A program made the translations under genes and the position numbers. A DNA stretch of 64,000 bases from Candidatus Multivoradales bacterium (lineage in GTDB: Bacteria > Acidobacteriota > Thermoanaerobaculia > Multivoradales > JAHEKO01): NCBI GenBank assembly GCA_965248055.1, contig CBDFIJ010000004.1, forward strand, positions 960,001-1,024,000, read 5' to 3'. This document shows positions 1 to 64,000 of the stretch, one piece after another; position 1 is the first letter of the stretch, and every line of letters starts with the position of its first letter. The notes below the pieces were generated by a model. That model ran no database searches and was not told the DNA's origin. It saw only the letters and a program-made list of their open reading frames with translations.

Positions 1-606
1 TTGGACCAACGCATTGGGCCAAAGTTCCTGCACCCGGGCCCAGGATATGGTGGCTCCTGCTTTCCCAAGGACTCCAGCGCCCTGGCGCAGATCGCTCGCG
101 ACCAAGGCTTGACGTTTCAGATCATGGAATCGGTGATCGACGTCAATGAGCGCACCAAACAGCGCATGGTCGACAAGGTTAGCCAGACCGCGGGCGATCT
201 CTCTGGCAAGACGGTGGCCCTGCTGGGTTTGTCGTTCAAACCGGAAACCGACGACATCCGAGAGTCACCAGCGCTGACCTTGATCGACGGGTTACAAGAG
301 TTGGGGGCCGAGATTCGTGCTTTCGATCCTGTTTCGATGGCAGCGACCAAGCTCCTCAAGCCTGATCTGACCTACGTCGAAGATGCCTACCAAGCGGTGA
401 CCGGCGCCGACGTCGCGGTGATCGTCACCGAGTGGAACCAGTTTCGCGCCTTGGACCTGGGCCGGGTGCGCGATCTGATGGCATCTCCGATCTTGGTCGA
501 TCTACGCAATATTTACCAACCGAGCCAAATCCGAGAGGCCGGATTTGTCTATGAATCGATTGGCCGTCCAGATCCCAAGGGGTCGGACCCGGAGGAGAAA
601 TCTTGA
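1..606 (+). CDS. ugd: UDP-glucose/GDP-mannose dehydrogenase, C-terminal part (5' truncated by window)
   Basis: [12 protein letters not shown] catalytic motif; [16 protein letters not shown]; TEWNQF..DLRN. Confidence 0.95.
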
Positions 607-1538
607 CTGTTTCTGTAGTTACCGGAGCCGCCGGTTTTCTTGGCTCACACCTCACCGATCGTCTCCTGGCCGCTGGCCACCAGGTGATCGGCATCGACAA
701 TCTCATCACCGGCAACATGGCCAATTTGGCTCATCTGGAGGGCGACGATCGGTTCCGATTTATCGAGCATGACGTCAGCACCTTCATCAACGTCGAGGGC
801 CCGGTCGACAACATCTTGCACTTCGCTTCACCAGCGAGTCCCATCGACTACTTGGAACTGCCGATTCAGACTCTAAAGGTGGGATCGCTGGGCACTCACA
901 ACTCGCTGGGATTAGCGCGAGCCAAGGGCGCCCGATTCTTGCTCGCGTCGACCTCAGAAGTGTATGGCGACCCGCTCGTTCACCCGCAGCCGGAAAGCTA
1001 TTGGGGCAACGTCAACCCGGTAGGACCTCGCGGCGTCTACGACGAGGCCAAACGTTTCGGTGAAGCGATCACCATGGCTTACCATCGAGTGCACGGCGTG
1101 GAAGCACGAATCGTACGTATTTTCAACACCTACGGACCGCGCATGCGGCCCAATGACGGACGCGTGGTCCCCGCATTCGTGGATCAAGCACTCGACGGAC
1201 AGCCGATCACGGTGTTCGGCGACGGCAGCCAAACTCGATCCTTCTGCTATGTCGCCGATTTGATTGAAGGCATCTTGCGACTGCTGCAGAGCGAGATCGC
1301 CAGCCCGGTCAACATTGGCAACCCCAGAGAAATGACGATTCTCGAGTTTGCCAATTCCATCGTCGACGCCATTGGTAGCGACAGTAGGATTGTTTTCAAG
1401 CCACTACCGATCGACGATCCGAAGGTCCGGCGTCCGGACATTTCCAAAGCACGGCGGAGGCTTGATTGGCAGCCCCAGGTCGACTTCGAGGACGGCATCG
1501 CCACCACCATTGACTACTTCCGTTCTCTACGAGCCTGA
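603..1538 (+). CDS. UDP-glucuronate decarboxylase / NAD-dependent epimerase-dehydratase (extended SDR)
   Basis: [11 protein letters not shown] Rossmann motif, [32 protein letters not shown]; overlaps ugd stop. Confidence 0.92.
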
Positions 1539-1554
1539 GAGTGACCGAGCAACC

Positions 1555-1809
1555 ATGAGCACCTTTCATTGCCACCGCTGCGGCAGGCAGTCACCGCCGG
1601 CCAGCAACATCCTGCAACGGCCTGAACTCGCTTCTGAGATCGAAGCCAAAGTTTGCGCCGGTTGCTGGCACGAATGGGTCGGAGCTGAGGTCATGGTGAT
1701 CAACGAACTGCAGCTCAACTTCATGGATCCCAAAGCGCCCGAAATCTTGGAGAAAAATCTCCGCGAGTTCCTGCGCCTGGACGAACAACCACCCGAAGTT
1801 CCGAGTTGA
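1555..1809 (+). CDS. Fe(II)-trafficking / oxidative damage protection protein (YggX family)
   Basis: CxxC near N-terminus and VCAGCWHEW...VINELQLNFMDP motif; ATG at 1555 chosen instead of the track's 1348. Confidence 0.75.
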   Translation: MSTFHCHRCGRQSPPASNILQRPELASEIEAKVCAGCWHEWVGAEVMVINELQLNFMDPKAPEILEKNLREFLRLDEQPPEVPS

Positions 1810-1878
1810 GCATTCAACAAGCTTAGAGAAGCCCTCGCGCCTTCAATTTCACCGACCAGCGATGCTAGCCTGCGAGCG

Positions 1879-4722
1879 ATGACTGACCGCGACCGATCGA
1901 ACAAAACCCCGTCAGAAAGATCGTCGAAGCGATGGTTGTTTTGCGGTTGCCTGCTGTTGGTCGCCAATACCGTCTACTTGTCCCTGGACGCCAACCCGCA
2001 CCCGTTCTATTTTCTCAATTTAGTCGCCCACGTCGGGCTGGGTCTATTGCTGGTGGTACCGGCGGCGCTGTGGTGGCTGCGGCACCGCAATCGATGGACC
2101 GATTTGGCCACGGCAAGCCTGACCATTGCGCTGGTTTTGGGGCTGGCACTGGCGCAACTGGGAAACACCCAACCGCATCGGACCTTACTGATCGCCCACA
2201 TCGTTTTGGCCGCCCTGGGATTAGTTTTTCTAGCCTTGGGCTTGCACCAATTGACCCCCCCGAGCAATCCGAGGACCCTGCGCTGGGCACAAATCAGCGC
2301 TCTGGTAGTGATCCTGGCGGCGATCCTTGCGCCCTGGATTAAGAGCGCATTCCCCGGTGGCGCCACCCAGATCGTCAACCCAAGCGAAGTTCCGTTGGCC
2401 ATGGACCAAGAAGCCATGGGGGGTGCGGACGGGCCGTTCTTTCCTTCCTCGGTTCATACCAGCAACCGAGATACGGTCCCCAGCTCGGTCTACATGGGGT
2501 CCGAGTCCTGCTCGCGGTCGGGCTGTCATCCAGATGTGTTTGAACAGTGGCAGTCTTCGGCCCACCATTTCTCCAGCTTCAACAACCAGTGGTACCGCAA
2601 GTCGATCGAGTACCTGCAAGAAACTGCGGGCATTACTCCGACCAAGTGGTGCGGCGGCTGCCACGATCCGGCGCTGCTGCAGACCGGCTTGATGGACCGG
2701 CCGATTCACGAGGTGGTCGATACGCCCGAAGCGCAAGCGGGCCTCGGCTGCACCGCGTGCCACATGATTTCCAAAGTTCGCAGCACCAGCGGTCAGGGCG
2801 ACTACGAAATCACTATTCCGCCGTTGCATGACCTGGCAACCAGCGAGCAACCGGTGCTGCGTTGGATGCACGATTTCATCTTGAAATTGGATCCAGAGCC
2901 GCACCGTCGCACCTTTCTCAAACCGATCCTGCACAACGAATTTTCGGCGGAATTCTGTTCTTCCTGTCACAAGGTGCATCTCGACGTTCCGGTCAACAAC
3001 TACCGTTGGATTCGTGGATTCAACGAGTACGACAATTGGCAGGCGAGTGGCGTCTCAGGACAGGGTGCGCGTTCGTTCTACTACCCTCCTGAGCCCAAGA
3101 TGTGTCGTGACTGCCACATGCCGTTGGTCTCCTCAACAGACGCCGGCAACGACGATGGCAAAGTGCGCTCTCACCGCTTCCCCGGCGCCAATACCGCGCT
3201 CCCGGTGGCCAATCAGGACCTCGAGCAGCTACAAACAGTTGAGAAATTCCTGAGCAGCAATCAAGTCACCATCGACATTTTTGCCATGACCGAAGGGTCA
3301 CCGATCGTCGATCGCAATCCGAACGCCAAAGCGGCCCGAGAGGGCGGCGAGACCTCGAGCACTTTCGCAGTTGGTGAGGAACAAGCTTTCGCGGTGACCG
3401 CCGCGTCGACTGTTGGGCCGGTTGAAGCGATCCGTGCTCCCCTCGATCGGGTGCGGCCAACGTTGGTGCGAGGGGAATCGGTGCGCGTCGATGTGGTGGT
3501 GCGCACCCGCGGCGTCGGTCACTTCTTCCCTGGCGGAACGGTCGACGCCTATGACTGTTGGCTGGAACTGTCGGCAGTGGATGACCAGGGCAAAGTGGTG
3601 TTTTGGAGCGGACAGGCCGACCTTGAATCACCGGTCGAGTCCGGAGCTCATTTCTACCGCTCGCTGATGATTGACGAGCATGGCAACCCGATCAACAAGC
3701 GGAATGCACCGATGGCGCGGGCGGTGGTCTACGTTCGCCTAATTCCCCCTGGAGCGGCTGACACCGTACGCTTTCGACTCGACGTACCGCCGGAAGTCAG
3801 CGACCAAGTGACCTTCACCGCACGCCTCAACTACCGCAAGTTCTCCTGGTTCAATACCCACTGGGCCTACGCCGGCGAGCCGGACCCAGAATCCGTTGGC
3901 GACTTCTCCGCTGACTACGACGATCGTACCTTTCGCTTCACCGGAGACACGGCTGATGTCTCCGGAGCCTTGAAAGAGATTCCCACTTTACCGATCGTGG
4001 TGATGGCCGAAGACACGCTGTCGCTGCCAGTCGCCGACAGCGAACCTCCGAGTAACCCTGTCGCCACAGCCGAGATCGATCGCGAGCGTTGGAACGACTA
4101 CGGCATTGGTCTACTGCGCCAAGGAGACTTGCGCGCGGCAGAAATGGCATTTCTAAAGGTCACGGAACTAGAACCGACCTACGTCGACGGTTGGGTCAAC
4201 TTGGGCCGGGTGGCACTCGCCGAAGGAAACCTACCCCGGGGCTTGGAAGTCCTAGAACAAGCTCTTGAGCTAGAGCCCACGCTCGCCCGTGCTCACTACT
4301 TCAGCGGCCTGGCGACCAAGTCGCTGGGAGAGTACCCGCGAGCCCTCGACCATTTACGCACGGCTGCAGAACAATATCCGCGGGATCGAGTGGTACGCAA
4401 CCAGATCGCACGAGTTCTTTTTCTTAGCCGCGACTACGCCGCAGTGATCCCCGAGGTGAACCAAGTTCTGGCCATCGCTCCAGAAGATCTGATGGCCCAC
4501 TACACGGCGATGCTCGCCCACCGCGGCCTCGGAAACCAACAACAGTCTGAATATCACCAAGCGCGCTACGAGCGGTTCAAGGCCGATGAGTCGAGCCAAA
4601 GTCTCACCGGCGCTTACCGGGAACAACACCCCGAGGACAATAATGAACGTCTCCCGATTCATGAACACGGTTCGGTCGATCTCACCGCAATCAGTACACC
4701 AGTCGATCCACTGCCCCGCTAG
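1879..4722 (+). CDS. Membrane-anchored multiheme c-type cytochrome with C-terminal TPR repeats
   Basis: N-terminal hydrophobic helices; CGGCH, CTACH, CSSCH, CRDCH plus atypical CSRSGCH; TPR-like helices (WNDYGIGLLRQGD, GWVNLGRVAL). Confidence 0.85.
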   Translation: MTDRDRSNKTPSERSSKRWLFCGCLLLVANTVYLSLDANPHPFYFLNLVAHVGLGLLLVVPAALWWLRHRNRWTDLATASLTIALVLGLALAQLGNTQPHRTLLIAHIVLAALGLVFLALGLHQLTPPSNPRTLRWAQISALVVILAAILAPWIKSAFPGGATQIVNPSEVPLAMDQEAMGGADGPFFPSSVHTSNRDTVPSSVYMGSESCSRSGCHPDVFEQWQSSAHHFSSFNNQWYRKSIEYLQETAGITPTKWCGGCHDPALLQTGLMDRPIHEVVDTPEAQAGLGCTACHMISKVRSTSGQGDYEITIPPLHDLATSEQPVLRWMHDFILKLDPEPHRRTFLKPILHNEFSAEFCSSCHKVHLDVPVNNYRWIRGFNEYDNWQASGVSGQGARSFYYPPEPKMCRDCHMPLVSSTDAGNDDGKVRSHRFPGANTALPVANQDLEQLQTVEKFLSSNQVTIDIFAMTEGSPIVDRNPNAKAAREGGETSSTFAVGEEQAFAVTAASTVGPVEAIRAPLDRVRPTLVRGESVRVDVVVRTRGVGHFFPGGTVDAYDCWLELSAVDDQGKVVFWSGQADLESPVESGAHFYRSLMIDEHGNPINKRNAPMARAVVYVRLIPPGAADTVRFRLDVPPEVSDQVTFTARLNYRKFSWFNTHWAYAGEPDPESVGDFSADYDDRTFRFTGDTADVSGALKEIPTLPIVVMAEDTLSLPVADSEPPSNPVATAEIDRERWNDYGIGLLRQGDLRAAEMAFLKVTELEPTYVDGWVNLGRVALAEGNLPRGLEVLEQALELEPTLARAHYFSGLATKSLGEYPRALDHLRTAAEQYPRDRVVRNQIARVLFLSRDYAAVIPEVNQVLAIAPEDLMAHYTAMLAHRGLGNQQQSEYHQARYERFKADESSQSLTGAYREQHPEDNNERLPIHEHGSVDLTAISTPVDPLPR

Positions 4723-6436
4723 GGTCTCCACCAAGCTGCGGTCGGCGTGGCTTCAAAGCTGCCGACAAGCCGCTTGGGGATTGCTGATCCTGGCGTCCGC
4801 CTGCGCCCCAGCATCGCAGGAATCTGCCGAGCCAGTGGTTGACTCGACAACGACCTCTTCAGATCTTCGCTTCACCCAGGTGGTCGCCGACACCGGCATC
4901 GAATTCGTCCACAACACCGGTGCGTTCGGAGAAAAGTGGCTACCGGAAACCATGGGATCCGGCGTCATCGTCTTCGACTACGACAATGATCAGCGACCCG
5001 ACCTACTGTTTCTCAACGGTACCCGCTTTCCCGGCCGGCCGGGCAACACGGCCACGCCTAAGCTCTACCGCAATCGAGGTCCGTGGTCATTTGCTGACGT
5101 CACCATCGCGGCCGCGCTCGACTTGGACCGCTATTGCCTCGGCGGCGCCGCGGGAGATCTCGACAATGATGGCGACCAAGATCTCTACCTGACCTGTCTG
5201 GGCAACGACCTGTTGCTTGAGAATCAGGATGGTGTTTTCGCTGAGATTGGCGCCGACCACGGAATATCCCAAGACTATGAGTTCGGTTCTTCGGTCGCCC
5301 TCTTGGACGCCGACAACGACGGCCTACTCGATATCGTCGCCGCCCGCTACGTCACCTGGACCCCGGAAACCGACCTCTTCTGCACCTTGGACGGCGAGTC
5401 CAAGTCTTACTGCACTCCCGAGTCCTACCCCGGGGCCTCTCCTCGCTTCTATCGCGGCCTCGGCGAGATGCGTTTTGAGGATCAATCGAGCGCCTCCGGA
5501 ATCGCTCACCCAGATGCCAAAGCTTTGGGCATCGCCACCGCCGATTTTGACCGAGATGGTGATCTGGACATTGCGGTCGCCAGTGACACCCAGCCCAATT
5601 TGCTCTATCTGAATCAAGGAGATGGAACCTTTAAGGAGGTAGGAGTCCCATCAGGGATGGCCTTTTCTGAAACCGGCATCGCCCGTGGGGGAATGGGTAT
5701 CGACGCGGTTGACTTCGACCGCACTGGCCATCCCAGCTTGCTGATCGGCAACTTCGCCAACGAGATGGTCGGCCTGTTTCACAATGAGGGAAACTTGCTA
5801 TTTGTCGATATCGCGCCGACCACCGACCTGGGGCGCAACACCCTGCTGTCGCTGACCTTTGGCGCCTTCTTCTTCGACTTTGATCTAGACGGATGGAGTG
5901 ACGCGTTTTTTGCCAACGGACACCTTGAACCAGAGATTGAGAATGTCCAACCCAACGTCAAGTATCGGCAACCCCTGCAACTGTTTCGAAATCGCAACGG
6001 CGAGTTACAGCAAGCGCAAGACGCGGTCGCCGGAGACCTCACCAAAGCCCGGGTGGCGCGCGGAACCGCTTACGCCGATTTCGATCAGGATGGCGATCTC
6101 GACATTGTGGTTACTACCAACGGTGGCGCCCCGGCATTGTTCGAAAACCAAGGCACTGATCACGGTCATTGGCTGCGCATCGACCTGCAGGGAACTACCA
6201 GTAACCGGGACGGGGTCGGAGCTCAGATCGAAGTGACCACCGCAAATGGGACAGTGCTGCGCAAGACACGGCGCGTCGGTTCGAGCTATTTGTCGCAACC
6301 GGAATCCACCCTCACGTTTGGCCTAGGAGCCGCGCAAAAGGTCCAAGCGATTCGGGTGACCTGGCCTTCAGGCATCGAGCAAGAACTGCGAGAGGCCGAG
6401 GTAGACCAACAGTTGCTGCTGAGCGAACCGAGTTAG
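4586..6436 (+). CDS. CRTAC1 family protein (FG-GAP/VCBS repeats plus ASPIC/UnbV domain), probable lipoprotein; true start probably about 4730-4780
   Basis: PETMGSG, repeated DxDxDGxxD motifs, C-terminal NRDGVGA..SYLSQ..FGLG..VTWPSG; lipobox-like LASAC. Confidence 0.88.
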   Translation: MSRAKVSPALTGNNTPRTIMNVSRFMNTVRSISPQSVHQSIHCPARVSTKLRSAWLQSCRQAAWGLLILASACAPASQESAEPVVDSTTTSSDLRFTQVVADTGIEFVHNTGAFGEKWLPETMGSGVIVFDYDNDQRPDLLFLNGTRFPGRPGNTATPKLYRNRGPWSFADVTIAAALDLDRYCLGGAAGDLDNDGDQDLYLTCLGNDLLLENQDGVFAEIGADHGISQDYEFGSSVALLDADNDGLLDIVAARYVTWTPETDLFCTLDGESKSYCTPESYPGASPRFYRGLGEMRFEDQSSASGIAHPDAKALGIATADFDRDGDLDIAVASDTQPNLLYLNQGDGTFKEVGVPSGMAFSETGIARGGMGIDAVDFDRTGHPSLLIGNFANEMVGLFHNEGNLLFVDIAPTTDLGRNTLLSLTFGAFFFDFDLDGWSDAFFANGHLEPEIENVQPNVKYRQPLQLFRNRNGELQQAQDAVAGDLTKARVARGTAYADFDQDGDLDIVVTTNGGAPALFENQGTDHGHWLRIDLQGTTSNRDGVGAQIEVTTANGTVLRKTRRVGSSYLSQPESTLTFGLGAAQKVQAIRVTWPSGIEQELREAEVDQQLLLSEPS

Positions 6437-6451
6437 AGCTCGGGCGGGAAA

Positions 6452-7051
6452 TCAACGACGCTGCGCTTTGATGCGGCTACGCCGCAAACTGCCGGAAACC
6501 AAACCGGTTGAGTCGCCTTGCCGGGTGAACAAGAACTGCTGCTTCGGTGGCCGACCATCCAGTCCCGGTTCCACACCGCGGCCATAGCTCCAAACCTCCA
6601 AAGTCGGCTCGTTGGGCTCCGCCGAGGTTTCGTACTCAATCGAAGTCGGATCTCCATAGAGGATATAGATAGCCCCGCGGTCGGTGCGCCGCCCCAACCG
6701 GGTCCCCTCGCTAAACCTTCGATCGGCTTCCTCCGATCGTTCTTCAAAAGTCTGGCGCACACCGCCAAATAGAACACTGGCGTTGGCGTCGCGGCTGCGC
6801 CAAAACTCCTCTTCAAAGTGCGCGGCGGCCTGGTCGTCTTCCAGGGCGAGATAGAGAACGATCTCCTCGGTCGTCGCCATCCAGGAGGTGGGGCCAACCA
6901 GCCATTGCGAGTACTTCAAACCCAGCCTGGGATTGATCCAGACATGACTGGAGGGCGGCGCCTTTTCGTCCCCACGATTGCGCTTTCCCCAGGCGACACC
7001 GTGCGGCGCCAGCAGCAGAACAGTCAGGACCATGGCGGTTCTTAGTTTCAC
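6452..7051 (-). CDS. GWxTD domain-containing secreted protein
   Basis: Signal peptide; FWRSRD...ADRRF.EG..GRRTDRGAIYILYGDP...EVWSY. Confidence 0.8.
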   Translation of the reverse strand: MKLRTAMVLTVLLLAPHGVAWGKRNRGDEKAPPSSHVWINPRLGLKYSQWLVGPTSWMATTEEIVLYLALEDDQAAAHFEEEFWRSRDANASVLFGGVRQTFEERSEEADRRFSEGTRLGRRTDRGAIYILYGDPTSIEYETSAEPNEPTLEVWSYGRGVEPGLDGRPPKQQFLFTRQGDSTGLVSGSLRRSRIKAQRR

Positions 7052-7656
7052 CGTTTCTTTAACAAGTCCAAGAATTCTTCGCGCACCGGGCGGTGATGGA
7101 ATAACCCGCGCAGCGCGGAGGTCACAGTCACCGCGCCGGGCTTCTTGACCCCACGCATTTCAACACACAGATGGCGAGCTTCAATAACGATCATCGCGCC
7201 CTTGGGTTTAAGGTGGGTCATCAAATACTCCACCACCTGCTCGGTCAGGCGCTCCTGCAACTGAGGGCGCCGCGCGTAAAACTCCAGAATCCGGGCAAAC
7301 TTGGACAACCCGATGATCCGGTCACCCGGGATGTAGGCAATGTGGGCGTGTCCGTAAAAAGGAATCAAATGGTGCGAACACACTGAATAGAAGGGAATCT
7401 CCTTCTCCATCACCATGTGCTCGTAGCCCTCGTCGTTGGGGAAGGTCGTGACGCTCGGCTCCGCGTCGTGCTCCAGGCCCTGGAAGATCTCCAGGTACAT
7501 CTTGGCCACCCGGCGATCGGTATCGATCAAGTTCGGCTCGTTGAGATCGAGATCAAACTGACCCAAAATCTCGCGCACGCTTTTGGCAATCGCGCCGATT
7601 CTAGGGTCTTCTGACTTGGGGGCCTCTGACATCGCGTCTCCTTGATTGTTCGCCAT
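7048..7656 (-). CDS. folE: GTP cyclohydrolase I
   Basis: FYSVCSHHLIPF, GLSKFAR, RPQLQERLT, EARHLCVEMRGVKK; RBS GGAAGGA before ATG 7656. Confidence 0.95.
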   Translation of the reverse strand: MANNQGDAMSEAPKSEDPRIGAIAKSVREILGQFDLDLNEPNLIDTDRRVAKMYLEIFQGLEHDAEPSVTTFPNDEGYEHMVMEKEIPFYSVCSHHLIPFYGHAHIAYIPGDRIIGLSKFARILEFYARRPQLQERLTEQVVEYLMTHLKPKGAMIVIEARHLCVEMRGVKKPGAVTVTSALRGLFHHRPVREEFLDLLKKR

Positions 7657-7970
7657 CTTGATTCCTTCCAATGCAATGACTACGCCTATCGCGACAAGAT
7701 CTCCCGAAGGCTATACCAGCTAAATCGATCCACCTTCCCCTCGCCCTCAAGTTTATCCAACCACAAGGAATCGACCCCGGTGCAATCTCTGCTTCCCATT
7801 GATGTCGGCGGTTCGGGTCGAGCAAACAACTCATTGGTCGAAGAAAAAGCAAAGAACCATAGAAGCTACGGCTCGATAAAGTGCACGGATTCCAGAAGTA
7901 AGTTTTTCCTAGGCTGCTGGTAGTTCGCCCGTTTCACCTAATCGCGGTCGCCAGAGACTGCCAAAATCTG

Positions 7971-7999
7971 TTGACTCATGGTCTGGGGACGTCTAATCT
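7971..7999 (+). promoter_or_regulatory. Putative sigma70 promoter for the 51-aa ORF
   Basis: TTGACT-N17-TAATCT. Confidence 0.5.
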
Positions 8000-8075
8000 A
8001 GTTTGGACAGTAGTCAGGATTCGGAGTGTAACCGTAAGGCACTGTGCCTTTCGGAAGATTCAAGGAGAAAAGCCT

Positions 8076-8231
8076 ATGGTTAGCAGAATCTGGAGATTGT
8101 TCGGTTTTTCAGAGACCAGGAGCGTCAATAGTTGTCACGGCGTTTGCCCTCACTGCTCAACAGTCCATCACTGCACGTTGAATAGCGGCCACTATGGCGA
8201 CCATAGATGTTCGCAAGGACATACTTGGTAG
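8076..8231 (+). CDS. Small Cys/His-rich putative metal-binding peptide (51 aa)
   Basis: AAGGAG RBS before ATG 8076; MVSRIWRLFGFSETRSVNSCHGVCPHCSTVHHCTLNSGHYGDHRCSQGHTW. Confidence 0.55.
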   Translation: MVSRIWRLFGFSETRSVNSCHGVCPHCSTVHHCTLNSGHYGDHRCSQGHTW

Positions 8232-8454
8232 CAACTCCAACCACGACTGTTCCAAGCTCCTGACGCTGGGTGGCGGTCCCTGCTTGCAGCTTGAGTTTAC
8301 TTTCATCTGAAGCACGGCTGTGCTCTCAGGGCGAGTTGAGTTAGCGACCAAAGCCTGGCAACTCGATACGAGAGTGAATCGGAGTCTTGTACAATGAGGT
8401 GGTAACAGCGAGGCCAATCGCACCGCAATCAAACGAACAGAATTGAGGGAATCG

Positions 8455-8688
8455 ATGCCACACATCTCCATCCAATACTGCGTAGTCTGAAACTACCAAC
8501 CTCGAGCCGCCGGTCTGGCGGCTGAAATTACTGACGACTTTGGCATTGAGCCCGAGTTGATCAAAGGTTCTGGAGGGGTGTTCGAGGTCAATCTCGACGA
8601 CGAGCTGATCTACTCCAAGCGCACCCTGGGTCGGTTTCCGGAAGCGGGCGAGATCGCCACGATCCTCAAGCCCCGTCTCGATAGCTAG
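8455..8688 (+). CDS. Rdx (SelT/SelW/SelH) family selenoprotein, 77 aa, in-frame TGA read as Sec at 8488-8490
   Basis: MPHISIQYCVVU-NYQPRAAGLAAEI...ELIKGSGGVFEVNLDDELIYSKRTLGRFPEAGEI; GAGG RBS; not in ORF track. Confidence 0.9.
8505..8523 (+). promoter_or_regulatory. Putative bacterial SECIS hairpin
   Basis: AGCCGCC-GGTCT-GGCGGCT 7-bp stem starting 14 nt after the TGA, loop begins with G. Confidence 0.7.
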
Positions 8689-8741
8689 GCAAGCCACAGC
8701 GTAGCGGCCTCAGGCCTTGGTCCTGCCGAGGATCTGTATCT

Positions 8742-10280
8742 CTAGTTGTCTTCGCTGGTGTCGTCCAGGATGTCGCTACGCCGCGCCTGAACCACAATTT
8801 CGATGTGCCCGGTCTGCGGGAACAGGTCGAGGAAGGTGATCTCTTCGATCTCGTACTGTTTGAACGACGCCAGATCTCGTGCCAGCGCTGCCGGGTGACA
8901 TGAGACATACGTCAGCCGCGGCACCACCGCCCGTTTGATCGCGCTACGGACATAGGGACTCAAGCCAGAACGCGGTGGATCGACCACCAAACGATCCACT
9001 GCGGGGGGTAAATCGCGCAACCAGGTCTGCACCGCTTGGTTGACCACAGTGACGTTGTCCAAGCCGTTCTTGCGCGCGTTGGTGCGCAAGTAACGACACG
9101 CAATGCGATCGCCTTCAACCGCCAACACTTTGCCGTAGCGCTGGGCCAACGGCAGGGTAAACAGACCCACCCCAGCGTAGAGCTCCACTGCCCGCTCCAT
9201 CCGATCGTCAGAATTCTCTGCGCTTTCCGAGCCGATCACCGCGTCGACCAGGTCTGCCAACAGCCCGCGATGGGTTTGGAAAAAGCATCGGGCGTCAAAT
9301 TCGTAGCTGTAGTCACCGACCTTGGCGGTTACCGGCCCACCAGTACCGCGAATCGTCGCCGGAGCAAAGGTCACGCGGCCTCTGTCGCCAACCGCCAGAT
9401 CGATGCGTCGCCCGAGTTGCCCTTCCAGAGAGCCGGGCAAATGCTGCACCAAAGCCTCCAACTCGGGAACCAGAACCGGGCACTCGCGCACCGGCACCAA
9501 ACGGTCGCTATGACGAGCCCAGTAACCGGATTGCATTGTCGGTTCGTTTGGCTCGCTGATCGTGCCGCTGACCGAGGCGCTAGCCGGGTCTTGCAACTGA
9601 TCCATGGTCGGATCGGTCGACTCGACTGGCTGCTGGTGCAAAGTGGTCCGCAAGCGGTAGTTCCACGACTCACCCCGAACGATCCTCACCTCTTCGGGCA
9701 GCGATCTACCACCGATACGCCGCAGGGTCTCGACCGCAGCTTCGACCTTGGCCTGTACTTGAGCCCGATACTCGAGGTGCTGCAGGTCACAGCCACCACA
9801 GTCGTCGTAATGGGCGCAGCGCGGCCGGATTCGATCCGGCCCGGGCTTGATCACCCGCTGGATAGTGCCGCGCGCGTAGTCCTTCTTCTGCTCAGTGAGT
9901 ACTACTTCAAGAACATCGCCGGGAGCGCTACGAGGAACAAAAATCGGTTTCCCCTCCAGGAAACCGAGCCCATCCCCGCCAGCCACCAATTTGGCGATCG
10001 CGACTTCCCGAATCTCGGCTTCCGCGGTCTCGACTTCCGCAGTCTGGGCGTCTACGGTATCCGCATCGGAGACATCAGCGTCTGAGATATCTGTATCTGG
10101 AGTATCTGTATCTGGGGTATCAGTATCCGGGGTATCCGTGCCCTGAGTACCAGCATCTTCAGGTTGGGTGTCAGAGGGTTCGCTGGCTGTGGACTGGTCG
10201 CCAGCAGCATCAACCTCGGCGGTCCCCTCGGTCTCTAGGCCTACATCTGGTCCCGATGCGGGAAGATCTTGTTTGGCCAT
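8742..10280 (-). CDS. TRAM-domain 23S rRNA (uracil-5)-methyltransferase, RlmD/TrmA family, with acidic N-terminal extension
   Basis: CxHxxxCGGCxxQH, FFQT, ELYAGVG, DPPRSG, YVSCHPAALARD, DLFPQTGHIE. Confidence 0.92.
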   Translation of the reverse strand: MAKQDLPASGPDVGLETEGTAEVDAAGDQSTASEPSDTQPEDAGTQGTDTPDTDTPDTDTPDTDISDADVSDADTVDAQTAEVETAEAEIREVAIAKLVAGGDGLGFLEGKPIFVPRSAPGDVLEVVLTEQKKDYARGTIQRVIKPGPDRIRPRCAHYDDCGGCDLQHLEYRAQVQAKVEAAVETLRRIGGRSLPEEVRIVRGESWNYRLRTTLHQQPVESTDPTMDQLQDPASASVSGTISEPNEPTMQSGYWARHSDRLVPVRECPVLVPELEALVQHLPGSLEGQLGRRIDLAVGDRGRVTFAPATIRGTGGPVTAKVGDYSYEFDARCFFQTHRGLLADLVDAVIGSESAENSDDRMERAVELYAGVGLFTLPLAQRYGKVLAVEGDRIACRYLRTNARKNGLDNVTVVNQAVQTWLRDLPPAVDRLVVDPPRSGLSPYVRSAIKRAVVPRLTYVSCHPAALARDLASFKQYEIEEITFLDLFPQTGHIEIVVQARRSDILDDTSEDN

Positions 10281-10318
10281 TGTTATGCCCAGTCACCAGT
10301 CCGACAAAAGGTCGGCAG

Positions 10319-11383
10319 CTAGATCTCTTGGTATAGCCAGCGGGTCAACGGGGCCAGACGACGATCCACCGAATCGGGGTCGGGGTCGATCAGCCACATA
10401 GCGGCCGCCACCGAGGAGAGCAGCGAGTTGCCGTCCTGCGGGGTAAAACAGAAACCATAAACTTCACGCTTGCGACGCACCAGCAGGGTCGGTGCGACCA
10501 CCACGGTCTGCGACAGGATGCGGCCATAGTAGCCATGGTCTCGTCCGAAGCTGAAGATCAGGTTGGCGTGCTGTTTGTCGGTGGTCGCGACCCGCGGATT
10601 CCCAGCCAGGCGCGAGATCACTTGATCCCGATCAACGTCGTGCGCCATGCGCAAGTTGAACCAGATCGAGTGCATGTACTGGGTATTGATCTTCACCGCA
10701 CTGGAAAACAGGTTGAGATCCATACCCAAGGTTTCGAAAACGCGGTGGGCGTCGCGAGCATGATGAGTACCAAACTCGGGATCATCGTGCCGCCCAACAT
10801 AAGGCGCCGGGATAAAGCTGGAGACTTGCGTGATGTCATTCGCCCGGCGCATGCAAACAAACTGCCCACCTTCGAGGCCGTAATCAGCGGCATCTGGGGC
10901 ACCCACAGTCTTGATCAGGGTCGCAATATTGTGGGTATTGCAGGAGACGATCTGGATATAGCGATCCTCGCCGGGAATCAAAGTCTCGTCGTTGACTCCC
11001 CGGGCATAAGGCTTGCCAAAACCCGCCTCACTGCCCTGCGCGAGAAAGCCCTTGGGGCCACTTATGCGCTCATAGTGCTTCTCTTTGTTGGCGTTGCCGG
11101 CGGGCGTACAATCGATCACCACGGTGGCGCGAGCGATCGCCTCCTCGGACTCCAAGCTCACGGTATGACCCAAGGCTTCAAAGTCCGCTTTGCGGTCAGA
11201 CTCGGTCGCCAGCAGCGCTCCGCGATCCTGCAGATGACGAATCCGCGAACGATCGGAGGCCAGCGGTGTTCGCTTATGAAAGGTCACCTCGTCAATACCT
11301 AGGTATTCACGAAAGTCGGTAAACAATCCGATTAAGGGCTCACCGATGGTGCCGGTTCCGACGATGTGTACGACCGTTTTCAT
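10319..11383 (-). CDS. Type II (archaeal-like) GAPDH-fold NAD(P)-dependent dehydrogenase
   Basis: VGTGTIG Rossmann motif, VIDCTP, AQGSE, IVSCNTH catalytic Cys, RRAND, THHA.D. Confidence 0.7.
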   Translation of the reverse strand: MKTVVHIVGTGTIGEPLIGLFTDFREYLGIDEVTFHKRTPLASDRSRIRHLQDRGALLATESDRKADFEALGHTVSLESEEAIARATVVIDCTPAGNANKEKHYERISGPKGFLAQGSEAGFGKPYARGVNDETLIPGEDRYIQIVSCNTHNIATLIKTVGAPDAADYGLEGGQFVCMRRANDITQVSSFIPAPYVGRHDDPEFGTHHARDAHRVFETLGMDLNLFSSAVKINTQYMHSIWFNLRMAHDVDRDQVISRLAGNPRVATTDKQHANLIFSFGRDHGYYGRILSQTVVVAPTLLVRRKREVYGFCFTPQDGNSLLSSVAAAMWLIDPDPDSVDRRLAPLTRWLYQEI

Positions 11384-11517
11384 ACTTCTACTCCAGAAGC
11401 TAGTTGCGGGGTTTTCTTGGTGGATCTAGGCGCCCGAATCGCTGTCGGATGCAACTGCAGTTTATCACAAGGAAAGAGCACCAATAAACGCCAGGGTGAG
11501 CCTTTTCGAGCCGCTAA

Positions 11518-11724
11518 CTAGCCTTCCCACTCAGGGTCTCGCTGAGCAAACTCATCCAACTGTTTGGGCACTTCGATAAGGGTTCGGGTGACGTTCGGGT
11601 CGCAGGTATCGTTCTCGCACTCATAGCTGTAAACGTTCGCTTCCTCTTGGAGCGCGTATCCGGACAAGGTTTGATAGGTGTTGCAGTTGCCACATTTGAC
11701 GGAGACATTGCGGATGTTGATCAT
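11518..11724 (-). CDS. Small Zn-ribbon-like hypothetical protein
   Basis: CGNC...CENDTC, 68 aa, co-oriented with neighbours. Confidence 0.6.
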   Translation of the reverse strand: MINIRNVSVKCGNCNTYQTLSGYALQEEANVYSYECENDTCDPNVTRTLIEVPKQLDEFAQRDPEWEG

Positions 11725-11791
11725 CGGTGGATTCTAGCCTCAAAAAAAATCGTTGATCACGGCGACCAGAGTGTCCATCGAGCAACAAGCG

Positions 11792-12322
11792 CTAGCTCAA
11801 CTGCAACGCCGCCGCGATCTCTTTGCGCAGCGCCCCTTTCGAGGTCACTCCGAAACGCAGAAACTCGATATCCCCTTCTTTACCAACGATCATCAAGGTT
11901 GGCAAACCGATGATCTCCAAGGCATTGGCCAGCCTCTCACTTTGATCCAGCCACACTGGATAGCTGATTTCACTACGCTGCAGGAACTGCCCGACCTTTT
12001 CTGGGGATTCCCCCAAATCGACCGCGACAAACTCCACTGGCTGATCAGCGTATTCAGGCAGGAGCTCCTCGAGGATCTTCGACTGGGCGCGGCAGGGCGC
12101 ACACCAAGTGGCCCAAAAGTCGACCAGCACCACCCTCCCGGAGAAATCGGTAAGCCGCACCTCTTCGCCTTCCAGGGTTGTCAAAGCGATCGACAGGGCA
12201 TCCGCAGATGGGTACTCCTGGGGCGACACGGTTCCACCACAGCCGACAACCAACCCTGAGGTGATCACCACCAGCGCCAAATATGCCGATCGTGAGGTTG
12301 TCCAATTAAGTTGCTTGCTCAA
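11792..12322 (-). CDS. TlpA/ResA family thiol-disulfide reductase lipoprotein
   Basis: [16 protein letters not shown]; lipobox-like VVGC. Confidence 0.9.
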
Positions 12323-12348
12323 CCAACTTACTCCTTGCGCTGCATTCC

Positions 12349-13047
12349 CTAGCTAGCCCCGACAAAGGCAAATCCACGCTGACGGTGCCACGCATGGGGG
12401 TCTTCAAAATAACGATCAATTTCTTCTACCGTCCCGGTTTCGAGTAGACCGAGTTCAATTCCTGAGGCCAGAGCCGTCGCCCGACCGACCAACGGGTGGA
12501 GGGTCACACCACGCTCAACCAGAAGCTTGCCGCCACCTTGTTCTCGATCGAACAAAACCAGGACATCTTCGACCACTGTCTTGACCGAATGCAGTGCGTC
12601 AAGAAACGGTAACTTCGAACCACCATCGGTGATCAAGTCTTCGACCAACAACACCCGCCATCCTTCGGTCACCTTGCCTTCGACCTGCGAATCGGTGCCG
12701 TAGCCCTTGGACGACTTACGCACGTAGAGCAGGGGCCGGTTCAAGTCTACGGCCAAGTAGGAACCGTACGGGATGCCCGCGGTCGCCCCACCGGCTACCG
12801 CATCAAAGCGCACGCTAGCCAGCGCGGAGCGCGCGGCGGCGGTGAACAGTCGCATGAAGTTCGGCGAGGAAATGACGGTTCGGCAATTGATGTAGATCGG
12901 ACTTCGGTTGCCCGAAGCCAGGGTGAACGGTTGGTCGACGTCGACCCGAATTGCTCCATGGCTCCACAACGCACGAGTCAATGCGGTCTCAATCGGTTCG
13001 CCATGGGCTAGAGCCTGACTGGAAATTGGATTCGAAGAGTCACTCAT
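12349..13047 (-). CDS. pyrE: Orotate phosphoribosyltransferase
   Basis: [41 protein letters not shown]; start uncertain. Confidence 0.9.
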
Positions 13048-13157
13048 AGGTCCATTCTCGACAGCGTTCATTATCGACAGCGCATTATGGCATCGTGCAA
13101 CACCAACCGGCCGAGGGATGTTGTCCTCTTCTCGGGCAGCTCTGCTAACGTCGTGCG

Positions 13158-13925
13158 GTGGCAACTTGGGTTATTGGCGACGTGCATGGCTGCTACAAGC
13201 CGCTCAAGAAACTGGTGCGTCGACTCGAACTGAAACCACACAAAGACACCCTGTGGATGACGGGAGATTTGGTCAACCGGGGCCCCAAGTCGGACCGAGT
13301 ACTACGCTGGTCTATCCAGCGCGAACAGCAGTTAGGGGATCGATTTCAAGTGGTCTTAGGCAACCATGACCTGCACGCACTGGCGGTTCACTACGGGGTC
13401 CGACGCGCCAGACAGGGAGACACCCTAAAGGTGTTGATGAAGGCTGACGACCGCAAATCGCTGATGGATTGGCTTGTCCGTCGACCGTTTCTGGTTCGCC
13501 AGGGAAAACAAGTCCTGGTCCACGCCGGCTTGCTGCCGGAATGGACACCGAAAAAGGCGGAGCGGATCGCCAGCCAACTCAGCGGGCGGTTGATCGCCAA
13601 CCCCAAGGCATTCCTCAAGGGCAATAAGCTCGGGGATCGCCAGAAAGACGCCCTGGCAGCGTTGACCCGCCTGCGGACTCTCAACAAAGCTGATCGACCC
13701 GGCCGCTACAGCGGACCTCTGGACAAGCTACCCAAGGGACTGACGCCATGGTTTCGCCATCCCGAACGAAGAAGCGCCAAAGCTCGTATCTTGTGCGGCC
13801 ACTGGGCGGCCCTCGGGCTGCATCAAGAGGCAAATGTCAGCGCACTCGACACCGGTTGCGTCTGGGGTGGAACCCTGACTGCCATCAGGCTGTCGGACGG
13901 CAAGATCATCCAAGAGCCTCGCTAG
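13158..13925 (+). CDS. apaH: Symmetrical bis(5'-nucleosyl)-tetraphosphatase
   Basis: IGDVHGC, GDLVNRGP, LGNHDLH, VHAG, GHWAALG, LDTGCVWGG. Confidence 0.93.
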   Translation: MATWVIGDVHGCYKPLKKLVRRLELKPHKDTLWMTGDLVNRGPKSDRVLRWSIQREQQLGDRFQVVLGNHDLHALAVHYGVRRARQGDTLKVLMKADDRKSLMDWLVRRPFLVRQGKQVLVHAGLLPEWTPKKAERIASQLSGRLIANPKAFLKGNKLGDRQKDALAALTRLRTLNKADRPGRYSGPLDKLPKGLTPWFRHPERRSAKARILCGHWAALGLHQEANVSALDTGCVWGGTLTAIRLSDGKIIQEPR

Positions 13926-13993
13926 CAACCGGCGGAGGTTGTCAAGGTATCGGAGGGCTTTCAGTCAGGCTGGCGCATGCTACCGTTTGGGTC

Positions 13994-16813
13994 ATGAAAA
14001 TCCGACTTGCAGTTCTCACCACCGTTCTTGTCTTGGGTTGCCGCACGGGGGCTCCGGTAGCCGACTCATCGGCGGACCACCCGGAGCAATCGCGGTTTGG
14101 CACTTTGCAGTTTGTCGGCGCGATAGCGCCTTCCAGCGCGCTGGAAAACGCCAAGATCGGTGGACTCTCGGGGATTGTGTGGGACGGCCAACGAAGTCTG
14201 CTACTGGCGATCTCCGACGATCCTGGCACCCATGGCGACCCGAGATTTATTGAGTTCGAGCTGCAATTGCCTTCGGACCAACAGGCTGGGTCTTGGACCG
14301 CAAGCCGCGCCGTGACGCTATCCACATCGGACGGCGAGTCTTTTGTCCACGACACGATTGACGCTGAGAGTATCGACTTGTTCGGTGAAGGGTTGGTCAT
14401 TACCTCGGAAGGGGGCAAGCAGGGCCAACCCTTTGTCCGCACCTTCGACCTAGAAGGCAACCAGATCGAGGTTGTATCCATGCCCAGCTACATGCTGTAT
14501 GGCGAAGACGTTGGCGCTAGACCCAATATGGCGATTGAATCCGTTAGCGCGTTGCCCAACGGAACTCTGTTCGCCGGGTTTGAGAACGCGCTAGTTCAAG
14601 ACGGGCCAGCAGCTTCGGTCGATCAACCCAGCCCAGCAAGAATCTTGCGTTGGCAGGGTAAGGGTGCGGCTGAGTTTGTCTATCCGACCGACCCAGTGGT
14701 CGACGCCCCCCTGCAAGAGGGAGGGTTCCACACCAACGGACTGGTGGAGCTACTTGCCCTCGATGACCAACATTTGCTGGCGCTCGAGCGATCCTACACA
14801 GCCGGTTTTCTGGTTCACGTGCGTCTTTATTCGGTCGATCTTTCTCAGGCTACCGACGTCTCCGCCACCAGTTCCATCGGGGACTCGTATCAGCCGGCAG
14901 CAAAAACACTGCTCGCCGACTTAGACGACCTGGGCTTCAACGTTGACAATCTGGAGGGGCTTGCGTGGGGGCCGACGATGGCCGATGGCCGCAAGAGCCT
15001 GCTGATGGTGTCGGATGACAACTTCAGCCCGTTGCAACGCACCCACCTCTTGGTCTTCGCAGTGGGCGAAAAGACACCGACCATCAGCCAAATCCAAAGC
15101 GCAGGTCACAGGTCTCCCTTTGAAGACCAATGGCTGTTTGATGTTGCAGGCACCGTCACCCAGGCAGTCGAAATCGCGGAACGACCCGGGCTGGCGTGGA
15201 TCCAAACCAGCGGAGACCAGGACCTGAATACCTCCGACGGCCTGCGCATCCGCTATGACTGGAGCGACGTTTCGCTGCGTCCCGGCGATTCGATCGTCGT
15301 CAGTGGCCAACTCAGAGAAGAAGGTCGAGAGGGCGAGCTCTCGGTGACCACCTTGACCGCCAACACAGTGATGGTCACTGGAACCGACGACATTCCTGCC
15401 GCAGTCTCTCTGGACCCACAAGTCGAGCTAGCCAGCGCCGCGACTAGACCGTTTGGTGATCTGCCCTTGGACGATGACGCAATGAACACGTTCAGCCCAG
15501 AGCAAAGCTCTGTCGACCTTCTAGAGTCGCTGGAAGGGATGCGGGTCACTATCTCGGAATCCACTTCGGTCTCTGGGACTTCTCGATTCGGAGAAATCGT
15601 ACTGTCGCCCGGTGGGGCGAACGGGGTGCGATCGCAGGCTGGCGGTGTCGTCTTGACCCCAGAATCTTTTAACTCACAGCGACTGGTCGCGGTGAGCGTT
15701 GGTGCGACGCAGTCGCCGACGGTCAAAGTGGGAGATTACTTTGAGCGGCCGATCACCGGCGTGCTGGACTACAGCTTCGCCAACTTCCGGCTCCGAGTCG
15801 AAGACTGGCCCACACCAACATTAAGAGTGCTTTCCGAACCACAACCTCTGTGGGACATCTACGACGACGACTTCACTTTTGCCACCTACAACGTCCTCAA
15901 CCTAGATCCTGAGGACGGCGAACAATTTGACCAAGTCGCTATTTCGATCGTCGATCAACTGTTGTCCCCGGACGTTTTGGCGCTGCAGGAAATCCAAGAC
16001 GACAATGGGGCAAACGACGAAGGAGTCACCTCGGCCAATCTGACCCTGACGATGCTGATTGAGGCGATCCAGATTGCTGGAGGTCCCGACTACGCCTACG
16101 CCCAAATCGACCCGCTGCACAACGCCGAAGGTGGTCAGCCGTTCGGCAATATTCGCAACGTCTATCTCTATCAACCAGATCGGGTTCAGCTGATCAAGGA
16201 CGGTCATGCTGACTCAGATACCTCTATTATGGTGGCACCCGACGGGGGATTCGACCCAAGCCCGGGACGGGTGGCGGTTGAAGATCCGGGATTTGCCGGA
16301 GATCTTAATCGGGGCTGGGAAGCCAATCGCCCCTGTTTGGCGGCAGAATTCTTGGTGTCGGGTGACCGATGGCAGTTCATCAACTGCCACCTCAAGTCGA
16401 AACGCGGTGACGATCGCCTATTTGGCTCCAACCAGCCACCAGTTTTTCATACCGAAGGTCAGCGCAGCGCGCAGACTCAATCACTGGCATCAGTCGCTGA
16501 GGAAGTGCTACTAGCCAACCCGGAGGCCAGACTGGTGGTATTGGGCGACACCAACGAGCACGATTTCCGCGCTCCGATTGCGGAACTCACTTCCGTTGGG
16601 TTGGAAAACCTAGTTGAGCGGATACCGCAGGCCGAGCGCTACAGCTACAACTTCAACGGCAACTCGCAGCTTCTGGATAATGTCCTGGTCAGCCCGGCGG
16701 TCGTCGAATGCTCGCCCGAAGTCGCCATAGCCCACATCAACGTCGACTTTCCCGACGCCGGACGAGCCAGCGACCATGACCCGATCGCAGTGCGTGTTCC
16801 GTCCTGTGATTAG
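13994..16813 (+). CDS. Lipoprotein fusing a phytase-like esterase domain to an OB/ExeM-like region and an endonuclease/exonuclease/phosphatase domain
   Basis: GGLSG, AISDD, LALERS, NLEGL, VSDDNF (phytase-like); TYNVLN, ALQEIQDD, HLKSK, GDTN, LDN, SDHDP (EEP); lipobox LGC. Confidence 0.85.
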   Translation: MKIRLAVLTTVLVLGCRTGAPVADSSADHPEQSRFGTLQFVGAIAPSSALENAKIGGLSGIVWDGQRSLLLAISDDPGTHGDPRFIEFELQLPSDQQAGSWTASRAVTLSTSDGESFVHDTIDAESIDLFGEGLVITSEGGKQGQPFVRTFDLEGNQIEVVSMPSYMLYGEDVGARPNMAIESVSALPNGTLFAGFENALVQDGPAASVDQPSPARILRWQGKGAAEFVYPTDPVVDAPLQEGGFHTNGLVELLALDDQHLLALERSYTAGFLVHVRLYSVDLSQATDVSATSSIGDSYQPAAKTLLADLDDLGFNVDNLEGLAWGPTMADGRKSLLMVSDDNFSPLQRTHLLVFAVGEKTPTISQIQSAGHRSPFEDQWLFDVAGTVTQAVEIAERPGLAWIQTSGDQDLNTSDGLRIRYDWSDVSLRPGDSIVVSGQLREEGREGELSVTTLTANTVMVTGTDDIPAAVSLDPQVELASAATRPFGDLPLDDDAMNTFSPEQSSVDLLESLEGMRVTISESTSVSGTSRFGEIVLSPGGANGVRSQAGGVVLTPESFNSQRLVAVSVGATQSPTVKVGDYFERPITGVLDYSFANFRLRVEDWPTPTLRVLSEPQPLWDIYDDDFTFATYNVLNLDPEDGEQFDQVAISIVDQLLSPDVLALQEIQDDNGANDEGVTSANLTLTMLIEAIQIAGGPDYAYAQIDPLHNAEGGQPFGNIRNVYLYQPDRVQLIKDGHADSDTSIMVAPDGGFDPSPGRVAVEDPGFAGDLNRGWEANRPCLAAEFLVSGDRWQFINCHLKSKRGDDRLFGSNQPPVFHTEGQRSAQTQSLASVAEEVLLANPEARLVVLGDTNEHDFRAPIAELTSVGLENLVERIPQAERYSYNFNGNSQLLDNVLVSPAVVECSPEVAIAHINVDFPDAGRASDHDPIAVRVPSCD

Positions 16814-16917
16814 GGTTTATCAGGGTCGGGGTGAGGCCACGCCAGCGTACTGAGGCCATAGACGGCGTCCGGCTCGCTCGGAACCAGGATCAAAAAGAGC
16901 CGACACTGCAATTTGCG

Positions 16918-17088
16918 CTAGAAGGGTTCAACCTCAACATACAAGCTAATTTGCACCTTACCGACGCGTGAAGGAGGCGGCTGATAACCACCTTCGACCG
17001 CGGTAGCTATGTTGGGTTGCTCTGGCCGGGGTGGCACGCCCGCAGTGTCACGCAGAGCTTCACATAAGATCTGCTTGCTTCTTGCCAT
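16918..17088 (-). pseudogene. Possible truncated ribbon-helix-helix (ParG-like) small protein remnant
   Basis: 56-aa ORF MARSKQ...YQPPPSRVGKVQISLYVEVEPF* followed in frame by RKLQ; resembles the start of an RHH fold. Confidence 0.3.
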
Positions 17089-17199
17089 TGTGTTTCGCCC
17101 TTATTTTTCCCGGGAGTGACAATGCTCCATGCTGCGATGATGGAACATTTAAAGGGAGCCTTGCCGTGGCTGTCAGCGCTGCTCAAGTTGTTTGGGTTG

Positions 17200-18195
17200 C
17201 TAGACGATGAGTGGGAGGTCGTCGGCTAGCGAGCGGCCGTCCTCGTCGGCGATGCGGTAGCAGGGCGGGAACGGCGAGTTTCGAACCTGGTGGGCCTGGC
17301 CGGAGTGGTAGACCTCCGAGAAGGTCTGCTCGCCGACGTTTCCCATCACCGTGTAGTCCTTGGCGATGTCGCACCCCAGGACGTTGAGCTTGGAGTCGAT
17401 CTGTAGGTGCGATAGGCCCGCCGAGCAGGAGGCGCAGTCGAAGCTCGCCGTCTCCTCCATCGAGAATTCCGCCCTTGCGACGGCCTGCCCCCGCGACCTC
17501 AGTTGGACGCGCAAGGACGGCAGGAGCAAGTCCGGTGGAAAGCGCTTCGCGTACTCCCCCAGGTGGGTCCAGAAGTCGTCGGCGTCGTCCTCGTCGAGGA
17601 GCAGCTCCGGGTGAAGCAACGCCTGTTCAGTCCGTTGCACATTCAGAAAATGGAACCGCTTCACCCGCGGATAGAACGCGTCGATCATCAAGTGGACCTT
17701 CGACAGGTTCAGCTTGTGGACGACGCAGGCCAGTTGCAGGTCGATGCTCGATGCGGCAACGCGTTCGATGGTTGCCACGGCGCGGTCCGTCTCGCCCCGC
17801 ACCACGTTGTTGACTTCGGGATCAGGCGAATCGAGCGAGATCTGCAACATGAAATTCGTCAAATCGGTGTTCTCTTCGAGGACGCGGATCATGTCCGGGT
17901 CGATGGCCACGCCGTTCGACAGGACACCGACCCGGATGCCTCGTCGAGTACCGTGGAGGATGAGTTCTAGGATGTCGGGATGGAGGAACGGCTCACCACC
18001 GGCCAGGGTGATGTTGAACACCCCGATGTCCGCCATCTCGTCGATCAGCTCCAGAGCGCGTCGGGTGCCGATGCGGCGCCCTGAAAAGGGCATGGCGTAG
18101 CAGTATTTGCAGGCCAGGTCACAGTAGTCGGTGATCCACATACACACCGTAAACGGTGCGCGCAGGGGTGACCGGGTCTCTGGGACTTTCATCAT
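17200..18195 (-). CDS. Radical SAM peptide maturase (PqqE/MftC/SkfB-like) with short Twitch/SPASM-like C-terminus
   Basis: CDLACKYC, AGGEPFL, LSNG, QISLDS; C-terminal CASCSAG..GCD..GNV..PC; GAGGAG RBS. Confidence 0.9.
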   Translation of the reverse strand: MMKVPETRSPLRAPFTVCMWITDYCDLACKYCYAMPFSGRRIGTRRALELIDEMADIGVFNITLAGGEPFLHPDILELILHGTRRGIRVGVLSNGVAIDPDMIRVLEENTDLTNFMLQISLDSPDPEVNNVVRGETDRAVATIERVAASSIDLQLACVVHKLNLSKVHLMIDAFYPRVKRFHFLNVQRTEQALLHPELLLDEDDADDFWTHLGEYAKRFPPDLLLPSLRVQLRSRGQAVARAEFSMEETASFDCASCSAGLSHLQIDSKLNVLGCDIAKDYTVMGNVGEQTFSEVYHSGQAHQVRNSPFPPCYRIADEDGRSLADDLPLIV

Positions 18196-18227
18196 GCTCT
18201 CCTCAAGCGGCTGGTTGGAAATCGACG

Positions 18228-18488
18228 CTAGGTGCCTTCCGGGCTCAGCGTGGGCAAAATCGACTGCTCGTGCAGGTAGTCCACGAACCTCTTGACGTCC
18301 TTTGCGCGGAAGTCGGTCGACCTGAAGCTGCGAAGATCCTGCTTGCGATCTCGGTACGCAGCCCGCAAGTCATTAAACAGCCGGAAGCCGGATTCGTTTA
18401 CTCTATATACCGTGTCTGACACGGTGTCGTACAGGATGCCTCCGAAGTCCTCTTCCCTGGTTTTGATGTTTTCGAACGGTTCGGCCAA
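18228..18488 (-). CDS. Stand-alone PqqD/MftB-like RiPP recognition element (RRE)
   Basis: 86 aa; REEDFGGILYD...VYRVNESG...DVKRFVDYLHEQSIL pattern; lies between precursor and radical SAM gene. Confidence 0.8.
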   Translation of the reverse strand: MAEPFENIKTREEDFGGILYDTVSDTVYRVNESGFRLFNDLRAAYRDRKQDLRSFRSTDFRAKDVKRFVDYLHEQSILPTLSPEGT

Positions 18489-18509
18489 ACTGGCCGCGAG
18501 GACAGACTC

Positions 18510-18941
18510 TCACGTGCCGGTGTTCTGAGCCCACTGGGCCACCCAGCTGTTGTGCGCCCATTGGGCTCTCCATGGGAGGACGGAGGAGGAGGCCGATGGC
18601 ACCTGGTCGAGGATGTCGGGGTCGAACTCGGCCAGTGGCACCTTCTTGGCGGCGAGTTGCTCGGTTCCCAGCGAGGCCAGGACTTTCTCCGTTGGAAACT
18701 CGCCACCGGTTAGGTGCGGCTGCTTCGTGACCCCCTCCGGTGGGAGGTCCGCGTCGGCGATCCGATTCCGGGAGAACACCTGCGTCTCCACCTCCCGGAA
18801 GGCGCAGACCCTGTTGCTCTTCAAGTCCACCCGTGCCTCCGAGCGTTTCTTGAGAAAAGTGGTATGTCCCTTGTCGACCGGAAATTCCTGGTTGAGGGAG
18901 TACATAAACAACTCGATGTGCGGGGATTCCTGTCCCTTCAT
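18510..18941 (-). CDS. Putative RiPP precursor (143 aa) with Trp-rich duplicated C-terminal core
   Basis: Strong RBS (GAGGAGG) before ATG 18941; ends ...VLP-WRAQWAHNSWVAQWAQNTGT*. Confidence 0.75.
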   Translation of the reverse strand: MKGQESPHIELFMYSLNQEFPVDKGHTTFLKKRSEARVDLKSNRVCAFREVETQVFSRNRIADADLPPEGVTKQPHLTGGEFPTEKVLASLGTEQLAAKKVPLAEFDPDILDQVPSASSSVLPWRAQWAHNSWVAQWAQNTGT

Positions 18942-19008
18942 AGCTCCGCCTCCTCTTGAAAGTGCGTTGTTGGTCACCTAATGGAATATCACACAAAAGA
19001 GGCCGATG

Positions 19009-20063
19009 TCAAATTCCTGTATGCGTCCATGACATTTGGCACTGATCGGTATGTTCAGCTACGTATTGTAACGGTGGTCTTTGTCCGTGGCTCCAGTGGG
19101 GCCTTTCGGCGTTAAACCAGAGCATCCAGTCGAAGAGTTTTTGGTTGAAAGCTTGGAGGTCAGTGAAGAGCAAGTCTTCGTTGTAGTCAACGAATTTCTC
19201 TTGGATGGTTCGATTGAATCTCTCGGCTTGGGCGTTCATCTTCGGGCATCTGGGGTAGGTGTACCAGCGTTTGATTCCAGCCTCAGCAGCTTTCTTGTCG
19301 AAGGCTCCTTGAAACTCACTACCGTTGTCTGAGAGCACGGTAGTAACAGCAAATGGCAAGACATCAAGGCTCAGGTCCAGAAAGCGCGCTGCCGTGCTCG
19401 AGGTGTGGGAGTTGGTGGCTATTGCAGCAGACTCATGCTGCTGGCGGCATCGGTCAGAGTGATCAAGTACCGGCGTTGGCCATCACAGAATCGCTCGATG
19501 GTATCTACTGCCACCCACTGGCTAGGCGAGCATGCCTTGGTTCCTTTAGGTTTGCGAGGCTTACGCTTTCGTTTTGCTTTCACTCGACCCAGGCGATCAA
19601 TCCTTTGAGGCACCAAGCGCATCTTGTCGGGAGCATCGCCAATGATGCGGCCGATGGTGCTCACCGAGGGGCAGGTAATTCCCCTTACTTCACACCAGGG
19701 TTTCAACAGCGGATAGATCTTGTCCTTGCCAAGATTGGGCTCTTTGACTCGCAATCGACCGATCTCAGAGACCACCTCAGCTGGCCACTTGCGCCGTCTT
19801 CTTTTCTTCGGAGCTGTTGATTGAGGGTTTAGAGAGGTTAGCTCTCCTTTGCACCTACCAAGACAAGACTTCCAGCGGTACAGAGTCCTCCGGCTCACCG
19901 AAAATGCATCGATCGCTGCATCGATCCCATGCTCCTGCCAGAATCTCAATGCTCGGATACGTTTCTCAGCGCTATCTTGGGTCATGACCCAAGATACCCC
20001 TAGATGACGAAGATGTCCCAGGCCTTGGAAACGCCCTCTGATCAACCTCATGCTCAGCGACAC
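19009..20063 (-). pseudogene. IS481-family DDE transposase split by an apparent 1-bp deletion near 19430
   Basis: HTH (VSRRTLYRWK) and VAVDT in one frame; LSDNGSEF, PKMNAQAERFNRTIQE, FNAERPH in the other; adding one base at AGT CT^GCT GCA ATA GCC joins them. Confidence 0.85.
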
Positions 20064-20103
20064 TCCTCATTGAACGAGTGCCATTTGTTTCTGAACTTAT
20101 GCA
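19018..20103 (-). mobile_element. IS481-family insertion sequence (1086 bp)
   Basis: Imperfect terminal IRs TGTATGCGTCCATGACATTTGGCAC and TGCATAAGTTCAGAAACAAATGGCAC; 5-bp direct repeat ATTCC at 19013-19017 and 20104-20108. Confidence 0.85.
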
Positions 20104-20166
20104 ATTCCCGGCGCTAGGCGAACCCCCAAGAAACCTTAGAGCCTCGAGTTCGGGGACTGTTCTCTT

Positions 20167-20193
20167 ACACAAGAACATACTGTGTTTTTGTGT
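20167..20193. promoter_or_regulatory. Operator-like inverted repeat
   Basis: ACACAAGAACA-N5-TGTTTTTGTGT (1 mismatch) in AT-rich DNA just beyond the IS. Confidence 0.35.
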
Positions 20194-20420
20194 TTGCCAA
20201 AGTAGTAGTTCTTGAAGCCTTTTGCCAGAATCATCTCTGGCTATGACTAAAGCTCACCGGAGGCGAGCAGTGATGGAGCTCTCCCTAGCCAAGCGCTTCG
20301 CTTTGGCACAGAGGAAGTCCGATCGCCGGGAGTTACAACTATCGTCCAATCAACAGCCATCCGAGTCTAGGTATCAGGCTCGGGCTTACCGTAGGGACGG
20401 TATCTGAGTTGGGTGCCGAC

Positions 20421-20993
20421 CTAGCGCTCGTGACCGATGCGCCAAGTCAATCCGGTACTGATGCTGAAGTGGAACGAATCCTCATCAAACAACTCTGCGG
20501 AAATGGCGGACAGCTCGACCCGCGTTGCCATACGCTTGCGCCAACCAAAGAAGAACCGCGAGCCAATCGCGATCTGGTAGGCCGAGTTGTCGTCGCTGAT
20601 CACCGTGTCAAACGCCTCGAAGTCGGCATTCATTTGGCCGATGCCAAGCAGCACATAGGGAACGGTCCCCTGATTGGGATGAAAGTTGAAGAGCCCGTTG
20701 ATGAAGATCATGTCGAAGTCAGCGTCGATATCGCTGTCGCTGTTGAAGGCAACAATGTACTGACCCTCCAACTCCAAACTGTCGGTGAACATGTATCCAC
20801 CGCGAGCATCAAGTCGAATGGCGTTTCCGCCGTCCAAGATCTCGTCACTCGAAACGTCCAAGAACATGGTGCCCAGGTTGAGGCCAAGCTCGCCGTTAGT
20901 CCTAGCCAAAGGCTCGGTTGCAAATGCGGCAGTTCCCAGCAGTCCGGCCAAAAGGCACAGCGTTACCGCTCGTAGAATCAGTCTTACTTTCAT
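20421..20993 (-). CDS. Outer membrane beta-barrel protein (OmpA-like/porin family)
   Basis: Signal peptide MKVRLIL...AFA; alternating beta-strands, PYVLLGIG, terminal GLTWRIG. Confidence 0.8.
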   Translation of the reverse strand: MKVRLILRAVTLCLLAGLLGTAAFATEPLARTNGELGLNLGTMFLDVSSDEILDGGNAIRLDARGGYMFTDSLELEGQYIVAFNSDSDIDADFDMIFINGLFNFHPNQGTVPYVLLGIGQMNADFEAFDTVISDDNSAYQIAIGSRFFFGWRKRMATRVELSAISAELFDEDSFHFSISTGLTWRIGHER

Positions 20994-21084
20994 TGTTGTA
21001 GCCCCTAAGAATCGGCAATGGAGAACGCACCCAGTGCGCCCAAAACGATATTTTACGGTCTGATCAGCGCTTGACGCAAGCGGA

Positions 21085-21984
21085 CTACCAGCTGCCGGAC
21101 GATCCGCCGCCGCCAAAGCTCCCACCGCCACCGGAAAATCCGCCACCGCCACCGCTCCATCCGCTGGACGAAGACCAGCCGCCGCCAGACGTCCATCCTC
21201 CGCCACCGCGACCAATGCTGCCACCAATGCTGGAAAACAGAGCGCGCAGGATCGGGAAACCGATCACCCAAGCCAGCAGCAAGATCCACGACCAGGGCTG
21301 CCCTAGGGTTACCCATGGGACGACAAACCAAAACGGCATCATGAAGAAGTACGGGATCCAGCCCTTCGCGCCCCGAATGCGCAACAAGTTGAAGGAAAAG
21401 AAAGCCAAGAACCCCAGTAACGGCAGGGCACCGGTTCTCGCCGGGTTCGCAGTCCGGACCGCAGGCGCTGGTAGCTCTCCGCCTTCGGCTAAGGTCACCA
21501 ACGCATCGACCCCGGCTTCAACCCCCCCGCCAAAATCACCATCGCGGAATCGCGAAGCCATGATGTTGTCCAAAATCCGCCGTGAGTGGGCGTCGGTAAT
21601 GGTTGGCTCAAGACCGTAGCCAACTTCGATCCGCATGCGCCGGTCCTGGGAAGCGACAATCAAGATCACTCCGTCGTCCACACCCTCGCGGCCAATCTTC
21701 CAGGCATCAGCGACGCGAATTCCCAAATCTTCAATCGGCTCACCCTCAAGGCTGGGAATCGTCAGCACTACGATCTGGGTACCCCGCTCTCGCTCCAGGC
21801 GCTCAAGCCTCGACTCGATGCTCTGCTCTTCAGAAGGCGGAATGATCTGGGCAAGATCGTTGACCCGCCCGTTGAGAAACGGCACCTCGATCTGGGCAGC
21901 CGCGGCAATCGGCAACGCCAGCCAGACGCAGAAGATCAGGCGCCGAACCACCCGACGCCTAACGATCATAGATCCGTGGCTCAT
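21085..21984 (-). CDS. TPM domain protein (YgcG family) with Gly-rich tail
   Basis: GRVNDLA, WKIG..DDGV, RIEVGYGLE, GGGFSGGGGSFGGGGSSGSW. Confidence 0.93.
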   Translation of the reverse strand: MSHGSMIVRRRVVRRLIFCVWLALPIAAAAQIEVPFLNGRVNDLAQIIPPSEEQSIESRLERLERERGTQIVVLTIPSLEGEPIEDLGIRVADAWKIGREGVDDGVILIVASQDRRMRIEVGYGLEPTITDAHSRRILDNIMASRFRDGDFGGGVEAGVDALVTLAEGGELPAPAVRTANPARTGALPLLGFLAFFSFNLLRIRGAKGWIPYFFMMPFWFVVPWVTLGQPWSWILLLAWVIGFPILRALFSSIGGSIGRGGGGWTSGGGWSSSSGWSGGGGGFSGGGGSFGGGGSSGSW

Positions 21985-22615
21985 TGCTCAACTCGTCGAT
22001 GTCATCGTCGCGTCGGGGAACTTTGTGCTGTGCCAAAATGCGACCCAGCTCTTCCACCGCCCGCTGGATCGTCTCCCCGCGTTTGCCGCTCTTGAGATCC
22101 CTGGTCAGGTTGTCGATCACTTGATCCCACACCGACTCTTCGACTCTTCGGCGAATCCCCTCGTCGACCAGTACTTGCACCCGATGTTCAAAAAGCGCGA
22201 TAAACAACAACACCCCGGTGCGATCGACGGTGGCGAAGACTTCCTCTTCGACAAAGGCAACCGAAGCCCGCCTCGACACCCGCAAGGCCGCCAATTGCGG
22301 GTCGACTAGATAGCGCTCGAGAACCGGAATCAGTCGGGTTACGCACCAGCCCAAAACCAAACCAGCCAGAACGATGCCGATCATCCAAGCTGGCCCCCAC
22401 GGAATCCACGCACCCCAGTTGATCATCCCCACCGCAGCCAGGGAGACTGCGGTCAACGCTCCTAGCGCGGCGCCACGCCACGCAGCCTCCGGGTAATCGT
22501 CGCAACGACGGACAATGACACACACCAACTCACCACCGGTGAGTTGCTCAGCCTGCTCGGTGGCGTCGCGAATCGCGGTGAGATCCGCGCGGGAGAAAAA
22601 CGACCGAATGCGCAC
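21959..22615 (-). CDS. TPM-like membrane protein of lemA operons
   Basis: AEQLTGGEL, RTGVLLFIALFEHRV..DEGI, DELSNE. Confidence 0.85.
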   Translation of the reverse strand: MRIRSFFSRADLTAIRDATEQAEQLTGGELVCVIVRRCDDYPEAAWRGAALGALTAVSLAAVGMINWGAWIPWGPAWMIGIVLAGLVLGWCVTRLIPVLERYLVDPQLAALRVSRRASVAFVEEEVFATVDRTGVLLFIALFEHRVQVLVDEGIRRRVEESVWDQVIDNLTRDLKSGKRGETIQRAVEELGRILAQHKVPRRDDDIDELSNEPRIYDR

Positions 22616-22623
22616 AGACGAGC

Positions 22624-23211
22624 TTAAAACTCGACCTTGGGTGGTTCATTGGCCCCAGGAGTCGACTCGAAATAGGGCCGTTGGTCGAAACCGAACATCT
22701 TGGCGAGGATCAGTGCAGGGAACTCCTTGATTGCAGTGTTGTAACTCCGCACAGAATCGTTGAAACGTCCACGTTCAACCGCAATTCGGTTCTCCGTGCC
22801 CTCCAGCTGCACCTGAAGGTCGCGAAACGCCTCGGTCGCTTTTAGTTCTGGGTAGCGCTCGACCACCACCAATAACCTCGACAGGGCACCGGATAGTCCG
22901 TCTTGCGCTTGCTGAAACTCGGCGAGCTTCGCCGCGTCCGGTGGCCCCTCAAGGTTGATCTGGCTGATCTTGGATCGAGCCTCGACAACTTGGATCAAGG
23001 TTTCCTGTTCAAAGTCAGCGGCGCCCTTCACCGTGCTAACCAGATTCGGAATCAAGTCAGCGCGCCGTTGATAGGCGTTCTCGACTTGACTCCAAGCTCC
23101 GTCCACCGACTCTCGAAGACCCACCAGTCGGTTGTAGTCGCAGCCCTGTAAGGACAATGCGAGTATCGAGACAGCCGCAATGCTAATAATTTGTGTGCGG
23201 TTGGATTGCAT
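22624..23211 (-). CDS. lemA: LemA family protein
   Basis: YQRRADLIPNLV, VERYPELKA, QLEGTENRIAVER. Confidence 0.95.
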   Translation of the reverse strand: MQSNRTQIISIAAVSILALSLQGCDYNRLVGLRESVDGAWSQVENAYQRRADLIPNLVSTVKGAADFEQETLIQVVEARSKISQINLEGPPDAAKLAEFQQAQDGLSGALSRLLVVVERYPELKATEAFRDLQVQLEGTENRIAVERGRFNDSVRSYNTAIKEFPALILAKMFGFDQRPYFESTPGANEPPKVEF

Positions 23212-23415
23212 TTCTTTCCTCCTGGGACTCGTCGTAGCAATTTCCGCCCCGACGAAAAACTTATGTCAAGTATATCGAGGCCGATGAACAGGGCACGGAT
23301 CGGTCGACCAATGCCCAAAAACGGTGATCGGGATCGGCTAAGCGACTCGACAACCCAACTCATCAAACTCATTCGCAGGGGAATGAAGCCCTTGTTCCCA
23401 TATTGCGAGGCTGTA

Positions 23416-24240
23416 TTAGGAGTCCTGGTCGCTTCGAAGACGTATCTCTTGTTGTGGGTAGGGGATCGAGATATCCGCCGCCTCGAACGCTTCTTTGATC
23501 GATTCGGTCAAGGCAAAACGAACATCCCAGTACTCTTCGGTCCGCGCCCAGGGCCGAACCACCAAGTCCACGCCGCTGTCCGCCAATTCTGCGACCGCGA
23601 CCACCGGCTCGGGATTAGCCAAAACGCGCGGGTCCGCTTCCAAAACCGCGTGCAGGGTTTTTTTCACCAAAGCCAAATCCTCGGCGTAGTCCACCTGCAC
23701 CATCAAGTCGATGCGACGGCGCTCGTGCGCGGTGTAGTTGACCATCGAATCCGCAGTGATCTTGCCGTTGGGGATCACCACCCTCTTGTTGTCGTGGGTG
23801 CGCACTTCGGTGGCAAACACGTCAATTTCCTCAACCGTTCCGGATATCGCCCCAATTTCGACCACGTCGCCAACCCGAAATGGACGAATCAAGATCAGGA
23901 TTACCCCGGCAGCGAAGTTCGCCAGAGTGTCCTTGAACGCCAAGCCAATCGCCAGTCCCAATGCACCGACCACCGCCGCGAACGAGACCGACTCCATGCC
24001 CATCTTGCCAACCGCCGCCACCGCCACCAAGCCCATGAACAACAAGAACGCCGCACTGCCCAGGAACGACGCCAACGATCGATCGACCCCAGCCCGTCGC
24101 ATCGCCATTCTGATCATCACCGTGAGCACCTTGGCGACCAGATAGCCGAGAACCGCTATTACGATCCCTGACACCACCCGCGGACCAACCTCCTGGAGAG
24201 TCGCGGTCAACCGATCAATGGAGAGTCCAAAAAGTTCCAT
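23416..24240 (-). CDS. mscS: Small-conductance mechanosensitive channel
   Basis: GLAIGLAFKDTLANFAAG, RPFRVGD, IPNG, ISIPYPQ. Confidence 0.93.
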   Translation of the reverse strand: MELFGLSIDRLTATLQEVGPRVVSGIVIAVLGYLVAKVLTVMIRMAMRRAGVDRSLASFLGSAAFLLFMGLVAVAAVGKMGMESVSFAAVVGALGLAIGLAFKDTLANFAAGVILILIRPFRVGDVVEIGAISGTVEEIDVFATEVRTHDNKRVVIPNGKITADSMVNYTAHERRRIDLMVQVDYAEDLALVKKTLHAVLEADPRVLANPEPVVAVAELADSGVDLVVRPWARTEEYWDVRFALTESIKEAFEAADISIPYPQQEIRLRSDQDS

Positions 24241-24288
24241 AGGCTAGCCCACTGTGCGCTACTGCTGCGTCGCAGGAAAAGAACGGAA

Positions 24289-26100
24289 TCACTCACGCGC
24301 AGTCGGCACGATCACCGTCTTGTGACGTTCACCGTCACGCTGATAAACCACCGCGACCTCTTCCCCAATCTTTACCGCATCCAAAGCGTAGGTGTAATCG
24401 TAAATGTTCTGGATTTCTTGACTGCCAAACTCGACGATAACGTCGCCCGCAGCCAATCCACCCGCCTCGGCGGGACCTCCCGCCATCACCCCGGACAGTC
24501 TCAATCCGACCACCCCGGAGGCGTAGTCGGGGATCGTCCCGGTGTAGGCGCGGACGCCGTCCCGAGTCCCTACATCATTCTGCTTTCGTTCTACCTGATT
24601 GAACTCTGGCGCAGTCTCCGTGGCGACCAATCGGCGCAAGACACCACTAGCCAGATTCACCACCGCTTCGATCCCCGGATAGTTCAAAGTCTTTGGTAGA
24701 TCGGAAGGGCGATGGTAATCCTCATGACTGCCGGTGAAGAAACTCAAACTGGGAACCCCAGTGTGATGAAAAGAAGTACTGTCAGTCGGCAAATAGGGAT
24801 CTTCTTGTAGCGTCAGACTCAATCCGACCGGAATGTTGGCGGACTCAATCCATCCGCTCCACGAAGGGCTGCTGCCCACCGCTTGCACCGTCAACTTGTC
24901 GTCGCGCAGGCGACCGACCATGTCGAAGTTGAGATAGCCGACCGGAGCTGCGTCCAGAAGCTCCTCGTCGGTAGCAAAGGCCTGGGAACCGAGGAGTCCG
25001 AGTTCCTCCCCGGACCAAAAAGTGAGAATCAAATCGCGAGAACGCTCGCGTTCCACCCAACGTCTACCGAGTTCCAACACCGCAGCAACTCCCGAAGCAT
25101 TGTCATCCGCTCCCGTGTGTACCGCGTCTTTGTCTTCGGCAGAGGCCAGAGAGTTGCCATTCTCTCCCCGCCCCAGGTGATCAAAGTGAGCTCCGACCAA
25201 GACCGCTCCCGGCCATTTGGACGGTACCGTCGCGGGCAATACTCCGGCGACATTGTGACCCTGACTCTGAACCCGCTCGACCTGCGTAGTCAGGGTCACC
25301 GCGCCCCCGTCGAGAGCGAAACCGGCTACGTGCGGATTGCCGGAGTCCAGTTCGTCCTGCACTTCCTGAAGAGATCGTCCGCTGGAACTGAGCAACCAGT
25401 CGGCGACCGCTTCTGAGACCGTGGCAGCCACCACCCCGGAGCCTTGAAATGCAGCGTCGGTGGTCTTCTTGAGGGTCTGGCCAGCGTTTGGCGAATTGGG
25501 GCCGGCAATAACCAACAGGCCCACCGCCCCCGCTTCGCGCGCCTGCAGAGCCTTGTAGCGCAGCCCCGAGTACCGCGCCATGATCCTCTTGCTCTCTGGG
25601 TCTGCCTCCTCGGGGAAGTACCGCAGCGCCAACACGATCTTTCCTTCCACGTCTAGGCCAGTGTACGAATCATAGGGAAACTCTTGGCCCTCGGGAATCC
25701 GCAGTCCGTAACCGGCAAAGACCACTTCGGCGGTCGCAGAGGTAGAGTCCGAAAAGGCCAGTGCACTGACTTGATCGGGTCCACCAAAAGTCCGCTCGCC
25801 ACGAGATACCGCCGATCCGAGGTCCTCAGACCCAGCGACAAAAGTAAACGGGATCAGGTATGAATCATCGCCTGAGATTGGTACCGCTCCCATTTGCTGC
25901 AATTGCTGTGCGACGTACTCCGCCGCAGCCAGTGCTCCCGCAGTTCCAGTCAGTCGACCCTCTAAATTTTCAGAAGCCAGGAACTCGACGTCGGCCCGAA
26001 GCCGATCGCTGGTCTGTTGGTCGGCGGCAAGCGGAGCAGCCACCGATGCTGAGACCAGAACCGCTGCCAACGCCAACCCACGTAAAGCGTTCGCTATCAT
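24289..26100 (-). CDS. M28 family aminopeptidase with PA and PDZ domains
   Basis: GAHFDHLG, GADDNASG, SGEELGLLGS, NFDMVGR, DYHRPSD; C-terminal GTIPDY PDZ. Confidence 0.92.
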   Translation of the reverse strand: MIANALRGLALAAVLVSASVAAPLAADQQTSDRLRADVEFLASENLEGRLTGTAGALAAAEYVAQQLQQMGAVPISGDDSYLIPFTFVAGSEDLGSAVSRGERTFGGPDQVSALAFSDSTSATAEVVFAGYGLRIPEGQEFPYDSYTGLDVEGKIVLALRYFPEEADPESKRIMARYSGLRYKALQAREAGAVGLLVIAGPNSPNAGQTLKKTTDAAFQGSGVVAATVSEAVADWLLSSSGRSLQEVQDELDSGNPHVAGFALDGGAVTLTTQVERVQSQGHNVAGVLPATVPSKWPGAVLVGAHFDHLGRGENGNSLASAEDKDAVHTGADDNASGVAAVLELGRRWVERERSRDLILTFWSGEELGLLGSQAFATDEELLDAAPVGYLNFDMVGRLRDDKLTVQAVGSSPSWSGWIESANIPVGLSLTLQEDPYLPTDSTSFHHTGVPSLSFFTGSHEDYHRPSDLPKTLNYPGIEAVVNLASGVLRRLVATETAPEFNQVERKQNDVGTRDGVRAYTGTIPDYASGVVGLRLSGVMAGGPAEAGGLAAGDVIVEFGSQEIQNIYDYTYALDAVKIGEEVAVVYQRDGERHKTVIVPTARE

Positions 26101-27266
26101 TCACCTAACTCCTCGCTTCGTAGCGGACTTTGCGCCAAAGCATCCCGCGCGGCCTGGTCATTCCAATTGGCCCGGTAGAGTTGGCCACCCTCACCGTGGC
26201 GGCTACTGGTCCAGATCAGACTCTCTCCGTCAGGAGAAAACACCGGTAAGCCATCAAATCGATCGGTGGTCGTCACCCGAACCGGTTCGCGCAGTCCATC
26301 GATATCGATCAGGTAGAGCTCGAAGTTGGAAAACCCGAGCTTATTGGAAGCAAAGATGATGTGGTCGCCCGATGGATGGGTGTAAGGAGCCCAGCTCATG
26401 GCCCCAAACGTCGTCAGCTGTTTGGGCTCACTCCCGTCGGTGTAAGCGCTCCAGATTTCCGCGGTCAAGCCATCCTCGCTAAAGCGCCTCCAGACAACCC
26501 GACTTCCATCCGGGGTAAAGAATGGACCACCGTCATATCCTGGCACGTCGGTAATCTGTTCGACCTCAGATCCGTCTGCTCGCATGCGGTAGAGATCGGC
26601 AAAATAAGCCGAGTCCACTTCCAAGAGATTCGCTTCCTCGTCGGTGAGATCGCGCTGGTAGGCCGCTCGGTTGGAAGCAAAGATGATCCACTCGCCATCT
26701 GGGGAGTAACTTCCCTCGGCGTCATAACCGCGCTCATCGGTCAACCTGGTGAGCTCGGATTTCTCCAAGTCCGCCACATAGATGTCCATCTCGGGATCGT
26801 AGTCCCAGGCGTAGCGTCTTTCCTCTCCGCTCTCGCGAGCGGCAAATTCGTCGGCCGCCAGTTGGCCGGTCTGCGGATCGTGATGGGTGGAGGAAAACAG
26901 CGCTTGTTGGTGCCCCGGGCGCAGATACGCACAGGTGGTCTTGCCCATACCAGGTGAAACCCTGTGACTGTCGCCGGTTTCCAGGTCCAGCAAGTAGATT
27001 TGGTAGAACGGATTCTCGGACTCCCGCTCGCTCTGGAAAATTAATTTCTTACCATCAGCGGAAAAGTAGCCTTCTCCAGCGCGCACACCCTCAAAAGTCA
27101 GGCGGCGGACACGGGACAGGAACTGGGACTCGTCGGCTGACGGCTGCCCCAGATTCTCTGGGGTTTCATGACCTGGCGGTAGGGCTTGGATTTGCGGAAT
27201 TTCTTGGCTTTCTTGCGAAGCGAGGGTTGCAATCGGCGCGACAAATCCTACTGCGATCAGACCCAT
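26097..27266 (-). CDS. TolB-like beta-propeller (PD40 repeats) secreted protein; start uncertain
   Basis: GEGYFSADG, GKTTC, GYDAEGSYSPDG, GYDGGPFFTPDG, FDGLPVFSPDG. Confidence 0.88.
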   Translation of the reverse strand: MGLIAVGFVAPIATLASQESQEIPQIQALPPGHETPENLGQPSADESQFLSRVRRLTFEGVRAGEGYFSADGKKLIFQSERESENPFYQIYLLDLETGDSHRVSPGMGKTTCAYLRPGHQQALFSSTHHDPQTGQLAADEFAARESGEERRYAWDYDPEMDIYVADLEKSELTRLTDERGYDAEGSYSPDGEWIIFASNRAAYQRDLTDEEANLLEVDSAYFADLYRMRADGSEVEQITDVPGYDGGPFFTPDGSRVVWRRFSEDGLTAEIWSAYTDGSEPKQLTTFGAMSWAPYTHPSGDHIIFASNKLGFSNFELYLIDIDGLREPVRVTTTDRFDGLPVFSPDGESLIWTSSRHGEGGQLYRANWNDQAARDALAQSPLRSEELGE

Positions 27267-27339
27267 CAAGGCCGGTCGCCACCACCGACCTTGATTCGGC
27301 CGGCGCCTTATCAGGGTCCAGAGAGGCACCGTCAGCGGA

Positions 27340-27645
27340 TTACCAACTGGATTTGGTGACGCCGGGAAGTTTGCCTTGCAAGGCGAGATCCCGAAGAGCG
27401 ATACGAGAGAGTCCGAACTTGCGATAGTAACCGCGGGGACGACCACTCAAATTGCAACGGTTGCGCACCCGCGTCGGACTGGCATCACGAGGAATTCGAC
27501 GCAAGGTCGAATAGGCGGCGAGTTTCTCTTCTTGCGGTCGTTTGGGATCTTTGATGATCGCCAGCAGGCGCTCCCGCTTCTCTTTGTGCAGAGGGACGAC
27601 TCTACGTCGGTGTTCGTTGCGAGCAATTTTTGCAGTCGTGGCCAT
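27340..27645 (-). CDS. rpsN: 30S ribosomal protein S14, long Zn-independent type
   Basis: 101 aa; [36 protein letters not shown]; only one Cys. Confidence 0.97.
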
Positions 27646-27701
27646 ATCTGATTCTCGGTCTTGAGTTTTCTAAGTTCCAGTGTTCTAGTTTCTAGTTCCG
27701 C

Positions 27702-27962
27702 CTACTGTTCTTGGGCAGTCTTTTCGCCACCAAACCGCTGACGGAACCTCTCGATACGGCCCGCGGTGTCGACGAAATGCTGTTTGCCAGTATAGAAGGG
27801 GTGCGAGGCAGAAGAGATCTCAAGACGAATCACGTAGTGATCCACTCCGTCAATCTTGCGCACCTCGTCACTGGTCTTCGTCGAACGACTGACGAACTCA
27901 AAATCGGCGCCAGTATCGACATAGACCACCGGGTGGTATTCAGGATGGATGTCTGACTTCAT
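27702..27962 (-). CDS. rpmE2: 50S ribosomal protein L31 type B (Zn-independent)
   Basis: [33 protein letters not shown]; no Cys. Confidence 0.95.
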
Positions 27963-28104
27963 AGCTGTTTCCTTGCGCCAGCGCGTACTAACCCTGCACG
28001 CCGCTAGGGCGAAGTGCGAATTCTAGGCAATTACCGGCGCGATGGCAACCGGTTGTCTTAGACAATTCCGTCGGCGTTCAGAGAACACTCAACCCAGGCA
28101 GCGA

Positions 28105-28923
28105 CTACTCAGCCGCAGCTTGCAGAGTGACCATCCTGGTGACTTCGTTGTATAGCCCCGGCACAACGTTTCCGGTCGAGTCCAGCAGACTCAGTTCAAC
28201 GGTCACTTCGCCCATCGGTAGGCCTTCAATCAGGTACGGTTGCCACTGATCAATGAGGAATTCCTGGCCATTGATCAGCGCGCGGACGCGGTAGCCATCA
28301 GCGCTCAAAGAGACGTTGGCAAGATAGAAGTCGAGCATCAATTTCTCGGTGTCCGACCCGACGTAGGTACCTTTGGGCCGACTGTAGAACAGATGCGGCG
28401 CCCCAGTATCAAACGCTTCCCCGTCACTTCCCTCGCTCACCACCACCTCGGTCAATACCGCTGCGGTCGGCTCTTTGACGCTCTCATGGTACGACCGTGA
28501 GAGAAACGCCAACACGGTGTGTCGGCCCGGTGCAAGATCGATCTCGGCTTGATCAGTGTAGTGCGCCGAGTAGGGGCCGTTATCGACGATCAAGTGGATG
28601 TGCTGCCCTTTCCCAGAATTGGCCAAGCCGTTGGACCCGGCGTCAGCGGTCTGGGTGCCGAGTTCGTAGCCCGCGACGGCGAAGTCGAAGGTACCGTTCG
28701 CGGGGTCAAAGTCATTCAAAGTCAACGTGACACCCGGGTAATCGGGTGACCCTGACAAAGGACTCAGCCTGATGGACGACACTGGGACGGAAGACGCAAC
28801 GGCAGCGGTCTCAGTAGAAGCCGCAGTCGATGCCTCTTCGCCTGCTTGGTCGGCTGGCGCGCAACCCATGCCCACCGCCAACAGGGTCATCCATGCAAGA
28901 TTCCAAGAGTGGTGCTTTTTCAT
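28105..28923 (-). CDS. Hypothetical His-containing lipoprotein
   Basis: Lipobox-like GMGC; LANSGKGQHIHLIVDN, AHY, FLSRSYHESVK, YSRPKG. Confidence 0.7.
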   Translation of the reverse strand: MKKHHSWNLAWMTLLAVGMGCAPADQAGEEASTAASTETAAVASSVPVSSIRLSPLSGSPDYPGVTLTLNDFDPANGTFDFAVAGYELGTQTADAGSNGLANSGKGQHIHLIVDNGPYSAHYTDQAEIDLAPGRHTVLAFLSRSYHESVKEPTAAVLTEVVVSEGSDGEAFDTGAPHLFYSRPKGTYVGSDTEKLMLDFYLANVSLSADGYRVRALINGQEFLIDQWQPYLIEGLPMGEVTVELSLLDSTGNVVPGLYNEVTRMVTLQAAAE

Positions 28924-28993
28924 CGTCGTCTCCCTGTCGATTCCAGTTCTGACCTGTTGAGGCAATTCGCCGATGTTGACAAACGCTCTGCAG

Positions 28994-30523
28994 CTAGCCG
29001 CTGTCCTGACCGCCGCTACTTTCGGCGGCACCGATCGGTTCCGCTTGGCGCAATGTGGCAACGCCGGCTAGCACCTTATCGCAGGACTCAGACGATAGTC
29101 GCAGTGCTCCAGGGCGATTGTCCGCAGTGGCCAAACAGCCTTGCTCTGGCGGCGTCACAGAGTACAGTTCTAAGACCCGTTCCTGGTTCTCGGTGGTCAA
29201 AGTCACCGCCAAGCTGGGGTCGTCGGACAAGGAGGCCTCGATTTTCTCAAATGAATCTGCCCGGGCCTCGGACATCGCGTAAAGAACCTCGGTCGCTGCG
29301 GAGAAACTGATCGGCTCGCCGTCCCGCTGCCAATCTCCAGCGACCTTTGCAAGTTGAATCTCACCGTCAGCATCGACTAGCACCGCACCATCAACGTCGT
29401 AACCTTGAACCGGGGACCAGGTGGGAGATCGCCACTCGCCCGCGGCACGCGTCGCTGCTTTATACAAAGCAGTAGTATCGAGACGCACCCGCTCTCCGTC
29501 AACCACTGCCTGACTACCAGTCTGATTGGCAGTCTGATTGGCACCACCCCAGCTGACACTCCAGGTCTCGCCGTTTTCCAACTCCACCAATAAGCTGGTG
29601 CTGCTGGCTCCAGTCAGTGCTTCGGCTCCAGTCAGTGCTTCGGCTCCAGTCAGTGCTTCGGCTCCAGTCAGTGCTTCGCTGTCGCCAGAAGTCAACGGCT
29701 CTGGGGCCCCACCTGGCGAATCGTCGAGATAAGCCTCTGCGCGCAGACCCACAATGGTGGCGAGCAAGGAATCCACCAAACTGCGGTCCGCAAGGTCGTC
29801 CACTGGTGCCGTGAGGCGAAACCCCGTAGCTGTGTCCCTTTCCAGCGTCACAGTATTTTCTGAAGTCACAGGGTCTTCCAGGGCCACAGTGTCTTCCTGT
29901 GTCAACCGGTCGCCACCCGAGAAAGAAACCCGTTGGATCTGGCCTCGGGCCTGCCAAAACAAGCGCTTGCTACGCCACTCAATCGGCTCACTTTCCAGTT
30001 GATCGAGCCAGGTGTCCGGCACCAGATCGACCGCTGCATCGCCCAGGGATATCGCCACTTGCTCCAATCCCGGCAGACGATCACCCACCGCCAGGTCATA
30101 AGACCCTTCGTCGGTTGCAAGCTGGAGTCGCCACTGGGGATCTCCCAGTCCGTAGTCGGTCAGATCAACGTCATCCAAATGGCGACTGCGATCTAGATCG
30201 GCCAACGATTGCACAATGCGAGAGATCTTTGCCTCATCGGCGTGGGCTTTGATCGGTTGGCGTAGCCACCAACGCGCTTCATCGACCGGGTCGCCATCTT
30301 GATCCTCACTTTCATGAACATCAGTCGGTTCTCGCTCCAAGACTATTTCGCTGTCGCCTGAACTCAATACCAGACGCTGGACCCGGTCGGCCTCAATTTG
30401 AAAGATCCGATCCGCGCGCTCTCGACGCTGTGTGCTGCCGGGGCGATCGCGATCGACAAACCAAGCGAACAAGCCGAGCACAACCACCGCCAAAGCCAGC
30501 CAGAAAATCGATTTGGGCTTCAT
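28994..30523 (-). CDS. DUF4340 domain protein (accessory to Gld-like ABC system)
   Basis: N-terminal TM, W.L.QP..AD, DYGLGDP, EWRSKRL; last gene of ABC operon. Confidence 0.8.
   Translation of the reverse strand: MKPKSIFWLALAVVVLGLFAWFVDRDRPGSTQRRERADRIFQIEADRVQRLVLSSGDSEIVLEREPTDVHESEDQDGDPVDEARWWLRQPIKAHADEAKISRIVQSLADLDRSRHLDDVDLTDYGLGDPQWRLQLATDEGSYDLAVGDRLPGLEQVAISLGDAAVDLVPDTWLDQLESEPIEWRSKRLFWQARGQIQRVSFSGGDRLTQEDTVALEDPVTSENTVTLERDTATGFRLTAPVDDLADRSLVDSLLATIVGLRAEAYLDDSPGGAPEPLTSGDSEALTGAEALTGAEALTGAEALTGASSTSLLVELENGETWSVSWGGANQTANQTGSQAVVDGERVRLDTTALYKAATRAAGEWRSPTWSPVQGYDVDGAVLVDADGEIQLAKVAGDWQRDGEPISFSAATEVLYAMSEARADSFEKIEASLSDDPSLAVTLTTENQERVLELYSVTPPEQGCLATADNRPGALRLSSESCDKVLAGVATLRQAEPIGAAESSGGQDSG
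29607..29678. repeat. Perfect 18-bp tandem repeat x4 (encodes EALTGA x4)
   Basis: GCTCCAGTCAGTGCTTCG four times. Confidence 0.95.
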
Positions 30524-30557
30524 TGCAACCTTGCCACGACCGAGTTTGGTACAACGT

Positions 30558-32087
30558 CTAGCGGCGACGACGCCGATAGACCGCGAATCCCGCCACCAAG
30601 ACCGTCAAGGGGACTAATACAACGGTCAACCAACGAGCTCCCGCCATCTGATTCTGGGTCAGGTTGAGCCGGGTCTGCTCTGGAGTGCGCGGAGGAATTG
30701 CCACCGCCGCGTCTCGCTCTGCCAGCCAATTGACCAGATTGGAGAACAGAAAGGCGTTTCCGGAGTTGCCGATCTGATTGTCGGTGGCAAACTCCGAATC
30801 GCCGATCACCACCATGCGCAAGGAATCTGTCCGATCAACGGCATCTGCAGTCGATTCCGCTGTGGAATCGGACAACTCTCCGGGAGCATCAAAACTCTCA
30901 CCCCCGGCAGCCAGTTCCGATTCAGATTCCACCTCGACCGCGATCGCCAAGGCCACTGGCCCGAGACGATCCGACTCATCTCGCTGCACTTGGTCCAAGT
31001 GCTCCAAGTCGCGTTCTCCCCAACCATCGTCAGTGGTTTGAATCAAAGTCTCGGAGCGCAGACCTTCAACTTCGGTCGCCGCCACCGACTGCGCCAGCGG
31101 CAAGATCACGTTCAATGAAGCCTCTTCCAAAGTCCGGGTTGCCGGGTGGTCGCCAAAATTTCCGGCGAACAACGTCTCAGCACCAAAAAACGGTACCGCT
31201 CCCGACGGGTCGACCACGATGTCGGCACCCAGTTCGACGCCGTTGGCCGCCAGAACTTGCTCCAATCCGGTCGTCGCCGCTCCACCCAAAGGAGAAAACT
31301 GTGGGTCGATCATCGCCAATAGTCGTCCCCCGGAGTCTAGGTAGCTAGCAATGGCGTCCGCCTCTGGCGGCGTGAATGGGATCTTGGGCCCCGCGACCAC
31401 CAGCAGTTCGGTTCCTGATGGTACCGAAGGATCGGCCAGCGATTCCCAGGCAACGACCTCAAAGTTGTCGCGCTCCAGTAGCGTCTTGACCGCGGTGAGC
31501 CCGGCACCACTGGGGTCATCGACATCGGCCTCGCCATGACCGCGGGTCAGCGCAACCACGCGACGACGGCCTTCCGCCAAACCCAAGATCGCCGCGGTGA
31601 ATTCTTGCTCTCCCTTGAATCCCTTGATCGTCGGCCCCTCGCCGAATTGCATCCCGGAATAGTCGTATTCGATCAGGTCGTCGGTTTCCACCATGCGCTG
31701 AGCTTCGCCACTGTCGAAGATCACCACATTGACCGCACCCTGCTGCATCAGCTCCTGAGCCCGAGCCAGGTCGCGTGCCGGATCGACATCGACCACGCTG
31801 ATTCGCGACGAGGCCGCCTCATAGCGGCTGAGCAACTCTTTGGCCTGTTGATAGCCAGCGGCTTCAGGATCGACAAACATCGTCACCGCAATGTCCTGAT
31901 CGAGCTCAGCAAGGATGTTCTCGCTCTTCTCCGACAACGAATAGAGACTGCTTTGGGTCCAATCCCAGCGCGCGAAGTACTTCCACCCAAAGTAATTCAC
32001 CAGTAGACACAGTGCCACGGCCAACAGAGCGGCGACCCCCAGGGTCGACTGACGCGTCAAAGTGCGTGTTCGTTGACTGTCGCTCAC
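30558..32087 (-). CDS. GldG-like ABC transporter auxiliary component
   Basis: RWDWT...YSLS, GEQEFTAAI, GHGE, YLDSGG, VIGDSEF, N..LFSNLVNWL, C-terminal TM plus RRRR. Confidence 0.88.
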   Translation of the reverse strand: MSDSQRTRTLTRQSTLGVAALLAVALCLLVNYFGWKYFARWDWTQSSLYSLSEKSENILAELDQDIAVTMFVDPEAAGYQQAKELLSRYEAASSRISVVDVDPARDLARAQELMQQGAVNVVIFDSGEAQRMVETDDLIEYDYSGMQFGEGPTIKGFKGEQEFTAAILGLAEGRRRVVALTRGHGEADVDDPSGAGLTAVKTLLERDNFEVVAWESLADPSVPSGTELLVVAGPKIPFTPPEADAIASYLDSGGRLLAMIDPQFSPLGGAATTGLEQVLAANGVELGADIVVDPSGAVPFFGAETLFAGNFGDHPATRTLEEASLNVILPLAQSVAATEVEGLRSETLIQTTDDGWGERDLEHLDQVQRDESDRLGPVALAIAVEVESESELAAGGESFDAPGELSDSTAESTADAVDRTDSLRMVVIGDSEFATDNQIGNSGNAFLFSNLVNWLAERDAAVAIPPRTPEQTRLNLTQNQMAGARWLTVVLVPLTVLVAGFAVYRRRRR

Positions 32088-32104
32088 GTTAGATCCATCG
32101 CCTA

Positions 32105-32848
32105 CTAGTTCCACTTCTTACTTTCCAAGACCCGTGCGGCCAAAAACACGAACAGAGCACTGGTGGTCACCAGGAATACCAACCGACGAGAATCGACAAT
32201 GCCGCGGGCAAACTCATCCATGTGGACCCACAAGTTGGCGTAGGACAAGCTCTCCTTGAGCAGCGGCGCCTGCACCAGATTCTCCAGCAAAGCCGCAGCG
32301 AATATTCCGATCAAGATGGCGAAGGCGATCACCGCCGCCACGATCTGACTGCGAGCCCAGGCTGAAGCGAAGATCCCGACCGCCAAGAACAAGGCACCGA
32401 TTAGAAATACTCCCAGGTAACCCGACGCCACCGGGCCCCAGTCGACTTCGCTATAGAGGTCCAAGATCAACGGATAGGCGATGGTCGGCGCCCAAACAAA
32501 GCAATAAAAGGTAAGCGCGGCCAAGTACTTGCCCAGCACCACCTGACCCTCGGTCACCGGTGCCGTCATCAATACCTCCAGGGTTCCCTGACGCCGTTCT
32601 TCGGCGACCAATTTCATGGTCAACACCGGGGCCAAGAACAGCAACACCAACCAGAACAGAAAGGTGCCGCCAAAGAACAACTGCAACGGGGCTACTTCTC
32701 CACCGCTACGCGGGTCGTTCAAGAAGGCTAAGAGAATCCAAAATACAAAACCGTTGACCAGCAGCACCATCGCCGCCACAACCCAGCCCAGCGGCGAATA
32801 GAAAAACGCCTTCAACTCGCGAAGGTACGTAGCCAGGAACGCCCTCAT
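32105..32848 (-). CDS. ABC-2 type permease (GldF-like)
   Basis: RELKAFFYSP, LTMKLVAEERRQGTLEVLMTAPV, LGKYLAA. Confidence 0.9.
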   Translation of the reverse strand: MRAFLATYLRELKAFFYSPLGWVVAAMVLLVNGFVFWILLAFLNDPRSGGEVAPLQLFFGGTFLFWLVLLFLAPVLTMKLVAEERRQGTLEVLMTAPVTEGQVVLGKYLAALTFYCFVWAPTIAYPLILDLYSEVDWGPVASGYLGVFLIGALFLAVGIFASAWARSQIVAAVIAFAILIGIFAAALLENLVQAPLLKESLSYANLWVHMDEFARGIVDSRRLVFLVTTSALFVFLAARVLESKKWN

Positions 32849-33918
32849 GAGACTGGATCCTGGTCGATCCGCTCTTCTTTCACTGCTGCCTCTTCGTCTC
32901 CGGATTCTGCGACAGCGCCTTCTGCAGCAGCGGCTTCGTCCACGGCGCTCTCGATATTCGGCGGTCCGTTCTCCAGCCCATCGCGAGTGGTCAAGCGGAC
33001 AAAGATGTCCTCCAACGAAGCCTGTTCTCGGGTCATCTCCAAGATCGTCCACCCCTTGGCAACCGCCAAACTAAAAACCTCCGCTCGCAAGTCTTGATCT
33101 CCGGCAACCGCCAGCCGAAGCCGGAGATCTCCTGACTCCTGGCTCCGATCGCCGGTCACTACCGCCGCATCGACTCCATCAAGTTGTTGCAGAGAGTCAA
33201 GCGCGGACTCCGGTCTACCGAGTAACTCGAGCCGTAGGCCACTGGGGCCACTCCACTCGCGGCGCAGATTCTCGGGAGTGCCTTCGGCCACGATCTTTCC
33301 GCGATCGATAATCAGCACTCGCGAGCACAGCAACTCGACCTCGGGCAAAATATGCGTCGAAAGCAGAATCGTATGCTTGCGACCCAGCTCGCGAATCCGT
33401 TCGCGAATGGCAACGATCTGTTTCGGATCCAAACCCACCGTTGGTTCGTCCAACACCAGCACGTCGGGGCGATGCAAAATCGCCGCGGCCAAACCAATTC
33501 GCTGCCGGTAGCCCTTGGAAAGAGTGCCGACAATCTGTCGCCGGACATCGGTGATCAAACACGCGTCCATCGCCTCAGCGACTGTGCTACCGATCTCGCC
33601 CCGTGCCATTCCAACCAACTGCGCTCGATAGTTCAGATACTCCTCGACCCTCATCTCCGGGTAGACGGAAACATTCTCCGGTAGGTAGCCGATTTGCTGG
33701 CGCGCTTTGGCCGGCTCGTCGAACAGGTCGACGCCACTGACCGAGACCTGCCCGCCGCTCGGAGGTAGAAAGCCAGTGACCATCCGAATGGTGGTGGTTT
33801 TGCCCGCCCCGTTGGGTCCTAAGATACCGACGATCTCCCCTTCGTTGACGGTGAAAGACACGCCATCAACGGCAGTGAAGTCGCCGTAGCTACGCGAAAG
33901 ATTGGTTGCTTCAATCAT
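32845..33918 (-). CDS. ABC transporter ATP-binding protein (GldA-like)
   Basis: GPNGAGKTT, LSKGYRQR, LDEPTVGLDP, LSTH. Confidence 0.95.
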   Translation of the reverse strand: MIEATNLSRSYGDFTAVDGVSFTVNEGEIVGILGPNGAGKTTTIRMVTGFLPPSGGQVSVSGVDLFDEPAKARQQIGYLPENVSVYPEMRVEEYLNYRAQLVGMARGEIGSTVAEAMDACLITDVRRQIVGTLSKGYRQRIGLAAAILHRPDVLVLDEPTVGLDPKQIVAIRERIRELGRKHTILLSTHILPEVELLCSRVLIIDRGKIVAEGTPENLRREWSGPSGLRLELLGRPESALDSLQQLDGVDAAVVTGDRSQESGDLRLRLAVAGDQDLRAEVFSLAVAKGWTILEMTREQASLEDIFVRLTTRDGLENGPPNIESAVDEAAAAEGAVAESGDEEAAVKEERIDQDPVS

Positions 33919-34106
33919 GGATGATACTTAACAGAACCAGAGTCCGTCCGGATATGCGCGAGTCTAGTCTTCAACCCCAACGCCACGGACCGGCTCCTGC
34001 TGACGGTGCATTCTAAGCAAACCTCAATCCAGCACCAAGTGGGGACCCTCGGCGACCGCGCTGCCCTTCTACTGACACTGCTACTAAGACTCTGAGAGTC
34101 AACGAG

Positions 34107-35732
34107 TTAAGCTAACTTCAACCAGTGCTTTGCCCGCCGTACTGCGTCGGTACTGCCGCAGATATAGACATCGTCGTTTGCAGCAAAGACAAAGGATGGC
34201 GCCAGATCGGCATGGACTTGGCCAGCGCGTTCGACCGCGACAACTGTGGTCCCAGTGTTTTCCCGCACTCCAGCTTGCTCCAAACTACGGCCAGCAAGCC
34301 GTACCGCCGAGAGACATAGAACCTTGAAACGCGGGTCGAGTGCGATCGCTTCTTCCTCGACCAGATGAGCCGCCAAAATACGTCCGGCGACTTGGTCCAA
34401 GGACACCGCATAGCTGGCTCCGGCGCGATGAATATTGTCCAAATTCCCAGCATCATTGACCCGCACCACCAGCGGCACGGAAGGCGCCAGGTCATGCACC
34501 ACCAAGGTGGCAAACAGGGTGGCAGCGTCAGAGTCCAGAGCCAGAAGCACGGAACCTGCGTTGCGTACATCCGCCTGCACCAAGGTCTCGGGGTCGCGAA
34601 AATCAGCGACCAGATCGACCCCCGGATCTGCCCGGCGATCAATCACATAGACCTCTTCTCCCGCCTCGCGCAGAAGCTCGGTCGCCCTGCGTCCGACCTC
34701 GCCATAACCGCCGACCACGTGCCGTGAGCCGCGCTCTGCAGCGCTACCGATCGCCTCAACCCGCATGCGCTCGATCGCCTCTCTGCTGCCGGCCACCACC
34801 AGAGTCCCCTCGGGCTCAATAACCGTGGCGCCGGACAAGTCGGTGACTAGGTCCCCACCAACCCACTGTGCAACCACCGAGACTCCCCAGTTCTTGCCCA
34901 GCTTGGCGTCGTCCAATCTGCGCCCCGCGAGCGGACTACTCTCGACCATGCGCACCGACTCAAGCCGCAGCTTGCGGCCGTAGGAAAAGACGCCGGCGGT
35001 CGAAGCCACCTTGGGGCAAACTCGGTGCGCCAACGCCGCACCCAATTCGTACTTGGGGGTGACCACTTCGGACGCCCCAGCCAACTGAATGGCTCGGCGA
35101 TGGGTCAATTCTGTCGCCACGGCGACGATGGTCCCAGTGAAGCCGCTCTGCCGCGCCGCCACCGATACCGCGGCATTTTCGTCGTCGCTACCGTTAGCGA
35201 TCAACGCCGCCGCGGTTTCCAGGCTGGCTCCGGCCAATGACTCGTCGGTGATACCACCCAAAATCACCGGAACTCCGCTCAAGGCGGTGGCCCGCGCTGA
35301 GGAGATGTAGGGCTCCAACACCACCACCGATCGCTTGTCGCGCATTAAATCCTGGACCAGCCCGGCAACCGCGGCGCCATAGCGATAAATCACGATGTGG
35401 TCTTGGAGCCCTCCCATCTTGCGCGGAATCCGCGCTTCGAAGCGCTCCTCCATCAGCGGAATGAGATAGATCGGGAAGATCAAGAAGACCAGGAATACCC
35501 CGAGAAACTGAGTCAGGGTGACAAACACCACCATCGCCGGGTGATGCCACGAATGGTCCGCGCCATAGCCGGTGGTGGTGACGGTTTCTGCCGCCCAAGA
35601 GAGCGCCGCCCAAAACGACCGGGGCGATCCTTCCAACCAACGCATTCCAGCCGCGTAGAGTAACGCCAAGACCACCAGCGCTGCTGCCAATGCGGCGACC
35701 AACCATAAGAGTCTTTTCCATGCGCGCGACAC
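34107..35732 (-). CDS. Potassium channel with tandem TrkA-N/TrkA-C (RCK) domains
   Basis: Pore ETVTTTGYG between two TM helices; two RCK_N/RCK_C pairs (GYGEVG). Confidence 0.88.
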   Translation of the reverse strand: MSRAWKRLLWLVAALAAALVVLALLYAAGMRWLEGSPRSFWAALSWAAETVTTTGYGADHSWHHPAMVVFVTLTQFLGVFLVFLIFPIYLIPLMEERFEARIPRKMGGLQDHIVIYRYGAAVAGLVQDLMRDKRSVVVLEPYISSARATALSGVPVILGGITDESLAGASLETAAALIANGSDDENAAVSVAARQSGFTGTIVAVATELTHRRAIQLAGASEVVTPKYELGAALAHRVCPKVASTAGVFSYGRKLRLESVRMVESSPLAGRRLDDAKLGKNWGVSVVAQWVGGDLVTDLSGATVIEPEGTLVVAGSREAIERMRVEAIGSAAERGSRHVVGGYGEVGRRATELLREAGEEVYVIDRRADPGVDLVADFRDPETLVQADVRNAGSVLLALDSDAATLFATLVVHDLAPSVPLVVRVNDAGNLDNIHRAGASYAVSLDQVAGRILAAHLVEEEAIALDPRFKVLCLSAVRLAGRSLEQAGVRENTGTTVVAVERAGQVHADLAPSFVFAANDDVYICGSTDAVRRAKHWLKLA

Positions 35733-35914
35733 CCAGGAATTCTACTCGCCATTAGCTCCCCTGACCGTACTTAGCAGACCGCAAGTTATTGCGCTCGCCG
35801 AACGATAGACTCTGGTCATGGCTTTGGAGAGTGAAGACCTCAAAGATCGATCGCCCCATGATCTCGCCACAGATCACCACATTGGCCAAGGGGTCCGATG
35901 AAAGAAAGTGCCCG

Positions 35915-36277
35915 ATGAAAGTTCGTCTGGATAAATGGCTGCAGGTAGCTCGCGCCTTTCGCACCCGCACCAAAGCCACCGAAGCCTGCAAAAAAGGCAA
36001 GGTCCGCGTCGACGGAGCGACCGCTCGCCCGCATCAGCCGGTGGCTATCGCGCAAAAGATCGAAATCGATCAAGGTCAGGGATGGACGCGAATCTTGAAG
36101 GTGCGCCAACTCGCCAATCGCCCGCTGCCCAAGGCGCAAGCTGCCAGCCTCTTTGAGGATTTATCACCACCCCGGCCCCAAGCGGGGCCAAGCTTCGGCG
36201 TCTTCCGGGATCGCGGACTAGGTCGTCCCACGGGTCGAGATCGCCGCATTCTGGAACGCTTTCGTCGCGGTGAGTAG
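35915..36277 (+). CDS. S4-domain RNA-binding protein (Hsp15/HslR-like)
   Basis: RLDKWL..AR.FRTR..A...C..GKV; GRPTGRDRR. Confidence 0.9.
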   Translation: MKVRLDKWLQVARAFRTRTKATEACKKGKVRVDGATARPHQPVAIAQKIEIDQGQGWTRILKVRQLANRPLPKAQAASLFEDLSPPRPQAGPSFGVFRDRGLGRPTGRDRRILERFRRGE

Positions 36278-36310
36278 CGGTCCTCTAAGTTATTAGGAAT
36301 CTTTAGAATC

Positions 36311-37810
36311 ATGGCGCTCAAAGAGATCTACGGTCAGTCTTTGTCCCTACTGACCGACTTGTACCAATTGACCATGGCCTACGGCTATTGGAAGGCGGGC
36401 GTCGCTGAGCGCGAAAGTGTCTTTCAAATGGTGTTTCGCGCCAATCCGTTTCAAGGCGGCTACGCGGTCGCCGCAGGACTCGGGCCAGCCCTTGAGTTTC
36501 TGGACGGATTTGGCTTTAGTCCCAGCGACCTCGACTACCTAGCTGGGCTTCTTGGTAACGATGGTCAGCCATTGTTTGAACAGGACTTTCTCCGCTACCT
36601 CGAAGACATGAAACTCGAAGTTCAGGTAGACGGGGTGCGCGAGGGCGACGTGGTGTTTGCCCACGAACCGATGTTGCGGGTGCAAGGACCGATCGCTCAG
36701 TGCCAGATTCTTGAAACACCGCTTCTCAACCTACTCAATTTTCACACCTTAGTCGCCACCAAAGCCGCCCGCGTTTGTTCCGCGGCTGCGGGTCAACCGG
36801 TGATGGAGTTCGGATTGCGGCGCTCCCAAGGAGTCGACGGTGCCCTGACCGTAGCTCGTGCCGCTTACATTGGCGGCTGTTCCGGCACTTCCAACTTGCT
36901 CGCCGGCAAATTGTTCGGCATCCCGGTGCTTGGCACCCACGCACACAGTTGGGTGATGTTTTTTGAAGACGAGAGCGTCGCCTTCCAAGAATACGCAGCG
37001 GCCATGCCCAACAATTGCGTATTCTTGGTCGACACCTACGACACCCTGCGTGGAATCGACCGGGCGATTGAAGTCGGCGAATCGCTGCGCCAACGTGGTC
37101 ATCGACTGGCAGGCATTCGTCTGGATTCTGGAGACCTCGCCCATCTTTCGATCGTTGCCCGCCACAAGCTTGACCAGGCTGGATTTGAAGATGCTGCGAT
37201 CGTCGCCTCCAACGATCTGGACGAACACATCATCACCAGCCTTAAGGACCAAGGTGCGGCGATCGGCCTTTGGGGGGTGGGCACTCGGTTGGCGACCGCC
37301 TACGACCAGCCAGCGCTGGGGGGCGTTTACAAGCTGGTCGCGCTGCGCAATCCGGTCGGAGATTGGGACTATCGCATCAAACTCTCCGAGCAAACGATCA
37401 AGATCCCGACCCCCGGCGTGCTACAAGTACGTCGCTTCTATCGGAACGGGCAAATGGTCGGCGATGTCATTTTTGACTTGCACCGGGAGACACCGGCCAG
37501 TGGATCGATGTACTCGCCGACTAACCCGACGCGAAGCTGGCCGATCCCGGACCGCGACCAATATCGAGACTTGTTGGTACCGGTATTCGGCGAGGGTCGA
37601 ATCTTGGATCAACCGCGCCCCTTGGACTTGGCGCGCAGCGCAGCGCAAGAAGAACTTGGTCGCCTCGACAGCCGCTCCAAGCGTCTACTCAACCCTGAGG
37701 AGTACCCAGTCGGCCTGGATCAGATCGTCAGCGAACGCAAGCTGCGGATGATCGCCGACGCGAAGATAGGACAAAATCCGAAAACAACCGTGACGCCGGT
37801 CGCCGGGTAA
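36311..37810 (+). CDS. pncB: Nicotinate phosphoribosyltransferase
   Basis: [42 protein letters not shown]. Confidence 0.95.
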
Positions 37811-37813
37811 ATC

Positions 37814-39799
37814 GTGCGACCGCTACACCTGGGCTGCGCCGCTCTCAACCAAACGCCGCTCGACTGGACTGGCAATCGACGACGAATCGAACAGGCCATC
37901 GAGGAAGCCCGACGCCGTGGGGTACGTGTTCTGTGCCTGCCGGAGTTGTCGATCTCCGGCTATGGCTGCGAGGATGCTTTCCTTTCGCGCCACGTTTCAC
38001 AAACCGCGCTTGAGGTGCTCGGCGAGATATTGCCCCAGACCCAAGGCATGGTGGTGGCGCTGACCATTCCTTTTTTCCACCGCCGTGCTCTCTACAACAC
38101 CGCCTGCCTGGCGGTCGACGGTCGCGCGGTCGGATTGGTGGGCAAACAAAATCTGGCGGGAGATGGCGTCCACTACGAGCCACGCTGGTTCAAGCCCTGG
38201 CAACGCGGCGAGGCGGTCGATGTAGACGCTGGGCCGCTCGGCACCTTGCCACTGGGAGATCTGGTCTTCAACTGCGACGGTATTCGCATCGGTTTTGAAA
38301 TTTGCGAAGACGCTTGGGTCGCCGACCGGACTGGAAGGCACTTAGCTGGGGATGTCGACTTGCTGCTCAATCCCAGTGCCAGCCACTTCGCTTTCGGCAA
38401 ACAAACCATCCGGCGGCGTCAGGCCACCGAGGGATCCCGTGCCTTTGGGGTGGCCTACGTTTTCGCCAATCTGTTGGGCAATGAAGCCGGGCGAGCGCTC
38501 TACGATGGCGGCCTGTTGATTGCCAGCGAAGGCAAGCGGGTCGCCGAAGCAAGTCGCTTCTCCTATCAGGAAGTGGTGCTCGAGGACGCGGTGGTCGACG
38601 TTGACGCCAACCGCATGGACATTGCTGAGCGCAGCCACCGCGAACAGGGCACAGGTGCCCGCTTGGTCTCGGTAGACACCACCCTTGTGGACGCCGACCC
38701 GGGAGCTCTGACCCCCCCACTACCGGCGGTGGGCGATGACGACCGCCACTGGGAGTTCGAGTCGGCGATTGCTTTGGGACTCTTCGACTACTTGCGCAAA
38801 AGCCACTCTCAGGGGTATGTGGTGTCGCTGTCGGGAGGTGCCGATTCCACCGCCGTTTCCCTGCTGGCAGCGGCCTCGATCACCAAAGCCCTGAATGAAC
38901 TGGGCGGCGAGGAAGTCGCGAGTCGCCTCGGCTATTTGCCAAATCAACCCAAGAGCGAAGCACCCAAGGAGTGGGTGCGTCGTCTGCTCACCTGCGTCTA
39001 CCAGGAAACGCGCAATAGTTCGCAGGCCACCGCCGACTCAGCGCGCATCATCGCTGAATCTCTGGGCGCGGTCTTTCATTCCTTCAACGTCGACACCGCA
39101 GTCGACTTCTACATGCAGCTCGGACAAGCAGCAGCCGGGCGAGACCTCACTTGGACCGACGATGACCTGGCACTGCAGAACATCCAAGCCCGTTCGCGAG
39201 GGCCCTCGGTTTGGCTTCTCGCCAACCTCAAATCGGCGCTACTGCTGGCGACCAGCAACCGTTCCGAGGCCGCGGTCGGCTACGCGACCATGGACGGCGA
39301 TACCTGTGGCGGCTTGAGCCCGATTGGCGGCATCGACAAGGACTTCTTGCTCGATTGGCTGCGCGCCAAAGAATCTGAGATGCCGGAACTCGCAGCGGTG
39401 AATCGCCTCCAGCCGACTGCCGAGCTACGACCTCCCGGCTCAGGGCAAACCGACGAGTCAGACTTGATGCCGTATGCCATCCTGGAACAGATTGAGGACG
39501 CTGCGATTCGCGATCGTCTGAGTCCGCTGGAGGCGTTTCGCAGTTTGCGTTCCAAAACGGAGATCGATGACGCCAGCTTGGCCGAGTACCTGACCCGTTT
39601 TTTCCGCTTGTGGTCGAGAAACCAATGGAAGCGAGAGCGTTACGCACCGTCCTTCCACGTCGACGACAAAAACCTCGACCCCAAGACTTGGTGCCGTTTT
39701 CCAATTCTTTCGGGCGGCTACCAGCGCGAGTTGCAGCAGCTCGCGAGCTACTTGGAATCTTCAAATGACTTGGAGTCTTCAAATAACAGTGACATCTGA
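37814..39799 (+). CDS. nadE: Glutamine-dependent NAD+ synthetase
   Basis: Nitrilase domain (LPEL, EICEDAW) plus SLSGGADS, QNIQAR, TSNRSE..GY.TMDGD, PTAEL, NQWKR. Confidence 0.95.
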   Translation: MRPLHLGCAALNQTPLDWTGNRRRIEQAIEEARRRGVRVLCLPELSISGYGCEDAFLSRHVSQTALEVLGEILPQTQGMVVALTIPFFHRRALYNTACLAVDGRAVGLVGKQNLAGDGVHYEPRWFKPWQRGEAVDVDAGPLGTLPLGDLVFNCDGIRIGFEICEDAWVADRTGRHLAGDVDLLLNPSASHFAFGKQTIRRRQATEGSRAFGVAYVFANLLGNEAGRALYDGGLLIASEGKRVAEASRFSYQEVVLEDAVVDVDANRMDIAERSHREQGTGARLVSVDTTLVDADPGALTPPLPAVGDDDRHWEFESAIALGLFDYLRKSHSQGYVVSLSGGADSTAVSLLAAASITKALNELGGEEVASRLGYLPNQPKSEAPKEWVRRLLTCVYQETRNSSQATADSARIIAESLGAVFHSFNVDTAVDFYMQLGQAAAGRDLTWTDDDLALQNIQARSRGPSVWLLANLKSALLLATSNRSEAAVGYATMDGDTCGGLSPIGGIDKDFLLDWLRAKESEMPELAAVNRLQPTAELRPPGSGQTDESDLMPYAILEQIEDAAIRDRLSPLEAFRSLRSKTEIDDASLAEYLTRFFRLWSRNQWKRERYAPSFHVDDKNLDPKTWCRFPILSGGYQRELQQLASYLESSNDLESSNNSDI

Positions 39800-40863
39800 G
39801 GTGGCTCAGGGCGGTCCAGAGAGACCAGCCCAGAAGCGGTAACCCCGAGCAATCGCACGCCACGATCAGCAGCTTCGGAACGTTTGTAGAGCTGCCCGGT
39901 GGTCTCTGCGATCAGGTCGGCCGAAGCGGTCGGTGTCGACAGAGTCAGAGCGCGGGTGATGGTCTCAAAGTCTGGATAGCGCACCTTGATCGACAGGGTG
40001 CGCGCCGTCAGATCTCTTTTTTCCAAGCCCCTAGCGACTTTCTCAGCTAGGTTGGAAAGCTCCTCCAGCATGCCTTCGCGATCGTTCATGTCCTGACCGA
40101 AAGTCCGCTCACAGCTCAGACTTTTCCGCTTACGTTCTGTGGATACCAAACGATCATCTTCCCCGTTGGCGAATCGGTGTAAGACAGTACCGAACTTACC
40201 GAATCGCTGCTCCAAGGCTGTGCGTTCGGTTTTCCTCAGCTGGCCGACGGTATGGAATCCGAGATCAATAATGCGGGCCTCAGTCGCCGGACCCACTCCG
40301 CGCAACGCCCGTACCGGCAGCGGATCCAAGAAGTTCTGCACTTGTTCGGGCTTCACCACAGTCAAGCCATCGGGCTTATCGTGATCGGAAGCGATCTTGG
40401 CAATCAATTTGTTTGGCCCCACGCCCACGCTGACGGTGAGGTCGAGTTGCTGCTGCACTCTGCGTCGAATTTCTTGCGCTACCGCGGTCGCCGAACCCCA
40501 AGGCTCCAGATGATCGCTGACATCCAAATAAGCTTCGTCGATCGACACCACCTGCACCAAAGGGGTGAACTCGCGAAAAATCGAAGTCACCTCCGCAGAG
40601 ACCTTGCGATAACGAACAAAATCACTGCGCAAGAAGATCAACTGCGGGCACAATCGTAGTGCCCGAGCCGAAGGCATAGCAGAACGGACGCCAAAGGCTC
40701 GGGCCTCATAGCTTGCGGATGCAACTACTCCACGCCCCCCGGGGTCACCCCCGATGGCCACCGGTTTGCCGCGTAACGAAGGGTCATCGCGCTGATGAAC
40801 CGAAGCGTAGAAAGAATCCATATCGCAGTGCAGGATGCGACGTACTTGATCGCCTTTTTCCAT
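39748..40863 (-). CDS. dinB: DNA polymerase IV
   Basis: HCDMDSFYASV, SYEARAFGVRSAMP, SIDEAYLD, KIASD..KPDG, VRLLGV. Confidence 0.96.
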   Translation of the reverse strand: MEKGDQVRRILHCDMDSFYASVHQRDDPSLRGKPVAIGGDPGGRGVVASASYEARAFGVRSAMPSARALRLCPQLIFLRSDFVRYRKVSAEVTSIFREFTPLVQVVSIDEAYLDVSDHLEPWGSATAVAQEIRRRVQQQLDLTVSVGVGPNKLIAKIASDHDKPDGLTVVKPEQVQNFLDPLPVRALRGVGPATEARIIDLGFHTVGQLRKTERTALEQRFGKFGTVLHRFANGEDDRLVSTERKRKSLSCERTFGQDMNDREGMLEELSNLAEKVARGLEKRDLTARTLSIKVRYPDFETITRALTLSTPTASADLIAETTGQLYKRSEAADRGVRLLGVTASGLVSLDRPEPPQMSLLFEDSKSFEDSK

Positions 40864-41064
40864 CGCCTAACTCTACGGTAGATGTGTCATAGGTCACACT
40901 ACCCGGCGGCCCGTTCAGCCGACAATCTCACAAAGAAAATCGCGGCCTGGATGGTGAGTTCAGTTGGCATCACAATTCCTTCCAGCATATTTGTCGAACT
41001 CAATCCGATCTATTACTCTGTCCCGATGTTCTTGAACGCAAAGGATCCCCGATAGGATAGATCC

Positions 41065-42333
41065 ATGTCGAGTGAGATTCCGACGGACACCGCCGTGGAG
41101 CCGACACCGTGGTACAGAAGGCCACGTTTTCTGGGTATCCTCGCCATCGTTGCGGTCGCAATCATCGTCGGCTCGTATCTCCGCCAGCACCCTGGCACCG
41201 GGCGGATTCTGGCACAGGACATAGAAGTCGCCGCTGTTCACCGAGGTGAGTTCGTGAATGAACTCTCGACTTTATGTGATTTTCAACCGAACTCATCTTT
41301 CAAGCTCGATACGGCCGACGGAGGCCGCGTCGTAATACAGTATGTTGAAGCCAGCGCGGTGGTTGACAAAAACCAGTCGATCTTGCTGCTAGACAATCCT
41401 GAACTTGAATCCGAGCTAATGAGGCGCACCGCCGAACACCTGGAGCATTTGAGCGCCCTTGCCACGCTTCAGCTAGAGTTCGAGAGACTCGATCTGGAGA
41501 TTAACGAGCGGCTCATCAGCCTTGAAGCTGCAGTCAGACAAAGAAGTGAGACACACAATAGGCTGACCAAACTCGTGGTAGCCGGACTCGTCGCGCAGTC
41601 CGACTTTGAAGAGTCTGAAAACGAAATCGCGCGACTGACACATTTGATAGAAACGGTCCAAATTTCGAAAAGGCGTACTCACCAAGTACGGGATCGCCAG
41701 CTCGAAAGTACTGAGCAGTCGGCCGAAGCGCTCAAAGGCCAACTTGAGAGAATTCAGCGGCGAATAGACGCGCTGCAGATTCGAGCGCCTGCACCGGGGC
41801 TCCTGGCATTGATCGATGTGCTGCCCGGGCAACAATTGCAGCCCGGGGCTGAAATTGGAGAGGTGTACACTGAGGGAGATTTTTCCATCCGCTGCGCTAT
41901 CGATGAGAGGTACCTTCAGGATATTGAAGTCGCCACAACCAAAGCTGAGCTGGGTACGCCAGAACACTCATACCAGCTTGGAGTCACTAGCGTTTTTCCG
42001 ACCGTGACCAACGGGCGTTTCGTGGCCGAGTTGGGGTTTCTTGGTGATCGGCCCGAAAAGATGAGCAAAGGACAATCCGCTCGCCTCCGCATCGCGCTGC
42101 GTTCAGCGGGTGAGCGCCTGCTACTGCCAGTTGGAGACTACCTCCGAGAATCTGGAGGAACCTGGGTTTTCGTCCAGCAAGGCGACCAGGGTACCGCAGT
42201 CAAGAGAGACGTACGCATGGGCAAGCGCAACAGTTCTTCGGTTGAGGTTCTTGGTGGGTTAGATGAGAAAGAGTTAGTCATCATCTCCAGTTACGCCAAT
42301 CTGACGCAGTTTGAAACTCTAGAGATCGACTGA
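41065..42333 (+). CDS. Efflux periplasmic adaptor (membrane fusion protein, MacA/HlyD-like)
   Basis: N-terminal TM, GGRV, coiled coil, IRAPAPG, VEVLGGL..VIISSY. Confidence 0.88.
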   Translation: MSSEIPTDTAVEPTPWYRRPRFLGILAIVAVAIIVGSYLRQHPGTGRILAQDIEVAAVHRGEFVNELSTLCDFQPNSSFKLDTADGGRVVIQYVEASAVVDKNQSILLLDNPELESELMRRTAEHLEHLSALATLQLEFERLDLEINERLISLEAAVRQRSETHNRLTKLVVAGLVAQSDFEESENEIARLTHLIETVQISKRRTHQVRDRQLESTEQSAEALKGQLERIQRRIDALQIRAPAPGLLALIDVLPGQQLQPGAEIGEVYTEGDFSIRCAIDERYLQDIEVATTKAELGTPEHSYQLGVTSVFPTVTNGRFVAELGFLGDRPEKMSKGQSARLRIALRSAGERLLLPVGDYLRESGGTWVFVQQGDQGTAVKRDVRMGKRNSSSVEVLGGLDEKELVIISSYANLTQFETLEID

Positions 42334-42349
42334 CGCAAGGGAGCGGCTA

Positions 42350-43030
42350 ATGATACAAACCGACCAGCTTACTCGGATCTATCACACAAAATATGTAGAG
42401 ACCGCTGCCCTACAGCAAGTCAGTCTCGACATTAGTGAAGGAGAGTTCGTCTCACTAATGGGCCCATCTGGCTCAGGGAAATCAACTCTACTGCGCATTC
42501 TCGGGCTTCTCGATCAGGCTACCTCGGGAAGCTATCTGTTAGATGGCTCAGAGACGGTTGACCTTTCGCCAGCGTCAAGACACAAGATAAGGCTCGGCAC
42601 AATTTCTTTCGTGTTTCAGGATTTCTGCCTGATTGATGATCTCACCATCGCGCAGAACGTTAGTCTTCCCTTGCGCTATCAAGGAGTGGCGCGGGAAGCG
42701 ATTCGCGACAAGGTCGAAGCCACAATAAGCTCAGTCGGGATCTCGCACAGACAGCGACACTTTCCCTCTCAATTGTCTGGCGGCGAACAACAGCGAGCCG
42801 CGATTGCCCGCGCCTTGGTGACCGAACCCAAGCTACTTCTGGCCGATGAGCCTACCGGCAATCTAGATCAACAGACCGGCCTAACCGTACTCGAACTGCT
42901 TAGCGACCTAAACACCAGCGGTTGCACAGTCGCCATGGCAACCCATTCCCAAGAATGTGCCGCTTTTAGCTCGCGCGTAGTTACACTAAAAGACGGCCGT
43001 GTCGCGGCGGATACAGGTCAGAGTGAATAG
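42350..43030 (+). CDS. ABC exporter ATP-binding subunit (MacB/LolD-like)
   Basis: [27 protein letters not shown]. Confidence 0.95.
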
Positions 43031-45386
43031 GTTCGAACTCAACACCGCTCTGAAGAGCTTGGTCAGAAACTGGCCTTCTACCGTCTTGAGCATGGTCGTT
43101 CTCGGAGTATGTAGCGCAGCTTTCTTCCTCGTGGCGTTCTTCGCGATTCGTGAGTATTCATACGAACGATGGTTACCCGGCTACAGACAAATCTACCGAA
43201 TCTGGCTTGAGCTAGAGGAACCCGGCGAACCGCTTCGAGTAGCTGTCACCCCAGTACCTCTCGGCCCAACCGTTGCGGAGCAAGCCCCGCAAGTAGAAAG
43301 CTACACTAGGCTTTTGAAATATCCTCGACGACCAGTACTCGTTGAAGCTGGCGGGCTCAGATTTTTTGAAGAAGAAAACTTCTTCACCACTGATCAGAGC
43401 TTCTTTGATGTCTTTCGAATCTCGCTTGTCCGCGGTGACACACCTACCGCGCTAACCGGTAGCGACTCCCTGGTGATTACTGATCGTGCAGCCTTCAAGT
43501 ACTTTGGAACACTCGACTGCGTCGGGCGAACGATGCTGCTTAACAAAGAAGACCTCAAGACTGTTACGGGAGTGATGTCCTCGCGACAAGGACCCACCCA
43601 TCTTGTTTACGACTTTCTGGCGAAGCATCCTCCGGACCCTGCGCCCAACTGGTACCAGTTCAAAGCACGCACCTATGTTCGGTTTGCTCAGGAAGACAAT
43701 CGCGGCAGGGTGACGGACATTTTGCGCAGGATTGAACTCGACAAATACGGAGTCGACGCGTCCGACTACCACTACCATCTCCAGCCAATCGATGAGATCC
43801 ATCTCAATTCCAATTTCTTGGGAGAATTCCCCGGAGCTGGATCTGCTGCGACAGTACGTACTGCGATCTGGGCAGCGTTGATATTCCTCGCCCTCGGAGC
43901 CACCAATTTCGCTGTCTTCGAGGCCGTACGCCAGAGTACTCGAGCCAAGGAAACGGTGATTCGAGTTGTTAACGGAGCCTCCAGTCGTCAAGTATTGGCT
44001 CAAGCTATCGTCGAAGGGCTAATCGTTGCATCGATTAGCGTACTAATCGGCCTGTTCGTTTATTGGGTGGGTGGATTTCGTCTGATCGGCCTGCCAGAAG
44101 CCAAGTTCCAGCTGCTTGCCAGCCAGGAAAGCTGGTGGATTCTCGGAGCTATTGGCTTGGTTATAGCAGTGGTCGTGTTGGCGGCCTCCATCTATCCAGC
44201 CTACGTGGCCCTTAAGGTCGATCTTTCCGGGGTGACCAAGGGGACCTGGAGAAAACGCTCGGGACGTCTATCGATTCGACGATTTCTAGTAGGCGTGCAA
44301 TTACTGATCGCTTTTGTCCTCGTCTTTGCCAGCTTCAGATTAACCTCGCAGGCCCATCAGCTCTCTCAGCTCTCTGTCGGTTTCTCAACTGCAGGCCTGA
44401 TGGAGGTAGAGCTTCCGCGCAGCACGCAGATCAGCACCCAAAACCTGCGCGACCTAGTGGGTCGAGACCCGCTCGTAACTAAAGCGTCTTTGGTCTCCCA
44501 AGCCCCGGGTAGTGCTCTCAGAAAAGCGTCATTCATACCGGAAGGCAACGGTGCCGAGCACGTTATGGCCAGCGTCCTTTGGGGTGACGAGTATCTGCCA
44601 ATGGTCATGGAACTCAAGCAAGTGGCCGGCCAGAGTTTTGGTGTTGACTCCCAAGCAAATAGAGAGTCGGCATTCATCATCAATGAAAAAGCAGCATCTA
44701 TTTTTGGCTGGGAGAATGCTGTTGGAAAGCGACTCACACTAGATTCTGATGAAGACACCCTGGAGGGATCGGTGGTTGGCACGGTGGCAGATTTTCATTT
44801 CGGCTCAGTTGTCGAAGTTATCGACCCGATCGTGATCATGTACGCACCTGACAAGGCACAGAAAATTTTGCTACGAACCAAGCCAAATACCAGTGATCCA
44901 AAAGCAGTACTCGAAGCGATATGGAGACAAGCGATCCCCGGCGAACCTCTGAGAGCAATCGACACGTCCGCCAAACTCGACAATCTCAATCAGTCCAATC
45001 ACCAACTGGCGCGTGCAGGGAAACTTGTCGCCAGTAGCGCTAGCCTAGTTGCCGCACTCGGCCTCGTGGCGCTGATCGCGGTGTTGCTTACCGCCAAGAC
45101 TCGTGAAATCTCTATACGCAGGCTATGCGGAGCCTCGCAGGAGCGCCTGATCGCAACCCTAGCTGGCAAACTGGGCCTCTTGGTCGCGATTGTCGGAGTT
45201 ATTGCGATACCAATTGGCTCTCAACTAGTCTCACAAGTGAACGAAATCGTCGAATCCGAAGTGAAGGTCCTGATCGTTGGGTACTTTCTGGTAATTGGAC
45301 TGTTCGAGGCACTGCTCGTTGCAACAACAGCCTTATTTCTATGGAGGCGGAGGGATCGTTCGATTGTTGACGGTTTCATGGATTAA
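43023..45386 (+). CDS. ABC exporter permease with duplicated MacB-PCD/FtsX domains
   Basis: About 790 aa; LQPIDEIHL, RAKE..IR...GA, FIINE, VVGTVADFHF, TREISIRRLCGA. Confidence 0.88.
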   Translation: MNRFELNTALKSLVRNWPSTVLSMVVLGVCSAAFFLVAFFAIREYSYERWLPGYRQIYRIWLELEEPGEPLRVAVTPVPLGPTVAEQAPQVESYTRLLKYPRRPVLVEAGGLRFFEEENFFTTDQSFFDVFRISLVRGDTPTALTGSDSLVITDRAAFKYFGTLDCVGRTMLLNKEDLKTVTGVMSSRQGPTHLVYDFLAKHPPDPAPNWYQFKARTYVRFAQEDNRGRVTDILRRIELDKYGVDASDYHYHLQPIDEIHLNSNFLGEFPGAGSAATVRTAIWAALIFLALGATNFAVFEAVRQSTRAKETVIRVVNGASSRQVLAQAIVEGLIVASISVLIGLFVYWVGGFRLIGLPEAKFQLLASQESWWILGAIGLVIAVVVLAASIYPAYVALKVDLSGVTKGTWRKRSGRLSIRRFLVGVQLLIAFVLVFASFRLTSQAHQLSQLSVGFSTAGLMEVELPRSTQISTQNLRDLVGRDPLVTKASLVSQAPGSALRKASFIPEGNGAEHVMASVLWGDEYLPMVMELKQVAGQSFGVDSQANRESAFIINEKAASIFGWENAVGKRLTLDSDEDTLEGSVVGTVADFHFGSVVEVIDPIVIMYAPDKAQKILLRTKPNTSDPKAVLEAIWRQAIPGEPLRAIDTSAKLDNLNQSNHQLARAGKLVASSASLVAALGLVALIAVLLTAKTREISIRRLCGASQERLIATLAGKLGLLVAIVGVIAIPIGSQLVSQVNEIVESEVKVLIVGYFLVIGLFEALLVATTALFLWRRRDRSIVDGFMD

Positions 45387-45482
45387 GCACTACTACCAAG
45401 GTGTTACACCTTGATTTGGCGTTACAAATTGAAGGCTAACCCCATCCACCGGGCAATTATCGGAAGCGAAGCATACGAGAAT

Positions 45483-45511
45483 TTGACTTGCGCTGGGAAA
45501 AAGCCTACATT
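45483..45511 (+). promoter_or_regulatory. Putative sigma70 promoter for the 26-aa ORF
   Basis: TTGACT-N17-TACATT. Confidence 0.55.
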
Positions 45512-45582
45512 TGAAGCGTTAGTTAACAGAGGGCGTTGGATTGAGTCGCCGAGTCGTCCTCGCAACGAAAGGAGAACGACCA

Positions 45583-45663
45583 ATGCTCACACTTATCACG
45601 ATGGTTCTTACCGCCGATCACGAGACTGCCGGATCCGACGCCAAGGGTGGTGTCGAACTCTAG
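45583..45663 (+). CDS. Putative 26-aa peptide MLTLITMVLTADHETAGSDAKGGVEL
   Basis: AAAGGAG RBS 8 nt before ATG; upstream promoter; downstream hairpin AGTTCCT-N6-AGGAACT. Confidence 0.45.
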   Translation: MLTLITMVLTADHETAGSDAKGGVEL

Positions 45664-46152
45664 GCGAGTACGGTTCGATTTTCTCTAGTTCCTGCGTCTA
45701 GGAACTCATCGGCTTGGCGCCACCGGAGACCTCTTTTGAGTTGTATCTCTGGAACCCCACCGTTTGGCGCTGATTTACCGCGAGAAATTTCTCCGCCAGC
45801 GATGGCCTCTACCTCCACGCCGATCTCGCCGACTTTGAGAAGCGACTCCAGCCCGCTTCCTTTGATCGGCTGTGGCTTCTGATTACAGTCCTGAGCAGGT
45901 CACATTCTGCGCCAGTCGTTCACAGACTACCAGTAGGATTTCAGGGGGATCCATTGGACAACTGCGCGAAGGATTACCGCGCGTACGTCTTGGCCGCGCC
46001 CATATTCTGGATTGGCCCTAAGCCATCCGACATCCTCAATGATCGAGTGAGCAGTACTGCAACCCCGCCCACAGATGACCGAGGATCAATACAGCTGAAC
46101 CGAGAACTAAGATTGTTGTCATGGCTATAGTTTACGCCTTTTTTGCGCCCTC

Positions 46153-47256
46153 GTGCAACACCCTCCCTGTGGACTAGATATATTGTGTTTCACAGCCGCT
46201 TTTCGAAGAACTAGTTTTGCAATAGTTGGTTCTTTGACGATTGCATTCTGGGCTGAGCTCCTGGATGCTGCGGAGAACGCGCCGATCGATCAGACTAGTG
46301 CGCCGTCGTCGACCTCAAACGATAGTGAGTTCATTGAGGCCATCACGGTGCGTGAAACCTCAATCATTCTGCGCAAGTCGGTATCGCGAGAGGATCTGAT
46401 AGTTAGCGTTGGAGGACGTGTTCTCACCCAAACCTCCACTTTGACGCTAAATTCGGGTGATCTTCCGGTCTCGATTTACGTCAACCACTGCAATACTGAT
46501 TTAACTGGCGTTACCCGAGGTCTAGGGATGCTACAGGCGCTGGCGCCGCAGCTCTCCGCGTTCGGCCCGACGACCGTGTGGTCGGCAGGAGCATCTCTCG
46601 TTCAACTGGCTGCACCTGCTACGACTCCAGAACGAATCGTGTGGTTGATAAATGACCTCGTGGGTTTCACTCCGAAGCTCTGTTCGGCATCAGCAGGCGA
46701 TTCAGCGATCCTGGCCAATGCAATCGATAAGTTGCCTTTGCAGGACCCGCACCGTCTTGTCTTCCTCTTGGGCTTCTTTGAGAACGAACTCTACAATCCT
46801 AGTTTGAAAGAGCTGAGCCAAACGATTTCCGCGCGAGGCTTGATCCCAGTGATAATCGCTCCGAGCGCCACTAGCCAGCCTTTAGAGAGTACGGACGTGC
46901 GACCCAGCATTATGGATCCGGACCCTAAACCGCCCGTGTTCAACTTAAACAATTTTCTGGTTTGGCTGTTTAGTCGTGAGAAAGACACCAGGCTCAAGAA
47001 CGATCCGCGCATCTATGACCATGCCCTCGATCCCCGTTACCAAACAATGCGTGCCTTCATCGGCCCAACCGATGGCCGGATAGTTAACCATCACGAGCAA
47101 TTGGAGAACTTCGTTGCCTCGCTTCAGCAGGCCACTGTGGTCCATTTCAGCCTTCCAGAAGGCCTACCCCTGGACACTCCACTGCCCTTGCGCGTTATCG
47201 ACGCACGCCGGGGTCGGGATGTTTCGCGAAGAAAGTGGTTAGCCGTCTTACGATGA
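46153..47256 (+). CDS. Hypothetical exported protein, possibly divergent VWA-related
   Basis: 367-aa ORF; FIEAITVRE segment after a hydrophobic leader; TDGRIV near C-terminus. Confidence 0.55.
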   Translation: MQHPPCGLDILCFTAAFRRTSFAIVGSLTIAFWAELLDAAENAPIDQTSAPSSTSNDSEFIEAITVRETSIILRKSVSREDLIVSVGGRVLTQTSTLTLNSGDLPVSIYVNHCNTDLTGVTRGLGMLQALAPQLSAFGPTTVWSAGASLVQLAAPATTPERIVWLINDLVGFTPKLCSASAGDSAILANAIDKLPLQDPHRLVFLLGFFENELYNPSLKELSQTISARGLIPVIIAPSATSQPLESTDVRPSIMDPDPKPPVFNLNNFLVWLFSREKDTRLKNDPRIYDHALDPRYQTMRAFIGPTDGRIVNHHEQLENFVASLQQATVVHFSLPEGLPLDTPLPLRVIDARRGRDVSRRKWLAVLR

Positions 47257-47276
47257 CATTGGTATAGCACCTCGCG

Positions 47277-48668
47277 CTACCCTTCTCCGGTCTGACTCCA
47301 GGGATCCAGAGCCTCGCTGAGATCCTCCGGCGACATCACCTGCTGTTCCAAACACAGCGCGCGGATGGTCTTGCCGCTAGCGTAGGCCTCCTTGGCGATT
47401 GCCGCGGCGCGGTCGTAGCCGATCTTGGGTACCAGCGCGGTGACCATCGCCAGCGACTTTTCGACCATCTCGGTGGCGCGCTCTCGATCCGCTTTGAGAT
47501 TGTCAACACAACGCTCGGCGAGCAACCGCGACGCACTGGCCAGAATTTCGACCGACTGCAGCAAGTTGTAGCCGATTACCGGCATCATCACGTTGAGTTC
47601 AAAGTTACCCGATAGACCGCCCAAAGCAATGGTGGCGTCATTGCCGATCACCTGCGCTGCGACCATCAACACCGACTCCGGGATCACCGGATTCACTTTG
47701 CCGGGCATGATTGAGGACCCCGGCTGCAAGCTGGGGAGGACCAACTCACCCAGTCCGCAACGCGGACCCGATCCCAACCAGCGTAGGTCGTTGGCGATCT
47801 TGGTCAGCGAAACAGCGATGCCGCGCAACGTTCCGGAGGCATCCACCGCCGCGTCCTTGGCGGCCAGTGCTTCGAATTTGTTCGGAGCCGGGACAAACGG
47901 ATGCCCGGTGCGCCCCGCGATCCGTTCAATCGCCGCGTCGGCAAATCCAGCTGGGGCATTAAGACCGGTGCCAACCGCGGTTCCACCCAACGCCAATTCC
48001 GCCAACAGCCGCAGCGACTCCTCCAGACGGGTGATGCCGTTGCGAATCTGGCGCTCATAACCGGAGAACTCCTGCCCCAGACGAACCGGAACTGCATCTT
48101 GCAAGTGGGTGCGGCCGATCTTGACGATGCTGTCGAACTCGGTCGCCTTGGCAGCCAGAGAAGTCGCCAAGATCGACAACGACGGCAACAAGTCTTCAGC
48201 GATCGCTCCATAGGCAGAAACGTGAATCGCCGTGGGAATCGTGTCATTCGACGATTGGCCCCGATTAACATGATCGTTCGGGTGGACCGGGGTTTTGCTA
48301 CCCACCACGCCACCGAGAATTTCGATCGCCCGATTGGCGATCACCTCATTGGTGTTCATGTTGGTCGAGGTCCCGGAGCCGGTCTGAAAAATATCCAGTG
48401 GAAAATGCTCGTCGAGCTTGCCTGCGATGACCTCCTCGGCAGCTTCAATAATTGCTTTGGCTAGGTCTGGCTCGAGATCACCGCGCTGCAGGTGAACTTC
48501 CGCTGCCGACACCTTAATGGTGCCCATAGCCGCGACAAAGCGGCGTGGAAAGCGCAGCCCGCTGACCGGGAAATTGAGCCTCGCTCGCTCCGTTTGGGCC
48601 CCGTAGTACTTATCAGAAGCGACTTCCATTTCACCCAGACTGTCTCTTTCGATTCTCGTATTACTCAT
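47277..48668 (-). CDS. fumC: Fumarate hydratase class II
   Basis: [40 protein letters not shown]. Confidence 0.96.
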
Positions 48669-51600
48669 GATGCGGCCCTCTCCTGTGGTCTTTCTTGTAG
48701 CGACCGAACCTGCCAGTCGCTGGTTTGTAGTGCCTCTATTGCTTCGGTTGCGACGTGCGCAGCAGCAATGGTGGTGAAACAGGGGACTGAATGACGCAAC
48801 GCTGTGCGCCGAATCATGGTCCCATCTTGCTGCGCGGAATGGCCCGACGGAGTATTGATCACTAGATCAACCTCATGGTTACTCAAACAATCCACCACGT
48901 GGGGGCGACCTTTGGTCAGCTTAAAAACATGTTTCACCGGAATTCCCGCTGCCTCGATCGCCGCGGCGGTCCCTTCGGTCGACAACAACCGAAAACCCAG
49001 CCTTACCAAGTCCTGGGCGATCGGCAGCACCGCCTGCTTGTCGCCATCGCGAACCGAGATGAAGGCGGTGCCAGTGGTAGGCAGTGCATTACCAGCCGCA
49101 ATCCAGGCTTTGGCAAAGGCGTGCCCGACATCGTCGGCGACGCCCATTACTTCGCCCGTGGCTTTCATCTCCGGGCCCAGCACCGGGTCTGCCTCGGGGA
49201 AACGGTTGAAGGGAAACACCGGCACCTTAAGAAACACCCCCGGTACCCCCGGCTCGTCTACCAGGCCCAGTTCCTCCAGGCTGGCGCCTGCCATCACCTG
49301 TGCCGCCACCTTGGCCAGCGGGATCCCCACTGCTTTGGCAATGAATGGAACCGTACGGGAGGCTCGTGGGTTGACCTCCAGCAGGTATAAGCGCCCCTCA
49401 TGGACCGCTGCCTGGACGTTCATCAAGCCGACAACCCCAAGGTCCAACGCTAGCGATTTAGCCATCGAGCGCAGTTCACCCAGCAACTCTTGATCAACGC
49501 TATGGGGCGGCAGCACTGCCGCTGAATCCCCAGAGTGAACCCCGGCTTCTTCAATGTGTTGCAGAATTCCAAGCACCACCGCGCGTTGACCATCACAGAT
49601 CAGGTCGAGGTCCAGTTCAATGGCGTTCTCGAGGTAGCGATCGATCAGGATCGGATGCCCAGCGGAGACCTCCGCCGCTTGCCGCAGGTAGCCCACCAAG
49701 GTTTCCGGCCGATAACAAACCGCCATCGCCCGTCCGCCCAACACATAACTGGGGCGCACCAAGACCGGGTAGCCGATGCTCTCAGCAACTTGAACCCCCT
49801 CTTCGATCGACCTAGCGGTGCCATTCTCCGGCTGCAAGATCCCGTGCTTGCGCAGCAAGTTGCCGAACTGTTCTCGATCCTCGGCAAGATCAATCGCTTC
49901 CGGCGAAGTGCCCCAGATCGGTACACCGGCGGCGGCTAGAGGGCCGGCCAGTTTGAGAGGCGTCTGACCGCCCAACTGGACGATCACCCCTTGTGGCTGC
50001 TCGCGAGCAACCACCGCCAGTACGTGCTCTTCGGTGAGCGGTTCAAAGTACAAACGGTCTGAGGTGTCGTAGTCGGTGGAAACGGTTTCAGGGTTGCAGT
50101 TAATCATCACCGTCTCGAAGCCTTGTTCGCGTAGCGCGTACGAGGCGTGGACACAGCAGTAGTCAAATTCGATGCCTTGGCCGATGCGATTGGGACCCGA
50201 TCCGAGAATGATCACCTTGGGTCGATCGGTCGGCTCCGCCTCGTCCTCCGAGCCATAGGTCGAGTACAGATACGGCGTCAACGCAGGGAACTCGGCAGCA
50301 CAGGTGTCAATGCGTTTGTAGACGCGGCGGATTCCCCCTTCGGCAAGCCGCGCCTCGACCTCGGCAGCCTCACAGCCAAGCAACTGAGCCATTCGCGAAA
50401 GCGAGACACCGCTGGCCGCCGCCTCTTCCAGGCGGTCGAGTGGAACACTGCCTAGATCCCAGAACCCGACCTCTGCCTCAGCCTCAACAATCCTCTGCAT
50501 CTCACGCAAAAACCAGGGATCGAGGTGAGAGATCTCAGCCAGTTCGTCAACCGTCCAACCTTGGCGAAGCGCCGCAAAGACGGCAAACAGACGCTCCCAG
50601 TTGGGGTACGCCAGCCTGCCCCTCAGGCGCACCGGGTCGGCCATCCTACGGTCTCGCACCGACGAAGACTCCAGTTCCAATGAGGCGAGTGCTTTCATCA
50701 AGGCTTCACGAAATGTCCCGCCGATCGCCATCGCCTCCCCCACCGACTTCATAGAAGTTCCCAGCATCGGCGGAGCCGCTGGGAATTTCTCAAACGCCCA
50801 ACGCGGAATCTTCACCACTGTGTAGTCCAGGGTTGGTTCAAAAGCAGCGTAGGTTTCGCCGGTGATGTCGTTGCGGATCTCGTCGAGGTGGTAGCCGACC
50901 GCCAGCAAGGCAGCAATCTTGGCAATCGGAAAACCGGTCGCCTTGGAGGCCAATGCAGAACTGCGCGACACCCGGGGATTCATCTCGATCACCAGTCGTT
51001 CGCCGGTTTCCGGGTTAACGGCAAATTGAATGTTGGAGCCGCCGGTGGCGACTCCTACCCGACGAATCACCCGGAAGGCGTCATCGCGCATCTCTTGGTA
51101 TTCGTGATCCGAAAGGGTTTGCTGCGGAGCGACGGTGATCGAATCGCCGGTGTGAACCCCCATGGCATCAACGTTCTCGACCGAACAAACGACGATCGCA
51201 TTGTCCGCCGAGTCGCGCATCACCTCCAGTTCAAACTCTTTCCAGCCGACCACCGACTGTTCCAGAAGAATCTTTCGCACCGGGCTGGCGTCCAGCGCCA
51301 GCTCCACGACCTCCCTCAGCTCGTCGAGGTTAAACGCCACCCCTCCGCCTTCGCCCCCCAGAGTAAAACTCGGGCGCACGATCGCCGGAAATCTGATCTC
51401 CGCGACAATGTCCGTCGCCTCAGCGACTGACCCTGCGTAGCCACTGGCGGGGACCGCTAGACCAATTTCCAACATTGCTTGCTTGAACTCCAATCGATCC
51501 TCGCCCAAGCGCAGTGCATCCACCGCAGCACCGAGCAGCTCAACTCGAAAGCGCTCCAGGACTCCCGCCTCGTCCAAAGCCAGCGTCAAGTTAATTCCGG

Positions 51601-51880
51601 TTTGACCTCCTACCGTGGGCAGGATCGCGTCCGGTCGCTCCCGTTCAATGATCTTTTCGACCACACTTGGGGTCAAGGGCTCGATATAGGTCCGATCAGC
51701 AAAGCCAGGGTCGGTCATGATGGTGGCGGGGTTCGAGTTCACCAGCACTACCCGATACCCCTCACTTTGCAAGACACGGCAGGCCTGGGTCCCCGAGTAG
51801 TCGAACTCGCAGGCTTGACCGATGACAATCGGACCCGATCCGAGGATCAAAATCGAACAGATATCGTCGCGCTTTGGCAC
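48665..51880 (-). CDS. carB: Carbamoyl-phosphate synthase large subunit
   Basis: (M)[23 protein letters not shown]; duplicated ATP-grasp domains; MGS domain; GTG start 51880. Confidence 0.97.
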
Positions 51881-52142
51881 TACTGTGAGTGTAGCTGGGA
51901 ATCGTCCAGCCGGACACACCCTAGTACCGGATTCGGTCAAAGATCTGGTTCTCTATTGCCAATGCCACAGGATTTCCTTAGAATCCTTCTCTAGGACCAC
52001 AGTGTCCACATTTCGGAGGTCACCTCGGCGCGTCCGCGTTGAGGATTTTGTACCTCCACCGCGGAGCCAAGACTCGTTCTTGGTTTCGTCACGTCTTTTT
52101 TCCTACCGGTTGTCCTAACAGGCAACTACTTCCAGCCGAATG

Positions 52143-52167
52143 TGAGGGCCGAATTTTTCGGCCCTCA
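52143..52167. terminator. Perfect 11-bp hairpin between the permease gene and carB
   Basis: TGAGGGCCGAA-TTT-TTCGGCCCTCA; no clear U-tract. Confidence 0.4.
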
Positions 52168-52229
52168 TCCTCTTTGGGGGAAAATATTTCTAGCCTCAAC
52201 CGGAAGCACGACTTGAAAAGCGAAATCGG

Positions 52230-53456
52230 TTACTCGGCGCGCAGCGCTCGCGCAGGCTCCACCCGGGTCGCCCGTGCCGCTGGGATCGCCGAGGCGATCG
52301 CTCCAGAAGTAATCGCCAAGAGCGCCACCGACACTAAATCTCTCGACGTCACATGAAACGGAACGGCATTGAGAAAGTACACCGTCGCCAGATCATCACC
52401 CAGTCGTATCAGTTGTAAAACGTCGAGCGTCCACGCCAACAAAGCACCCAAGCCGAGGCCGAGTGCGGTACCCACCAAGGTCAACAATAATCCAGACTCG
52501 AACAACGTCCGTCCCAACGACCTTTGATCGAGCCCCAAGGCTGCCAGAACCCCGAGATCTCTACGCCGCTCCCGGATCAACACCACCAGCGCTGAAGCCA
52601 CATTAGCGGTGGCTACCAAGACGATCAACCCCAACAACAAGAACAACAACACTTGTTGTCCGGCGAGCGCGGCAAACAACGCTTGATTGGCAACTCGGAA
52701 ATCTCGGATCTCATAACCCAGGCCCACCAGCTCGGTAATCTGTTCGCGAATCGACTCGAGGTCCTGGTCAGCGGCGACGCCGACCTCAAACGAACCCGGA
52801 GCCGCGGTCGCTTGCCGCAGGAAAGCCCGATCCACCACCACCCACGAGCGATCAAACTCGTGGTAACCGGTTTCGATCACCTGATGGATTTGCACCGAAC
52901 GGTAACGGAACTTAGGCCTGGGAGTGGAGACATCCATCAACATCAGGCGCACCGTATCGCCCGCTTCGACCCCCACCGTACGCGCCAGCTTGCTTCCCAC
53001 CACCGCACTATCGGGTGTCGGTAGCTCGAAACTGCGATTCCAAAAAAGACTCCCGTACTCGACCCCTCGCAGGGTCACGGCGGTTGAGGTTCCTGAGGTG
53101 GAGTCGCTTGCCAACAAAGAACCCTGGGCGTAGGCAACCGGATCCACCGATTCCACTCCGGGCATCGCCTGCAACGTCTGGGCAACCCGGGCTTGTTCTT
53201 GATCGGTGATCGATGCGTACGGGTAGACGCCGAAGTCCGCACCGCCCACCAGCAACCGATCCTCAAGTTCGGTGCGATAGCCGGTCATCAGCGCCATCGC
53301 CACCACCATTGCCACCACGCCCAGCGCGGTCGAGATCAGTGCCACCCGGGCGGTGCGGTGCCCAAGCAGCCCTTTGCGACCGAATACGAACCGCGACGCT
53401 AGCCCCCAGGTGAGACTGCTACGGGAGCTTCCACCCAGCCTTGCCGTGCGCTTCAT
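52230..53456 (-). CDS. LolC/E-like lipoprotein-releasing ABC permease (FtsX family)
   Basis: ALGV.AMVVAMALMTG, NQALFAAL, ERRRDLGVLAALG, YFLNAVP, PARALRAE. Confidence 0.88.
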   Translation of the reverse strand: MKRTARLGGSSRSSLTWGLASRFVFGRKGLLGHRTARVALISTALGVVAMVVAMALMTGYRTELEDRLLVGGADFGVYPYASITDQEQARVAQTLQAMPGVESVDPVAYAQGSLLASDSTSGTSTAVTLRGVEYGSLFWNRSFELPTPDSAVVGSKLARTVGVEAGDTVRLMLMDVSTPRPKFRYRSVQIHQVIETGYHEFDRSWVVVDRAFLRQATAAPGSFEVGVAADQDLESIREQITELVGLGYEIRDFRVANQALFAALAGQQVLLFLLLGLIVLVATANVASALVVLIRERRRDLGVLAALGLDQRSLGRTLFESGLLLTLVGTALGLGLGALLAWTLDVLQLIRLGDDLATVYFLNAVPFHVTSRDLVSVALLAITSGAIASAIPAARATRVEPARALRAE

Positions 53457-54583
53457 GATTGATTTCGTCGCTGTTCGGCGACCAGCGCCAGAAATTCGTC
53501 AAACATGCACCCAGCGTCATGCGGACCGGGAGCCGCTTCTGGGTGGTATTGGGTCGAAAAAATCGATTTCCCTTGCACCATGAAGCCCTCTGCCGTGCCG
53601 TCATTGAGATTTACCTGGTTGACCCGACAGCCGTCAGGAAGCGATTCAGGGTCAACCGCAAAACCATGATTTTGACTGGTGATCAAGACTTTGCCGGAGT
53701 CGCTGTCGAGAACCGGCTGATTGGCCCCATGATGGCCGAAGGGAAGTTTGAACGTGGTCCCGCCGAGAGCCAAACCGAGCAATTGATGTCCCAAACAAAT
53801 GCCGAAAATCGGAATCTCACTGTTCACCAACTCGCCCACAATCTCAATCACCGAACTCAGCGCTGCTGGATCTCCTGGGCCATTCGACAGCAGCACGCCA
53901 TCGACCTGTTTGGCCAACACGCTTTGTGCCGCCGTCTCGGCGGGTACCACCGTCAGCCGAGCACCCCGCATTGCCATCAACCGCAAGATGTTGCGCTTGA
54001 CGCCAAAGTCGTAGACCGCGATATGGAACCGTTCTTCGCCCTCGGCAGGGATCTCCTCGATCTCCGATCGAGTCACCCGATCGACCAATCCAAGACCCTC
54101 CATCAACGGCAGGGCCCGAACCTGTTCCAAAATTCGATGCCGATCCTCAATTTCGCTGGTCAGCGCTCCGCGCATCGCCCCGGCGACTCGCAGTTTGCGC
54201 ACCACGGCACGAGTATCCAGGCCCTCGAGGGCAGGGATCCCCCCGGTCTTCAGGTACTCGACCAACTCGCGCTCAGCAACATGACTCGAGGCTTTGGCGG
54301 TGAACTGCTTGGCGACGAACCCTTCGACCCAAGTCCGGTGTGACTCTGCTACCCGGGTCTCAATCCCATAGTTGCCGACGTGTGGAACCGTCATCACCAC
54401 AATCTGACTGCAATACGAGGGGTCGGTGAGGATCTCCTGATATCCGGTCATCGAGGTATTGAACACCACCTCACCAAAACCAGTACCGGCGACCGGCATC
54501 CATCCGCGGTAGACCGAACCGTCTTCCAGGATCAGAAGTCCGGGCTGGCGTTGCTTGGTGGCTGGGTCGAAGAGTTGGGACAC
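53453..54583 (-). CDS. carA: Carbamoyl-phosphate synthase small subunit
   Basis: GEVVFNTSMTGYQE.LTDPSY, LSNGPGDP, GICLGHQ, SQNHGF, QYHPEA.PGPHD. Confidence 0.97.
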   Translation of the reverse strand: MSQLFDPATKQRQPGLLILEDGSVYRGWMPVAGTGFGEVVFNTSMTGYQEILTDPSYCSQIVVMTVPHVGNYGIETRVAESHRTWVEGFVAKQFTAKASSHVAERELVEYLKTGGIPALEGLDTRAVVRKLRVAGAMRGALTSEIEDRHRILEQVRALPLMEGLGLVDRVTRSEIEEIPAEGEERFHIAVYDFGVKRNILRLMAMRGARLTVVPAETAAQSVLAKQVDGVLLSNGPGDPAALSSVIEIVGELVNSEIPIFGICLGHQLLGLALGGTTFKLPFGHHGANQPVLDSDSGKVLITSQNHGFAVDPESLPDGCRVNQVNLNDGTAEGFMVQGKSIFSTQYHPEAAPGPHDAGCMFDEFLALVAEQRRNQS

Positions 54584-54601
54584 AACCTACGTTCGTTTGA
54601 G

Positions 54602-55627
54602 CTATGAAGCAGTGAAAGCGGAAACAGTGGGTTTCGGTGACCAGCTTTGAACGTCGTCCATCAATTCGACCAAAACCTCGGGGGCGATCGCCTGACGACC
54701 ATCGGAAAGCGCCTCGTGGGGTCGATCGTGGACTTCGATCATTAATCCGTCTGCCCCCGCTGCCACCGCAGCGCGAGCCAAGTGAGGCACCTTGGCGTAG
54801 TCGCCAGCCGCGTGACTGGGGTCGACAATGATCGGCAAGTGGCTGACCTTCTTCACCGCCGGCAATATCGCCAAATCCAAGGTCGATCGAGAATGGTCGG
54901 ACAAGGTCCGGATACCGCGCTCACAGAGGACAACTTGCGAATTCCCTTGTTCGAGAATGTACTCAGCAGCCAGCAGAAGCTCGGTCATGGTGGCGGCGAA
55001 AGACCGCTTCAACAAGATCGGTTTGCCACAACCTCCCGCCGCCTTGAGCAGCGAGAAGTTATACATGTTGCGGGCGCCGATTTGCACCATGTCAGCGACC
55101 TCGGCCACCCGCGGCAACACCGCAACGTCCATCGCCTCGGTCACCACCGGGAGTCCGACTTCCTGTCGTACCCGCCGCAAGATTTCCAATCCCTCGTCGC
55201 CAAGTCCTTGGAAACTGTAGGGGCTAGTGCGCGGCTTCCATGCGCCTGCCCGGAGCATTTGCCCACCGGCTCCCCGCACCGCCTCAGCGATGCGCGCCAC
55301 TTGGTCATAACTTTCCACCGAGCACGGCCCGGCGATCCAGGCTAGGACTCCGCCACCGAATACCGCTTCACCCACCTGAACCACGGTATCTTCCGGCTTG
55401 ATCTCCCGGGACACCAAGCGATACGGAGGCCCGACCGGGATCACTTCGTAGACACCTTCCAGAGTGGCGAAGCCGTTAACCTCAAGTGCAGTCATGTTGC
55501 CGGTCACCGCGACCGAGGTGCGTTGACTGCCTTCGATCGGTGTCGCCTGCAGAGCCCGCGACCGAACGCGTTGGATGACATCTTCCACTTGCTTCGGGGT
55601 GGCATCCATTCGCATAACGATAAGCAT
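54602..55627 (-). CDS. aroF: 3-deoxy-7-phosphoheptulonate (DAHP) synthase, type I-beta with N-terminal ACT-like domain
   Basis: IAGPCSVE, KPRTSPYSFQG, QIGARNM, LCERGIR, VDPSHA. Confidence 0.94.
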   Translation of the reverse strand: MLIVMRMDATPKQVEDVIQRVRSRALQATPIEGSQRTSVAVTGNMTALEVNGFATLEGVYEVIPVGPPYRLVSREIKPEDTVVQVGEAVFGGGVLAWIAGPCSVESYDQVARIAEAVRGAGGQMLRAGAWKPRTSPYSFQGLGDEGLEILRRVRQEVGLPVVTEAMDVAVLPRVAEVADMVQIGARNMYNFSLLKAAGGCGKPILLKRSFAATMTELLLAAEYILEQGNSQVVLCERGIRTLSDHSRSTLDLAILPAVKKVSHLPIIVDPSHAAGDYAKVPHLARAAVAAGADGLMIEVHDRPHEALSDGRQAIAPEVLVELMDDVQSWSPKPTVSAFTAS

Positions 55628-55783
55628 GAGGGTTCCAAGTGATCGGGATCGCGCCCGAGGGACTGTTATCATAGCAACGTGTTTGCGCGAAAAGGTGTCC
55701 CAATTGGCTCCGCTGTAGCGATCAAACGTTCTTGGCTCTGGTGTGGCTGCAAGCCCGTCAACCGACCCACGCGAGAGAGGGCT

Positions 55784-56512
55784 ATGGGATGGGCCGCTCT
55801 GCTGGTGGCGGTTCTGGCCTCGCCGATCTTGGCGGCCGCCGACACCATCGTCTTGAGAGACGGTCGCCGAATCGAAACCCGCGAGCCGTACAAAATTGAG
55901 GGTGACCAGGCGGTGCTAGTTCTCACCAACGGCACCGTGACCACGCTCCCGCTATCCAGCATCGACGCTCGCAAGACCGAAGAAGCGAGTCGGCTTGGTG
56001 GCTCCGCCAAGGTGATTGATGGGCGGGAGTCGCGACCGATTCAACCCGGGCAGCAACCACGCCCGTCCAGCTCCTCTTTGAGTCAGGTCGCTGGCCAAAG
56101 GCGTTTGGCTGACCGCCGAACGCGGCAACCACGGCCATCGGACAACCCACCCACGATGGCTACGCAAAGGGTGCAACTTGCCGACGATGCCACCCGTGGC
56201 TTCCTGAGCAGCCTCTATGCTTCCCAGGGATTGTCGGCAGAGCTATTGGAAAGCACCGGCCCGGGCACCGCAACCGTGCGCCTGAGTACTGACTCAGAAG
56301 CCGAGGTATTTCGAGCCCTGGTGGCCACCGCAGTGGCCTTGCTGCAGTCAGCGGAAAAACTTGAGAATCCGCTCGCCGTGCTCGAACTGGAGATGAGGTC
56401 CTCGGATGGCGGCCAAGCGGGTGACTTCCGCATCACCCACGATCGAGCTGAGGCCCTGCGCACTCAGGCGATCTCGCCGCAGGAGTTCTACGTCCGTTTC
56501 GTCGAGTTCTGA
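55784..56512 (+). CDS. Hypothetical secreted protein
   Basis: Signal peptide ...ILAAA-DTIVLRDGRRI; GAGAGG RBS. Confidence 0.7.
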   Translation: MGWAALLVAVLASPILAAADTIVLRDGRRIETREPYKIEGDQAVLVLTNGTVTTLPLSSIDARKTEEASRLGGSAKVIDGRESRPIQPGQQPRPSSSSLSQVAGQRRLADRRTRQPRPSDNPPTMATQRVQLADDATRGFLSSLYASQGLSAELLESTGPGTATVRLSTDSEAEVFRALVATAVALLQSAEKLENPLAVLELEMRSSDGGQAGDFRITHDRAEALRTQAISPQEFYVRFVEF

Positions 56513-56569
56513 TCGAGCCCACCGCTTTGCCGCTGCGTTCTTTTGAGCCGCGATTCAGCTTATTCGCTG

Positions 56570-57149
56570 TCAATCTCGGAAAGGTAGAGATCCCCTCGCG
56601 AAGTGGAGAGCGAGTAGACAATCCCTTCCTGGGTCAGCGCCATGGTCGCCGCGTCTTCTAGCTCGCTTTTTGCTTCGGTCTCCGCCAGTTTGGCCAAGCC
56701 ACAGGTCCAACACTTTCGCCTGCCCTCTCTGGTTCACCATCACGTTGGCGGGTTTGAAGTCACAGTGGATGATTCCCTTAGCGTGAGCTTCGGCCAGGGC
56801 GTCGGCGATGGGAATGGCAAGATCAAACAGCTTGCTGAGCCCAAGACCATCTGCAGGAACGTGCTGGTCAAGAGTCTCACCTTCCACCAGCTCCATAGTC
56901 AGGAAGTGAATCCCGTCGGTTTCTTCGACCGAGTGGATGGTGACGATATTGGGGTGGTTGAGCGCTGCCACCGTCTTGGCCTCGCGTTTGAAGCCCTCCA
57001 AACGATTGGGATCGCTGGCCAGCCGCTGGGGTAAAACCTTTAAGGCTACTGAAAACGGCTGAGCCCTCCGTGCCCGATACACCTCTCCCATTCCCCCCTC
57101 GCCGAGCTTGGAAAGGGATACGGTAGTGAGACAGCCTCTCTCCGATCAC
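56570..57149 (-). pseudogene. Decayed, truncated Hanks-type Ser/Thr protein kinase
   Basis: MIGERLSHYRI / frameshift / KLGEGGMGEVYRA..VALK..LNHPNIV..MELVEG..IIHCDFKPAN (HRD lost); second frameshift at DFG; C-lobe missing. Confidence 0.88.
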
Positions 57150-57255
57150 CAGTTTGTGTCCTTTCGAGATAGAGATCTTTCGCTCGGCTCAGGACTCAGC
57201 GCCGAGCGCCTCGGCTTGGCGGTGATCTGGTAGTGAGAGAGGGTGGTACCAATCA
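57105..57255. repeat. About 150-bp direct repeat, copy 1 (two kinase 5' ends plus palindromic insert)
   Basis: Aligns to 58019-58168; shared core CGCTCGGCTCAGGACTCAGCGCCGAGCGCCT. Confidence 0.9.
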
Positions 57256-57681
57256 CGCCAGCGGGTCCTCGACCGCTAGTCCCGGGATGGATTGGAAGTT
57301 GCGATCATGAGTCCAGATCACCGAGGCTCCGTTGTCAAACGCCGCCAAGGCGATCTGAAGGTCGAAGACCCGCACACCGCGGATGTCCCGGTCTGTAGCA
57401 ACCTGCAGTAGCCGAGGGCCGAATTCCGGGCCAGGCCGCCAAAGACGGCCGCCGCCGTCTACCAATCCCTGCAAGAAAGCCTGTGCCTCGAGTGGCTCAG
57501 AGGGGCGACCGGTAGCGGTCGGATGGGTCACGATGCTCCAGAACTCGGCGATCGCAGGCGAGGCAACACCCCAACCACGACCACTGTCGGCAGCTCGTTG
57601 AATCGCTTCGCGCGCCGCGGCGTGCTCAGAAACCCCAGTGCGATGGGCGTAAACCAAAAGGTTGGTATCGATGGCGATCAC
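57253..57681 (-). CDS. vapC: VapC-family PIN domain toxin
   Basis: IAIDTNLLVYA, AEFWSIVTHP, VFDLQIA, WTHDRNF; GTGA overlap with antitoxin. Confidence 0.9.
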   Translation of the reverse strand: MIAIDTNLLVYAHRTGVSEHAAAREAIQRAADSGRGWGVASPAIAEFWSIVTHPTATGRPSEPLEAQAFLQGLVDGGGRLWRPGPEFGPRLLQVATDRDIRGVRVFDLQIALAAFDNGASVIWTHDRNFQSIPGLAVEDPLA

Positions 57682-57923
57682 GATACCGTTCGCAACCATT
57701 CACGCATCGCGGCGCGATCGGCGACGTCTATCCCCGCAGGTAGGCCTCCATTCACCGTCACGAACTCGAGTCGCTGAGTTCGATGCTCCGCGATCGGTCG
57801 ATCGCTCTCCAGCTCGCGCCGCAGGCCACGGGTAAACAACTTGCGCAGAGTCGTCCTCTCTTCTGCGGCCTTTTTCTTGGCCGCGACCAGCAACTCTTCA
57901 GGTAGGTCAATGGTGGTTTTCAT
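57678..57923 (-). CDS. VapB-type ribbon-helix-helix antitoxin
   Basis: MKTTIDLPEELLVAAKKKAAEERTTL..L..GLRREL upstream of PIN gene. Confidence 0.88.
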   Translation of the reverse strand: MKTTIDLPEELLVAAKKKAAEERTTLRKLFTRGLRRELESDRPIAEHRTQRLEFVTVNGGLPAGIDVADRAAMREWLRTVS

Positions 57924-58018
57924 GAACCCATATTGCCATATTTATGGTTATACGGCACATCTCATCTTGGCCTCACTGCACTTTCGCGCGATAAACCTCT
58001 TTCATCCCACCTATGCCC

Positions 58019-58168
58019 AGCTTGGAAAGGATGCGGTAGTGAGACAGTCTCTCTCCGGTCATCAGTTCGCGTCCTTTTGAGATTGAGATCCTTCGCTCGG
58101 CTCAGGACTCAGCGCCGAGCGCCTTAGCTTGGCGCTTATCTGGTAGTGGGAAAGCGTGGTGCCGATCA
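58019..58168. repeat. About 150-bp direct repeat, copy 2
   Basis: Aligns to 57105-57255; minus strand encodes IGTTLSHYQISAK and MTGERLSHYRILSKL. Confidence 0.9.
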
Positions 58169-58203
58169 GTTCCCCCCCGGTCCACAGGCACTATCACCTA
58201 GGG

Positions 58204-58638
58204 TTAGTCAGCGGCTTCTACCTCGTCCGGCGCTTGTGACAACTCCACCAACACTCCCCCTGCAGAGCGCGGATGGATGAACTGAACCCAGCAACCTCCC
58301 GCACCCAGGGTGGGCTGTGGACGGAGGACATCTGCGCCTGATTCTTCCAGTTTGAGTTGGTCAGCGTGGATGTCATCAGTGGCAAAGCAGATGTGGTGGA
58401 CGCCTGGACCGCGCTTGTCGAGGAAGCGTCGTACGGGCGAGTCTTCAGTGGTGGGTTCGAGTAGCTCGATCCGGGTCTCACCGACTTCGATCATTGCCAC
58501 CCGAACGCCCTCTTGGGGTACCTCTTCGATGTGATCGATAGTCAGTCCTAGGGTCTGGTAGAACTTGGCTGACTCCTCGATCGACTCGACGGCAATGCCA
58601 ATGTGATCATATTTTGAACTGCCACGGTTGACCTGCAA
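58204..58638 (-). CDS. mce: Methylmalonyl-CoA epimerase
   Basis: DHIGIAV, IELLEP, GPGVHHI, GAGG...FIHP..AGGVLVEL. Confidence 0.9.
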   Translation of the reverse strand: MQVNRGSSKYDHIGIAVESIEESAKFYQTLGLTIDHIEEVPQEGVRVAMIEVGETRIELLEPTTEDSPVRRFLDKRGPGVHHICFATDDIHADQLKLEESGADVLRPQPTLGAGGCWVQFIHPRSAGGVLVELSQAPDEVEAAD

Positions 58639-58644
58639 GGCCCC

Positions 58645-59841
58645 TTACCGGTTATCCAGGAGTTGGCGCGCTATCACCAATCGCTGAATCTCACTGGTCC
58701 CTTCGCCGATCGTGCAAATCTTGCAGTCGCGGTAAAACTTCTCAGCACGGTAATCCTTGATGTAGCCATAGCCACCGTGGATCTGCACTCCGCGCTCAGC
58801 ACAAAACACCGCAGCTTCTCCGGCGTAGAGCTTGGCTTCCGCGGCCAAGCGAGTCACCCGCTCTCCACGATTCATTTTTTCCGCCGCTGCCATAACCAGC
58901 GCTTCGGAGGCGGCAATGCGGGTCGCCATCTCGGCGAGATGAAACTGCACCGCTTGAAACTTGGCGATCGCCTTGCCGAACTGTTCCCGTTCCTTGGAGT
59001 AAGCCAGCGCCAGATCGAACGCGCCCCGAGCAGTCCCCAAGCCCAAAGCGGCGATCGAAATTCGTCCGCCGTCGAGAATCTTGAGCGACTGAATGAAGCC
59101 GTCGCCGCGCTCCCCCAACAGATGGTCATCGGGAACCAAGCAGTCCTCCAAAATCACCTCAGACGTGTCCGAAGCGCGGCTTCCCAGTTTGTCTTCCTTC
59201 TTACCGGCACGAAATCCCTCCATCCCCTTCTCAACCACAAACGCAGAAATATTATGGTGCCGGGGTGCATCTGGATCGGTAACCGCCAGGACCACGCAGA
59301 CGTCGCCTACTTTGCCGTGGGTAATAAAGGTCTTGGAGCCATTCAGCAGCCACCCACCATCGACCTTCTCGGCCTTGGTCCGCGTCCCTGCAGCGTCTGA
59401 GCCCGCTCCTGGTTCGGTCAAGGCCCAAGCGCCGATCTTGCGCCCGGTGGCCAAATCTGGCATCCAACGCTGGCGTTGTTCTTGGTTGCCAAACTTATAG
59501 ATGTGCTGGCTGCACAAAGAGTTATGGGCTGCGACCGAAAGCCCGATCGACGGGTCGATCCGGCTAATCTCATCCAAAATCAGGACGTACTCAATGTAGC
59601 CCAGGCCAGCGCCCTCGAACTCCTCTGGAACGACCACACCGAGAAAACCCAACTCGCCCATTTTGGCGAATAGTTCCCGCGGAAACTTCTGTGCTTCGTC
59701 GATTTCTTCAACGATCGGATCGATTTCTTGCAAGGCGAAGTCGCGTGCGGCCTCACGGATGGCGCGCTGCTCTTCAGTGAGTCCGAAATCAATCCCGGAA
59801 TCGGTTTGCACTGGCGTCGTTGATGCTGTTGCTGTGGTCAC
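58645..59841 (-). CDS. Acyl-CoA dehydrogenase
   Basis: ALTEPGAGSD, NGSKTFIT, LDGGRI, REQFG, QIHGGYGY, IGEGTSEIQR. Confidence 0.95.
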   Translation of the reverse strand: MTTATASTTPVQTDSGIDFGLTEEQRAIREAARDFALQEIDPIVEEIDEAQKFPRELFAKMGELGFLGVVVPEEFEGAGLGYIEYVLILDEISRIDPSIGLSVAAHNSLCSQHIYKFGNQEQRQRWMPDLATGRKIGAWALTEPGAGSDAAGTRTKAEKVDGGWLLNGSKTFITHGKVGDVCVVLAVTDPDAPRHHNISAFVVEKGMEGFRAGKKEDKLGSRASDTSEVILEDCLVPDDHLLGERGDGFIQSLKILDGGRISIAALGLGTARGAFDLALAYSKEREQFGKAIAKFQAVQFHLAEMATRIAASEALVMAAAEKMNRGERVTRLAAEAKLYAGEAAVFCAERGVQIHGGYGYIKDYRAEKFYRDCKICTIGEGTSEIQRLVIARQLLDNR

Positions 59842-60045
59842 TCTGGCATGCCCCCCTCAGCGGTCAAGGATATCTCTTGTCGGTCGTCATCGGAACCAGA
59901 CCTCAGGAATGCAACCGCGATGGGGTCACAGGCAGGTGGATTGAGATAGATACCGGCCCTCCTCCCTAACCCCCGCCGGGATGACATAGAAGAGGCTTCT
60001 CCGCCGGGATGCCCCGAGGGGAGTCCCGACGATGGTCATACCGGT

Positions 60046-60180
60046 CTGAGGCACTTCAACGTGTCGTTCCACACTGAGACACTTCATCGTGTTGTCCCAT
60101 CCTGAGACACTTAATCGTGTCGTCCCACACTGAGGCACTTCAGCGCGTCATCCCACGCCGTGGAACATCAACGCGTCGTC
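60046..60180. repeat. Intergenic 28-bp tandem repeat, four copies plus one degenerate
   Basis: Units start at 60046, 60074, 60102, 60130, 60158; approximate consensus CTGAGRCACTTCANCGTGTCGTCCCACA; no spacers. Confidence 0.9.
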
Positions 60181-60195
60181 TCCTTCAGTACTTCC

Positions 60196-60320
60196 TCGTC
60201 ATCCTCGTAGGGTGGGGGTTTTGGGGATCGAGGATCTCCAACAGCGTCAGCGACCCACAGCCAGTATCTGGACGGCCACCGAATCCCGTCCCCCCTCCCT
60301 AACCCCCGCCGGGATGACGA
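60196..60320. repeat. REP/MITE-like imperfect palindrome; its 3' arm recurs at 59961-59985
   Basis: TCGTCATCC...GGATGACGA ends; CCTCCCTAACCCCCGCCGGGATGAC present twice. Confidence 0.65.
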
Positions 60321-60465
60321 TGGGTGGAATCTCCTCTGCCTCTTGTTCAGAGGCGGTCCTGCTGTTGTCTGGTGACGAAAAAAGTGTCCCCGCTGGAACG
60401 AAGGGGAGGAAGCTGAAGTTCGGCTGTTGTCTTATCGAGAGAACAAGACCCTAACCGCGGCAACC

Positions 60466-60735
60466 CTAAGTCAGATCAACCGAGTCAACAATCCCCACCA
60501 CCATGGTGCGGATCGGTGCGGTGTCATCAAGCATAATCTGGCGAGAGGAGTTACCCTCGTCCAAGATCAGCACCACTTGATCGACGCCCGCGCCCACCGC
60601 GTCGATCGCCAAGGTGTAGTCGCCCTCGGGTTGCAAATTGGGGCTCAGCCACTGGCAGATCAACAAGCGCATACCATCGCGAACCGGATGATGGATGGTT
60701 GAGACCACGGTCCCGGTGACCCGAGCGATCTTCAT
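60466..60735 (-). CDS. BMC-P pentamer shell protein (EutN/CcmL)
   Basis: MKIARVTGTVVST..AIDAVGAG..VVGIVD. Confidence 0.93.
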   Translation of the reverse strand: MKIARVTGTVVSTIHHPVRDGMRLLICQWLSPNLQPEGDYTLAIDAVGAGVDQVVLILDEGNSSRQIMLDDTAPIRTMVVGIVDSVDLT

Positions 60736-61013
60736 GCCGTGCGATCCGGATGCTCGATCTGATCGACCAGGCCGACAATCGCGTGATCGACCGGCACGAA
60801 CCAGGGGTCCATCGCCACCGCAGCTTCTCTGCTAGCAACGTAGTAAATCTCTTGACCGACGCCGGCTTGGCCGGTGGCGTCGGCGGCGACGATTGCCGAC
60901 CCGTTCGGTGACCCATCCTCGGCCAGCGGGCTGACAAGTAGCAACCGCATTCCGTCCATGCTTGAGACGCGCATCGTTGCCACTACGCTGCCGGTTACCA
61001 TCCCCAAATGCAC
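60732..61013 (-). CDS. BMC-P pentamer shell protein (EutN/CcmL)
   Basis: (M)HLGMVTGSVVAT..VAADA..AGVG..PVDHAIVGLVD; GTG start 61013. Confidence 0.92.
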   Translation of the reverse strand: MHLGMVTGSVVATMRVSSMDGMRLLLVSPLAEDGSPNGSAIVAADATGQAGVGQEIYYVASREAAVAMDPWFVPVDHAIVGLVDQIEHPDRTA

Positions 61014-61615
61014 TAGTCGGGGCTCCCAACCGAGTCGGTATTGATCCGAGAGTGAAACAACGGTGCCTGCTCTAGGTTGCGCCAAACGTCCTCGCCGAGC
61101 TGGGCGATCAGTCGCTGCTCCAACACCACTTCTGGGTGAGCCAGGGACCCGACTCCGGCCTCCATCGCCGCTTGAACCTCATGCAGAACGCCAGAGAACA
61201 GCAAGTAGCCCTTGCCTCCAAGGCCGTCGGCCATGCGTAGCGTCGCGATCGAGACCTCTGCCCCTTTGACGCCCGCATCGGCAACTTGCAGCAGGCCGGC
61301 GACGGTTTTTGTCTCGACGATCCCCAAAGCTTCACCCGAACGCTGATCGGTCTCCGTCAGAGCTTTCACCACCGCAGGATGAACGTCCGGCAATAATACG
61401 CAGTCCAAGGGTTGAGCTAGGCCGATGGCGGCACTGCGGGCCTCGTCAACCGGTCCTACCTCGCCAGCCGCCAGGATCAAGAATCGCCCGGGTTGGACTG
61501 TTCCCAGCCGCAAGTCTCCAAGTGGCGCTCGCTTGGCCATGGCGTCCGCGGCGGTGATGCCAACCGCGATCGATTGGTACTCCATCAGCAGGATGGCTGG
61601 ATAATTTTGCGACAT
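61013..61615 (-). CDS. BMC-T tandem-domain shell protein
   Basis: SIAVGI.AADAMAK..GRFL..GEVG.V and ALGIVET..ADAGVKGA..GLGGKG. Confidence 0.9.
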   Translation of the reverse strand: MSQNYPAILLMEYQSIAVGITAADAMAKRAPLGDLRLGTVQPGRFLILAAGEVGPVDEARSAAIGLAQPLDCVLLPDVHPAVVKALTETDQRSGEALGIVETKTVAGLLQVADAGVKGAEVSIATLRMADGLGGKGYLLFSGVLHEVQAAMEAGVGSLAHPEVVLEQRLIAQLGEDVWRNLEQAPLFHSRINTDSVGSPD

Positions 61616-63108
61616 TAGACGATGCGCAGGCTGCCGACCACCGTCAGCCTACGGATGCGTGAGAAAGTGCGCGGTCGAGACAGGCCTTCCCCAGTTGGTG
61701 TGGCGATCGAGAACGAGGAGAAGCCCTCGCCCATTTGACCCAGGCCGGCGAAGTTGGAGCAGTTGGCGACGAAAATTGAGCAGTTCATGCGCCGCGCCAT
61801 CTCGGTAATCACGTCGACGTTGCGTGAATAGACCGAGGCGGTGTGGCGAAACCCGTGTTCCGCGGTCACCGAGAGCTGAATGCCTTCCTCCACGTCTCTC
61901 ACCCTTACCACCGGCAGCACCGGCATCATCTGTTCGGTCCAGACCAAAGAGTGCTCGCGCGGGACTTCTGCCACCACCAGCCGAATCTCATCGCCAGCAC
62001 TAACGCCGATTTCAGCCAAAATCTTGGCCGCGTCTTGACCCACCCATTTGCGATTAATCCTGCCGGGCTTGCCGGCGGGGCCTAGCTCCTCAAAGATCGC
62101 CCGTTCCAGCTTGCGCAACTCGTGGTCGCGCAGCACTTGCGCTCCATTGGCGGCCATCGCCTTGACCAAATCGTCGGCCACCGCGTCGACCACAAAAACT
62201 TCCTTCTCGTCGGTGCAGACCATGTTGTTGTCAAAAGATGCGCCTTGAACGATCGAGCGCCCAGCGTGGGAAATGTCCGCGCTGTCGTCGACCAGCACCG
62301 GTGGATTTCCAGGGCCTGCGGTAATCGCTCGCTTGTCCGTCTTGAGTGCTTCCTTAACCACCCCTGGCCCTCCGGTGACCAGCAACAGGCGGATCTTGGG
62401 GTGCGACATCAGGTCTTGTGCTGACTCGATGGTCGGTTCGGCGATACAGGTCGCCAAAGTCTTGGGCCCTCCTGCCTCAGCGATCGCTTCATTGAGCATG
62501 CCGACGTTCTCGGCGGAAACTCGTTGCGCACCCGGGTGGGCATTGAACACCACCGAGTTGCCGGCGGCCACCATGGCAATGGTGTTGTTGATCACCGTCG
62601 AGGTTGGGTTGGTGGTTGGAGTGATCGATCCAATGACGCCAAAAGGGGCGTACTCGGTGAGCATCTGCCCGTGGTCCCCGGTGACCACCTGCGGTTCCAA
62701 GTCTTCCGGGCCGGGGGTCTTGGTGGTGACTAAGCGATTCTTAAGGATCTTGTCGGCAATGCGGCCCAAGCCGGTTTCAGCGTGGGCTGCGCGTGCCAGA
62801 TACTCACCTTGCTCCAGCATCCGCGCCCGCATCGCCTCGACCACCCGAAACCTACGATCCAGGCCCATCGCGGCAAAGCTTTTCTGTGCCTCGAAGGCAG
62901 CGTCTACCGCTTCATCAACGGTGGCGAAAGCGCCGAGAGGATAGGCATCGCGCGATGAACGCCCAGCCTGGTTCTTGGGTTGGCTCTGGGCTTGGCCCTG
63001 GCGGGTAGGAGAAACCGGAGGTGCCACGCGAGGCGCACCAGCGGCGAACCGCTCCCGCACCCGGCTGATCACCGCCTGTACGTCACCGTCAGCGCGCGCC
63101 GCAGCCAC
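61615..63108 (-). CDS. CoA-acylating aldehyde dehydrogenase (EutE/PduP family) with probable N-terminal encapsulation peptide
   Basis: ETGLGR..DK..KN, TPTTNPT, TGGPGVV, AGPGNPP, SFDNN..C..EKE, ATPTGEG; N-terminal amphipathic helix VQAVISRVRERF plus linker. Confidence 0.93.
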   Translation of the reverse strand: MAAARADGDVQAVISRVRERFAAGAPRVAPPVSPTRQGQAQSQPKNQAGRSSRDAYPLGAFATVDEAVDAAFEAQKSFAAMGLDRRFRVVEAMRARMLEQGEYLARAAHAETGLGRIADKILKNRLVTTKTPGPEDLEPQVVTGDHGQMLTEYAPFGVIGSITPTTNPTSTVINNTIAMVAAGNSVVFNAHPGAQRVSAENVGMLNEAIAEAGGPKTLATCIAEPTIESAQDLMSHPKIRLLLVTGGPGVVKEALKTDKRAITAGPGNPPVLVDDSADISHAGRSIVQGASFDNNMVCTDEKEVFVVDAVADDLVKAMAANGAQVLRDHELRKLERAIFEELGPAGKPGRINRKWVGQDAAKILAEIGVSAGDEIRLVVAEVPREHSLVWTEQMMPVLPVVRVRDVEEGIQLSVTAEHGFRHTASVYSRNVDVITEMARRMNCSIFVANCSNFAGLGQMGEGFSSFSIATPTGEGLSRPRTFSRIRRLTVVGSLRIV

Positions 63109-63196
63109 TAGCTAGCTCCCCGAGCCCAAGCCGCAGACCCACCAAGTCGTGACCTGAATCGCGACCCGGCACCGGGTCTTGGACAGCTTGGCCCCA

Positions 63197-63493
63197 TTAG
63201 CCGTCGCCCTTGCGGTAGACCTCACGCCCCTCGACGTCCCAACTGTCGACAATCGCCATAATCACCGCATCGCAGGGGCGATCTTGGGTGGCCACCGTCT
63301 GCCGCGCCGAGCTGCCAGTGGCATAGAGCACCACTTCGCCCTCGCCCGCACCCACCGCGTCCACCGCGACCACGTAGCCACCGGTAGTTTTGGCTCGGTC
63401 GTCGAGTTGTTCGACCACCATGAACTTGAATCCAGCCACTCCGGGGTCTTTCTGGCTTGCCACCAGATTACCGACCACCTTGCCAAGCAGCAT
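63197..63493 (-). CDS. BMC-P pentamer shell protein (EutN/CcmL)
   Basis: MLLGKVVGNLVASQK..VAVDAVGAGEGE..GSSAR..DAVIMAIVD. Confidence 0.95.
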   Translation of the reverse strand: MLLGKVVGNLVASQKDPGVAGFKFMVVEQLDDRAKTTGGYVVAVDAVGAGEGEVVLYATGSSARQTVATQDRPCDAVIMAIVDSWDVEGREVYRKGDG

Positions 63494-63496
63494 CGA

Positions 63497-63787
63497 CTAG
63501 CTCTTTTTGGGCGCGCGACCCAATGGCAACGCCGCGTCGACGTTGTTGTGCGGACGAGCGATCACATGAGTGGAGACCACTTCACCGACTTTTTCGGCTC
63601 CGCGTACCCCTGCCTCAACCGCTGCTTTCACCGCGGCAACGTCGCCCCGCACCACGGCAGTGACGTAGCCACCGCCGGTCTTTTCATAACCCACCAAGTC
63701 AACCTTGGCCGCCTTCACCATCGCGTCGGCGGCTTCGACCATGGCGGAAAAACCCCGCGTCTCGATCATTCCCAGTGCTTCAGCCAT
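63497..63787 (-). CDS. BMC-H hexamer shell protein (EutM/PduA/CcmK)
   Basis: [35 protein letters not shown]; AAGGAG RBS. Confidence 0.96.
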
Positions 63788-63895
63788 ACTCTTCTCCTTC
63801 GCCCTCAGGCGATTGTCCATTTCTTGTTAATAGCTCTCTTTACAAACTGCATTGACTGCTTTGCTTCCACTTGGCCCTTCTAACTAGCCCTGCGT

Positions 63896-64000
63896 CTAGT
63901 CGACCTTGCGTCCGTCGATCCCATCCAGGGCCGCAACTGCTGCCCGCCAACCGACGTCAATATCTCTCTCTTCACCGCCCAGGTAGACCCGGCCGAAAGA
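63896..64000 (-). CDS. C-terminal end of a probable circularly permuted BMC-T (CcmP/CsoS1D-like) shell protein, truncated by window
   Basis: Translates [34 protein letters not shown]. Confidence 0.65.

Follow-up and report, generated by a model that had tools for sequence, protein, structure and literature searches.

Peptides modified by radical SAM (rSAM) enzymes are among the chief sources both of novel cross-link chemistry and of antibiotics, darobactin being an example. On the minus strand of the window, that is, the whole stretch of 64,000 nucleotides of Candidatus Multivoradales DNA analysed here, three tightly packed open reading frames encode a Trp-rich product, a small PqqD-like protein and an rSAM enzyme. 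The question raised by this locus is whether these genes are what the original prediction took them for, namely a precursor peptide, a stand-alone RRE and the maturase of a new RiPP system, and on what the rSAM enzyme acts.

Layout of the locus

The three minus-strand ORFs of 143, 86 and 331 aa were all present at the positions predicted (Table 1), separated by gaps of 21 nt and 32 nt. The 143-codon ORF ends in ...WRAQWAHNSWVAQWAQNTGT immediately before a TGA and shares one reading frame with the 86-aa ORF, only the TGA and seven codons standing between them. The context of its ATG, aagaggagg-N7-ATG, is identical in the related loci L006 and L007. One promoter-type site was found versus 0.5 expected from shuffles, and a search of Rfam with positions 17000-19200 gave 0 matches at E <= 1.

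Table 1. Coordinates of the features of the cassette within the window
Feature	Position	Strand	Basis or remark
Sigma-70-like promoter match (TTGACA, 16 nt, TG-GATATT)	18985..19012	minus	10/12, consensus match only
Shine-Dalgarno sequence AGGAGG	18949..18954	minus	7 nt ahead of ATG 18941
N-terminal 143 codons of the partner protein	18513-18941	minus	Leader-like region, insert, Trp core
N-motif P7-R33 (PHIELFMYSLNQEFPVDKGHTTFLKKR), proposed recognition (leader) segment	18843..18923	minus	Conservation
Trp-repeat core W124-N140 (WRAQWAHNSWVAQWAQN), proposed modification site	18522..18572	minus	Conservation
In-frame TGA between Trp core and RRE, candidate Sec codon or leaky/genuine stop	18510..18512	minus	
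SECIS-like hairpin CGGCC-AGUUU-GGCCG	18482..18496	minus	nt 17-31 from the U of UGA
Region encoding the PqqD/RRE domain, continuing the frame of the upstream ORF	18228..18509	minus	Frame and homology
RRE ORF as a stand-alone protein of 86 aa	18228-18488	minus	Would begin at TTG 18486-18488
Radical SAM enzyme, 331 aa	17200-18195	minus	CDLACKYC; Pfam Radical_SAM and SPASM

Conservation of the cassette

An rSAM enzyme with 43-85% identity to that of the window was found in 22 of the 24 loci returned by homology search, L028 and L029 (25-28% identity) being left out. In 21 of these 22 a complete partner ORF lies directly upstream of the rSAM gene, and in L026 a contig end cuts the partner and leaves the RRE part alone visible; the arrangement is therefore far from chance. 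In 18 of 24 loci whose DNA could be read (L009-L025 and L027) the partner is a continuous ORF of about 170 aa in which the motif IELYMYSLNQEFP..GKGH occupies the N-terminal part, DWxxQWxxNxW forms the Trp motif and the RRE stands at the C-terminus. The remaining six (the window, L006, L007, L008, L030 and L031) carry the in-frame TGA. The separate precursor and stand-alone RRE originally proposed are thus a single polypeptide in most loci, and in the lineage of the window the two halves are joined in frame via a TGA for which recoding is probable, selenocysteine (Sec) being the likely residue. We lean towards regarding the cassette as two genes, the partner and the rSAM, belonging to an undescribed rSAM family.

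An all-against-all comparison of neighbouring genes indicated that across lineages only the partner and the rSAM gene are kept, and in the loci and homologues compared the Trp tail is conserved and always adjoins the rSAM gene, as had been anticipated. The distribution of this compact two-gene system is very sporadic: among 401 genomes of the phylum it was found solely in the window's own genome, a genome of the same genus gave no cassette and a metagenome scan for further members of the clade yielded two loci. The same comparison of neighbouring genes across loci revealed no conserved protease or exporter near the cassette, which counts against the proposed reading because it leaves no evident route for freeing a small peptide. 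Genes for a dehydrogenase or another cofactor-using protein are not conserved nearby either, nor are genes resembling MftD, MftE or MftF. A flavin halogenase homologue lies directly upstream and co-oriented in four alphaproteobacterial loci (L013-L016); Pfam Trp_halogenase is matched with 306 bits in L013 and 290 bits in L014, L015 and L016 join by BLAST cluster, and GxGxxG and WxWxIP are present in all four. The large ORFs found downstream of the rSAM gene in L017 and L020 are mutually unrelated and could be assigned to no family. In L012 an ORF resembling an aKG-HExxH peptide hydroxylase (42.1 against a cut-off of 40) was excluded from the system, as a transposase gene stands in between.

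The partner protein and its Trp core

In alignment A2 the invariant residues of the N-motif are P7, E10, L11, Y14, S15, Q18, E19, F20, P21 and H26, of which Y14 is lost in distant relatives. The AF2 model of the L017 partner has a confident strand, residues 9-13 of the model, at the equivalent of this motif (pLDDT 86 for the first 10-residue block). The 143-codon part of the window bears in addition a lineage-specific insert of about 50 aa; its sole Cys, C46, is not conserved and its Trp core contains none.

The core had been parsed as four contiguous four-residue units, and this overlooked an extra Ser: it reads WRAQ-WAHN-S-WVAQ-WAQN, with Trp spacings of 4, 5 and 4. The underlying periodicity, W-x-x-[Q/N/D], holds throughout the wider family. 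W124, W128 and W133 are invariant in both fused and split forms, and in 27 split-type proteins so are W137, A126, A135, Q136, N131 and N140. Among the partner homologues listed, 118 of 120 contain W-x3-4-W-x4-W. In 40 distant relatives the N-motif and the RRE are kept and the segment between them varies, while remaining a Trp repeat of the type W-x-x-N/D/Q or W-x-N (for example WNNWNNWDNW); a Trp-Trp spacing of 4 was counted 45 times and one of 3 was counted 34 times, and the residue preceding Trp is N in 52, D in 20 and Q in 19. The number of repeats in relatives ranges from 2 to 10. Keeping the N-motif and the RRE while varying the Trp repeats is how a leader and its core would behave. In the AF2 model of the L017 partner pLDDT falls below 50 over residues 52-83, the stretch that contains the equivalent Trp segment (W64-W73). 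We consider it likely that the Trp segment is the substrate of the rSAM enzyme. The main-clade Trp motif is kept across phyla. Cores of natural products seldom show such conservation, which would be equally compatible with a structural or binding element or with the precursor of a cofactor.

The RRE domain

The 86-aa part of the window has no Pfam match of its own and is assigned as an RRE by homology, with 40% identity to the domain of the L017 partner; Pfam PqqD was matched by 5 of 13 members (best E 2.3e-5). In the AF2 model of the L017 partner this domain, residues 90-164, is a beta-beta-beta-alpha-alpha fold with pLDDT 94-98. With the trimmed model VIA gave TbiB1 as the top match (Z 7.1, rmsd 2.4, 69 aligned), followed by ThcOx, TfuB1, TigE, MccB, CteB, PbtF, TbtB, LynD, SuiB and PqqD, so that the top of the list is occupied mostly by RiPP RRE domains, and the predicted RRE-like character of the 86-aa part is supported by the fold of its homologue. 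Foldseek with the whole L017 partner model found no PDB match at E <= 0.001 and returned meaningless PH-domain rows only, because the low-confidence strands spoil the query, which was not the case for VIA with trimming. The partner profile searched against PDB sequences found nothing under E 0.08.

The radical SAM enzyme

The rSAM enzyme begins directly with the rSAM core, without an RRE of its own. Its CxxxCxxC motif is CDLACKYC, with C24, C28 and C31 invariant, and Pfam recognizes both Radical_SAM (PF04055, 76.7 bits against a cut-off of 29.5) and SPASM (PF13186, 25.1 against 21.5). A full SPASM domain has seven Cys and two clusters. In the C-terminal domain of the window enzyme C253, C256, C274 and C311 are the only invariant Cys, and since four suffice for one cluster this domain is probably Twitch-like or an abridged SPASM. 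The AF2 model (pLDDT 86.3) found SuiB as its best Foldseek match (E 3e-16, TMq 0.74), followed by anSME, SkfB, CteB, ChlB and PqqE.

NCBIfam cut-offs were never reached. The best match of the rSAM enzyme was MftC (TIGR03962, 82.5 bits against 265); PqqE (TIGR02109) scored 67.3 against 381.35, which leaves it outside the PQQ family, and the SbtM model scored 61.6 against 350. The original view that an rSAM enzyme, an RRE and a Trp-rich peptide here form a conserved system matching no curated family is in agreement with these values. Complex predictions for the rSAM, the RRE and the 143-aa peptide gave 0.57, 0.68 and 0.48, and 0.51 with the rSAM replaced, values that speak neither for nor against an interaction.

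Probable selenocysteine at the in-frame TGA

The TGA occurs at one aligned position and always in frame in all six DNA loci of the window clade, three residues past the core (…WAQN-TGT-UGA), although this clade is as divergent as 39% identity. Bacterial SECIS elements (bSECIS) are expected to have an apical loop of 3-9 nt with a G in its first two positions, a stem of at least 4 bp, a distance of 16-37 nt from the UGA and an MFE <= -7.5 (PMC13188914). The hairpin of the window has a dG of -8.6 kcal/mol and places G23 and U24 in the loop, as does the genome's own fdh SECIS; the fdh and selD elements of this genome have dG values of -9.0 and -8.3 and loops beginning at nt 22 and 21. A strict test that demands a contiguous stem placed the hairpin of 4 of the 6 loci within the bSECIS limits (dG -8.6, loop GUU at nt 23). 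Control TGA stops passed in 23 of 1147 cases by the generic test and in 4 of 1147 by the strict one, and the genome's fdh and selD SECIS also passed. When each sequence was folded alone, L008 and L031 kept a 5-bp stem through three register-shifting changes, their dG values of -8.9 and -9.8 being reached only with a lower stem. RNAalifold on the six post-TGA sequences also found the hairpin, with 0 compensatory pairs in a fixed register.

The genome itself decodes Sec, as it has tRNA-SeC, SelB (340.9 bits against a cut-off of 242) and SelD and Fdh-like genes with one in-frame TGA each. SelB was present in all four carrier genomes, which says little because it is found in 95 of 121 genomes of the phylum sample (including G027 and G052). 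A fused homologue of the 4-Trp type, P0276, has a Cys aligned exactly to the TGA codon, which speaks for Sec. It is the sole Cys homologue and forms a singleton cluster, and all non-acidobacterial fused homologues aligned are without Cys at this position. The short hairpin, its 0 compensatory pairs and this lone singleton are among the evidence against Sec.

One alternative is that the layout originally proposed holds literally for this lineage and the UGA is a true stop. An ancestral fusion would then have been split, giving a free 143-aa precursor with a C-terminal core, the canonical RiPP layout, and an RRE translated on its own from the TTG, maybe through termination-reinitiation, with the same rSAM chemistry as in the fused case. 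Database records are in favour of it: in these, 27 of 29 homologues of the 143-aa ORF stop at the TGA position (protein calls, with the codons unread), and the TTG, 8 codons past the stop, is kept in 4 of the 6 loci including the window and is used by gene callers for an annotated cluster of 81-86-aa RRE proteins with 12 members. Moreover the Cys of P0276 could be a chance stop-to-sense change, which is not negligible because Cys accounts for two of the eight sense codons one base from TGA. However, in L008 and L031 TGG replaces the TTG and the first canonical in-frame start is codon 33, a start that would remove the first two RRE strands. The region nevertheless evolves as coding sequence there, with 5 synonymous changes and 1 non-synonymous change between the two loci in codons 8-19; the first 7 codons past the TGA have no clear coding pattern. 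The presence of the TGA in every locus of the clade, a SECIS-like hairpin at the distance of the genome's real SECIS and rare at control stops, and the genome's capacity to decode Sec also argue against termination, and we regard a true stop as rather unlikely. The TGA could otherwise be a disabling mutation in a cassette decaying beside an insertion sequence, in view of an IS481-family copy 76 nt upstream of the partner-gene ATG and of the missing cassette in the same-genus genome. This has hardly any probability, as the rSAM is intact, both halves of the partner are conserved and the TGA is shared by so divergent a clade; a pseudogene is effectively refuted by conservation. In our opinion the UGA is probably recoded, selenocysteine being the probable residue.

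Proposed mechanism and nature of the product

The product of the first gene would be a self-chaperoned substrate in which the N-motif, Trp repeats (W-x-x-Q / W-x-x-N) as the core and, at the C-terminus, a PqqD-type RRE follow each other. In the window clade the UGA would most likely be decoded as Sec to give a selenoprotein of about 237 aa, and termination at this codon would instead give the free 143-aa peptide. The second gene would provide an RRE-less rSAM enzyme with one SPASM/Twitch-type auxiliary-cluster domain. The N-motif might bind the RRE in the form of a strand, either in cis or, when the protein is split, in trans; the RRE would dock on the rSAM enzyme, and the floppy Trp segment could then enter its active site. 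There a 5'-dA radical may take H from an sp3 carbon of the Gln, Asn or Asp of each unit, and this carbon would couple to the Trp indole, with one cross-link per unit, that is, 3 in most homologues and 4 in the window. This Trp cross-link chemistry is put forward tentatively, by analogy with known enzymes.

The partner could also be an adaptor or chaperone only, as PqqD-family proteins are chaperones, its Trp motif being a structural, membrane-interface or rSAM-binding element and the rSAM acting on an unlinked peptide, protein or small molecule. The conservation of the main-clade Trp motif across phyla and the lack of a conserved protease or exporter would suit such a role. It is nevertheless improbable, given that no further gene is conserved alongside the two, that the Trp segment, floppy by prediction, varies like a core in distant relatives with N-motif and RRE persisting and is separable from the RRE in the window clade, and that halogenase homologues co-occur in four loci. 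About as improbable, or slightly more so, is that the system makes, instead of a secreted natural product, a redox cofactor derived from a peptide or protein, as PQQ and mycofactocin are. It would arise from the invariant Trp (tryptophylquinone-like or as an indole carrying a cross-link) or from E10-x3-Y14, which is invariant in the N-motif; E-x3-Y is the cross-link motif of PqqA. The highly conserved motifs, the exporter-less two-gene cassette and the invariance of E10 and Y14 in alignment A2 agree with a cofactor, as do the closest sequence relatives, MftC, MftB and PqqE (all far under cut-off), and the nearest ESM clusters, which are of MftB at 0.90 and serve as a lead only. On the other hand no cofactor-using partner is conserved nearby, the occurrence of the cassette is very patchy (1 of 401 genomes sampled in the phylum), distant relatives do not retain Y14 and 2 to 10 Trp repeats are ill-suited to a single cofactor.

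The wider family, whose W-x-x-N/D/Q or W-x-N repeats lie between an N-motif and an RRE, might represent a novel class of peptides or proteins with poly-Trp cross-links. It may conceivably also hold the first Sec-containing member of the PqqD/RRE family, the first RiPP-type substrate with leader, core and RRE on one chain and a UGA acting as a Se-dependent switch, a combination that we advance with caution. In that case Sec insertion would give the self-chaperoned selenoprotein of about 237 aa and its failure a 143-aa precursor ending just past the Trp core, and the Sec or Cys beside the core might ligate the rSAM auxiliary cluster or join a Se-C link. The family appears undescribed: it was not found described in the literature searched on rSAM, RRE and Trp cross-linking, on precursor-RRE fusion and on Sec precursors, where supplementary SSN tables (e.g. 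PMC10288494) may list the rSAM enzymes, and motif strings gave chance matches only. The family contributes a conserved poly-Trp substrate of 3 to 10 repeat units. A substrate with its own recognition domain changes genome mining, since 18 of the 24 loci would escape finders that look for short ORFs beside an RRE; moreover, gene callers split one gene of this probable new selenoprotein family into two "hypothetical proteins".

Comparison with known systems

Mycofactocin (MftA/MftB/MftC) resembles the window in combining a peptide, a PqqD-type chaperone and an RRE-less rSAM enzyme. MftC and MftB are the best NCBIfam matches and MftB clusters the nearest ESM Atlas neighbours (0.90, as above), but the scores are far under cut-off (TIGR03962 as given above, TIGR03967 15.2 against 33) and the window peptide ends in ...NTGT, without the C-terminal Val-Tyr of MftA. 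Furthermore the window family has substrate and RRE on one polypeptide and a Trp-rich core. The nearest solved fold is that of the streptide enzymes (SuiB/StrB), in which an rSAM joins the Trp ring to an unactivated sp3 carbon (Lys-Trp C-C). SuiB possesses an RRE at its N-terminus and a complete SPASM domain that binds two auxiliary clusters, whereas the window rSAM starts at the rSAM core, has four invariant C-terminal Cys only and is 16-19% identical to SuiB in sequence.

Triceptides carry an aromatic-to-C-beta cross-link made by a 3-CyFE on Omega1-X2-X3 motifs (PMC11499958). Repeated aromatic-X-X motifs are a feature in common, with W-x-N repeats in distant partner relatives, but in the window and the main clade the units are of four residues, W-x-x-Q/N. 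The maturase ChlB is not close to the window rSAM (E 1.7e-4 against PDB sequences, over the core only; Foldseek rank 24), and no case of a triceptide precursor fused to an RRE was found in the literature searched. For dynobactin, a Trp-Asn C-C link made by the rSAM DynB is described (PMC10288494).

A putative Sec, or a Cys, just past the core is confined to the window clade. SbtA/SbtM is reportedly a thio(seleno)oxazole system with a Sec-containing rSAM substrate. The maturases PapB and Tte1186 accept Sec, the Se of the substrate binding the auxiliary-cluster Fe and Se-C links being formed (PMC10177961). These systems are similar to the window in that an rSAM maturase acts on a Sec- or Cys-containing peptide, but the score of the window rSAM lies well under the SbtM cut-off, as given above. 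Most of the window family is without Cys or Sec, and the core chemistry of the family therefore cannot depend on them. The system is likewise distinct from sactipeptides and ranthipeptides, as the Trp core has no Cys to serve as thioether donor. The only nameable analogy for a RiPP core that shares a polypeptide with part of its maturation machinery is found in the borosins. In these the core is fused to its own modifying enzyme, a catalytic methyltransferase, whereas the fusion partner in the window family is a non-catalytic recognition domain.

Organization of the cassette and its partner protein

The three co-oriented ORFs of the original prediction are present on the minus strand (Table). 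The 143-aa and 86-aa ORFs share one reading frame, with only a TGA and seven codons between them. The Trp tail of the former reads WRAQ-WAHN-S-WVAQ-WAQN, an extra Ser breaking what had been read as four contiguous tetrads. A Shine-Dalgarno sequence (AGGAGG) lies 7 nt 5' of the ATG, and the sigma-70-like match agrees with this start, while an alternative GTG at 18977 would lengthen the ORF to 155 aa.

Table. Features of the cassette and of the adjacent insertion sequence in the window
Feature	Position	Strand	Remarks
Partner N-terminal ORF, 143 codons	ATG at 18941 to TGA 18510-18512	-	ends ...PWRAQWAHNSWVAQWAQNTGT
RRE ORF, 86 aa	TTG start at 18488	-	
Radical SAM ORF, 331 aa, motif CDLACKYC	within 17200-18977	-	Pfam Radical_SAM 76.7 bits, SPASM 25.1 bits
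Sigma-70-like match TTGACA-16-TG-GATATT	19012-18985	-	
IS481-family element	19018-20103		5-bp GGAAT target duplications 19013-19017 and 20104-20108

A locus scan in which each species was represented by a single genome yielded 24 loci, 22 of them with a radical SAM (rSAM) identity of 43-85%, and in 21 of these 22 the partner ORF is directly upstream of the rSAM gene. Locus L026 is truncated by a contig end, and L028 and L029 (25-28% identity) were left out of the partner count. The junction could be read in 24 loci, counting the window and two metagenome contigs. In 18 of them (L009-L025 and L027) the partner is a single continuous ORF of about 165-190 aa; a separate precursor with a stand-alone RiPP recognition element (RRE), as first proposed, is thus not the usual arrangement. 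The hosts of these fused loci are Brevibacillus, a Chroococcopsis plasmid, Stappia, Salinarimonas, other Alphaproteobacteria, Nitrospirota, an Acidobacteriaceae MAG, Thermodesulfobacteriota, Desulfurivibrio and relatives, and Melioribacteraceae. An all-against-all comparison of ORFs of at least 80 aa in 23 loci found only the partner and the rSAM, plus their shadow ORFs, to be common to the lineages, and Pfam searches of 68 neighbour ORFs gave no conserved protease or exporter near the cassette. The family is a two-gene cassette whose partner is normally one protein. In the Desulfurivibrio-like loci (L021-L025), the rSAM gene is closely followed, on the minus strand, by genes for S-adenosylhomocysteine hydrolase and SAM synthetase; since the genomes concerned are closely related, synteny alone may account for this.

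The fused partner has a conserved N-terminal motif (P-x-IELYMYSLNQEFP-x-GKGH-x-TFLKR), a conserved middle (D-W-x-x-Q-W-x-x-N-x-W-[IV]-x-[ND]-[HYW]-T-K) and a conserved PqqD-like domain at the C-terminus. Its profile matches 165 database proteins. Conservation of the Trp tail was borne out, the motif occurring in 118 among the 120 matches listed and three Trp being invariant in every form, fused and split. An AF2 model of the Nitrospirota ortholog (69-row alignment) has a beta-beta-beta-alpha-alpha fold at residues 90-164 (pLDDT 94-98), a short strand near the N-terminus, at residues 9-13, that is also confident (pLDDT 86 for the first block), and pLDDT below 50 in the Trp region, residues 52-83. 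RiPP RRE domains head the VIA-align list for residues 90-164 (48,161 chains), TbiB1 with leader (Z 7.1) being followed by ThcOx, TfuB1, TigE, MccB, CteB, PbtF-RRE, TbtB, LynD, SuiB and PqqD. Because the isolated strand is confident in a single-chain model, from a tool that gives no contacts, the model suggests that the N-terminal motif lies against the RRE sheet in the manner of a leader peptide.

The in-frame TGA

Three features mark the clade of the window: a fourth Trp unit, an insert of about 50 aa in the leader, and a TGA that follows ...NTGT or ...YTNT. The TGA occurs in all six DNA loci of the clade (the window, L006, L007, L008 and the metagenome contigs L030 and L031), the three named records being Acidobacteriota MAGs, and in every one the RRE half is in frame with the 143-aa ORF. 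This UGA is probably read through, most likely as selenocysteine (Sec). In the window it is followed by a hairpin, CGGCC-AGUUU-GGCCG, whose loop includes G23-U24 (dG -8.6); numbered from the U of UGA, the hairpin occupies nt 17-31. By the same measure the organism's own SECIS elements give -9.0 for an Fdh-like gene (loop from nt 22) and -8.3 for SelD (loop from nt 21). The hairpin conforms to bSECIS constraints published in PMC13188914. In L008 and L031 the hairpins, at -6.9, do not pass the contiguous-stem threshold, but when a lower stem is included they attain -8.9 and -9.8; the 5-bp stem is retained despite three substitutions, its 3' strand moved by one base. RNAalifold in a fixed register found no compensatory pair in the post-TGA sequences.

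The source organism is a Sec user, with a tRNA-SeC at C4:2576758-2576856 and SelB (340.9 bits), and SelD is one of its own selenoproteins. Both selD (C4:1264931-1265854, plus strand) and the Fdh-like gene (C4:1911516-1912262, minus strand) contain a single in-frame TGA, with a GGUC-loop hairpin after it. SelB is also present in all three genomes of L006-L008. Such machinery is a necessary but weak argument, since SelB was found in 95 of the 121 sampled genomes of the phylum (a tally including two unpublished genomes).

It is also conceivable, though unlikely, that the UGA is a genuine stop and the RRE is made separately. Among 29 database homologs of the 143-aa ORF (identity down to 39%), 27 end at the same aligned position, the TTG is retained in four of the six TGA loci, and for 12 members of a cluster an RRE of 81-86 aa starting at this TTG has been annotated. 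Against a stop, L008 and L031 have TGG in place of the TTG and no canonical in-frame start before codon 33, which already falls within the RRE. Even so, codons 8-19 after the TGA differ between them by five synonymous changes and one non-synonymous change; the first seven codons carry no clear coding signal. Moreover, few ordinary stops have a hairpin of this kind: of 1147 TGA stops of own-genome ORFs of at least 200 aa, the generic test accepts 23 (2.0%) and the strict one 4 (0.3%). A further argument for Sec is that the fused homolog P0276 (203 aa, four-Trp type, ...WLQNADYTNT-C-EPFYAAAFSDPLANVKVREEDFGG) has a Cys aligned exactly to the TGA. As caveats, this protein is a singleton cluster, the other fused homologs aligned have no Cys there, and Cys codons are two of the eight one-base sense neighbours of TGA. 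As Sec insertion competes with termination, read-through and terminated products may coexist.

Distribution and genomic setting

The cassette is rare: a search of 401 phylum genomes found it in the window's own genome only, and not in the same-genus genome G317. The segment of about 16798-20421, which holds the cassette and the insertion sequence, has no counterpart in G317, where only about 25 bp separate the phytase-like gene from the OMP beta-barrel gene, and is therefore an accessory island or indel. The IS481-family element lies 76 nt upstream of the cassette ATG. The genome has about nine full-length copies (88-99% identity); in the window copy a frameshift divides the transposase into parts of 214 aa and 116 aa, while other copies encode an intact protein of about 350 aa. 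Among the orthologs of the cassette, L012 is on a plasmid and several adjoin transposase genes.

Convergent with the rSAM gene is a 1021-aa protein (13748-16813, plus strand) with a phytase-like esterase domain (PF13449, 237 bits) and an endonuclease/exonuclease/phosphatase domain. On the other side (20421-23211, minus strand) are envelope genes that encode an OMP beta-barrel, LemA and two proteins with TPM domains, one of which has a Gly/Ser-rich tail; they form the common LemA-TPM cluster. The region 40001-46000 has a GC content of 0.53-0.55 (0.57-0.61 elsewhere in the window) and may be another acquired segment.

The Trp segment

The partner family is small, with 128 hits at E<=1e-3 among 1.84 billion representatives (41 at <=1e-10, 20 at <=1e-30). 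Forty of the more distant hits keep the N-terminal motif and the RRE motif around a different Trp-rich segment. Some have W-x-x-[N/D/Q] trains with up to 7-8 Trp and others W-x-N trains, e.g. WNNWNNWDNWNNW; successive Trp lie 4 positions apart in 45 cases and 3 apart in 34, and the residue preceding Trp is N (52), D (20) or Q (19). Since the flanks are conserved and the middle is variable yet compositionally constrained, the segment appears, from these alignments, to behave like a RiPP core.

In four alphaproteobacterial loci (L013-L016) a flavin-dependent halogenase homolog is directly upstream and co-oriented, which suggests that the pathway acts on peptidyl-Trp. Pfam Trp_halogenase scores 306 bits in L013 and 290 bits in L014, the L015 and L016 homologs were assigned via their BLAST cluster, and all four have GxGxxG and WxWxIP. 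In L013 the halogenase and cassette form three genes flanked by mutL and rsmD-like housekeeping genes. On the Chroococcopsis plasmid (L012:272-1414, plus strand) an ORF resembling aKG-HExxH-type peptide beta-hydroxylases (42.1 bits, cut-off 40) precedes the cassette by about 2 kb, with a DDE transposase gene in between; it may be an additional tailoring enzyme or be there by chance.

Comparison with known systems

The system had been placed outside curated families such as PQQ and mycofactocin, and every NCBIfam model indeed scored below its cut-off. For the rSAM the best were MftC (82.5 vs 265), GeoRSP (79 vs 400) and PqqE (67.3 vs 381), and for the 86-aa ORF MftB (15.2 vs 33); PqqD-family matches of 13 fused orthologs were all sub-threshold, and the 143-aa ORF had no match in Pfam or NCBIfam. 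The most specific name among 298 database relatives of the rSAM (E 1e-3 or better) is "radical SAM protein". Literature searches found no description of the cassette family, of a leader-core-RRE single chain or of a PqqD-family selenoprotein, and the term "PqqD" is absent from a 2026 selenoproteome review; the rSAMs may stand unremarked in supplementary tables of large networks. The system probably modifies a peptide in an rSAM/RRE-dependent manner; its substrate has an unusual architecture and a probable Sec codon.

In the proposed mechanism the N-terminal motif would bind the RRE, in cis in fused or read-through forms and in trans where translation ends at the UGA. The RRE would then dock on the rSAM, which by Pfam has no RRE of its own; docking of this type is established for PqqD-PqqE and MftB-MftC. 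The flexible Trp segment would enter the active site, where the 5'-dA radical would abstract a hydrogen atom from an sp3 carbon in the Q/N/D residue of each unit; this carbon would add to the indole, and an auxiliary cluster would accept the electron. Four C-terminal Cys are invariant in the rSAM family. For the AF2 model of the rSAM (pLDDT 86.3) the nearest structure is SuiB (E 3e-16, TMq 0.74), followed by viperin-like enzymes, anSME, SkfB, CteB, ChlB and PqqE. SuiB forms a Lys-Trp link and, as the nearest fold, is a precedent for the proposed chemistry. Moreover, DynB makes a Trp-Asn link (PMC10288494), and triceptide synthases act on Omega-X-X motifs (PMC11499958). As most members have neither Cys nor Sec, the shared chemistry of the family cannot need them. 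With PapB and Tte1186, a substrate Sec can bind the auxiliary-cluster Fe and form Se-C links (PMC10177961).
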